Assembly (NCBI GenBank): GCA_965178125.1
Contig: OZ237770.1
Location: 496,001 to 560,000, forward strand
Length of the DNA: 64,000 nt
Direction of reading: 5' to 3'
From: Bilabrum cf. latius
Taxonomy: Eukaryota
Shown here: positions 1 to 64,000 of the stretch, piece after piece
Position numbering within the stretch: position 1 is the first letter of the stretch
Layout of the letters: each line of letters begins with the position of its first letter
Program-made: the position numbers and the translations under genes
The notes under the pieces: model-generated
Database searches by the model: none
What the model was told of the DNA's origin: nothing
Seen by the model: the letters and a program-made list of their open reading frames with translations, nothing else

Positions 1-422
1 AATCGATGGGGTGGTCTGTTTGATGTTCATCTCGTGGGGCTTGACGTGCATCAGGGACAGTTGGCACGTTGACAACAACTGTGGACCTCAGTAACCTGCA
101 ATCGGGCCTCTTGGCGCGCCTTCTGAGCATAAAACTGTCGGATGGACCCAGTGTGCGTTTCAGTGGAGGAGCGTTGCGAGGTTGTGTTCGCATAGCAAGA
201 GTCGTGCTGCAGGTATCGTACACTGCACTTGGTGGCTTCAACTTTAGCTATAACATCCGTTGTGCGCCTCGTGCACTAGGTATCAGTTACCTTGTACCGC
301 AGATTTATATCTTTTGCGCTACTTATTGCGCGTGCTCCCAAAAGGGTGCCAGATTCCAGGGCCACTCTCCACGGTCCGATCAAACCGGAAGTCTCCGCGC
401 GCTCCGACTCCCAATTTGAAAC

Positions 423-519
423 ACACACTCCCTGCTAGCCCCCCCTACCCCTTCCCCCGGTCCTGCTTGCCCATCCCCTGCTGCAACCCCTGCACCATCC
501 CCTGCTTGCTTGGCAGGTA
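423..519 (-). pseudogene. Fragment of the GNAT acetyltransferase gene (left half of a split third partial copy)
   Basis: Near-identical to ~8862-8958 and ~17599-17695 (cacactccctgct...cttgcttggcaggta). Homology resumes at 5101. Confidence 0.8.
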
Positions 520-904
520 GACTACTCTAAAATAAGAAATCTCATTTTATCTGCACGCAACCCAATTCGGCGCTTGTCACCCTGCTACAGCTGCGAGTTG
601 CTGCCCATTTCCCACTCATTTCTCTCACGTTCTCGTGCGGATGTGTCTAATCTAGGCCCAAGTATAATTTAATGATACATCAATGTACTCATTCTCAGTC
701 AGGTTCCTTACGGTTCAACGTAATTAGACTGTATTTCCAGATCTAAGTATGGAAGCAATCCAAGTGAATATAGTACGGCACATCTTCCCGCGAAACACAT
801 CCTGAAGCCAGTCTGTCAGATAATAAAACAGATTTAACAGTTCATCATAGTAAGCACGCCAATAAGGTATCGATTAACGACAAAACCAACGTCTAGTGGA
901 TTGG

Positions 905-2980
905 GCCCGGAGGGCCTTGGGCGTGAGAGGCAGTGGGGTCTCAGTGGGGCTGTTGGTTGCCGGCATGCTGTTGTGGCTGTGGAGGGTCTGGAGGGCCTTG
1001 GGAGGGGCGTGAGAGGCAGTGGGGGCTCAGTGGGGCTGTTGGTTGCCGGCGAGCTGTTGTGGCTGTGGCGGGTCTGGAGGGCCTTGGGAGGGGCGTGAGA
1101 GGCAGTGGGGGCTCAGTGGGGCTGTTGGTTGCCGGCGAGCTGTTGTGGCTGTGGAGGGTCTGGAGGGCCTTGGGAGGGGCGTGAGAGGCAGTGGGGGCTC
1201 AGTGGGGCTGTTGGTTACCGGCGAGCTGGTGTGGCTGTGGAGGGTCCGGAGGGCCTTGGGAGGGGCGTGAGAGGCAGTGGGGGCTCAGTGGGGCTGTTGG
1301 TTGCCGGCGAGCTGTTGTGGCTGTGGCGGGTCTGGAGGGCCTTGGGAGGGGCGTGAGAGGCAGTGGGGGCTCAGTGGGGCTGTTGGTTGCCGGTGAGCTG
1401 GTGTGGCTGTGGAAGGTCCGGAGGGCCTTGGGAGGGGCGTGAGAGGCAGTGGGGGCTCAGTGGGGCTGTTGGTTGCCGGTGAGCTGGGATGGCTGTGGAG
1501 GGTCCGGAGGGCCTTAAGAGGGGCGTGAGAGGCAGTGGGGGCTCAGTGGGGCTGTTGGTTGCCGGCGAGCTGGTGTGGCTGTGGAGGGTCCGGAGGGCCT
1601 TGGGAGGGGCGTGAGAGGCAGTGGGGGCTCAGTGGGGCTGTTGGTTGCCGGCGAGCTGTTGTGGCTGTGGAGGGTCCGGAGGGCCTTGGGAGGGGCGTGA
1701 GAGGCAGTGGGGGCTCAGTGGGGCTGTTGGTTGCCGGCGAGCTGGTGTGGCTGTGTAGGGTCCGGAGGGCCTTGGGAGGGGCGTGAGAGGCAGTGGGGGC
1801 TCAGTGGGGCTGTTGGTTGCCGGCGAGCTGGTGTAGCTGTGGAGGGTCCGGAGGGCCTTGGGAGGGGCGTGAGAGGCAGTGGGGGCTCAGTGGGGCTGTT
1901 GGTTGCCGGCATGCTGTTGTGGCTGTGGAGGGTCCGGAGGGCCTTGGGAGGGGCGTGAGAGGCAATGGGGGCTCAGTGGGGCTGTTGGTTGCCGGCGAGC
2001 TGGTGTAGCTGTGGAGGGTCCGGAGGGCCTTGGGAGGGGCGTGAGAGGCAGTGGGGGCTCAGTGGGGCTGTTGGTTGCCGGCATGCTGGTGTAGCTGTGG
2101 AGGGTCTGGAGGGCCTTGGGAGGGGCGTGAGAGGCAGTGGGGTCTCAGTGGGGCTGTTGGGTGCCGGCGAGCTAGGATGGCTGTGGAGGGTCCGGACGAC
2201 CTTGGGAGGGGCGTGAGAGGCAATGGGGGCTCAGTGGGGCTGTTGGTTGCCGGTGAGCTGGGATGGCTGTGGAGGGTCCGGAGGGCCTTGGGAGGGGCGT
2301 GAGAGGCAGTGGGGTCTCAGTGGGGCTGTTGGGTGCCGGCGAGCTAGGATGGCTGTGGAGGGTCCGGACGACCTTGGGAGGGGCGTGAGAGGCAATGGGG
2401 GCTCAGTGGGGCTGTTGGTTGCCGGCGAGCTGGTGTAGCTGTGGAGGGTCCGGAGGGCCTTGGGAGGGGCGTGAGAGGCAGTGGGGTCTCAGTGGGGCTG
2501 TTGGTTGCCGGCATGCTGGTGTAGCTGTGGAGGGTCCGGAGGGCCTTGGGAGGGGCGTGAGAGGCAATGGGGGCTCAGTGGGGCTGTTGGTTACCGGCGA
2601 GCTGGTGTAGCTGTGGAGGGTCCGGACGACCTTGGGAGGGGCGTGAGAGGCAGTGGGGGCTCAGTGGGGCTGTTGGTTGCCGGTGAGCTGGGATGGCTGT
2701 GGAGGGTCTGGAGGGCCTTGGGAGGGGCGTGAGAGGCAGTGGGGGCTCAGTGGGGCTGTTGGTTGCCGGCGAGCTGGTGTGGCTGTGGAGGGTCCGGAGG
2801 GCCTTGGGAGGGGCGTGAGAGGCAGTGGGGGCTCAGTGGGGCTGTTGGTTGCCGGCGAGCTGGTGTGGCTGTGGAGGGTCCGGAGGGCCTTGGGAGGGGC
2901 GTGAGAGGCAGTGGGGGCTCAGTGGGGCTGTTGGTTGCCGGCGAGCTGGTGTGGCTGTGGAGGGTCCGGAGGGCCTTGGG
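905..2980 (+). repeat. 86-bp G-rich tandem repeat, ~24 copies
   Basis: Unit gagaggcagtgggggctcagtggggctgttggttgccggcgagctg...gagggccttgggaggggcgt. ORF starts recur every 86 nt (933, 1019, 1105). Confidence 0.97.
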
Positions 2981-3370
2981 GTAGACGTGTGAGATTCCAG
3001 TTATGTGTTTGCTTGTGGATGTCAATGTTGTTTGGTAGTGTATCACGGTGTTTTCTTACACGGTGCATAACCGTACTCATCAGACAGTTGGATCACAAAA
3101 TGCTCTCCGTTATCGATTGCGCGCTTCTCTTGTAGTACCCGATTTTGCATCGCTCGACTCACAATGCTTTCGAGTGGTGTTTTGCTGTAAGCCCAAATAG
3201 CCCATTGCATGGGGGCTTACAATTGCACGACACCATAAAAACAGTAAACATTTAAAAACAGACTGGAGACAAAGTAGATCCAACAAAATCAATCCAGTCA
3301 CCAATACACGATATATGGCACGCCCGGCCACGTCCGGACTTCAGCGCCTTAAGTTAGAACACCAATGCGA

Positions 3371-3797
3371 CTCTCACGCCCCTCCGAAGTCCGGACCCTC
3401 CACAGCCATCCCAGCTCACCGGCAACCAACAGCCCCACTGAGCCCCCACTGCCTCTCACGCCCCTCCCAAGGCCCTCCGGACCCTCCACAGCCACAACAG
3501 CATGCCGGCAACCAACAGCCCCACTGAGCCCCCACTGCCTCTCACGCCCCTCCCAAGGCCCTCCGGACCCTACACAGCCACACCAGCTCGCCGGCAACCA
3601 ACAGCCCCACTGAGCCCCCACTGCCTCTCACGCCCCTCCCAAGGCCCTCCAGACCCTCCACAGCCACACCAGCTCGCCGGCAACCAACAGCCCCACTGAG
3701 CCCCCACTGCCTCTCACGCTCCTTCCAAGGTCCTCCGGACCCTCCACAGCCATCCCAGCTCACGGGTAAGCAACAGCCCCACTGAGCCCCCACTGCA
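3371..3797 (-). repeat. Inverted array of the same 86-bp repeat, ~5 copies
   Basis: Reverse complement of the 905-2980 unit (ctctcacgcccctcccaaggccctcc...cagccccactgagcccccactgc). Confidence 0.95.
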
Positions 3798-5100
3798 TCC
3801 CAGGCCCCTCGCAAAGCCCCGTGCAACCATTGCACTTGATCATAGGTTTGCCCCTGGTCCCGCGGACCCACTGTGGCCGTGCAGCCCGCTGCCACCTGAG
3901 TCTCCCTCGTGCCTTGCACCTGGAGCCCCCATTCCTCCCGTTGTGCTCTCCCTGTTGACACCGCACTATCGTCGCCTGTGCCGGTGTCCCCCTCTTCGTC
4001 TCCACATCCTGTCCTCCTGCGCCCACCTCGTGTTCCGGCTCACCTGCTCCCCGTCGTTTCAATCCTGATGGCCAAGTACGTACACCAGTAGCCAAGCGAG
4101 TGCACTTGGCGCCGGTGCCCCCACGCAGACGATATTTCAACACCCTGGCCTGTATGCGCCTGTGATTTGAGCGGGGACTAGGGGTGCCAGTCGAGTAGTT
4201 TTCATCTGTGCTTTCCCTTGCTGTGCCTTAGCTAGCCTTGAGGAGCGCGTGCCTCTCTGCCCATGTGCCTCTCCGATAGATACTAGCCCGTTTACAGCCC
4301 TTGCTTCACAAAAGCAGCTAGTTTACGCATATGTGGACCTGAATCATGCTCTCGATAAACTGAAAACACTGTCTAGCAAGTACAAGTGTTGCATGCTTGC
4401 AACAGTAGTGTGAATGCTGGGATCCCAATACCCGACCTTCTGGGTTAAACCAAAGCAGTTAGGTGCATAAAGTTAGTACTGAGGGCACTAAGAATGCTTC
4501 AGGGTCAGTCCATCGTCTAAAATGTTACCAGGTGAGCCCTAACACCAGAGCTATCCAGAAGACCTAGCCTGCGGGATAGACAATGATCTGCGGATACTCA
4601 TGTTGGTACGTGCGGGTTCATCCCCAGAAAAGCAATAACTGACCTTAAAATATCTTATCACCTCATTGAAATTTTAAAAAAAAGACAGATTGACCAGAGA
4701 ACGCCCAGTTGCACTTGTGTCAACTATCAACGTGAGATAGCTTGGATGTTCGGCACAATACAGGCCAAACATACACACACCAAGCTTAAGTGGTGTACTG
4801 GGTTAATATAAACTCATTGACCCACGCAAATTTGCAATATACGGTATGATCAGGCAGAGAACGCTGATACGAGTCCTGTACAGAAAATGGGGGCGTGTCC
4901 CAGACATCGCGGTCTTACCCTCTCGCAATTGAGGTAAATTTTCACCAGATTTGCATATAAACTTGAAGAATACTCGCAAATCCGTCCGCGTACCGGGGTG
5001 TACCCGGAAAACTGGCTGCTGACCTGGGAGCAAGGTTTTTTGGGCGTAGTTCGGCTGCTGGCTAGTTTTTGAATAGTGTACTTTTAGTATATTTCCTCTA

Positions 5101-5225
5101 CTGCACTGGCACAGTCGTGCACTGCACCGTTGGACTCGGGGGCCATTGGCGAAGCCGAAACAGCGGCAGATGCAGAACTGCCCTCTCCCCCACCCACCTC
5201 CCGGCCCACCTCTCTCTGCTCCTGC
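5101..5225 (-). pseudogene. Fragment of the GNAT gene (right half of the split third copy)
   Basis: Matches ~8959-9083 and ~17696-17820 (ctgcactggcacagtcgtgcactgcac...cccacctctctctgctcctgc). Confidence 0.8.
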
Positions 5226-5544
5226 CAAGGGTATTGTGCAGCAAGCATCCGCTACAAAACGGCTATCAAGCATACGCTCCACCAATCGGCAACACCCGAT
5301 AACGGACCTACGCTCCTCACCCACTACATGATGGCCTCGTGCTGGCTCGGCTCGAGAGCCCCAGTGCAGCTAATCCCCTAATCGCTGCTTGCCTTGATGG
5401 ACTCGGCCACATATTGATTCTAGTTTAAGTTAAGTATGGCTAGCATCTACTGCACGCCTGAATGGAGCAGCATCTAAATGGATAATTGTTCCGGCTGACC
5501 CCACCGGAGACCACGGCCCGCAACGCTGCGCCTGCCGCTATCCT

Positions 5545-5908
5545 GATCAGATGCCATTCTCCGATCTGCTCAGATTGTCAACGGACGAGCCCACGCGGGG
5601 GGCTGTCCAAAGTGACATAGACACCCATGATGGACTGTCCTAGGGCGTTCCCTGCCGATTCCCAGACTCGGCAGCTTATCGCCAACTCTGCGGCACGAAG
5701 CCGCGGCGTCACCGTGACTCTTGCTGTCCGGGTACCGGCCTGCTGAACCACTAGCGACCTGACCGTAGCTAGTCGAATAGGCCCCGCCACGGCCAACCAC
5801 GCCCCGTAACGCTGCGACGGCCGCTGCCCTGATGCATTGCTCTGATCTGTTCAGATCGTCAACAGACGAGCCCACGAGGGGGGCTGTCCTCAGTGACATA
5901 GACAACCC
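5545..5908. repeat. Imperfect ~75-bp direct repeat, two copies ~280 bp apart
   Basis: gatctgctcagattgtcaacggacgagcccacgcggggggctgtcc..gtgacatagacacc versus gatctgttcagatcgtcaacagacgagcccacgagggggggctgtcc..gtgacatagacaacc. Confidence 0.7.
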
Positions 5909-6274
5909 CGGCTGGTTGTCCTTGGGTGCTACTACGGCGTCCTAAGCGTAGCTAACCTGTTCGGTCCTGTAATGGTCACACACACTACAACCCAACCGAT
6001 TTGGCCCCCTTGGCCAGCCAAGTTAGCATAAGCCCCGACAAGAGCAGCGCCGGCACGACGCCGCGCCTAGCCTGGGCGGGCCAACCAGGGGGCCAACTCA
6101 ACACAACTCATGGGGTGATGAGTGGAGGTGGGAAACCACCACCGCTCTGTGTAGTAAACGTCAGACGACTAGAATGTTGCCGAGACGGATTTTCCGCAAG
6201 TAACGAGCACCCAGGCGCCGCCGGGCGCCGCCGCGGCCGATAAAACAGAATTTCACACGACCACAAAGGTTGAC

Positions 6275-8146
6275 ATGGGCGTCCGTGTTTCCATGGTAGC
6301 AGTGACTGCAACCTCGGGAATATATGATTTTGATTACACGAACTCCAATTCAGAAGGCCTTGTAGTGATTGGACGGCCACTCAACCCAGGCGTGCCTGGA
6401 ACCGACTACGATAATGGCTTCGCGTGCGACTTGGATGGTGGGGCCGCCTTCGACGAGAGGACGACTAAGGAGGCATGCATAGGAATGAACAAGAACGGGA
6501 GGGGAGCTTACACCCTTTCCGGCCAGAGCGTAAACGGTGGCTCCTTTTTAGTGCGAGACGTCGTATGCGCAGCGAACCAGGGCTTCAATCCAACGCAAGG
6601 TGATACGAGCCGGCACTGCCAGTTGAATTCGGACGTATCTTCATGCTCCAACACAAATGGCATTTTCATTTCGTGCCTCCCAAACTTTTTCGGGGCGGAG
6701 GCCGACTTCCTCCAGTTCAGGCTGGCAAACGCAGCGGGAGGCACCACTGACCAGACGAACACGACCGGGACGGGCGTGCTTCAGGTGAGCGCAGCAGGCA
6801 CCGACTACGCCCCCGTTTGCGATCAAGGCATCACACAAGCCACGGTGACGAAACTCTGCAGCTTCATGGGAGTCCCGGACACTGGCACCTTCAGCACTGG
6901 CGTGACGACGGGCGGGTCATCCTCCTACGCTCTCAAAGACCTGGACTGCAGCGCGGCGAACAACGGCGGGGAGTGCGACTTCGATCGGAGACCGGGATGC
7001 GGAGCAGATCAGGCTGTGACAATCACGTGCGCGCTGCCCAGTCCGAGTCCCAGCCCATCCGCGTCGGTGAGCGCCAGCCCATCCGCGTCAGTGAGCGCCA
7101 GCCCGTCCGCGTCAGTGAGCGCCAGCCCGTCCGCGTCAGTGAGCGCCAGCCCATCCACGTCAGTGAGTCCCAGCCCGTCCACATCGGTGAGCGCCAGCCC
7201 ATCCACCTCGGTGAGCGCCAGCCCATCCGCGTCGGTGAGCGCCAGCCCATCCACCTCGGTGAGCGCCAGCCCGTCCACGTCGGTGAGCGCCAGCCCGTCC
7301 ACGTCGGTGAGCGCCAGCCCATCCACGTCAGTGAGCCCCAGCCCGTCCACGTCGGTGAGCGCCAGCCCGTCCACGTCGGTGAGCGCCAGCCCATCTTCAT
7401 CCCCAGATGCAGCCGCGGCATCTCCCTCGCCCTCGGCTTCCAGCCTGCTCCTCCCCGCCCTCGCACGGCTGGAGGAGCTGCCGGTGGACAGCCCCGCTCG
7501 GGCGACCACCTCGGTGGATGAAGCCGACCCCGATACCACGGTCACCTGCAGCGCTGGCTCCGGGTCGGGCGCCCTGGCCTCGGCGGACCGCCTGCTACAG
7601 ACCGAGGTGCGTGTGGTGGGTCTTGCACCCGAGCAGATCAGCTGCATGGACGTGCAGCAGCTAGTGAACGAGCTGGCGCAGGCCGCCGGGGTGGACGCGG
7701 CTGACATCGTGCTGTGGCTGCAGGACCTGAGCGGGACCCAGAGCTCCACCGAGACGGCCGTGGTGATCCAGGTGCCTGCCGACTCCCACGAGGCGGCGCA
7801 GGTGGCGCTGGGCGCGATCACGGCCGTGCTGCAGAGCGAGCGTTTCCTGGCCCCGCTGCTGGCAGGAGCCCCTGTGGCCGGCGAGGAGGGCCCGGCGCTT
7901 GCGGTGTGGGTGGGTGCGAACGATCAGACGGCCACCTTCTCGGCGACCAACCCCTACTCCGAGGGCCGGACCACCCGCGGGGATGGTGACGACGAGGACG
8001 TGGCGCCTGCCGAAGTGGCCATGTTCGCGCTGGGGGGGCTGGCCATGGTGGCCGTAGCCGCCTTCGCATACTTCGCGTGCTACCGCGGAAGGACGGAAGC
8101 TCCGGCCAAGACTAGCAACAAGGAGGCCGTGGCTGAGGGAGTATGA
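6275..8146 (+). CDS. Cell-surface protein: two SRCR-like Cys domains, Ser/Pro/Thr mucin stalk (14 x 8 aa), C-terminal TM helix (copy 1)
   Basis: GVLQV...APVCDQG...KLCSFMG...LKDLDC...C...C...VTITC follows SRCR Cys spacing. [TA]SVS[AP]SPS repeats, hydrophobic [21 protein letters not shown], ends TGA. Confidence 0.8.
7040..7396 (+). repeat. 24-bp coding minisatellite, 14 units
   Basis: gcgtcggtgagcgccagcccatcc-type units encoding [AT]SVS[AP]SPS. Confidence 0.95.
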
Positions 8147-8629
8147 GTCCGGGCATCTTGGCGCACGATCGATCCCTATCAGGTGAAGAGCAATGGTCGG
8201 ATTTGGACCCACTTCCCTGCATCCGTAGGCCAGCGACTCGCTAGTTTAGATCCACTTGTGGGACACGGTAGGTTACGCAGTAGATCTACCTCGCGAGTGT
8301 CCTTGTGTGCAGTGGAGCACCCCTTGCGTTTTGGTCATCACATGGCTGTTGCTGGTTTCCACGTCTCGAACTGCCTCAATGTCAATCGCAAGCATTCATT
8401 TCAGCCACGGCACACCCAGGATCCAGGATAGCAGTCATGCCACCTCATGCTTGCCCCGGCACGCCACCGCCCACCCGTCTAGAGTCCGGTCAAGATCTAC
8501 CCCAACGCAGGGCCCATCCAGTAGATGTTCCCTCTGTCCCGATCTGTGATGCGCACTCGGCCCATAGCGAGGAAGGCAGCCTCCGCCGCTACCAACCACT
8601 GCCGCTGCCCCCATCCCGCCACGTCGATG

Positions 8630-10093
8630 TTATTCCACGGGAAATGGGCTGCACAGCCGTTTCCTCATCCTAAGCGCAGACCTGGCCGCCCCTCCGATCC
8701 TGTAGTACCCCTGCACCTCCTCCAGCACTCCGTACCCTTCCTAGTCATACAGCCGCACGGCCGGGGTGTTGTCCGGCAGGCAGTGCAGTTCAATCCATTG
8801 ACATTGCACCCCGCTTGTCCCCAGGTCTCCCACTTCGATGATCGCAGGAGACGCACTGCCCCCACACTCCCTGCTACCCCCCCCTGCCCCTTCCCCCGGT
8901 CCTGCTTGCCCATCCCCTGCTGGCACACCTGCACCATCCCCTGGATGCTTGGCAGGTACTGCACCGGCACAGTCGTGCACTGCACTATTAGATTCGGGGG
9001 CCCGTGGTGAAGCCGAAACAGCGGCAGACGCAGAACTGCCCTCTCCCCCACCCACCTCCCTGCCCACCTCTCTCTGCTCCTGCTCGCCCGCAGCACCCCG
9101 CCGCCCCGCCGCCCACCTCTCCCCTGCCCTCATGAGTGCCCTGGCCAGCCCCAGCCGACGGGCAGCAGGCAGCACGCACAGCGTGGTCACCACTGCCCAC
9201 GGTCCCTTGGGGCGCCTGGGTGCGGGGCCCAGGCCCAGGCCAAGGGTTGATGGAAGGCCCCCGCCGTGCAATGCACCTGGACCGTGTCTCATGGTCTCTC
9301 TGTGTTCCTTCATGGCCACTCCGCTGGCCCTGGTACCTTTCTCCTCCGCATCTACATCGGTGTTGGTAATGGATGCACCCCCGCTGCCAACACCAGCACT
9401 TGCACCAGCACTTGCGCTTGCTCCCGAATTGCCGTCTTCCGATATGCGCTTGCTGCTCGGCCTGGCCCGCAGCACAGAGCCTTGGCTTGACTCTGACCCT
9501 GCCGTAGGGGCGTTGGCCCCGGCTTCCCTGTCCCCATTGTGGGGGGTGGGGCCAGTCCGGGGTGCCCTCTCGTCGTGGGGAGGGGTCCACGAGGGGTCCA
9601 GCTGCTGTGCAATCCATGGGGCACACGCGCCGATCGCATCGGTCACTGCCTCGCAGCACGCATCCAACGGGCCCAGTGGGGCGGGCTGGTGGCAGCGTAG
9701 CGTTACGCAGCCCACAACGACGAATGGCGGCCAGAATGCGAACCATGACGAGTGTTCCCATATGTTGATTCTTCTGTTGAATGTTGCATATCCGGATGCC
9801 GGATCATATCGTCTTGTGATCTCGGTAGATTGCTTCGTGCTAGCGCCAGCGCCTCCAGTCTTGCCCGCTGTCGCGGACGGTCGTGCTCAAAAGCCGTGCG
9901 CGCAGGCTCTATTCCAGACTAGACCCATGTTCCAATCCGGAAATGAATCGCATGCTACAATGCAACACACATCGTCTCTTCCAGCAGCGAGGCCTTCAAA
10001 GAATCCACTGCTGTACATGAGCGGCAACGTAGCATCAGTGACAAAGGCTACTTGCGCCATCTCCTCTGACCGCATACGTCTAATATCAATCAA
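8630..10093 (-). pseudogene. GNAT N-acetyltransferase, probably degenerate copy 1
   Basis: Paralog of 17367-18893. A 2-nt and a 1-nt deletion (~9897, ~9730) shift the frame locally and expose TGA at 9887. The equivalent start ATG is lost. An unrecognised intron could rescue it. Confidence 0.55.
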
Positions 10094-10176
10094 AATAATA
10101 ATACATGAGCACTACTGCCATAGCTCGAGGCCTTCTTGTCAGGGGGGGAAGTCTTGCCGAGACGGATTTTCCTCTA

Positions 10177-12681
10177 GAGCACCTGACGAATCTTCAGCAG
10201 CCCCTATGCACCATCTTCATGAAGCATCTATGACCCCTGGAATCCCTCAGCGAACTTCTGAGCTATCTCAAGCAATTCTTCATTGAATTCTGTAGCTTTT
10301 TCTGCGTCTTGCTTCGCAACATCTTACCTATGAGCTGAGATATCAAGTGGTGAAATTGGCCCGATTTCGCGCAAAATTCTGGCCTGTGGATCGTTCAGAA
10401 ACTTTAGCACTGCGATTTTCTAGTGCAACTAGCGCCCTCCAGGTCCACTAACGAGAGATATAATGTAAAACACCATCCAGAATCAATTTTGTCGGTGTAA
10501 ATTAACTGATATGCCCTCTTTTGTCTGATAATGCGACATATTTCGTATTCCCCCAAGATCTCGTCGAATTATTAGCAATGCAATTTTGTGGCGTTTCTGA
10601 ATACATTTGCACTAGCAAATAGACACATCCTAAATAAACACTATAGATTCATACAATGTCTGGATATGAGTGCTTCATACTGGCATTGAGCCTCAGGAGG
10701 AGTCCAGACATGTCACTAGCCTTCGCCCGAAGCAGCTGCGACGGCAGCCTATGACAACCCCATTTTCTCTGTCGTTTTGGCGTTTGCTGCCTGCATGCTC
10801 GCCATGTTTGTTTCAAATCAAGCCTTGTTTGAAGTATTACCCGGGGATTCCTCCAGCTGTGTTTTGGCTTTGCTCAACTCGCTCAGGCTCGCGGTGTAGT
10901 GCTGCCACGCATCGCTGACCTCCCTTTCGCGCTTCGGCCCGTCAAGTAGGGCTGTGGTTGTCGCTTAAACCTGCTGTTGTTGCGCCTTCTTCGCAGATAA
11001 AAATATGATGCGATCTCTCTGGTGGTATTCCAAAGATAGCGCTCCGTACCGTGCCTGGGCGAGCCTGCCGTTCTGAGGTGCAGTGTCCGGTGCGGTCAGT
11101 TGCGCGGCGGCAGGTGCCTCACCTGCTTCGCCGGATGCGGACGCCTGCTATGACTGAGCTAGTGCAAGCTTCGCAGCTTTCGCGCGGGAGCACTCCTACG
11201 TCCTTCTGGCGATGTCGCGCACTGCCTCGGTTTCCTCGGCTAAGAACTCCTCCCCGATCGCTAACTCACTAGGCAGCGTTCCCGATTTGACCATGGCATC
11301 GTACTGCTGCTACACGGTCACCGGTCTTTGACCATCTACCGCATCCGCAGCGGTCCCCTTTGGTGCACCAGCACCGGAGGCTGCCCCTGCGCGTGCTCCG
11401 TCCCCCTCCTCCTCCCCCTCCCCCGCCCCGGCCTCTGCTCCCGCCCCGGCCTCCGTTGCATCCATTTTCGCATAAAATGCGTGGATTGTAGCAATTTCAT
11501 CAGTATCCTCGCTTCGAACTGGAATCTTCTTGGCCTTGCAAAGGGTCAACATGGCTTCATCAGTCGCCCCCGGCACCCCGCCTGCCTGCCCGGCGCCGGG
11601 GGTCCACCAGCTTGAGCACGTCTCCCTCGCCGTTGATCCACATGACACCAGTAGTTGTATGTGTACAGCCCCCCGCTTCAACATTGAAAGCTTGGCGTTC
11701 CTTTCCAGATGACTAGCTCCCTGTCCGCGGATCCGTCCTCCCTTTGTTGTTCCAGGACTTGATGGTGCTCTTGCTCTCCAGGATGACGCCTGACTCGTCG
11801 ACGTTGTGCTACCAACGTGGAGTAATTCCGAATTCCTTGCACATACGCTTGAACCAAATTATCCATCCAACTATTTGAGCGCAGGACAGGCCCGCATGTC
11901 CTTTGTCCAGGGTACCAGGTAGCTGCAAGGACAAGCCATTCCGAGCGCTCCTGAGGTGGCGGCGGACCCACGCATCTCTTACCAGGTTACAATCAGATGT
12001 CGATCTTCCTGCCGCTTTAAATGCCCCTTCAGTGCGTAGTTGAAAGTATCGTGCCATTTATGTGACCTGTTTTACCGTGTAAAATACCCCGCAACGGATC
12101 ATTCTACGAGCTGCAACACAAGCTCCTTCTCCGCGAATGTAGATACCAGTGGCTTCCGTCCTGGAGGTGGAGGTGGGTACTGCAGCTACATATACTTGTT
12201 GACTGTCATCCTGGAGGCCGGTACCCTCATCTTATTAACACTCGGTGGATGTCCGGGTGCGAAAAGTGCAGCTTATGTCTTGGCAGTCTGCAAAGGTACC
12301 ACTTGCACATTTTTCGAAGCCTTGCTGGTGTAGCGGCATCCGTCTACTAGATAACATCTATATTTCAAACATATGTACCCCTTAATGGTAGGTAAGCATC
12401 GATGAGAAGCCTGTGCAAACCGCACACAATTGCGTCGTCCACAATCCCGAGTACGATACACAGCAAATTACCCACCGCCGCAAATGCCTACAGCAACACA
12501 GGCGGGTTTAGACGCTAAACTAGATATATTTGCTTCAGCAAGGCAGTATCTGCGTCAGACAAGTCCTCCATTGGCCAGGAATTAGGTCTTGACAACTCGT
12601 TTCAGCTCCGAATCATGCATATTATACAGTGCAGTTATCAGGTGCTAAAGTTAATAAATGCTAAAGTTAAGTCAGGTGCTC
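10177..12681. mobile_element. 2.5-kb DNA transposon-like insertion with 11-bp TIRs and TA (or CTAG) TSD
   Basis: TA|GAGCACCTGAC (10177) ... GTCAGGTGCTC|TA (12681). Removing it restores ggattttcctctagtaacgagc, equal in length to the empty site ggattttccgcaagtaacgagc in copy 1 (~6187-6209). Confidence 0.85.
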
Positions 12682-12696
12682 TAGTAACGAGCACCT

Positions 12697-14741
12697 GGCG
12701 CCGCCGCCGCCGCCGGCCGCGGCCGCGGCGCGGCGCCGACCTCTCGCGAAAAGGGGGCACAGAGGGGGGCACAGAGGGGGCCCAGACCCCCCAGACCCTA
12801 CCCATCTGTGCCCCCCCCCTCTATCTCGGCCAATACTTGGAATTAAATCAAACTAAGGGCACCAATGGACTTGTCTCGACGAGTAGAGTCGTCTAGCATC
12901 GTCGGGGTGGGCAGCCCGGCGAATTCCGCGCACCTCTTAAAAACACACACTACCACGCCAATCTGATTAATGGTCCAAAACCAGCATTTTGATATCTACT
13001 ACAATGCCGAATGGGCCAAACCAACTCAGACTGAGCAAAATATGTAATGTATTTGTATTCTATTCGTCAAGGCTCACGCATTTTCTTAGATAGGTTGTAG
13101 TTTCTGAACCACAGCGTTTACATCGTGAACTTGCCTCGTTCATGCCCATCGACTAATCAGTCAAACCCGATTTCAATCCACTCCTAGCATGTTTAATCAT
13201 CAAATTCACTGTCTTTCCCATTCTGCTGGTCCAATATCGAGTCAAATAGAGCAGGATTCCACGCATCCATATCAGCACACTGCGCGATCTGCCAGCAAGC
13301 TTGCATCAACCTGCGGAATGTTGGCATCCTATATGAATTCCTTGAGCATCGTCTTGCTGACGTCGAGGTCCAGCCGCATACGAGCTTCCAGCAATCGGCC
13401 ACTGGTAAGGAGGCTACTCCTCCTAGGGTCCGCGCCTGCCTTACCGACTGAGAACTTGCGCTCAGCCTCTGCACTAGACACTGGTTAGAGTAACACGGTC
13501 TTGATTACCCGCACTACAGCTAGCATGCTCTTGCGTGATCGGGCCATCGCCAGGGTAGATTCACTCCGCCTGTGCATGGTCACAGCACGACCTGCAGCTG
13601 CCCTGGCCTGAGAAGAACTGGAGGAGGACGACGAGAAGACGAGCCTGGCTGAGCCAATGGAGCCATGCTGCCTGCCTCACCATCGTGCTCATCACTATGC
13701 TGTCGGGCTGCCTCGTCGTGCGCTTGTCTGCATTACGCCCCTGATGCCGCCGGCTGTGGCTCAGTCGCGGCCTTCGGTCTACCCCTCTTTTCCTCAATCC
13801 TTCCGTGGTTCTTCTTATCAACTGGTTAATAACAAGCTTACTTTTCGTGGTTTTTCTCGTAGAAGTTGCCGTGTAGTCGCCACACCTCGAAAATCGCTTG
13901 GTGACTTTGCCGTCGACCGCGCACATTCCGCAAATCGTGCTGCCGTCTGGAGAACGATGGAAGAAGCAGGACGAGCTTACGGGGCCTTGAGATCTGCCTT
14001 GATCACGCGGTCTTGAGCCTTCCGCAGCAATCGCTGCAGCCTGCAGGAGATGCTCGCCGGAATGCTCCAACCTTTGGCTTCCTGCGTTCGCCTGCTGCCA
14101 TATAGTCATAATGTGCCTATTATGAATAAGCTGATGGTACGCGTCGGCCGAAGTATCCACAGAGTCGCTACTGCTGCTGCTTGCAGCCATTGAAGCAGCG
14201 TAGGCCTCACCTGGCGGGAAGTAAACGCACTCAGCAGTGACGGCTCCTGTTATAAGAGGAGACAAAAAGCTTCATATGCTGACTACGCTACCTTTGAATT
14301 GCCCGCGGTGAAGAGCACCTTCTGCTTCACAAGCTCCCGGTCGTGCCCAGCTTTCTGCATTCTGTGGCACGTTATATAAAGCAATTACCATTTATCCATG
14401 GATCAGATTGCTACTATGGTACTAATGAACAACCATGACTCATACCACCGTGTGATATTGTCTGGTAGGTACTTGGCAGAACCCTTTGAGAAATCCTGGC
14501 CCTCGCCCTCTGGATCGGATCAGGGCATCGGAACCCCTGAGGGACGTTGGGGTCGACCAAACTTCTTCTTGCTGCCATTCTTGGCTCTATCTGCCATTTT
14601 TCAAACTTATTTGGTATCTTCGGGACAGCATCACATCATCATTGGCCAGTAATATGCATTTAAGGGGGGGGCACAGGATTTCGCCTCGAAAAGGTGGTAC
14701 CTCTGTGCCCCCCCCCCCTGAGGGGTCTGCCCGGCGGCGCC
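12697..14741 (-). mobile_element. ~2-kb degenerate hAT-like DNA transposon
   Basis: Absent from copy 1. Terminal inverted GGCGCCGCCG/CGGCGGCGCC and subterminal ggggggcacagagg/cctctgtgcccccc. The minus strand at ~13370-13490 encodes PVSSAEAERKFS...RRSSL...LEARMRL (hAT dimerisation-domain like). A possible BED-finger remnant (FF..ICGMC) lies near 13920. Confidence 0.65.
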
Positions 14742-14777
14742 GATAAAACACAATTCCACACGACCACAAAGGTTGAC

Positions 14778-16889
14778 ATGGGCGTCCGAATTTCCATGGT
14801 AGCAGTGACTGCAACCTCGGGAATACATGATTCAGCTTATACGAACTCCAACTTAGAAGGCCTTGTAGTGATTGGACGACCACAGAACCCAGGCCAGAGT
14901 GGAACCAACTACGATAATGGCTTTGCGTGCGACTTGGACGGTGGGGTCGCCTTCGACGAGAGAACGACTAAGCAGGCATGCATAGGAATGAGCAAGAATG
15001 GGAGGGGAGCTTACACCCTTTCCGGCCAGAGCGTAAACGGTGGCTCCTTTTTAGTGCGAGACGTCGTATGCGCAGCGAACCAGGGCTTCAATCCATCGCA
15101 AGGTGATACGAGCCGGCACTGCCAGTTGAATTCGGACGTATCTTCATGCTCCAACACAAATGGCATTTTCATTTCGTGCCTCCCAAACTTTTCCGGGGCA
15201 GCGGCCGACTTCCTCCAGTTCAGGCTGGCAAACGCAGCGGGAGGCACCACTGACCAGACGACCACGACCGGGACGGGCGTGCTTCAGGTGAGCGCAGCAG
15301 GCACGGACTACGCCCCCGTTTGCGATCAAGGCATCACACAAGCCACGGTGACGAAACTCTGCAGCTTCATGGGAGTCCCGGACACTGGCACCTTCAGCAC
15401 TGGCGTGACGACGGGCGGGTCATCCTCCTACGCTCTCAAAGACCTCGACTGCAGCGCGGCAAACAACGGCGGAGAGTGCGACTTCGATCGGAGGCCGGGG
15501 TGCGGAGCAGATCAGGCCGTGACAATCACGTGCGCGCTGCCCAGTCCGAGTCCCAGCCCGTCCACGTCGGCGAGCGCCAGCCCATCCACGTCGGTGAGCG
15601 CCAGCCCGTCCGCGTCGGTGAGCGCCAGCCCATCCACGTCAGTGAGCGCCAGCCCATCCACGTCGGTGAGCGCCAGCCCGTCCGCGTCGGTGAGCGCCAG
15701 CCCATCCGCGTCGGTGAGCGCCAGCCCGTCCACGTCGGTGAGCGCCAGCCCGTCCACGTCGGTGAGCCCCAGCCCGTCCACGTCGGTGAGCGCCAGCCCG
15801 TCTACGTCGGTGAGTCCCAGCCCGTCCACGTCGGTGAGCGCCAGCCCATCCACGTCGGTGAGTCCCAGCCCGTCTACGTCGGTGAGTCCCAGCCCGTCCA
15901 CGTCGGTGAGTCCCAGCCCGTCCACGTCGGTGAGCGCCAGCCCATCCACGTCGGTGAGCCCCAGCCCGTCCACATCGGTGAGCGCCAGCCCATCCACGTC
16001 GGTGAGCCCCAGCCCGTCCACATCGGTGAGCGCCAGCCCATCCACGTCGGTGAGCGCCAGCCCATCCACGTCGGTGAGCGCCAGCCCATCCACGTCGGTG
16101 AGCCCCAGCCCGTCCACGTCGGTGAGCGCCAGCCCATCATCATCCCCAGATGCAGCCGCGGCATCCCCCTCGCCCTCGGCTTCCAGCGTGCTCATCCCCG
16201 CCCTCGCACGGCTGGAGGAGCTGCCGGTGGATAGCCCCGCTCGGGCGACCACCTCGGTGGATGAAGCCGACCCCGATACCACGGTCACCTGCAGCGCTGG
16301 CTCCGGGTCGGGCGCCCTGGCCTCGGCGGACCGCCTGCTGCAGACCGAGGTGCGAGTGGTGGGTCTTGCACCCGAGCAGATCAGCTGCATGGACGTGCAG
16401 CAGCTAGTGGACGAGCTGGCGCAGGCCGCCGGTGTGGACGCGGCTGACATCGTGCTGTGGCTGCAGGACCTGAGCGGGACCCAGAGCTCCACCGAGACGG
16501 CCGTGGTGATCCAGGTGCCTGCCGACTCCCACGAGGCGGCTCAGGTGGCGCTGGGCGCGATCACGGCCGTGCTGCAGAACGAGCGTGCCCTGGCCCCGCT
16601 GCTGGCAGGTGCCCCTGTGGCCGGCGAGGAGGGCCCGGCGCTAGCGGTGTGGGCCGGTGCCAACGATCAGACGGCCACCTTCTCGGCGACCAACCCCTAC
16701 TCCGAGGGCCGGACCACCCGCGGGGATGGTGACGACGAGGACGTGGCGCCTGCCGGAGTGGCCATCTTTGCGCTGGGGGGGCTGGCCATGGTGGCCGTAG
16801 CCGCCTTCGCATACTTCGCGTGCTACAGTGGAAGGACGGCAGCTCCGGCAAAGACTAGCAACAAGGAGGCCGTGGCTGAGGGAGTATGA
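14778..16889 (+). CDS. SRCR-like/mucin-stalk/TM surface protein (copy 2, 24 stalk units)
   Basis: Paralog of 6275-8146. ATG at 14778 aligns with the copy 1 start. 80 aa longer through repeat expansion. Ends TGA. Confidence 0.8.
15543..16140 (+). repeat. 24-bp coding minisatellite, 24 units
   Basis: Same unit as 7040-7396. Confidence 0.95.
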
Positions 16890-17366
16890 GTCCGGGCATC
16901 TTGGCGCACGATTGATTCATATCGGGTGAAGAGCAATTGTCGGATTTGGACCCACCTCCCTGCATCCGTAGGCCAGCGACTCGCTAGTTTAGATCCACGT
17001 GTGGGACACGATAGGTTACGCAGTACCTCGCAAGTGTCCTTGTGTGCAGTGGAGCACCCCTTGCGTTTTGGTCATCACATGGCTGTTGCTGGTTTCCACG
17101 TCTCGAACTGCCTCAATTTCAATCGCAAGCATTCATTTCAGCCACGGCACACCCAGGATCCAGGATAGCAGTCATGCCACCTCATGCTTGCCCCGGCACG
17201 CCACCGCCCACCCGTCTAGAGTCCGGTCAAGATCTACCCCAACGCAGGGCCCATCCAGTAGATGTTCCCTCTGTCCCGATCTGTGATGCGCACTCGGCCC
17301 ATAGCGAGGAAGGCAGCCTCCGCCGCTACCAACCACTGCCGCTGCCCCCATCCCGCCACGTCGATG

Positions 17367-18893
17367 TTATTCCACGGGAAATGGGCTGCACAGCCGTTTC
17401 CTCATCCTAAGCGCAGACCTGGCCGCCCCTCCGATCCTGTAGTACCCCTGCACCTCCTCCAGCACTCTGTACCCTTCCGAGTCGTACAGCCGCACGGCCG
17501 GGGTGTTGTCCGGCAGGCAGTGCAGTTCAATCCATTGACATTGCACCCCGCTTGTCCCCAGGTCTCCCACTTCGATGATCGCAGGAGACGCACTGCCCCC
17601 ACACTCCCTGCTACCCCCCCCTGCCCCTTCCCCCGGTCCTGCTTGCCCATCCCCTGCTGGCACACCTGCACCATCCCCTGCTTGCTTGGCAGGTACTGCA
17701 CCGGCACAGTCGTGCACTGCACTATTAGATTCGGGGGCCCGTGGTGAAGCAGAAGCAGCGGCAGACGCAGAACTGCCCTCTCCCCCACCCACCTCCCTGC
17801 CCACCTCTCTCTGCTCCTGCTCGCCCGCAGCACCCCGCCGCCCCGCCGCCCACCTCTCCCCTGCCCTCATGAGTGCCCTGGCCAGCCCCAGCCGACGGGC
17901 AGCAGGCAGCACGCACAGCGTGGTCACCACTGCCCACGGCCCCTTGGGGCGCCTGGGTGCGGGGCCCACACCCAGGCCAATGGTGGATGGAAGGTCCCCG
18001 CCGTGCCATGCACCTGGGCCGTGTCTCATGGTCTCTCTGTGTTCCTTTCTGGCCGCTTCGCTGGCCCTGGTACCTTTCTCCTCCGCATCGACATCGGTGT
18101 TGGTAATGGATGCACCCCCGCTGCCAGCACCAGCACCAGCACCTGCTCTTGCGCTGGCTCCCGAATCGCCGTCTTCTGACATGCGCTTGCTGCTCGGCCT
18201 GGCCCGCAGCACAGAGCCTTGGCTTGACTCTGACTCTACCGTAGGGGCGTTGGCCCCGCCTCCCATGCGGAGGCATGGCCTCTGACCTTCTCGCATGCGC
18301 TGCTCCCTGGCAGCTTCCCTGTCCCCATCGTGGGGGGCGGGGCCAGTCCGGGGTGCCCTCTCGTCGTGGGGAGGGGTCCACGAGGGGTCCAGCTGCAGCG
18401 CGATCCATGGGGCACACGCGCCGATCGCATCGGTCACCGCCTCGCAGCACGCATCCAACGGGCCCAGTGGGGCGGGCTGGTGGCGGCGTAGCGTCACGCA
18501 GCCCACCACGACGAATGGCGGGCCAGACTGCGGACGACGACGCATATTTCCACATGTTGACTCTTCGGTAGAATATTGCATATCCGGATGCCGGATCATA
18601 TCCTCTTGTGATCTCGGTACATTGCTTCGTGCTAGTGCCAGCGCCTCCAGTCTTGCCCGCTGGCGCGGACGGTCGTGCTCAAAAGCAGGAGGCGCGCAGG
18701 CTCTATTCTAGACTAGACTCATGTTCCAATCCGGAAATGAAACGCATGCTACAATGCAACACACATCGTCTCTTCCAGTAGCGAGGCCTTCAAAGAATCC
18801 ACTGCTGTACATGAGCGGCAACGTAGCATCAGTGACAAAGGCTACTTGCGCCATCTCCTCTGACCGCATGCGTCTAATATAAATCTTAGCCAT
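17367..18893 (-). CDS. GNAT-family N-acetyltransferase (Naa50/Naa60/RimI-like) with long low-complexity insertions; one in-frame TAG
   Basis: TLPLMYSSGFF, VVGCV, VTTLCVLPAARRLGLARALM (acetyl-CoA motif A), IELHCLPDNTPAVRLY, GYY..SALRMRKRL. TAG at 18708 joins two ORFs in frame. Ends TAA at 17367. Confidence 0.75.
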
Positions 18894-19015
18894 CGTACAC
18901 GAGCACTACTACCATAGCTCGAGGCCTGACTGTTAGGGGGATGAAGGCCGTTTGCAGGTTGCAACCGCCGATTCGGTGGAAGAGAGCACGGCATGCAACT
19001 TCAGGCAAGGAATGA

Positions 19016-22000
19016 ATGTTGTCGGACGACGCAAGTGCCAAGAAGGCCAGAAAATAGTTGGAGCTTGCAGCTTCTAAGCTTTGGCTGCAGCATGCTGAAA
19101 TACTCGCGTAGATTGGAAGAGCACAAAACAGCATCCAACCGTTGGAGCCACTCAACGACAGTAACGACACGCAAATGCGCAAGTATCCGATGTCAGAGCA
19201 TTCACTCGGACTTGCAAGGAAAATATACGGTACGGCACAACATATTGGCCATGATCGCCGAGAGGGCCCTCGGGGCAATCGCCGAGTGTAGATCTAGCGC
19301 CCGTTTAGCGCCCACCCTCGTCGACCATCCAAAGCACGAAAGCGATCCATGGCGCAATATCCCGAATACACTGCGTCCCGGCTTATGGCTGGTGTTGGAT
19401 CGTTGCAGTCTTCGGTCGGCTTGCCCAGCCTGTCCGGCTCACTCGTCGACTCGGAGGAACCTCCGGCACCTGCAAGTAGCTCGCCGGCGGAGGAGGCATC
19501 GCGCGTGCGACTGCCGCAAACTGAGGGTGCCACGTGGCAAAACCGCGACCGCACCAGTGCATCACAGAATCCGGCTCAGTGGCCGCCAAGAATGAAGCGA
19601 AAGTTGCCATCGAAGCGCACCAGGCTCAGGCCTGGCACCAGTGCAAGTGCAAGTGCAAGTACCAGTGCTAGTGCAAGAGGGAGGAAGGGGAAGGGGCAGC
19701 CGAAGCAGCAGAAGAGGATGGAGAATGCTAAGGCGCCCCTTTCCAGCAGACGGCCTGCTGCTGCACCCGGGAAGGGAGCAGGCCAGTCGAAGACTCGCAG
19801 TAGACCGCGCTCTGCTGTGGCTAGTCGAGCCAGGAGCAGAGCCAGGAGCAGGAGCAGGCTGGTGAGGGTGAGAATGCCAGCAGCAACGAATCGCAAGGCT
19901 GACCACCCGACAAGCTTGCGGCAGCAGCAGCAGTAGTCCGATGTACTGATACGCAAGAACAAGACGGTCAAGAAGCCGACAAAGAAGAAGGAGAAGAAGA
20001 AGAAGAAGAATGATAGCTACTAGGAGAAGCAGACTGCAGCAACAAGTCACGATCGCGGTACGTCCAGCAAGGGGACAAACACGATCGCTCGAGAAGATGC
20101 ACGCGCTCAGGTTACCTCGGACCATGCAGCAGCGACGTCATGGACCAGAGCTATGGATTCGCTCCCCACGGAGCAGGAGCAGCTTGCGAGTGATGAGCCG
20201 GCGTCAGCAGCCGTGTAGCGCACACGCATAGCTCTAGACGAACGGGGGCAGAACCTGCTTCCCCTCCCGGCCGCAATTACGAGCAATCTTGCCGCCGAGC
20301 AAGGTCGGTCTAGCTTGGATGCAGCTGCTCTGGCAGCACTGCCACCATCCACTCCAAGACATGTGCCAGAGGGCCCATCGAATCGAGCCAACCGACAAGT
20401 GTATCCCGCCGATGGCCAAGCCAAGGCCCCCCAGGTGACACCAGATCGGGGCGTGCAGTCACTTTCAGTTGCTCCTGCACCTTCTCCTTCAAGGTCCTTG
20501 CAGAGGTCCAGGGCTGGCAGACTCCGAGTCATGCACGGGACCCTTCCATCCCTTCGTAGGAGCAGTACAAAGGCAAGTCTGCGGGCCTAGCTTGGCGGGA
20601 AAGTGCAATCCCCATCGGCCTCCCAGCTACCTACCTCCAGCAGCGCCAGCCAAGCCTTCCAGATGTCACTCGCTGCCTAGCGTGATGATCCACTGCACAC
20701 AGTAGTCTCACCTGCACCTGTTATAACCAGACAAGGTGCTCTATCAGGAGGGTCACTTGCACTTGTGAGTACAGGAGCCTCGAGTGGCCCGGTGATGCGG
20801 TTAAATGGTGGGCAGGGCGTCAAGGGCATCACAGACTTGCGTTCATTTGGAGGCACGGAGCGGGTGCTACTGCGGCACGATGCCTCTGCGGTCAAGGCCC
20901 GAGGGCTGGATGCGCTATGTGGCCGAGCACGCAGGCCTCAGCTGCCTTCGGTATCCTGTGTGGACGTAGAGGGCCCCACCTTAGCCAGCGGCGCTGTTCA
21001 AACCCAAGGACCCACGCTGTAGAGTTCCGGCCGGGTGGATCTCGGACCGCGTAGCTCAAGAGGCGTACTGGATAAGTTGCATGGACCGTCTGATCGAGCA
21101 CCTGTCTACTTGAGACATGTCTCGTCCCCAATACAATCAGATCCGGATGGGGACGCAGTGAAGTCATATAAGCAGCACAGGAGGACCCCGAATCTCCAGA
21201 TGTCCAGCGTTTACCACGTGGATCGTAGAGGCGCGAGAGAAGGTGAAGCCGAGCCATCGCCTAGTCCCCTGTATAGCCCTTCCAGTGCTACTGGTGGCCA
21301 CGTCAGGCGTGGTCTCCTAGTCCGTCAAGGCGCTGCCACCACAGGAATGATGCACTCTGACCACTGGCACAGCGTAGCAAGTACGAGCGGTGCAATGGGA
21401 CATAGCTAGCTTGCTTCTCTAGGCGGTAGAAGCGAGCATGTGTCTCCAGCTAGCAAAGCTTCGCGGTCAGACGTATCGTTGCATGCACCGGATACCGCCT
21501 CAGGTGGAGATGTGCATCAGTGCTCAGCATCACGAGGTCTTGTACCAAGCTGCGGCTCTGCAGAGCCTGCTGATCCGGGGGTCATCACTCGCAATGCGCT
21601 GGGGAACCAGGAGGCTAGCTAGGAGATCCCACCTGCAGTAGTCCTTGGAGAGCTGCGGTCAAATGCAACGGCCTAGTGGATCTATCATAGATCTCAGTTA
21701 AGGCCACAACAGACGGGAATAGAGGAAGGCGTCTCGGAGGTACTGCCTGACCTGATCGCTGCAGGACAGCCAGGCAACAGCCCATTGATGCAGGACGTCC
21801 CGCTGTATGGCGGCTATGTCAATCAAGAACCTAGATATGGGAATGGTGCTAGAGTCCGCAGTGACTTTGAACATCCCACCGAAGGACACAGCGAGGCTGT
21901 CGGGCACCCCACCGAAGGACACAGCGAGGCTGTCGGGCACCCCACCGAAGGACACAGCGAGGCTGTCGGGCACCCCACCGAGGGACACAGCGAGGCTGTC

Positions 22001-22207
22001 GGGCACCCCACCGAGGGACACAGCGAGGCTGTCGGGCACCCCACCGAAGGGCACAGCGAGGCTGACGGGCACCCCACCGAGGGACACGGCGAGGCTGTCG
22101 GGCACCCCACCGAAGGACACAGCGAGGCTGTCGGGCATCTCACGGAAGGGCACAACGAGAAGGCAACAGGATTGGCACTGAGCATCGCAGTAGACTCGCA
22201 CTGCTGA
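19016..22207 (+). CDS. Large disordered basic/Ser-rich hypothetical protein (~1060 aa), ~13 in-frame TAG
   Basis: ORFs 19349, 20315, 20765, 21035, 21440 and 21785 share one frame, separated only by TAG. ATG at 19016 follows a TGA. Ends TGA at 22205. Contains CAG-CAG-CAG-CAG-TAG. Confidence 0.65.
21871..22160 (+). repeat. 33-bp coding minisatellite, ~9 units (HPTEGHSEAVG)
   Basis: accgaaggacacagcgaggctgtcgggcacccc repeated. Confidence 0.95.
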
Positions 22208-22637
22208 TTGTGACCACGACGATGCTTGTTTGCGTACCGAACTACTTCGTAAGGAGCCAAGCAATTTGCAAAGCAGGTTGGCGGCCATGTTAATTGCACG
22301 GATCCGATGTGGACAAACCAACGCACAGTAGGGCTAACTAGATCCATCTAGTCGTCATCCAACTGAGATTTTAGTTTTCTGGATAATCTTACTGTCAACT
22401 ATCCCAAGAAGTCAGGGACGAAGCTGGCCGGGGCGAGAGTAGCCATCCAAAGGATGCGCACAACATCCAAGGAGCTGGCGCTTACGCAGACGGATTGTCG
22501 AACCTTGTGTCTAGCATGCTTGGGGTAGGGAGCAGGCATCGCACGTGGACGGCCACAGCTCGTGCGGGTAAACATCTCTCTCGCCGATAAATTCGAAGTC
22601 AGACGGGCAAGTATGGAACCGCATTGGCCAACTTGCA

Positions 22638-25600
22638 TCATCCATGGACGGCTCCAGGAGGGATTGCGTTGGCGCCTGGCTCATCGTCCGCCGTCGCCTG
22701 CGCCACCTCCACGCCCGACCCGTCCGCCACCCCCGCACCCAGCCCGCCTGCGGCTGCATCCGTGTTGCTTGGAGATCTCGCCTGCACCTTCACGTCGCTG
22801 GGCCGGCGACCTGCCCACGAGCCACCGTCCGCTGCAGTGCCCACGTGCGATGCCCCCGCCGCCCCCCTGGGCCCCTAGGAGGCCGCCCCACTGGCCCCCC
22901 CTTGCCCCCTGCTGGGGGCCAGGGTCTTGCCCACGGTGTGAAGGGCCTTGGCGTTCTGCCTCTTCATGAGGTAGCCCCCTCCCCCCCTCCTGCGCTGGGC
23001 CTCCAGCAGCTTGGTCCTCATGAGCTCCTTGGTGTACGGCTTGCCCAGCACCACGTCGAACCCAGCGCCGTAATACATGGCCTCGGCCTTGGCCCCCACA
23101 TCCACAGTGGCGGCGATGATGGGCATCCGCACGTTGCGCTTCTCCCGCAGCAGCTGACAGGCTTCAATCCCGCCCATGCGCTGCATCAGGATGTCCATCA
23201 CGATGCAGTCGAAGGGCCGGGCAGCCGCATCCAGCGCCTTCTCCACCTGATCCCCGTCGGTGCACGTGGCCACTGTGCACCCCAGCTTGACCAGCAGCCG
23301 CTGGGCGAAACGCAGGGCACTCCGCTCGTCATCCACAAGCAGCACGTGCATGCGGAGCAGACCGCCGTCTGCAGCGGCCTGTCTTGCCCGACGGGACTGC
23401 ACCGCCGCGGCCCCGCCCCCCGCGCCCCCCCCTGCCTGGCTCCCGAAATCACCATCCTCGTCATCTTCCTCATCGTCATCCCGCCCACCGCGTGCCTGCC
23501 GTTGCCCACCCGCAGCCCCGACCTCCCCCTACCCCAGGCGCACCACCGGCTCCGCAGTGCCCGCCCCCTGCCCCTCCAGGTCCAGCACCGCCCTCAGACC
23601 GGCGTCGTCCAGCTCCCCCGTCTGCCCGTCCATGGCCTCCTCCAGCTTCTCCAGAGAGGCCCGAGCAGCCGCCTGAGCCTGCTCTGCCACCTCGGTCAGA
23701 TCCACCGGGGCCGCGTCTGCCTTGCCACCCTTCCTGGCATCCTGCCCCGCGCCCATGCCGCCCAGCACGGCCGCCCGCAGGTCCAGGCGCTGTGCCTCGG
23801 CCGCCCGAGCCAGAGCCAGACTGCGCATGGGGCACTTGGCGTAGGTGGCCGCAGGGAACAGCGACAGCACGGTGTGGTCCTGTCGCGCCCGCGCATCGTC
23901 TCCCTGCAGCTGCTGCAGGTCAAAGTCACCCGCCTCCTTGGATTCCTCGGGTGTCCCGAAGGGCACGGCGAACCACAGCCGCAGCATCCCACGTGACTCG
24001 GCCAGCCCCGCCGCCCCCCTCGCCACTCGCTCGCACAGCGCCCTCACCAGGGGCGCGAACAGACGGACCCGCGTGTCCCGCATGCCTGCAGACGCCCCCA
24101 TGAGCACGGCCCGCCCCCGGCCCCCCTCCTGGCCCCCCTCCCCCTCCTTGCCCTCTTCGGCCAGGTGGGCCATCAGCTCGTCCAGGGAGGGACCCCCCAG
24201 CTCGGGCCCGCGTGCCACCACCTCCACGATCACTCTCCGCCTGGAAGTGGTCACGGCCACGAGCACGGCGGGAGGACCCGTGCCCCTGCCCCCCGCCGCC
24301 ACCTGCAGCGCGGGCATCACGTCCTCCTCCTCGTCCTCGTCGTACGTGTCCCCCATGGCCCCCTCCGCGTGCTTGGCTGCCAGAGCCAGAGCGCCCACGA
24401 ACATGCGGCGGAAGGTCTCGTGGTCCGCCACCACCACAGGGGGCACATCGTCGTCGATCCACAGGCCCACGCCGCCCTGCCCGCACATGGCCCGCACCTG
24501 CCTGCACCACGCCACAGCCTTGGCCCGCACCGACAGCTCGATGGGATCGCTGGAGAGGCTGTCCTCGGCCCCCTCGTCGCCCGCCTCTAGCCCCCCCTTC
24601 TGGAGGCCCAGCAGCGAGTCCAGGTCCTAAGAGGTGGCGTGGCGGATGTCGTTGGAGGACAGCGAGGAGGCCTTGCTCTTGTCGCTCTTGTCGCTCTTGT
24701 CCGCCTTGCGCACGGCCCCTTCGCCCCTCCGCTGGGCCGCCCGAGCCGCCGCCAGCTCTGTCTGCGTGACGGCCACCAGCGCCTCGGTGATGACCCCCAC
24801 GTACTGCCCCGCGGAGAGCAGGTCCAGTAGTGCCTATTGTGCGGCAGGACTCGCGTCCTCTGCCTCTGCCAGGGGCAGCACGTCCTCGGCCGAGTTCCTC
24901 AGCACCTGTATGCTCGAGTTCAGCTCGTGGGAGGCAGCCCCCACCACCCCCTTTGCCACGGCCAGGTCCAGGAGACCCCTCCTGGCCAGCAGACGGGCCA
25001 CATGCCTCGCCGCCAGACGGGCCCCCTCCTGCTTGGCGAGGCTCAGCTGCTCGCTGGCTGGACCCCCATCTGTGGCACCGTTCTAGCCCTACCCCTAGCC
25101 CTGCCCAGATCCAGATGCAGCCCCCCCCCTGCGAGCATGCCCCCCGCGTGCCTCGACACCGCCCCCCCCGCCCGCCGGCCTCTCCACGAGGATGAGCTGC
25201 ACGTCGGCGTGGTCTGCAGGGTTGCCCGGCATGGTCCTCTTCAGGGAGGCCTGTCTGGCCTTGGGCTTGGGGCGGGCCCCGTGCGCGTGCTTGGTGGCCA
25301 CCACCAGGATGGAGAAGTCTGCGGGAGAGAGAGGCAGGCAGGGGAGGAGGAGGAGGAGAAATAGGGCGGAGGAGGATGGAGAAAGAGGGCACGGGGCGGG
25401 AAATTGGGGGAGGGGTGGAGGAGGCAAGAAGAGACAGGGGGAAAAGCAAAAGGAGAGAGAGAAACTAAAGCGCGCAAGGACAGAAGAACGGGGAGAGGCG
25501 CGATGTGATGAGTGCAAGGGTGCATGGCCAGGTCAATTCTGGCCCTCGTGCTGCGCTCACTCCTGGGCCCGACTCGCTGCCTGTCCCACTGGCCCCGCAG

Positions 25601-25933
25601 CACCACGCTCCCGCTGCCACCACTCGCGGGCGCCTTGCTCGTGGCCTGCTGAGCGGCGTCCTCGATGCGGGCCGCCCACCGATCCACACTCTCCGGCGTG
25701 AGCCCAGAGAGGAGGTCTGCCTGGCTGCCCAGCGCATCAAGCCGCCGGCTACTGCCCCCGTGAGCATTGGGCTGGCCGTGCTTGGAGCCACCCAGCTCCG
25801 AGGAGGAGGCCGTCAGCACGCTGTACGCCCCTGGAGAGGCGTAACTGAGGCGGAGCTGCGTAAATTGGGATGTGATGTTTTGCTGGAAGTAAGCTCTTGC
25901 TGCAAGACGGAGCGCTTCCAATGGGTGCAGCAT
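22638..25933 (-). CDS. Hybrid histidine kinase-like/response regulator protein; 7 in-frame TAG; intron 25319-25560; 5' end uncertain
   Basis: Receiver domain VLLVDDE...FDCIVMDILM...GGIEA...PIIAAT...GFDVVLGKP. H-box-like SHEL (His at 24927-24929). Degenerate HATPase. Frame-preserving GTGAGC...polypyrimidine-CCGCAG intron. Ends TGA at 22638. Confidence 0.75.
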
Positions 25934-26468
25934 ACGCGAAACCGATCCAACGACACTGATCCGAGACGCGTGAATCGTCGTGGCAGAATCCGAGCAGACA
26001 CGTCGCCGGTACCAGTCGCATCAAAACTTAGCTTCACTCACATCGATTCCGGCCCTCATCACTGCGATGTCCGGGTCTTGCTCAAGTAGAGCTAGGGAGG
26101 CCCAGCCATGCGACGCCGCCTCTCGTGAGACCTGGAGGCCATCCGGAGGTCCCTGCCCGCTCACTGCGCCTGCGAACAACCAAATGGTACAGTGATAATC
26201 ATTGGTAGGGTTGTGCGCGGATACATCGAGCCAACTATTGGAGAGGTGACATTCCGCTTCCAAAAGGCCTCGTAGTCACGACACCCTGATGTTCCACTTC
26301 AATGCAGCCAAAACACTGGTCAGTGTGATAACAAATCCCCTTCTTGTTCTTACCTGATGCCGTAGACTGTCCACAGCCCATTCGAATAGGAAGGGGATTG
26401 GTACAATATCAGTTCAACGATCGAAGTTGCACGCGCCAGGGCGTGTAAGTAAATAGTGCGACCCGATT

Positions 26469-33860
<7,392 letters not shown>

Positions 33861-33994
33861 TCGCTGCCAATGATCGTAGATTATTGTTTTGTGCTCCAAT
33901 CTGGATCGAGTGGACACGACATCAATAGATATATGCATGGCATGCATCGACGTTTACACGCAATCCGGACCATGGGCCACCAATCTTGCACGAA

Positions 33995-35806
33995 TCAGCA
34001 CAGCAGTGGCCCAAGTGCGCTCTCCATCGCACTGACCAGCACATCGATGGCCGCCACGACCCCAACCACCACCGCAGTGCGCTGCAGCCTCGCCAGGTAC
34101 TTCCTCCACTGCTGCAGGTCCTCCACGGGGGTTCTTGCTGGGCCTAGCAGTGCACTGCACCCGCTGAACGACACCGCCCGCTGCACCTGCCACGGCTGCC
34201 CAACGCCCCCTACGTTCCCTGTGGCATTCGCGCAGGCCACCTGCAGCTCCCCGCACTCCCCCACCTCCCTGTACCCCCGCCACTCCGCCCCCAGAAGCGC
34301 CCGCCCGGTCCTCTCTTCCACCTCATCTATCCTCAGCCGCACGGTGCCCCCGCCCCCCGACTGCACATCGGACCAGAAGGTGCCTGCCTCCAGGCCCTGC
34401 AGCTGCCCAGGGTCCCTCTCTGGGTCAAAGCAGGGGCCTTCGAGCCGCCGCTCCATGCCCACCGTGCTGTAGTCCACCCAGGCCTAATAGGAAGGGCCCA
34501 CCGCCCGCCTGCCCGTCGCTGTCAGCGCCGCTGCTCTCCTCTCCCCCTCACTCGTCACCTCCTGCCTCAGTCCCACGTCACAGAACCACTGTTCCCTGTG
34601 CCCCGGGTCCTGCACACCCAGGACATCATAGTACCCCAGCCAGCGGGAGGGCTGGCAGCCCCCGTCCGGCCCACTCGTCACCCAGTTGCTGACCGTGTAC
34701 CCCGCAGTGCCGCTGCAGTCTCGCTGTGGGCGGGTGCGGAAGCTGACCGGAGCGGTTGCCCCCTCCTCGCCCCCCTGCTGATCCAATAGCTCGTCATCTC
34801 GCCCTAGCCCGGGACAGCCAAGCTGCTGCCCCACTGGCTCGGACCAGAGCCACACCGTGCCGTTCTGCCGGGCCAGAGGGGCCACTCGCGTGCCTCGGTC
34901 GGGGAAGGACCCCCTGATCACGTGTTCCGGCCTGTCTCCCAGCGCCCACACCAGCCGCTGCCTGCATCCCTCCGCCCTGTTCCCCTCCGTTGCACGCATG
35001 CCGCTGAATGAGGGGATCTGGCTGAACAGGGGCCCCACAGCGCAGTCGTGTCTGAACCACGAGTGGTCGATGCCGGCATCCCCCCACGGATTGTGCCCAT
35101 GGGTGGTGTCTACCTTCGAACCGTTGAGCAAATCCCGGCTAAAGGGGTGAACCACCTCTCCCCCAGCCCCAGCCCCGGCTGAGTGCCTCAGCACGATTGG
35201 CAGAAAGAAGGCAAGCAGGGCGGTGACCGAGGCTGCGTGCGTGCACTTGAGCGTCCATGCGGGTGCACTGGTCCTAGAACACCACTTGGCCTCCGGTAGC
35301 ATCTTGTCTCTGATCACTATGCGGTGCCATCTCCAGCCGAGCATGCACAGTGACGCGGCTGTCCACAGGTACGGCAGCCACTGGAACGATGCGGCGCGAG
35401 CTGGATTGTCGAGGTCGAACATTGGACCTCGATCAAGCGTGTGGTACACAATGTTCCAGCCCAGCCATGACGCTTGTACTGGTTCCGCGAGCAACCGCGG
35501 GAATGCCAGCGACATGAGCGAGTGGGACAGGACTGCCGAGGCACCGATTGTCCAGAGAACGACTTGGGAGATGAGAACAGCAGTCATGCGCTGCCGTTCA
35601 GTTTTAACCTTGGCCTGGTATCTAACTTCGTGGCTTTTTTGCTGCAAAGAATCGCCAGGGACGACTGTAGCCGACGCTGATCCGCCGTGCAGTTCAGCGT
35701 CGTCGTCGCTGCTAGATGCAACGCCAACATCATATTCCTACGAGTTCTGCCCCTCTCCAGGCTGTTCAAAAGGTGTAAACTGGGTTACTGGGGCTGCTGA
35801 TGACAT
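33995..35806 (-). CDS. Multi-pass membrane protein of unknown function; 2 in-frame TAG
   Basis: ATG at 35806, TAG at 35738 and 34484, ends TGA at 33995. Several hydrophobic segments (AVLISQVVLWTIGASAVL, AASVTALLAFFLPIVL, AVVVGVVAAIDVLVSAM). Confidence 0.6.
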
Positions 35807-36313
35807 GATACTACCATCCTAGTTCAGCCAAAAATTTAGCTTGGGCGATGCGAGCACGAACGGCAACCAATTCGAGGTTCGCTGGCAGCACTGCTGAGGT
35901 TCGTTCGGAACGAGCAGCAGCACGACCTTAAAAAAATGCAAAAGGAATGTTGCGGAGGGCATGGAAGGGCATTTCCTCTTTGTTTAAACCAAAGTCGAAT
36001 AAACATCTCAAGGGCCCCGAGAAGCTGGTGAGGATGTATCGGTTTGCTCACGCACGATTCATCAAATTTGCGCAGAGGCATCCATTCCAGCTGCATTCCA
36101 GCCTCACACCACGCAGGCGAACCTAGACTTTTCGCTGGCATGCTCCGTATTTGAATGCAACGATTTGTATCTGCAAGGGGTTTCCAGGGATGAGGTACAG
36201 CTGTGAGTACTTCATGATTCGTCTCTCCGGGCTCCGGCCGCCGCACCAGCAGTACCGCAGTAGCACCGCCGCACCTAGAGTCCTGGCCCCGCAGTCGATT
36301 CCCAGCAATCCAG

Positions 36314-37456
36314 ATGAAATGGCGAGCGCATCCGCTGCGTTCCAAGATCCACCAAGCGAACGAGGCTGCGGTAGCCCAGGTATCAGACCTGCTGCAGCAC
36401 CTGCACGACGTGGACCATGGTGACCTCCCCACGCCGGCCTTCCTCCCGCGGCTGGAGCAGCCCCTCGGTCCGGACGGGGAGGCTCTGCCCATGACGGCGG
36501 ACGATGCCCCCTCCATCGGACCCAGCTCGCACACGAACCCGCTCCCCACCGCCGATCTGGTCTACAGGGCGCTGCAGGCGGACGAGGCAGCGGACGCGAT
36601 GCAAGCGCTCAGGACTCTGGTGGGGGCACGCGCGGGCTTTTCTCTGTGGCTGGGGCCCTCGCAGGCTGCCACTCCCGACAACAAGGCGGGGCTGTACCTC
36701 AGGGGAGCGGTGCCCCCCGGGACCGTGGTGGGCATGTACCCAGGGGCGGTCTACAGCAAGGAGATGCTGCAGCGGCCGGCGGACTACGGGCACCTGGGAG
36801 ACCCAAGGCGGCCCCGCATGCTGATCCCCAGGCTGGACGGGACCGTGGTGGACGCCCTGGGGCACACGCCTCCTGTGTTCAACCCCTTCGGACTGGCGCA
36901 CCACTGCAGACACCCTGCCCCCGGGGTGCAGCCCAACGTGATGCGGCTGCAGGTGGATTTCTTCGACCGGGAGCTGCTGCAGTCCGAGGCAGTGGCGCTG
37001 CCTAGGCACCTGCGGCCGTACCTTCCGAACGAGTGGGGCTCCAAGCTGAGCGGGGGGCAGGTGGCTGCCGCTGACTACGAGCACGCCGTGTGGATGAAGG
37101 GCATCGTGCTGGTCTCGCTCAGGGAGGTCAGGGACGAGGAGCTCTTCGTGGACCATCGGCTGAACCCGGGGAGGGAGCTGCCTGCGTGGTATGTGCCGGT
37201 GGATGCGGGGGCTGACAGGCGGCTGTGGCTGGCCACGGGGGCCCCTCGGCGGGTCATGCCCAGGGCGGCGATGGAGGAGGGGGGCATGCGGGAGGCGCTG
37301 CGGGAGCTGGAAGCGGCGCCGCTGGTGGACCCGGAGACTGGGGAAGAGATGCATACGGAAGGCGAATCCCAAGGTCTGTTGGCCGACAGCCAAGAGATCA
37401 AGACGGATGCAGGTGAGGGTGAAAAAGATGCGGGCGATAGATCGACTGCTTTGTGA
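36314..37456 (+). CDS. SETD9: SETD9-like SET-domain protein (5' exon possibly missing)
   Basis: AGLYLRG..PGTVVGMYPGAVY, RLDGTVVD, NPFGLAHHCRHP..PNV, YLPN, IVLVSLREVRDEELFVDHRL..PAWYVPVD. Ends TGA. Confidence 0.7.
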   Translation: MKWRAHPLRSKIHQANEAAVAQVSDLLQHLHDVDHGDLPTPAFLPRLEQPLGPDGEALPMTADDAPSIGPSSHTNPLPTADLVYRALQADEAADAMQALRTLVGARAGFSLWLGPSQAATPDNKAGLYLRGAVPPGTVVGMYPGAVYSKEMLQRPADYGHLGDPRRPRMLIPRLDGTVVDALGHTPPVFNPFGLAHHCRHPAPGVQPNVMRLQVDFFDRELLQSEAVALPRHLRPYLPNEWGSKLSGGQVAAADYEHAVWMKGIVLVSLREVRDEELFVDHRLNPGRELPAWYVPVDAGADRRLWLATGAPRRVMPRAAMEEGGMREALRELEAAPLVDPETGEEMHTEGESQGLLADSQEIKTDAGEGEKDAGDRSTAL

Positions 37457-37804
37457 TGACGAGGTATTGCGGCAGGTTCCTTGCTGGCATGAGATGTATG
37501 GTGCCCCGGTTCTTCTTACTATCGAAATATTGGACAATACCAGCCGATCTTCTCTGACAGAATGGACCCAAGACACGAACCTTCACGAACGTAAAGGAAC
37601 CGCCGACGCGCTCGCCTCGGCACCCAAATCAACAGCCGGAGGCACAATTGAACCTGGAGCGGAACAGTGCATTACTTGTAGCAACAGAAGCCGGTAAAAA
37701 ACATTCCATAGTCACCTTGCAAGTTATTTCCGGCTGTGCCCAAGTAGTTCATTCCATATTTGTGGGACTGGTTCGTGGACTCGTGAAGTAGTACCGCATC
37801 CAGG

Positions 37805-39286
37805 ATGGGCGTATGCTCTAGTTGCATTCCACAGAGCTCACGTTCGGTCGAATCTATCGGTTCAATAGAGCCAGTAGTAAGAAGGGATGTCAGTAGCCTC
37901 CAGTAGCGGAAAAGGCCCACCCAATCTAGCTCAGGGCACGAGGCAGCGACGCAGTTGGCTCGGAACCCATCAAACCGCATCAGAACAGCTGATGAATTCG
38001 GTATATCGCCACCTGACAAGCAGCGCTAGCACGCTGGCTAGTCTAAAAATGGTTTGAGAGCATATCGAAGCATGAGCGAGGGATGCATTGGTGGCGAGCT
38101 GCCGAGTGGCTCCAGGCTGCCTCGACGCTTGAAACGCTACGCGAACCACATTTAGGAGCACAGTCAGAGAATCCGGCGGAAGTACAAGCGGAAGCTGAGA
38201 GCACAGAGAATAAGGAAACAAAAACCAACCCTGGGCCCTTTGTATGCACCTGTGGAATCGCTCAATGTTCTTCGGGAGGCATCGAAGGAGCACGACAGCA
38301 GCTCCTCGCTGGGCAGCGCCGTGCGATCGCTTGATAGGAAGAGCTCTTCCATGCACTCCACGAGAACAAGCAAGACCAACGGGAGGCGAGCTGCGATCAA
38401 GGACCCGCCCGCAGCGCTCGTGGTCAGCGAGGACGGCAGCTTCGAATATCAGGAAACGAGCGACGGGCTTGATGGTCACGAAGCCGAGTCAAGCGGCAGC
38501 GGCAGCGGAGCATTCTGGAGGAGGCGCATTCGGTATAGCCCCACCAGTGCGCGGAAAAAGCTTTCGCGTGGCCTGGCAGAAGTGAGCGAGGACGGCGATG
38601 AGATTGTTGACGACGAGGACGAGGACGAACAGTCGAGCAGGTCGGGCGAGAGCGAGACGGAGCCCGAGCCAGTCGCGATGTCGGCTCTCGAGGCGAGATC
38701 ATCGGGGTCTTTGAGCCCTGCACACGAGACCTCTCGAGTGGTTCCAACCTCTCGCAGAGACAGGGCGCTTTCGATGGAAAGCGGGCTGGACTATCTCACT
38801 GTATTTGAGCGACAGACCCACCTGAGGTAGCGGGGGAGGGGTGGCATGCCAGCAGAAAGCGACATCATCCGGCACTCGTCAGTGCCTCTCAAGTCTGCAC
38901 TGGCAGCAGCTCCCAGGGTGCACGCTACCGTGTCTACTTTGGATGCAGTCCCACTGGCCCTCCCCAGCGGCCGGATTTCCACCCAGGCTGGCAGCACGCA
39001 CTCCCTTCAGGCGGACGGCAGCCTCACCAGCCTGGCACCTTCACACACCGGCAGCCAGTCGCAAGGGAGGGGAGGTCGGAAGATGCCAGCGGCGAGTGTG
39101 GCACACAGAGTGGAGGCTGCCCGGAGCCAGGCATCGTCTCAGCGCCAGTCTCTGTCCGGGTCGGAAGGTGATTCCGGGTCAATGACAGCCTCCGGCTCGC
39201 TGGTTGTTCCCCAGCTGGCACTCCTATCGCCTAAGGCAGCTCCCCCAGCTGGTGCAGCCGTCAGCACCAGCACGGTGCCACAGTGA
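37805..39286 (+). CDS. Hypothetical Ser-rich protein with N-terminal MGVCSSC (possible myristoylation/palmitoylation); 5 in-frame TAG
   Basis: Open from ATG 37805 to TGA 39284 when TAG at 37904, 38027, 38039, 38153 and 38828 is read as sense. Confidence 0.55.
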
Positions 39287-39442
39287 AACAATTGGGATTT
39301 GATTAGACGATCGGTAGGCCTTTGAAAAATCATGTGCATTGTTTCCAGATTTCGGTGATACTTTACTTGACTGTCGTGCACTGTTACCGTCTAGAGCACC
39401 GATTCTTGACAAGCATCCCGCAGCACCACTGCATGGTGGCTA

Positions 39443-42400
39443 TCACGCCGATTTGAGCAGCACCACTGCATGGTCGGGCAGCTCCGGCACACCCTCCCCT
39501 CCCTCCCTCCGGCCCCTACCCCTGAGCCAGTCCGCCACCCATGCCCCCTTGAGCCCCTGCACCTCCACCCCCTTGGCCTCCAGCAAGCTCTCCATCTCCC
39601 CCTGGCCACCTTTGCCTTTCTTACCCGGTCTCTTCTGCCGCGTCGCGCTGCGGGGCAAAGTGCCAGCAGCCGCATGCTCCTGAAAAGCGGCTAGCGAGGC
39701 CCTCAGGTCTGCGTCCGCTGCAGCAGAGGGCCGCAGGATGATCCCGCGACAGCCCGCCCGCAGCTGCCCCGAGGCTGGCACCAGCCCAGCCCCGCACCCC
39801 GCGGCATCCTGCAGCGCCTTGCGACAGGACTCCACGTCCACCCCGAAGGTCTCCAGACCACACACCACCGTCGTGCCTCTGCGCTTGCCCCGCGGCAGCT
39901 CCTGCACGGTGACGCACGGCGCCCCCGCCCCGCCCCTGGGCCGCACGATGGTGCCCCCGTCCGCCCTCCGCACAGCGAAGAAGTCCTGCCAGGGCCCCCC
40001 GTCCTGCTTGCCCAGGGAGATCCGTCGATGGGCCTCCTCCAAGGGCAGCACCGCCATGCGATGCACCAGCTCCTTGGGCGCCTTCACGTGAGGCAGCCGC
40101 TCGTGTGACAGGGCCACCAGCATCGACACCTGCTCGGGGCTCAGAGAGGTGTCGTGTGACGAATGCGATGCCAGCCCCAGCATGCGCCCCGCCACTCCTT
40201 CGCACCACGCTCGAATGGTCCTTGCCCTTCGCTTCCCGTATTCGGCCGCTGCCTCCAGCGCATCTCCCTGCAGCTGCACCCCGGCCGCGGCAGCCAGGCT
40301 CAGGTCAAGCCGCAGGCCGGGCACACGGCTACCCCCGGCCCCGCCTGCCGATCCTTTGCCCTTGCCCTTGCCCTTGCCCTTGCCCTTGCCTTTCCCCTTG
40401 CCCTTGTCCCCTCTTGGCCCCTGCCCTCGCCCTGCCCCGCCCCTGCTCCCGCCATTGCCCCCGCCCCTTGCCCTGGCCCCTCCCACCAACAGGGGGTCAT
40501 CCACTGGCACCGCGTCCCGCAGTCCCCAGTGCACTGCATAGCTCTGCAGCACTGCACGCAGCTCTGCATCCGTGGCCATCGCCGCACCAAGCTGAGTATC
40601 CCGTGCGGGTGTTCCATGTGCTGGGCTCATGAGTCGCTCTCCTCCCCTCTCCTTGCGACCTCCCGGATACCGCAGCAGCAAGAGGGGGGGCGCGGGGTAC
40701 CTCTGCCGGAGCCAGCTGGGAGGGGGCTGGGGCAGAGCATCCAGGTCCACCACCTCCTCCTCTTCCTCCACTTCCTCCTCCTCCACGGCACCATCATCAC
40801 CATCACCATCACCAATGGCTGCCTTAGCATCCTGTCTAGCATCAGCAGTGTCCTAGACTCGTCTATCTTCGCCAGGGGAAGTCGCACTATCTGCCCCAAC
40901 CTCCCAGGCAGTGGTCCCACCAGCCGCACCCTCTCTGGGCTCCCCCTCACCCTCTCTGGTTACGCCTGCATCTGCATCTGCATCTGCATCTGCGCCACCT
41001 GACCTATCCCTCTCCCTCTCCTTATCGCTCTCCTCCTCAGCTTTCAACCAGGAACCCACCTTGGCGCCACCTGCGGCGGCGTCCTGCCATGTGACGAGTG
41101 CAGCCCGCAGCCAAGCCCTGAGGGGATGCTCGATGGGCTCCCCGTCATCTATCACCAGTCCTCCACCCGCTCCTCCTCCTCTATCTGCCCCAGGAGAAGC
41201 ACTCGTCACAGGATCAGCTCTCCCAGCCGCACTGCCACCCAGCATTGCAGCTGTGACCCCGCTGCTGCTGCTGCTGCCCCTTGCATCACTGGGTGCAGCT
41301 GCCGCATCCCCACCACGACCCCCTGCACCCTCCTGCGGGGCACAGAACCACGCCAGATCCCCGTCCCAGACCCTGGCCCGCAGAGCCCTCTGTCTCTCCT
41401 CTCCCCCGGGGCACAGCCTGCCCCCCGAATACAGCCCCTTGAGCTCCAGGAGATCCACCCGAGCAGCCCCGCGAAGAGCGTCCAGCGCCTCCCGCCGCGC
41501 CGCCTCCTCATCCTGCAAGCGGCTCTCCTTGAAACCGGAACTGCGCTCCGGAGCCCACCGCTTGTGTTCCCTGGACGACTGTGCCTCTGGCCGAGCCCGC
41601 ACCACCCACAAGTCCCAGGCGCCCTTCTTGGGGGGACCTGCCTTGGCACCTGCTGCCACTGCCTCGGCCTGCGCTGCACCGGCCCGTTCGGCTTCCTCCG
41701 CGGTAGCCTGTGGCCGCGTGAATGCCAGCTGCAGCGGCCCGCTACCTCCGTCCTCCGCCGCGAGGGCATGCATGAGCTTGCCCCATTTCTTCCACCGCGA
41801 GGAGGACACTCGGGGCCTGCGGGCCTGCAGGGCGGCAGGCAGCACAAACTGCGCCACGAACCGCTGCAGCAGCATGGGCAGTGCGGCGGATTGCTTGGCA
41901 GGGGTGTTCAGGTGCCTGGCCACCGCTTGCAGCACGCAGGCCCGGCAATACGCAGAGGCATCCATGGCTAGAGCCTATGCCTCCGCCTCGGCCGATTGCC
42001 CGCCGGACTCAGAGCCGGCTCCCGCTTCAAGCTTGGCAGCCTCATCAGAGCCAGCTCCCGAGGATGGCCCTGTCCCTGTCCCTGCCCCTGTGCCTGGGGC
42101 CGAGGCGTCCTCAGAGTCGGTTCCGCCCCCTTGCGTGGCGCCCTCCATGACCCTCTGCTCCCATCCCCCGTCGATGGCTCGCACCACCCCCTGGCCCAGA
42201 AAGCCGCACTGCGCCAGAGCCGCAGGTGCCCCCCGCAGGCCCGCTGGCACCAGTGCCTCCCAGTGCGCGTCCCCGAAGCACAGCAGCGGCCTCACGAGCC
42301 TCCCCTTCCAGCCCGTGGACCGACAGGCCCCCACCTCCTGAGTGAGCACTCCCACGGCGAATGGAAGCGGGTTGCCCACGGTTCTCAGAGAGACTAGGCT

Positions 42401-43249
42401 GCCGCGCTTCACGGGAGCGGGGGGCTGCCACTGCCGAGGCACTCCGCCCGCGAAGAGCTCCGCCCCATCGAGCACTCTGGGCGCCACCCCCGGCCAGCAG
42501 GGAACAGAGGGCAGCAGCCAGGGGGACCTCCACAGGGCGAACACCGTGGGGACCAGCGTGCTGGAGGGAGGGGGCACGTCAAGGGGGAGTCCGACCGGAC
42601 CAGCGCCAGCAGGATCTGCGCCTTTGGCTCCCTTCTTCCCTTTACCCTTGCCCTTGCCTCCTTTTTTCCCCTTGGCCCCCTTCTTGGGTCCACCGGGCTC
42701 CTCGCCTGGCTTGGGCGGCATCGGCGGGGGCCCACTGTTCTTGTCGTCGCAATCGATAAATAAACCAAACCGATCTGCCTCTGCCCCGAGAGTGCCTGCA
42801 ACGGCGTCGATCGCCTGCCACGCGCCTTTGAGTGCGGCGACCTGCGCCTCGGGAACGGCGGGCGTGGCACCGGGAGCAGCAACAGGCGCTGGGGCGGAAT
42901 GATCTTCCTCGCCACCTGCCGGGTCGGCCCTTGAAGTAGGATCAGCAGTTGCGATATCTTCTACTGCTGGGCACCCCTCTTTGTCGTCACCGTCTCCCTC
43001 TGCACCCGCTCCGCTCGGTCTGGCCCGCTTGGAGCTTGCAAGTGCTTGTTCAACAGCAGCAAGCCGCTCTACGCCATCGAATCTAGCAAGGTCGGTCCAC
43101 TCCCCCATGAAAACGGACATGTGAGCAGCACATCGAGCCAAGCTCGCTGAAGGTCCTAGTATTCCCTGAACTTCGCTCTCCTCTGCTCGGAAGGCCCATG
43201 ACAAGTGCGCTTTGGTCTACCGGACCTGCTTGGCTCGCAACTTGGTCAT
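39443..43249 (-). CDS. EIF2D: Eukaryotic translation initiation factor 2D (ligatin): PUA and SUI1 domains; 3 in-frame TAG; start uncertain
   Basis: LVPTVFALWRSP..LP, VLDGAELFAGGV..GSLVSL..GNPLPFAVG (pre-PUA/PUA). C-terminal RGKRRGTTVVCGLETFGVD...VEVQG (SUI1). TAG at 43217, 41975 and 40853. Ends TGA. Confidence 0.8.
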
Positions 43250-43699
43250 ACCATTCACCCTTGCCTCTGCAGCAGATGATAGAATCAAATGCGTGAATTT
43301 GCCCTGCCGTGCCGCTGATTTGTCTTCGAAGGCTGCCTACGTGGGGTCAAGCCGCGGCGGACACAGCACTGGGGTTTCACGGTGGTCCCCGGTACGCGAC
43401 ACATAATTCGCGAGCGACAGCCAGTCCGGCCCAATAGAGGACCCATATGCACCAGCCATTGTTCAACTCGAGATTCACAAATGGTAAGCAGGGCTGAGTG
43501 TTCCCGGCAATTAATTTCACTGCACTGTTGTGCACGGCGGGAAAGCCGGAAATTGGTCGCGTGAATCAGTTGACAGACGGAGCCATCAGGGCGCGCAGAC
43601 CACGAGCAAGTACCTACTATAATCTGCGTGCTGCTCCGAGGCTCCGGGCACCGCCTGGGCCATCGCTCCTCAAGCGGCCGCGGTGAGGTGGTGAAAAAC

Positions 43700-46600
43700 T
43701 CATGCTCGCGGGCGGCTCGCAGCGCGCTTCCGGCCGGCACTGCGCTTGCCGCTGCTCTGCTTGGCAGATCCAGCCCTGGCTCTCCGGCGCGTGGACTTTG
43801 GAGTCGTAGCAGATACAGGCTCCGGGTCCTCCGCCCCGCTGGCGAGCAGGGCCCTCGAGCGGGCCCCCCCCCGCAGCAGGGCTGCAGTCGGGGGCCCCAG
43901 CGGTGCCCTGTCCCCCGCGGCACCCACCAGCGCGGGGTCTCTGCGCGCGTACCTGCTGCAGTAGGCCCCCAGCGCCCACACGGGGAAGATGTTCCGGTAG
44001 TTGGCATACGTGATCCCGCAGCTGCGGTTGAAGATGCCAGTCACGCTCTCCTGCGGCCAGTCCCCGTTGGTGCGCTGCCTGCGCATCAGGAAAGCCACCG
44101 CCCTCCCCACCGCCTCCTGGTCCTCGCACTGTGCCCCCACCAGGGCGAGCAGCGCCCATGCCGTCTGCACCACGGTGGAGGGCGCGTCGATGTACCGCTT
44201 CATCACGCAGCTGAGGTACGACTCACCCCATCCCCCGTCGGTGTGCTGGTGGGACAGCAGGAACCGACACAGCCTGGCCAGCCGAGGCTTGTCCTCGTCA
44301 CACGCCAGTCCATGCCGTCCCGCCCCCAGCCGCAGCCCCTCCACCGCCCACCACGCCGCATACGTGAAGCACACGCCCCAGGACCCGTAGTAGCTGCCGT
44401 CCTCCCGCTGCTGCCGCCGGATGAACCCCACACCACGATCGATCGAGGCGTCCACCTCCGCGCCGCGGTACCTGCTGCCCTTGCCAGCGGGGCACTGCAC
44501 GCCGCCCCCACCACCTTCATTCCCGGCATCCGCGTCCACGTCCCCGTTCTCGGTCATGGGCCCCCCGCCCCCGCTGGCCCGGAACTCTGCCAGCGCGCAC
44601 ACGCAAGCCGAGGTCAGCTCCGTGTACGAGTAGTCCACCATGATGTCCCCGAACACCTCCGCGGGGTTGAGCAGCTCGAACCAGTCGCCTCCTCGCTTCA
44701 GCTCGTAGGTGGCCCAGCCATCGTCCCCGTTCTGGTAGGACAGGATCAGGTCCACGGCCTGCTGCAGCCGAGGGGTCGGGATCACCCGGCGAAGGCGCAT
44801 GGGCGCAGGCGCGTGCTGACCCTGGCCCTCCGCCTGGCCCTCCTCCGCTTGTTCCCTGGCTCTCTCCAGCTTCGCTTCCAACGCGTGCACGCCCAGTGCG
44901 GCCTTGAGTCCCTCGCTGGTGCAGTCCGCGATGGGCCAGCCGTGGTCCCTCGTGCTGAAGGGCCAGCCGCCGATTGATGGGTGCCTGTACCAGTGATCCC
45001 GCCTGTCCTCGTCACACCTGATCTGCGACCGCTCCACGAACCCGTAGGCATCCCTCAAGAATGTCCTCGCGTCATCCACGGCGCCCACCAGCGCGGGGCC
45101 CGCGTCGGCAAGTGCCTGCGCGGCGAATGCAGTGTCCCAGAGCTGCGACCCGTTGTACCCCTGCATCTTGAGCCCGTCCTCTGCCACCCAGAGGTAGTCG
45201 GGCACGCGGGCCACGTGCCTCTAGAAGTGGGGATTGTCCCCGCGCATGCCCCCCGCGAACCACGTGCACAGCATGTTCATGACCTTGTTCACGGGCCCGA
45301 TGTCCACGAAGTTCGTCTGCACGTCCTCGGCATGCATGTACTGCACGCACCACCGCAGCCCCTGGTCCCGCACCCAGTTCCCGGTGCTGCCCAGAGCCAT
45401 GGAAGCCTCCTCCGCGGCCCCGTCTCCCCCAGGGTCCCTCCGCTCCTCTCGCGCCTCTGCGTCTGCATCGAAGCGCGCGGGCCCCTGCCCCTCGCTGCCT
45501 GCACCCTTCCCCTCCCCTTCCTCTTTCCCCCCAGCCGACCCGCCCCTGCCCTTGCCCCTGCTGCTGGCCCTGGCCCTCCCCCTCTTGACGGAAGGGGTGC
45601 GCCCCAAGCCGCTCACGTCCTCACCGCCGCTCTGCTCCGACAGGCACCCAGGGCCATCCTGCGGAACCGGCGCGCGCGGCGCCCCATCGAACGCCATGGT
45701 GGCCCTGTCCTCCTCCGTCTCTGCCGGCCTGCAGGCCCAGGTCTCGTAGGTTGCAACCGCGTCAAAGGCGCAGTCGGCCAGGAGGGTGTGCGGGGAGTAG
45801 AGGTCGATAGGACACACCGTGGAGCGGCACCTGTTCCAGTCGATGCTCTCGTACCGCCCCTTGAAGATCTCAGAGCGGAGGGCCCGCACCAGCGGAGTAA
45901 GCGGGCCCCTGCACCTGGCCCCAAACAGGAACGACATGGGCAGGTATACCATGCGGCTGTGGCACCACATGCGGCCAGGGTGGAAGGGGAACCAGCGGGG
46001 CAGCAGCCAGAGCTCCGGCGGGATGGCGTTGACTCCCTCATACTCGTAGCACCCCAGCACGCACAGCCACAGCTTGCCCCAGGCCGGCACGCCCTCCGCC
46101 CCCCCGTGCTCCTGGATCCACGCACGGGCGCGCTGCATGCGGGCGTCCTCGGGCCCGAAGCCCAGCAGCCGCATGGTCACGTAGTTGAGCACAGTCCCAA
46201 ACATGGTGCTGGGCCCGTGCATGTGCAGGCCCCAGCCCCCGTCAGACTGCTGGTGGTTCAGCAGGTACACCCTGACGCCGTCTTGCTGTGCGGGGCTGAG
46301 CCGCATCCCGGTGATGGAGCTCGTGATCACCAGCCCAGGAAGCAGGAAGAAAGGGCCCCCGTAGTCGCCTGCGAGATGCCCGTCTCCCTGCTGCAGTGCA
46401 CGAAGGTGCTGCACGCCGGCTGCAAGCACGCCTCGGGCCGTGCCGCCGCCCCCCCCGCGCCCCTGGATGGCCACATCGCCCTCGGTTCCGGCATTGGCCC
46501 CGGCCTCCCCTCGACAGGGCGCCGTGGCGGCGGCTGGGAATCCGTTACGCCTCAGGACCTGGGGCCGCATGAGCTTGTCGGCGGCGTGCTGCGGTGAAGC

Positions 46601-47521
46601 AGGGCAGAACAGAGGCAGGGCGGGAACTGAGGGGCGGTGGTGAGGGCAGGCCATTCGCGCTCATGACAGGCCGAGAGGGGACGAGCACTCCCATGCGGGG
46701 GAAAAACTACGCAATCGAGTCGTTGATGCTGCCATTAACATAGCCATCGATACGTGCATGCTCACGGGGTTGTCAGAAGCTGAAAAGCTCTCATCTTCGC
46801 CGTGGGGGCCCCGCACCGAAATAGGCGAGACCGGGCGGTACTACCAGCCCACTCCGATGCCGTGCACGGGATCCACGTCCATTTGCTCGCCCTTTGCTGC
46901 CTCTGCCAACCGCTCTGCCTGAGCCGACTCGAGTTCGACGGGCGCCCAAGAGGCAAGCCCGCGATCGACCCACGTCTACCGGCCGACCAAATGGCCACTG
47001 AGGCCGCCAATTCCCGTCGATCGGTCGACCTTACATCCTCTTCCCTTCGACTCCCCCTCAGCAAACCAGCCATCCCGCGTTAGGCGGCCTGCTCGCGACG
47101 AGTAAGCGTCTCCGATGCAATCCATGCCTTCCCGAGCGGGGTCTTCGGCAGAGGCCTCAGATCCTGACCCGAAGCTAGCACAACCTTCACCGGCATAGTC
47201 CCACACGTATCGCATGCGGTACTACTGCCTTCCGGGGTGGTCAGGCGGGCAGGTTTCTACGTGATTGTTCCAAACTGGATTCGCCCCAGACCCATAGCTG
47301 GCGCCCTGGCCAAGAATTCCAAAGAATCCCAAGGGCCCGCACCCACAGCAAGCATCAAGTGTACCAAGGCAAGCTAAAACACCGCCAAGAGACACTGCAA
47401 CCGTGAGCCAGAACCACCAGCCAAAGCCTGTTTGATCGTTTGGCAGTTGGTCATTCGCTTCTGCCTCTGCAAGCGCAGCGCAAGCCACCAGACCCCACAT
47501 AAGACATTTCATTGGTGTCAT
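43700..47521 (-). CDS. CAS1: 2,3-oxidosqualene cyclase of cycloartenol synthase type; intron 46589-46765; 4 in-frame TAG
   Basis: GR(TAG)TW, DGHLAGDYGGPFFLLPG, MWCHSRMVYLPMS, MQGYNGSQLWD, FSTRDHGWPIADCTSE, QW repeats. The Tyr/His/Ile triad matches cycloartenol synthases. TAG at 47222, 46976, 46841 and 45221. Ends TGA. Confidence 0.92.
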
Positions 47522-47659
47522 ACCTTTATGTTTAGGCTACTTCTACTCCACACGACACGAGTTGAGCCTTGAAGATCTAGTGTTTTCAAACGGCTGACCT
47601 CGTTCCCTTGGTTCCGCAAACGATGTCGAATGGGATCAGGCTGGTCGCAATCACCAGGT

Positions 47660-50600
47660 TCAACTACCACCGAACCCCTTGAGCGCATTCTTGGTCTAAT
47701 GGGACACTTTCCTTCCTTGACCTCCTCCACCTCGACCTCGGCCCCTTCCCCTGCCGCCCGATCCCCCACTACCTCTGCCTCGACCGCCAGTCAGGTACGG
47801 GTTCGAGCCCCTCGAGCCGCCCGACCCCCGCGACCCACCCGAGCCCTTGGAGCCCCTCGATTCGCTCCTTCCCTTCCCACCACGCCCCCGTCCACGGCCC
47901 CGTCCCCCGCCGCCCTTCTTGCCAGAGGCGCCCCCCCTGGCACCCTGCCTCCCTGCCCCTGCCCCCGCCTCCATGATGGCCCCCGACGTGAGCCCGCCTG
48001 CCTCGTGGGCCCCTGTCTTGTCCCTCCCCTTCTCTTTCCCCTTCTTCTTGTCACTTCCCTTGCCGTTCCCTTCGTCTTTGGCCGCCCATCCCGCGTCCTA
48101 GAACACCTTCATCTCGCCACCCCCACCGGCACCGGTACCGGTACCCCCACCGTTGCTGCCCGCTGCCGCACCGTAGGCCCTGGCACCTGCACTGCCACTG
48201 CTCGCACCAGTGCCCTCCCCAGTCTGTCTCCGATCCGCATCCTCGGCGCCCTCGGGGCCCAGCAGACGCTCGAGCAGCGCGCTTCGCCTCGGCCTGTCGC
48301 CCTGCGGCAGCGATGCAAGGCCATGCACCTCTGCTAGGGACCGCGGCAAGGCATCGCCCAGCGCCGGGCCCCCGTTGCCCCCCTCCCCTCCTCCCTCCCC
48401 CACTGCGCCCAGAGCCGCGTCGGCCTCTCTGGCAGCGGCCAGGTCCTCCCGTGTGCCATCGTGCACCCCCAGCGCAGCCAGCTCTGCAGGAGAGGGCAGC
48501 CCCAGCAGCTGCTACAGGGACAGGTGGTGCACCGCGGCTGCCACATGCAGGGATCCCTCATTGGCACCGGCTTCCGGGCTGGCACTTGCACCAGGGCTCT
48601 TCTGGTCGGAGCTGGATGCATGGGTGGATGCTGCAGCCGGCACCTCCCATTGCCACTGGGAGGAGGAAAGCCCCTCACCCTCTCCATCGATGTCCCCCTT
48701 TGTCTCTTCACGTGGCTCTTTGCCCTGCATGGGCTCCAGAGGGCGGAGCCGCAACACGGCAGACCACCCCAGCCCCGCCTCCTCCTCATCCTCCTCCCAC
48801 TGCTGGAACACACCCCGCCCCAAGGAACCAGCCGATACATCCCCGCTCAGCCCCCTCGGTCCGTCCATCCAGCCCGCCTCTGCTCCTGCCTTCCCCCCGG
48901 CCCCGGCCCCGGCCCCGGCTCGCAGCAAGTGCTCAGCCGCCAGCCGAGCCCGCACCGGCAGCTGATCCCCCTTGTCCCCTTGCAGCGCCCCCCGCGCCTG
49001 TCCCCTGAGCTCGCGGAGCACACCGGGGGCGCACTCATCGACCTCACTGCTCCCGTCCTTGTCCTCATCTTCGGCCTCATCCTCATCCTCATCTTCATCG
49101 TCCCCGTCCCCGTCCTCCATGCTAGCCTGCTTTGCCCCAGCACCACCCCCGCGCTGAGTGCCCCTGCTGCTAGCACTCGCCGCCGCCTCGGCTCCACGCA
49201 GTAGCTCCAATAGCCCGTCCTGCTCTGCAGCCACGAAGGCCACTGTGGGTCGACTGTACCGCAGCAGAGCTGACTGCCTCGCTGGCATGTGACGAGCGAT
49301 GGTGGCAAGCGCGTGGCCAGCCAGCACCTTGCCCGGGGCCACGTCCGCCGCCCGTGCCGTTCTGTCTCGCCATTCGCACAGGGCACAGAAAGCGTGCGCC
49401 GAGGGAGACGTGGGATGCAGAGGCACTCCCAGCCTCCTGGCCAGAGCGCCCACAGCCACGTAGTCAAAGGCAGGCACGCGGTACAGCTACCCACACAGGC
49501 TGCGACTGGCCAGCAGCACGCTGGCGAGAGCAGCGGGCACTCGTGCTCTGCCCGCTGCCTCCTCGCTGTCCTCTGTGCCATCCTCTGTTCCCTCCTCCCA
49601 CGATGCATCCGATGCCGCCTCACCCCTCCATCCTTCTTGATCATCCCCTTCACCACCCCCTTCTGAGCCGGCTCCTGCTCCTGCTCCTACCCCTGCTCCT
49701 GCTCCTGCAGCACCCGCCTGCCAGGTCGGGGGCCCCACCAGCGGTCCTCCTACGCAAGTCACCCGCCTGCCCCCAAGGTCAATTAGTTCGTTCTGCAGGC
49801 GCTGGTAGATACCAGGTAGAAAATGCGTGTCAGCCTGCGCATAGCGAGCCAGAGGGGCGGACAGGCCCACCGTCTCTCTCTCGGCCACGCCCACACCCGC
49901 ACCAACGAGTGCCCCCGCCCCTGCCCCCGGGCCCGCCACCGCCGCCTCCATGGGCCTACCAGCAGCCAGCCGCTCCTCGTGCTCGGGCCTGCGTCTCCAG
50001 TCGGCCAGCTGGTGCCGCTTGTCCGCCTCGAACTCGGCGTACACCTTGAGCAGGTAGGCCAGCGACAGGGAGGGCAGGCCCAGCGCCCTGGCAGCCCGCC
50101 CCGTGTCGAACACGTTCACCAGGAACAGACCTAGGTCCCGCTGCAGCCAGCCCACGTCCCTGTCCATCCCGTGCATCACCTTTACCACGCGCGGGTCCCC
50201 CAGCAGATCCTACAGCGGCCCGCAGTCCCCTGGACCCAGCCGAAGGGCGTCCACCAGCACGTCCTGGTCCGCGGTGCTGAGCTGCACGAGGCACGTGAGG
50301 CCCTGGAAGCTCTCCTGCGAGTGCGCCTCCACATCGACCGCCAGGATGCGGGGCAGTGACTGGGAGCGGTGCTTGGCAGACCGTGGGGCTGCGGCTGCTG
50401 ACGAGGAGGAGGAAGAGGAGGAGGAAGCCTCCAGGCCCATCCGCTGCTTGATGTCCTTGCAAACGGCCCCTAGGGCTCCTGCTGTGCGCACCTCAACCCT
50501 GTGCGTGTCAAGGGGGGCGCGCATGGGCAACAGCTCGTCTTGAGGCCAGGGCCGGGTGAGGAAAGCGGGGGGCAGGTGCCGGTGCTGGCGGTACAGCGCG

Positions 50601-51418
50601 TCTGCTTGTGGCTTCCACTGCGCCTCGGGGAGGGCCTCCAGCTCTCCGTCAATAGGGGCTGCCATTGGTTGGGAGGGCAGCGGGGCAGACAGAAAGCCAG
50701 GCAGAGGCACGCCGTGCTTGGAGAGACGCGCCCGGCACTCGCGCACTGCCCTGTCCGCGGCCAGGTGCTGCCGCCGCGCCTCTTCTCTGCTGTTGGAGGC
50801 GGCGCTGCGGCGCAGACGAAGCAGGCCCAGTCGTTGGGCAGCCGTAGAGTCCCTCCAGCCCCCAGTTGCAAGAGCCACCCCGGGAGCTGCGTCGGCTCTC
50901 CGAAGCTAGGAGCCCCCATCAGCCGAGGCACCAGCGGCGTCCTGCCCCGGCATTCCGCGCTTTTTGCGTCCTCCATCCTCGGCTAGCTCGGTCAAATTAG
51001 CGATCCCTTCAAGTGCTTGCTCCGAACGCTCCTAGATTTCCTCGCCCGACGCGGCGTCGCCGGGGTCCGAGGCGAGCAGGCGCACCGCCTGGTGCGCTTC
51101 ATTAGTCGCAGTGCGGGATCGCCCCTACTTGGCAGTATCAGCCTCCCCTGTTCGAGCAAACTCGATGGCTTCTCCACTTTGGTCGCACTGGTCGGCAAGC
51201 TGCGCTAGCATTTCGAGGAGGATCGTAGACTCTGGAACATCGCTGCCAGCCCTTGCCGCAGCTTGAATCTCAGGCGCAACCGACCTGGCCGCCCGCACCC
51301 CAGCAACAAGAGAAGAAAGAAGCTCCTCTGGATTCGCGCCAGGGATCGCTGACCGTAAAAGAGCATCAGCAGCTTCAGTGGGAGATTGGGCTGTGCCCGG
51401 AGATTGCTGCCCTGCCAT
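47660..51418 (-). CDS. RRP6: Exosome-associated 3'-5' exonuclease RRP6/EXOSC10 (DEDDy + HRDC); 8 in-frame TAG
   Basis: LAVDVEAHSQESFQGLTCLVQLST, VKVMHGMDRDVGWLQRDLG..VFDT, DKRHQLADWRRRP, YAQADTHFL, HRDC LCEWRDRTARAAD. ATG at 51418, TGA at 47660. Confidence 0.9.
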
Positions 51419-51824
51419 TGGGCTTTCTTGCCTTTGCGCGAATAGCCGAACCGCCAAGAGTATTACGAGATTATGATTGCTGTGGGGGCAGGGCGTGCAG
51501 GCAATTCTCGTCTTTGCTGTAGTGCGAACGAAATAGACTATGTGTTGGTTCGGAAGCAGGATGTGACGAGCGGCATGAGGCACAAACAGGGCTGGGCCAG
51601 GCAGGCAGGCAGGCATGGTGCGGTGGTGGGCCGCAATGAGATTCGCGATGGCGCTGCATTTATTCTGCCTGACATCCGTATTGGTTGCGAGGCTCATTGA
51701 CTTCCTTGAATCTGCAAGCCAAGTGAGATGTTGTGCCTTGCATTGTGGAGATGTACCGGTACGAGGGGCAGCGGAAATCTATGTCTCAACGTCTAATAAC
51801 GGCCCCAGCTCGTCACACCGCGGG

Positions 51825-53451
51825 TCACACCGTGGCCTTCACCGCGGCCTGCACGTCCTTGGCAGCCACCACCTTGGCCCCGCTGGCACCGATGCGCCCG
51901 ACCAGCGCCTGCAGCGCCTCAGCGCCCATGCCGGCCCCCCCTTGCTGTGTCACGTTCCCGTGGCCCCAGCTCCTCGCAATGGCCTCACCCAGCGCCGCCT
52001 CGTCCGTCTTGCCGGACCCGCCCACCAGCACCACCTGGGACAGGGGTGCGGCCAGCAGGGGGGCCTCGGGGGAACTCGCCCACTGCACGCCGCCCCACTG
52101 CACCGCCCCCCGGGGCACTGGGCTCCCCTCGCCGCCCTTCTTGCCCTTGCCCTTCTTGCCCTTGGCCCCTGCCGCCGCCCCCACGGCCCGCACCCCGAAG
52201 GCCTGCCCCACACCCTGCGCCGTGACGCACGCCGCCCCAGCGGCATACACGGCATCTCCCGCGCCAGAGGCGGCGGCGGCGCTGGCGGCCGAGGCCCACG
52301 GTGCGCCCACCACGAGCGAGCTGCCCTTGCTGCCCACCAGCACGTCTCCACTCGTCACACTGAAGGCGGGCGCTTCGTCCGCATGCTCGTCTAGCCTGTA
52401 CCTGCGCCAGTCGTCTGGCACCACGTCGTTGCCCGACACGGCCAGCATGCGCTGGGACGTGGCCGGTGCCCCGCCCAGGTGTCTCCAACCGGGGGTCACC
52501 GCCAGCTCCGAGGCACACCGAGCGGCAGCCGCCAGGAGCGCCCCCGGGCTGGCGGGCCCCGTGGCCAGGACCTCTCCCTTGGCGCTGAGCTCGGGGTCTC
52601 CCCAGCTCTCCACGTCCACGTCGCTGAGCACCACGGCAGAAGGGGATGCCTGCGCGCCCTTGCCCTTGCCCTCCCCCTGCGCGCCCTGCTCCTGGGCGGC
52701 CTCGAGGACGGCGGGGGTGGGGGCCGACCGGGAGCTGTGCAGCACCAGCACGTTTCTGGGGAACCAGTCCGGGTCGTAGAGCGGGGTGGCTAGCAGCGCA
52801 TGCCTGAAAAAGAGAGCTGTCCGGGGGCAGTCGGTCACCACGCGCACCCGCACCTCGCAGCTGCGGTGCGAGCCAAGCGCTCCGTCGTGCACGAAGAGAC
52901 GAGGGCTGTTGCCCAGCTCGCTCCTAACATATTCTCTAGCTTCATCGCTCTCGTCTACTCCAGCAACACCAAATCCGGCCTGTTCATCCGTGCAGAGGCT
53001 TGCTGTCGCTCCACTATCCAAGGCCACAGTGCGCTGGGGCCCCGCTCCGACAGAGCCTCGGGGGGCGTGCATAAGCAAGGTTTCCAGGGATGCATTTGCA
53101 AACACGTCACCGGTGGCGGTGACGCTATCGGTCTGCAGGCTCCAATTCACGCCGTAGTTCAATCCATGCCCCTCACGCGGGAAGATCTGCGATCGGCCAG
53201 CAGTGAGCCAAAGCACGGCAACAGCGCACAGTGGACGGGAAATTGCGATGCTATGCGCAGATATTCAATGTTATGATACTCTACCTTACCCAATGGTCCG
53301 GTGAAGCCTGGTGGTACGGGTCGTGCGCAAGGACGCTCATGCCTCTGCCCTGATGCATCGTCAAAAGAGCTCCAACCTGATGTGTTCGCCTAAATGCCAG
53401 GGACACGCTGGTATTTAATCTGCATGACACATTTTTAAGCTACCTAAACAT
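51825..53451 (-). CDS. PEPCK(ATP) N-terminal-domain-like protein, probably non-catalytic and mitochondrially targeted; intron 53187-53289; 1 TAG
   Basis: LFVHDGALGS..VRVRVVTD..ALF resembles the PEPCK N-domain; FPREG..LNYGVNWSL. Exon 1 MFR(TAG)LKNVSCRLNTSVSLAFRR looks like a presequence. GTAAGG...CGCAG intron is in frame. Ends TGA. Confidence 0.6.
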
Positions 53452-53745
53452 CGAGTCAGCCTCCAGCGGGCAGATTTGGATAGACTTGTTGCTTTCTGTA
53501 TTTAGTTTGTACCGTACACTTAAGTACCCCTGCAAATTTGGAGTCATTGGCAGGTTCGTCCCAGGTTATTGCAGGGTACCCCTAAGGGGATCGAAACTCA
53601 AGTGAAGCTTCACAACAAGTGAAAATCTGGTTTCGACATCCGTTTCGTGGAACAAACAACTTTTTGCTTTTCTATCGGGTGGTTCTGTACGTACCGGCGT
53701 TGGTAGTTTCGCAACAAATTAATTTTCAAGTATTGCTGTGATATC

Positions 53746-55935
53746 ATGAGCGGTCGTGGAAGGCACGGCGGTGGAAGGGGCGGTTACAGGGGAGGAACGG
53801 GCGGAGGCGCGAGCTCTTCAGGCGGCCACGGCGGCGGTGATGGCAGCCACGCGGGAAGAAAACGTGGACGTCGTAGTAGAGGAGGACGCGGGGGGCGTGG
53901 CGGTGGCCACGGCGGGTCTGGTGCAGAGCGCGCAATCCCCGGGGCCGAGGGTTTGCGCGGTGCGCCCGGCAGCGGTCGCTCTCGGGGCGATGGCAGGCGG
54001 GATGGATCAGCAGGGTCGGATTCTAGTCGCGGACGGCCTTAGAAGCATGCTCGCACGGAAGCACCACCCAGCAAGAGCGGCGTCGTTCCCTTTGGCGCCA
54101 CGAAGCTGGAGGCCCACACGGGTGGAGCTGCGGCGCGCAAGGGGGGTGCCCCCTCCTCGGGGGCAGGGGCCGCACCTGCACCCGCACCCGCACCCGCACC
54201 TGCACCAGCCTCGAGTGCTTTCGCTTCTTCTGCCTCTTCCGCTGCCTCCGGGGCGTCGAAGGGCGCGGGCCCGGGCCGCTCCCTGGCCCCCGGCACGCAC
54301 GCGCTGGCAGACGTGTCCTTCCGCTCGCTGGGCCTGAGTCGGCCGGTGCAGCGGTCCATGGACGAGATCTTCGAGTATCCCAACTGCACCCCCGTGCAAG
54401 CGAAGGCCATCCCCCCGGCAATGCGAGGGACGGACGTGATGGCGCGGGCCAGGACCGGCACCGGCAAGACGCTCGGCTTCCTCATCCCGGCCATCGAGAG
54501 GCTGGCGGGGCCCGCGAGGGGGGCCCCCGTGAGGGGGGTGTCTGTGCTGATCGTGTCACCCGCCCGCGAGCTGGCCATGCAGACGCACAAGGACGCCGTG
54601 AAGCTGCTTCAGTTCAGGCACGGGATGCGGGCCGAGTGCGTGATCGGGGGCACCAACATGAAGAGCGAGGCCAGGCGCATGCGGGACCAGGGCGTGGACG
54701 TGCTGGTGGCCACCCCTGGGAGGCTGCTGGACCACGCAGAGAACACCCCTGGGATGAGGGAGGCCCTGGGCCGCGTGCAGGTGCTTGTGCTGGACGAGTG
54801 CGACCAGCTGCTGGACCGCGGGTTCCTCAAGGAGATCCGCCGCATCCTGGCCCTCATGCCGAGGACCGAGGACAGGCAGACCCTCCTATTCAGCGCGACC
54901 ATCAGCAAGACCATCCAGGACGTGGCCAAAGTGGCGCTGAAGCCAGACCACGTGTTCGTCAACACGGTCAAGGAGTCGGGCGCCCCCACCCATGCGGCAG
55001 TCTCCCAGGAGGTCATCGCCGCGCAGCCACACGCGCTGGCTCACACCCTCTGGAGGGTGCTGGCCCACCACGCCGCCAAGGAGACCCACTTCAAGGTCAT
55101 CCTGTTCACCGCCACGGCGCGCATGGCGCAGTTCCTGTCCTCGCTGCTGCGGCGGGCGGGGCTGCCGGGGGGGGCGGGCGCCGTGGTGGACATCCACTCG
55201 CGCAAGAGCCAGTCGGCGCGGGAGCGTGCCTCCAAGACCTTCCTGGCAGCATCCAGGGGCTTCCTTGTGTCATCGGATGTGAGTGCCCGGGGGATGGACT
55301 ACCCCGATGTGACCCTCGTGTGCCAGCTGGGCCTCACTACGAGGGAGCAGTACATCCACAGGCTCGGGAGGACGGCAAGGGCGGGGCGCGCGGGGGACGG
55401 CGTGCTGGTGCTGCTGGACGCTGAGGCGGGGCCCATGATGAGGGAACTCAAGGGGCTGGCCATCAAGCCAGCGGGGCCAAGCTCAACCATCGCAGGAGGC
55501 GAGGCGGCGGGGATCAGGGCGAGGGCTGTGGCAGGCTGCCCCGCCCCCGTGGTGCCCGAGGGCAGGTCGACCGAGGTGCCCCAGATGCAGGCAGCACTGG
55601 ACGCCGTGGGCACGGACAGGGATCTGAACAAGGACGCGAGGCTGGCATACGGTGCGTGGCTGGGCTTCTACAACTCCAACATGAGGCGCATGGGGTGGAA
55701 GCCCGAGGCCCTGGTGCGCGAGTGCAACCGGCTGTTCGCAGAGCCGGGGGGGCTGGGGCTGCTGGAGGTGCCTGCCCTAGAGGCCAAGACGCTGGGCAAG
55801 ATGGGGCTCAGGGGCACGCCCGGGCTGAAAGAGGCGCCTCGGGCTGGGGGCGGACAGGCCCGTGGGGGCGCTGGAGGTGGCAGGGGTCGTGGAGGCGGCG
55901 GTAGGGGCCGTGGGCGCGGGCGTGGCAGGCGCTGA
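53746..55935 (+). CDS. DEAD-box RNA helicase (DECD variant; Mss116/plant RH25-31-like) with RGG-rich termini; 1 in-frame TAG
   Basis: TPVQ, ARTGTGKT, PARELA, TPGRLLD, DECD, SAT, SDVSARGMD, YIHRLGRTAR, AYGAWLGFYNS. TAG at 54040 joins the N-terminal RGG ORF. Ends TGA. Confidence 0.9.
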
Positions 55936-56176
55936 GTTGGCTTTAAATGTTGATAGACTCTAGTCTCGACTACTCACTGCGCCGGAACCACAGTTGTTGG
56001 TCAGAAGGTACTACTAGTAGTGCTCCGGAATCGTTCTCGCATGAGCAGAAGGTATTCATTCACCAGACTACCATAGATCCAGACTAGGCCTCCGTACATG
56101 GCGAGAATGGTCAATTAGTGCGTACAAATATGTTCGACTGCAGAGAAATCAGTATTCCTGCAGCTTCTATCATGAT

Positions 56177-57624
56177 GTGGATACAAATCGTCGAGGTCCT
56201 TACTTCATGCACTGCAGCGAGCTTCGTGTGCCTGCAGAGGAGTTATGCAGGAGCCTTCGAGCAGGAGAAGGGAATGTGCTCGAAATAATGAACAATCCTA
56301 AGCTGGCTGGTGCGGCATCATGTTCCTTTGTGGACAAACGGGTGGATGAAGAACCCATTGTGCACGCGGCCCTGCGCGGAGGACAGCTTGCCCAGCTATC
56401 GACAGTGCTCGACTTAGGAGCTGATCCTTCCGGTGAATTGCAAAATGTATGTCGCCGATCATTGAATGCCGGATTATGTTTCACACGCCTGGCTGCATAC
56501 CACTGCAGTGGTGCCTTGAGTCTCTGCATGCGTCCAATGCTGCAAGTCATGATATGCGCGTGCGCAGGATCGTATCTTATGCTCTGCATTCGCGGACGTT
56601 ACATCTAAAACCCAGACCGCAACCCCGCTGTCTAGTCTTGTTGGTGTTCTTTTGCGTCACGGAGCTGACCCTTGGGCGGCGGACTGCGACGGAGACACGT
56701 GCCTCGTAAACGCGCTGTTTGCAGTCAATGATGAAAGTGACGATGCAAATATGAACCAGGCTTTGCCTGCATTCCACCAGCTGCTGTAGTGCCTTGGTGT
56801 TGCGGACCTGAACGAGCCAATCCAGAATTTCCTGGTGAGTGAGCACCTCGGGTAGGCAGGGGTGCTACCAGATCAATGTTGGCGTACTACTACAAAGATC
56901 ACATATCCATGCTTACCACTGGCGCAGTAGGAGGTGGGAGAGACTCCCATACAAGTGGCCGGGCCACCAGCAGCCGCCTTGCTCCTCCACCACGGGGCCC
57001 ACCCCGTCTTGCCATGCGTGAGGGCAGCCTGGGGGGTAGACATGCGGGCATGAGTCTGCAAGACCATCCGACCCGTGGCATGCAGGTGCAGCGCATTGCC
57101 GGACCTAGATTCCCTCCATGTTTCGCCGAATTCCACGTCGCGACATCGTTTCTCCCTATCCTGCTGTGCCACCTGATCTAGATCCGCAGCGCAATAGTGC
57201 CGTGTCCGCCGCTATCCATGCAAGCGGTACTAACCCCACCCCCAGCCGTGTGCTGGGTCACCTGCTCGATGGCATGCAGCGCGACGGGCAGGCGGGCTGG
57301 TTGGCGCGGCTGCACCCTTGGATGCGGGCCCGATCGATCACCCGCTTCAGGCGCTGTGCTGATGCCAAGAGAGACGCTGGTATGGTGTTCCAGGCGGCCA
57401 AAGAGGGCAGGCCCATGGAGCTGGCCAGGAGGCTCAGGCTTGGCGTGCTGACGGGTGGGCTGGATATGGAGGGCGAGGTGGAGGACGGGGCGGGCGGGAC
57501 CAGGGTGGTGGGTCCGCTGGAGGCGGCTCGGTTGGGGGGGCATGACGAGTGCGTGAAGGTGCTGGAGGAGGCATTGGTTTGCCGAGTCCGTGGGAGACAC
57601 TGCAAGGAGATCCGACCCAAGTGA
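56177..57624 (+). CDS. Ankyrin-repeat protein, multi-exon; boundaries approximate
   Basis: PIVHAALRGG..VLDLGADP, GETPIQVA..LLLHHGAHP (~56935-57015), GPLEAARLGGHDECVKVL in different frames separated by GTGA-type donors. Ends TGA. Confidence 0.55.
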
Positions 57625-57918
57625 CATCAAGAATGGCGTGCTGTGGGGCAAAGTTGTTAACAAGAGTACCACTGGCCAAATGGCAGCAGGAGCACGCCCA
57701 TCATCGTGCCGTACAGCCAGAATGAACTAGATATCTTGTACGCGGATTGCTCAACGCCAGGTGAGGCTTGTTAAGCGGCGAGTGCGACGTTGCGGGTCCA
57801 CAGTGTCGAACTCCCATTAGCGTGACGGGTAAACCGGGACCAGATTGCTCGTGGTACGGTTCCCGACGAGCTAATATTCGCCAGCATTGCTCGTTTATTC
57901 TGGTACATTTAACGTTTC

Positions 57919-59526
57919 ATGAAAGTGATTCCAGCCTGTCTACTGTGTGCAAGTTCACTAGCAGTGCTTTCCGAGGCATCGTTGCGTATGAGCGATCTTT
58001 TCAGCGATGGCATGGTCCTCTCGAGTGAAGAGCCTCTCATCCATGGATACACCGAGCCTGGAGCTTACGTGTCGGTTAAGATTAATGGCACTACTGTGGC
58101 CGATGCCAAGGCCGCAGATGATGGACTGTTTGTGGCTAGCATGTCGCCCAGGCCTGCGTCCTAGTTTCAGCATCAAATCGACGTCCTCTCCTCCTCGGGG
58201 GGCACTGCGTCCGCGCGAGGAGCCATGTTTGGCACCATAATTTTGTGTGGAGGGCAGTCAAACATGGTACACCCCGTGTCGTACGACTACAACGCAACGG
58301 ATCAGCTCGCATTCGCGACCCCTGAGAACCTTCCGAACCTCAGGCTCTTTCGCACCGGCCGGGCCTGGGGCCCCGAGCCCTAGAAGACGCTGAACTGCAC
58401 GGATAAAGGCACCAGCCCTCCTCTCACGCCGGGCTGCGCGGCGCGCAACCACTGGACGGGCATCTAGGACCTGGCCAGTTTCTCTGCGGTGTGCTACTTC
58501 ACGGCCCTGCAGCTCATGCGGGATCTGCCCGAGTGGCAGCAGCAGCCCGGCGGCGGATACCACGCCCCACTGGGCCTGCTCGAGACGGATTGGGGCGGCT
58601 CCACGCAGGAGGCATGGACCGACCCCGCAGTGGCGGTGTCGCTCGGATGCAGCGGGGAGGTGCCCCCGCAGAATTCCACCGCGGACAGGTGCCCCCCCGG
58701 GGAGGTCTTGTCTCCCATCCGGCACCAGCACTGGGGCTGTCTCCGCAATGGGATGGTGGCCCCGCTGGCCCCTTCCCTGCGGCCCGTGCTGGCCCTCTGG
58801 TACCAGGGAGAGGCGGACTCGACTAACCTGCCCACCACCTAGCGGGACTATGCATGCGGGCTGAGAGCTCTCATCCAGGATTGGAGGGGCATGCTGCAGA
58901 GGCCCAAGCTGCCTTTCTTCCTGGTGCAGCTGGCGCCCTACTGGCAGGACCCGCCCCGCACCAGCTTCCCGGCCGTGAGGGTGGGGCAGGCGGCAGTGGG
59001 CATGGATCCAGCTGTGCAGCCCGCGGGCTACTGCGTGACCCACGACATCGGGGACCACGCAGGGGGTGTGCACCCGCACAACAAGACCGAGGTGGGCAGG
59101 CGGCTTGCCCTGGCAGTGCGGCGAGTGGCCTTCAACCAGACAGTGCACCCGTGGCCCGAGCCTATCGAGGCAAAGGGGGCCAGCGTGCAGCAGGGGCAGG
59201 GGATGGGGGTGCTGCAGGTGTCCTTCACCCAGGGAGTGCCCGGGCTGGCGCTGCATTGGGGCCCCACGCACAACTGCACCCAGTGCTGCAGTCCGACGGA
59301 GAGGGTGGTGCAGGTGCTGCGGCAGGGTGCATGGACCGACCTGGCAGCAGCGGTGATGGACGGGTCTGTAGAGGACGCCAGTGGCCCTGTGCTCCAGGCA
59401 CAGGTGCCCCAGGGCAGCGCTGCCGTGGAGCAGGTACGGTACGCGTGGTCGAACTATCCCGAGTGCGTCCTCTTCGACCAGCACGACCTGCCGGTCGGAC
59501 CCTTCCTCCTCTCTGTGAATCAGTGA
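57919..59526 (+). CDS. SIAE: Secreted sialate O-acetylesterase-like SGNH hydrolase; 4 in-frame TAG
   Basis: Signal peptide, LFSDGMVL, CGGQSNM, FSAVCYF, PLGLL..WGGS..EAW, LWYQGEAD, LPFFLVQLA, VHPHNKTEVGRRLA, VRYAW. TAG at 58162, 58381, 58465 and 58840. Ends TGA. Confidence 0.88.
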
Positions 59527-60191
59527 ACGATAGCCCCGGCGCCATATGTATATGCCACCCACCGCATCAGTTCAAACTGTTCGCAAAAGAATGGTTTAGT
59601 GAATCGGTGATCCGATCGTCGAAAATCGAACCTTATCATCGACACCATCGACGATATGTGAGGGGTTTGTGTCGCATTTCGTATCAATATATCGGCCATA
59701 TTGGCGTATACTAGAGACCCAGTGTGTACTTAATATTATTTTCTTTACATTTCCGATGGTATATTGCTCATATTGTCAGTATCCGTGCTTCAAGCGCTAT
59801 CAAGAAGCACAAAGATGGATCAACGTCAATAGGCCCAATCTACCACCACGGTGACAGATAATTGGCCAACTTCTAGGTCCTGTAGGTTATCATTTATACA
59901 TATCAATGTAATGGTGCTGAGTATTGTAGATCATACTGCTCTCAGCATCAACAATTGAACGCTTTTGTGAAGTGCATGGTATTCGAATTGGTACCAGTGA
60001 ACGGGCTTTCTTGAACAATTCGACCTTTGCACAGACAGTCAGCACAGTCCAACTACGTTTTAAGATCATCTTGCAGCCGCCGACCGCACATTTAGCAGTT
60101 TAAATCTTGGAAACTAGCAAATCCAAGAGGGCAATGCAGACTAAGCGGTGGCATACAGAGATAATACTAGAATAGACCGGTGGTGTCAGCT

Positions 60192-63100
60192 TGTGTGATA
60201 GGGCGCATGTGTGTCATTGACGATGTCCATTGGCTGGTCAGCTTGTATATGGTCGGGGGCCGCATTGTGAGTTGGGTGTTTGGGGTGGTGGTGAGGGCGG
60301 GTGTGTGGGGTGGGGCGGGATGTCGGCCGGAGAGAGCTGTGCGAGTAGTCCGTTGCTGTCGTCGTGTGTGATAGGGCGCATGTGTGTCATTGACAATGTC
60401 CATTGGCTGGTCAGCTTGTATATGGTCGGGGGCCGCATTGTGAGTTGGGTGTTTGGGGTGGTGGTGAGGGCGGGTGTGTGGGGTGGGGCGGGATGTCGGC
60501 CGGAGAGAGCTGTGCGAGTAGTCCGTGGCTGTCGTCGTGTGTGATAGGGCGCATGTGTGTCATTGACAATGTCCATTGGCTGGTCAGCTTGTATATGGTC
60601 GGGGGCCGCATTGTGAGTTGGGTGTTTGGGGTGGTGGTGAGGGCGGGTGTGTGGGGTGGGGCGGGATGTCGGCCGGAGAGAGCTGTGCGAGTAGTCCGTG
60701 GCTGTCGTCGTGTGTGATAGGGCGCATGTGTGTCATTGACGATGTCCATTGGCTGGTCAGCTTGTATATGGTCGGGGGCCGCATTGTGAGTTGGGTGTTT
60801 GGGGTGGTGGTGAGGGCGGGTGTGTGGGGTGGGGCGGGATGTCGGCCGGAGAGAGCTGTGCGAGTAGTCCGTGGCTATCGTCGTGTGTGATAGGGCGCAT
60901 GTGTGTCATTGACGATGTCCATTGGCTGGTCAGCTTGTATATGGTCGGGGGCCGCATTGTGAGTTGGGTGTTTGGGGTGGTGGTGAGGGCGGGTGTGTGG
61001 GGTGGGGCGGGATGTCGGCCGGAGAGAGCTGTGCGAGTAGTCCGTTGCTATCGTCGTGTGTGATAGGGCGCATGTGTGTCATTGACGATGTCCATTGGCT
61101 GGTCAGCTTGTATATGGTCGGGGGCCGCATTGTGAGTTGGGTGTTTGGGGTGGTGGTGAGGGCGGGTGTGTGGGGTGGGGCGGGATGTCGGCTGGAGAGA
61201 GCTGTGCGAGTAGTCCGTGGCTGTCGTCGTGTGTGATAGGGCGCATGTGTGTCATTGACGATGTCCATTGGCTGGTCAGCTTGTATATGGTCGGGGGCCG
61301 CATTGTGAGTTGGGTGTTTGGGGTGGTGGTGAGGGCGGGTGTGTGGGGTGGGGCGGGATGTCGGCCGGAGAGAGCTGTGCGAGTAGTCCGTGGCTGTCGT
61401 CGTGTGTGATAGGGCGCATGTGTGTCATTGACGATGTCCATTGGCTGGTCAGCTTGTATATGGTCGGGGGCCGCATTGTGAGTTGGGTGTTTGGGGTGGT
61501 GGTGAGGGCGGGTGTGTGGGGTGGGGCGGGATGTCGGCTGGAGAGAGCTGTGCGAGTAGTCCGTTGCTATCGTCGTGTGTGATAGGGCGCATGTGTGTCA
61601 TTGACGATGTCCATTGGCTGGTCAGCTTGTATATGGTCGGGGGCCGCATTGTGAGTTGGGTGTTTGGGGTGGTGGTGAGGGCGGGTGTGTGGGGTGGGGC
61701 GGGATGTCGGCCGGAGAGAGCTGTGCGAGTAGTCCGTGGCTGTCGTCGTGTGTGATAGGGCGCATGTGTGTCATTGACGATGTCCATTGGCTGGTCAGCT
61801 TGTATATGGTCGGGGGCCGCATTGTGAGTTGGGTGTTTGGGGTGGTGGTGAGGGCGGGTGTGTGGGGTGGGGCGGGATGTCGGCTGGAGAGAGCTGTGCG
61901 AGTAGTCCGTGGCTATCGTCGTGTGTGATAGGGCGCATGTGTGTCATTGACGATGTCCATTGGCTGGTCAGCTTGTATATGGTCGGGGGCCGCATTGTGA
62001 GTTGGGTGTTTGGGGTGGTGGTGAGGGCGGGTTTGTGGGGTGGGGCGGGATGTCGGCTGGAGAGAGCTGTGCGAGTAGTCCGTGGCTGTCGTCGTGTGTG
62101 ATAGGGCGCATGTGTGTCATTGACAATGTCCATTGGCTGGTCAGCTTGTATATGGTCGGGGGCCGCATTGTGAGTTGGGTGTTTGGGGTGGTGGTGAGGG
62201 CGGGTGTGTGGGGTGGGGCGGGATGTCGGCTGGAGAGAGCTGTGCGAGTAGTCCGTGGCTGTCGTCGTGTGTGATAGGGCGCATGTGTGTCATTGACAAT
62301 GTCCATTGGCTGGTCAGCTTGTATATGGTCGGGGGCCGCATTGTGAGTTGGGTGTTTGGGGTGGTGGTGAGGGCGGGTGTGTGGGGTGGGGCGGGATGTC
62401 GGCCGGAGAGAGCTGTGCGAGTAGTCCGTGGCTGTCGTCGTGTGTGATAGGGCGCATGTGTGTCATTGACGATGTCCATTGGCTGGTCAGCTTGTATATG
62501 GTCGGGGGCCGCATTGTGAGTTGGGTGTTTGGGGTGGTGGTGAGGGCGGGTGTGTGGGGTGGGGCGGGATGTCGGCTGGAGAGAGCTGTGCGAGTAGTCC
62601 GTGGCTGTCGTCGTGTGTGATAGGGCGCATGTGTGTCATTGACAATGTCCATTGGCTGGTCAGCTTGTATATGGTCGGGGGCCGCATTGTGAGTTGGGTG
62701 TTTGGGGTGGTGGTGAGGGCGGGTGTGTGGGGTGGGGCGGGATGTCGGCCGGAGAGAGCTGTGCGAGTAGTCCGTTGCTATCGTCGTGTGTGATAGGGCG
62801 CATGTGTGTCATTGACGATGTCCATTGGCTGGTCAGCTTGTATATGGTCGGGGGCCGCATTGTGAGTTGGGTGTTTGGGGTGGTGGTGAGGGCGGGTGTG
62901 TGGGGTGGGGCGGGATGTCGGCCGGAGAGAGCTGTGCGAGTAGTCCGTGGCTGTCGTCGTGTGTGATAGGGCGCATGTGTGTCATTGACAATGTCCATTG
63001 GCTGGTCAGCTTGTATATGGTCGGGGGCCGCATTGTGAGTTGGGTGTTTGGGGTGGTGGTGAGGGCGGGTGTGTGGGGTGGGGCGGGATGTCGGCTGGAG

Positions 63101-64000
63101 AGAGCTGTGCGAGTAGTCCGTGGCTGTCGTCGTGTGTGATAGGGCGCATGTGTGTCATTGACAATGTCCATTGGCTGGTCAGCTTGTATATGGTCGGGGG
63201 CCGCATTGTGAGTTGGGTGTTTGGGGTGGTGGTGAGGGCGGGTGTGTGGGGTGGGGCGGGATGTCGGCCGGAGAGAGCTGTGCGAGTAGTCCGTGGCTGT
63301 CGTCGTGTGTGATAGGGCGCATGTGTGTCATTGACGATGTCCATTGGCTGGTCAGCTTGTATATGGTCGGGGGCCGCATTGTGAGTTGGGTGTTTGGGGT
63401 GGTGGTGAGGGCGGGTGTGTGGGGTGGGGCGGGATGTCGGCCGGAGAGAGCTGTGCGAGTAGTCCGTGGCTGTCGTCGTGTGTGATAGGGCGCATGTGTG
63501 TCATTGACAATGTCCATTGGCTGGTCAGCTTGTATATGGTCGGGGGCCGCATTGTGAGTTGGGTGTTTGGGGTGGTGGTGAGGGCGGGTGTGTGGGGTGG
63601 GGCGGGATGTCGGCTGGAGAGAGCTGTGCGAGTAGTCCGTGGCTGTCGTCGTGTGTGATAGGGCGCATGTGTGTCATTGACAATGTCCATTGGCTGGTCA
63701 GCTTGTATATGGTCGGGGGCCGCATTGTGAGTTGGGTGTTTGGGGTGGTGGTGAGGGCGGGTGTGTGGGGTGGGGCGGGATGTCGGCCGGAGAGAGCTGT
63801 GCGAGTAGTCCGTGGCTGTCGTCGTGTGTGATAGGGCGCATGTGTGTCATTGACGATGTCCATTGGCTGGTCAGCTTGTATATGGTCGGGGGCCGCATTG
63901 TGAGTTGGGTGTTTGGGGTGGTGGTGAGGGCGGGTGTGTGGGGTGGGGCGGGATGTCGGCTGGAGAGAGCTGTGCGAGTAGTCCGTGGCTGTCGTCGTGT
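60192..64000 (+). repeat. 173-bp satellite, ~22 near-identical copies, running off the window end
   Basis: ORF starts recur every 173 nt (60230, 60403, 60576...). Unit tgtgtgatagggcgcatgtgtgtcattgac...gtccgtggctgtcgtcg. Confidence 0.98.

Follow-up and report, generated by a model that had tools for sequence, protein, structure and literature searches.

The window, i.e. the whole stretch of 64,000 nucleotides that was analysed, has a GC content of 55-67% and a eukaryotic gene content, consisting mostly of uninterrupted ORFs with large low-complexity inserts, with GT-AG introns also present. Its features are the following, with the basis of each assignment in brackets where there is one:

6275-8146, plus strand: SRCR-like gene, copy 1, with a Ser/Pro repeat, no TAG or TAA, ending in TGA (SRCR match below the cut-off)
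8630-9886, minus strand: GNAT gene, copy 1, composed of the ORF 8633-9886 and a TAA at 8630-8632
10965-11858, minus strand: orphan ORF ending in TAA (coding signal limited to 11041-11640)
14778-16889: SRCR-like gene, copy 2 (SRCR match below the cut-off)
17175-17366, minus strand: 64 codons that would be gained by read-through of the GNAT TAA to the next TGA, with a non-coding look (GC3, coding score)
17367-17369, minus strand: TAA ending the GNAT gene, copy 2 (sequence; alignment with PDB 6tgx)
17370-18893, minus strand: GNAT acetyltransferase ORF, copy 2, 508 codons with large low-complexity inserts; model uncertain between about 18520 and 18745 (Pfam Acetyltransf_1, 6tgx)
19016-22207, plus strand: ORF of 1,063 codons with no family assigned, 13 TAG, 19 CAA, no TAA, ending in TGA
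22638-25232, minus strand: gene with a response-regulator domain, 7 TAG, no TAA, ending in TGA (Pfam, spliced contigs)
26469-33860, plus strand: ORF of 2,463 codons with no family assigned, 17 TAG, 27 CAA, no TAA, ending in TGA
33995-35962, minus strand: ORF of 655 codons with no family assigned, 3 TAG, no TAA, ending in TGA
37805-39286, plus strand: ORF of 493 codons with no family assigned, 5 TAG, no TAA, ending in TGA
39443-43459, minus strand: eIF2D-like gene, 4 TAG, no TAA, ending in TGA (WH_eIF2D and SUI1, both slightly below the cut-offs)
43700-47521, minus strand: oxidosqualene cyclase (OSC) gene with exon 1 at 46766-47521, an intron at 46589-46765 and exon 2 at 43703-46588, 4 TAG, no TAA, TGA at 43700-43702 (Pfam matches with E 1e-46 and 2e-45; match to 1w6k with E 4e-172)
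47660-51697, minus strand: Rrp6-like 3'-5' exonuclease with HRDC domain, 8 TAG, no TAA, ending in TGA (Pfam, L001)
53746-55935, plus strand: DEAD-box helicase, 1 TAG, no TAA, ending in TGA (Pfam)
57919-59526, plus strand: SASA-family esterase, 4 TAG, no TAA, ending in TGA at the C-terminus of its homologues (Pfam, homologues)

Gene models were obtained from ORFs delimited by TGA only and starting at the first ATG, to which two genes from a codon-usage scan were added, with the spliced OSC merged into one model. The resulting 14 models comprise 12,820 codons with 66 TAG, 404 CAG and 94 CAA and neither TAA nor TGA in frame, which bears out the original prediction that in-frame TAA is absent despite more than 60 TAG. 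All 14 models cross every one of their TAG codons on the way to a terminal TGA. In the SASA esterase this TGA lies at the C-terminus of the homologues and in the Rrp6-like exonuclease at the end conserved in the related contig L001 (see below), while the remaining gene ends are without homologues for comparison. Fifteen TGA-ending genes had been predicted; the TGA ends stand, but the count is 14, because two of the ORFs form one spliced gene. Eleven long ORFs of the window are open only when TAG is read through. Read-through gives ORFs of up to about 2,500 codons, whereas TAG as a stop breaks the long ORFs, and the standard code fragments 10 of the 14 genes. TAG also occurs within conserved domains of OSC, Rrp6 and the SASA esterase, including conserved catalytic domains. 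UAG is a sense codon in the genes of the window, where it stands in frame throughout genes that are conserved and transcribed.

Contigs from sequencing runs were compared with positions 16200-29200 of the window; the runs X5, X6 and X8 are, as a guess, presumed to be RNA runs. In contigs of these three runs the introns 25856-26041 and 26170-26353, both on the minus strand and with GTRAG...CGCAG ends, are spliced out, which connects upstream exons to the response-regulator gene. The OSC intron has a length of 177 nt with the ends GTGAGC...CGCAG and is conserved in L001, and comparison with this relative identified the ORF 46766-47521 and the OSC ORF as a single gene. A repeat was also seen at 29242-29370.

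The relative L001 was found by scanning metagenome contigs with the OSC of the window, which yielded 43 loci. None of the other 42 has an in-frame TAG opposite query residues, and L001 is the only locus sharing the code. It is a metagenomic contig of 5,945 nt with 57% GC, on which the end of Rrp6, a two-exon OSC and the start of the eIF2D-like gene follow each other in synteny with the window, and its OSC is 72% identical to that of the window. This OSC contains 14 in-frame TAG. Four of them occupy columns in which Q is invariant among 116 homologues, and a fifth a column in which 85 of the 116 carry Q; when aligned with the OSC of the window, 11 of the 14 are opposite Q, one is opposite H and two lie in gaps. 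The eIF2D-like orthologues of the window and L001 show a reciprocal TAG/CAG exchange, and TAG of the window is also embedded in runs of CAG and in (GGN-CAG)n repeats. Judged by these alignments, the assignment of UAG to glutamine is firm. TAG accounts for 12% of the glutamine codons in the window (66/564) versus 33% in L001 (20/61).

Taken without L001, the window's own data are a weak indication of what TAG means. One TAG of its OSC (45221-45223) aligns with a Q of both human lanosterol synthase 1w6k and L001, and lies in a column with K 45, Q 40, R 17 and S 1 among 116 homologues. In human EXOSC10, N and K stand at the places of two TAG of Rrp6, the relative P0121 (92-95% identical) has E at one TAG of the SASA esterase, and a TAG of GNAT copy 1 is replaced by TCG in copy 2.

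That the in-frame TAG codons are untranslated, belonging to introns, pseudogenes or assembly or strain artefacts, is refuted for practical purposes by the Q columns of L001. Introns do occur here, and some long inserts of conserved enzymes could in principle be introns, but ORFs reaching a length of 2,463 codons lack TGA and TAA and yet hold up to 17 TAG, some inside conserved catalytic domains, the same pattern recurs in the independent contig L001, and contigs of run X3 match the TAG-bearing genes without differences. It is also highly improbable that UAG specifies an amino acid other than glutamine, such as Ser as in Scotinosphaera, Leu as in the rhizarian exLh, or Glu or Lys. The TCG (Ser) in GNAT copy 2, the E of P0121 and the K, Q and R counts at the single TAG column of the window's OSC would fit such a meaning, but they stand against the invariant Q columns under four TAG of L001, the 85 of 116 under a fifth, and the 11 of 14 TAG opposite Q in the window; at the window's own TAG column Ser occurs in one of 116 sequences. 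Serine was considered because of the Scotinosphaera precedent and the TAG/TCG difference between the GNAT paralogues, and was rejected: no TAG column of OSC is dominated by Ser, and the paralogue difference is the sole link to this amino acid.

TAA behaves differently from TAG. In 13 CDS the two wrong frames contain 20 and 39 TAA and the correct frame none, and non-coding DNA contains 17 TAA, 23 TAG and 30 TGA per kb, TAA thus reaching 57% of the TGA frequency. Because it is frequent both out of frame and in non-coding DNA, TAA is not scarce in the genome as such. A-ending codons still make up 18-20% of two-fold pairs (CAA 94:404, 19%; AAA 63:305, 18%; GAA 143:571, 20%). On the assumption that TAA is interchangeable with TAG and that the third positions of TAR and CAR are under similar pressures, 14-16 TAA would be expected at the overall two-fold A:G preference and 21.9 by each gene's own CAA:CAG ratio, the latter value being higher because TAG concentrates in the genes richest in CAA; the number seen is 0 (P(0)=1.4e-8 for 21.9 expected). 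L001, with 1,663 codons, 20 TAG, 12 CAA and 29 CAG, likewise has 0 TAA and 0 TGA, compared with 8.3 TAA expected (P=1e-3). Four TGA-bounded ORFs contain one in-frame TAA each, at codons 8-41 and upstream of the first usable ATG; these were counted as 5' leader, with the start confirmed by the N-termini of homologues for the SASA esterase only. TAA does not serve as an ordinary codon for glutamine, and its absence is significant in both the window and L001. The predicted decoupling of UAG as a sense codon from UAA is therefore upheld, with the Q columns of L001 giving UAG its meaning and the zero counts withholding that meaning from UAA.

These counts also bear on the possibility that both UAA and UAG encode glutamine, as in NCBI table 6, and that UAA is merely rare as a result of GC-rich codon usage. 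In its favour, no stop-codon reassignment is commoner than UAR=Gln, the genes of the window end almost exclusively in TGA like those of table-6 organisms, and the window is indeed GC-rich. The two-fold pairs nevertheless retain their A-ending codons, TAG is concentrated where CAA is most frequent, and TAA is missing from the lower-GC L001 as it is from the window. Under table 6 the GNAT ORF would moreover acquire 64 residues of non-coding character, and this reading is considered improbable.

The end of the GNAT gene is the place at which a TAA appears as a terminator. At 17410 to 17367, the minus strand has the codons ...TCT GCG CTT AGG ATG AGG AAA CGG CTG TGC AGC CCA TTT CCC GTG GAA TAA, which translate into SALRMRKRLCSPFPVE followed by the stop at 17369-17367, exactly as had been predicted. 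The GNAT ORF matches Pfam Acetyltransf_1 with 35.6 bits at a cut-off of 20.7, and its residues 438-490 align with residues 115-167 of the 181 residues of PDB 6tgx, which is of the NAA50 type (E 1e-4). After the aligned block, 18 residues follow up to the TAA compared with 14 in 6tgx, so that the end of the ORF coincides with that of the fold, in line with the predicted position of the TAA. The 64 codons before the TAA have a GC3 of 0.77 and a coding score of 15.0, the 64 codons after it a GC3 of 0.58 and a coding score of 1.5, the last value being equally low in 11% of true coding windows. The GTGGAA at the TAA is unlike the GTRAG donors of the three introns and is not a plausible splice donor.

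A contig of X5 is unspliced across 17229-17599. It represents a variant copy with 14 differing letters over this interval, 10 of them unplaced, and may differ at the TAA itself. In the variant copy present in X3 and X5, 95 letters replace 7 at 17221-17229, which breaks the frame within the would-be extension. When the C-terminal part of GNAT together with the extension was used as query, no match at E<=0.001 was obtained among proteins of 169-541 residues.

The GNAT gene lies within a duplicated segment of 4 kb (6236-10146 and 14739-18940; 92-96% identical), and the TAA is present in both copies, at 8630-8632 and 17367-17369. Its retention in both duplicates had been put forward in support of a stop function. 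The copies are, however, identical from 17468 to 17118 (350 nt), including about 250 nt downstream of the TAA, and because of this identity around and beyond the codon the second copy is not independent evidence and adds no weight. In its 5' half, copy 1 lacks 2 bp at one place and 1 bp at another that are present in copy 2; the presumed-RNA contigs match copy 1. Over the last 296 codons the copies show a pN/pS of 0.61, which corresponds to weak constraint.

TAA thus ends one of 15 distinct gene ends in the window and neither of the two in L001, which are both TGA. If TAA in fact ended 10-20% of the genes, one in 15 would be unremarkable (P 0.55-0.17); it does not fit the 36% share of TAA among non-coding TAA plus TGA, for which the probability of at most one in 15 is 0.012. 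The orphan TAA-ending ORF at 10965-11858 is possibly a second TAA-terminated gene. Taken as 10968-11555, it has no Pfam family and 0 homologues among 1.84 billion representatives, and for this reason it cannot serve as a second example. As the original prediction had already stated, the case for TAA as a stop consists of one gene, here the GNAT family, plus the absence of TAA elsewhere. On the evidence of this family, UAA is probably a working terminator.

Regarding the origin of the window, a search with its OSC in a prokaryote genome collection returned bacterial cyclases only, at 25-42% identity. An OSC FastTree of 118 sequences and 709 columns unites the window with L001 at a support of 1.0, and the two adjoin a clade containing a Cafeteria roenbergensis sequence with an SH-like support of 0.995, a placement that comes from a single gene and few named sequences. 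The best single-gene hint is thus a relative of bicosoecid stramenopiles. An aphelid origin, suggested by Amoeboaphelidium with UAR=Gln, was considered; this single-gene tree places the window beside Cafeteria instead. The closest named homologues of the SASA esterase are from choanoflagellates, at about 45% identity. A literature search found no nuclear code change in bicosoecid stramenopiles.

A code with UAG=Gln and both UAA and UGA as stops was formerly listed as NCBI table 15. It was first shown for Iotanema spirale, with 204 in-frame UAG distributed over 126 genes, and of the gene ends 104 are UAA and 15 UGA (Panek et al. 2017, PMC5304391). The window and L001 resemble Iotanema in having UAG on conserved Gln positions and no in-frame UAA or UGA. 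Iotanema is, however, an AT-biased anaerobic fornicate with UAA as main terminator, whereas the organism studied here is GC-rich, encodes a sterol cyclase and uses UGA at 14 of 15 distinct ends, and UAA ends of coding sequence are suggested here by one gene family. In the ciliates Protocruzia tuzeti, Hartmannula sinica and Trochilia petrani, UAG=Gln is likewise combined with UAA, in these cases as the preferred stop (McGowan et al. 2024, PMC11687900). They share with the window the assignment of UAG alone to glutamine and the decoupling of UAA and UAG, while the window is not ciliate-like, being part of a large multi-gene, GC-rich contig that has GT-AG introns 150-190 nt long and whose OSC is placed beside Cafeteria. 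Other UAG-only cases are Scotinosphaera with UAG=Ser (PMC8271138) and the rhizarian exLh with UAG=Leu (PMC5304391); UAG is likewise a sense codon there and UAA and UGA are stops, but the invariant columns occupied by UAG in L001 are those of Gln and not of Ser or Leu. In the UAG-only reassignments that these three sources describe, UAA remains a working stop in every one (PMC5304391, PMC11687900, PMC8271138).

The table 6 codes of many ciliates, Dasycladales/Cladophorales/Trentepohliales, hexamitids and Amoeboaphelidium share with the window the meaning UAG=Gln and a predominance of UGA among the terminators. There UAA is also Gln, in contrast to the 0 in-frame UAA found here against expectations of about 22 (window) and about 8 (L001). 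The split code, proposed as much rarer, is real, but it is not new, having been described for Iotanema, Protocruzia, Hartmannula and Trochilia. A search of the literature found no description of an organism outside the ciliates that is GC-rich and combines UAG=Gln with a UAA stop. What the window holds appears to be a known code in a new lineage, which is GC-rich, apparently outside ciliates and metamonads, and has UGA as its main terminator.

A good probability is given to the explanation that the window belongs to a GC-rich, intron-poor eukaryote whose cytoplasmic ribosomes read UAG as glutamine and do not read UAA and UGA as amino acids. The mechanism put forward for Iotanema combines a tRNA-Gln(CUA) with an eRF1 that no longer binds UAG (PMC5304391). 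By analogy, a tRNA-Gln with the anticodon CUA would pair with UAG and not with UAA, and would probably have arisen from a copy of tRNA-Gln(CUG) by one anticodon change, while a tRNA with the anticodon UUA would be lacking, as in the described cases. On the same model, eRF1 would have lost the recognition of UAG, presumably through the contact to the G at the third position, and would have kept UAA and UGA. With UAA and UGA retained by eRF1 and no UUA tRNA, UAA would most likely still be a terminator, rarely used as such because the composition favours UGA, and a NAA50-like acetyltransferase would genuinely end at the TAA of 17367-17369. Neither the 64-kb window nor L001 contains tRNA genes, and eRF1 is not among the genes of the window.

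An alternative that is unlikely, yet not negligible, holds that UAA is effectively unassigned or disappearing, being neither a sense codon nor a regular stop, with UGA as the only working stop. The GNAT TAA would then close a duplicate gene that is decaying or poorly terminated, and the organism would be an intermediate between the standard code and UAR=Gln, to which the same low probability applies. TGA ends all 14 well-supported genes of the window and both gene ends of L001, and the single TAA among 15 ends is low for a codon reaching 57% of the TGA frequency in non-coding DNA. The frame-breaking differences in the 5' halves of the GNAT copies and their weak constraint are also in line with a decaying duplicate. 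GC-rich genomes, however, commonly prefer TGA, and at a TAA share of 10-20% the count is unremarkable. The GNAT fold stops at the TAA, the coding signal falls at the same point, and the UAG-only cases described in the sources cited above all keep UAA as a working stop. UAG as glutamine with UAA retained as a rarely used terminator is the preferred reading.

For annotation this means that the standard code or table 6 would be wrong for this genome and its relatives, and that table 6 would overrun TAA ends that are probably genuine. With each independent split between UAG and UAA, a coupling of both codons through wobble pairing and recognition by eRF1 becomes less convincing. The present case stands apart from the described ones in being GC-rich, in having UGA and not UAA as main terminator, and in lying apparently outside ciliates and metamonads. 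With a relative of the same code available in a public metagenome, the TAG shares of the two allow the spread of a captured codon through the proteome to be tracked. There is a small chance that the lineage, possibly a bicosoecid relative, is part-way from the standard code to UAR=Gln, with UAG captured and UAA nearly unused; if so, the commonest stop-codon reassignment of eukaryotes would proceed in the order UAG first, with UAA emptied before its capture.

The oxidosqualene cyclase (OSC) gene of the window carries an additional N-terminal exon, which is shared with L001, a syntenic metagenome contig of a relative that also has in-frame TAG read as glutamine:

Window 43700-47521, minus strand, and L001 857-4506: OSC gene with additional N-terminal exon
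Window 45100-45160, minus strand: OSC motif LKMQGYNGSQLWDT

The additional exon comprises about 250 codons with a signal-peptide-like start, and no Pfam family was found for it. It is separated from the cyclase part by an intron of 177 nt in the window and 152 nt in L001, and the exon junction DNP/HAADKL is common to both genes. Exon and cyclase had appeared to be two genes because the intron contains a TGA. In the MQGYNGSQ motif, Y represents the cycloartenol-synthase state, and T is found in the lanosterol synthases of animals and fungi. The OSC of the window has Y at this position, at which human lanosterol synthase (1w6k) has T, and it is thus presumably in the cycloartenol-synthase state. 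This would argue against an opisthokont origin, such as from an aphelid.

Two further introns are absent from spliced contigs of X5, X6, and X8, sequencing runs guessed to be RNA:

25856-26041, minus strand: intron, 186 nt
26170-26353, minus strand: intron, 184 nt

These introns, with the ends GTGAGT/GTAAGA...CGCAG, are located upstream of the response-regulator ORF, the upstream exons of which extend to the divergent 2,463-codon gene at its 5' end.

Duplicated and repetitive sequences comprise the following:

6236-10146 and 14739-18940: segmental duplication, 92-96% identity
919-2980: 24 tandem copies of an 86-bp unit, 94% matches
3371-3819: five inverted copies of the same 86-bp unit
60192-64000: G/T-rich 173-bp satellite, 22 copies, 98% matches
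29242-29370, plus strand: perfect hexamer microsatellite (GGTACA/GT-rich)

The segmental duplication contains an SRCR-like gene and a NAA50-like acetyltransferase (GNAT) gene in convergent orientation. Its copies are without differences over about 350 nt (17118-17468), as after gene conversion. Another fragment of the GNAT insert is found at 5099-5225. The satellite, with a GC skew of +0.51, reaches the window end, and the microsatellite encodes a (Gly-Thr)n run within the 2,463-codon ORF. In-frame low-complexity inserts of 40-125 residues are also present in the conserved enzymes OSC and Rrp6.

The share of TAG among glutamine codons is 33% (20 of 61) in L001 (5,945 nt), compared to 12% (66 of 564) in the window, and the GC content of L001 (57%) is lower than that of the window. 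The captured codon TAG seems to spread with falling GC.
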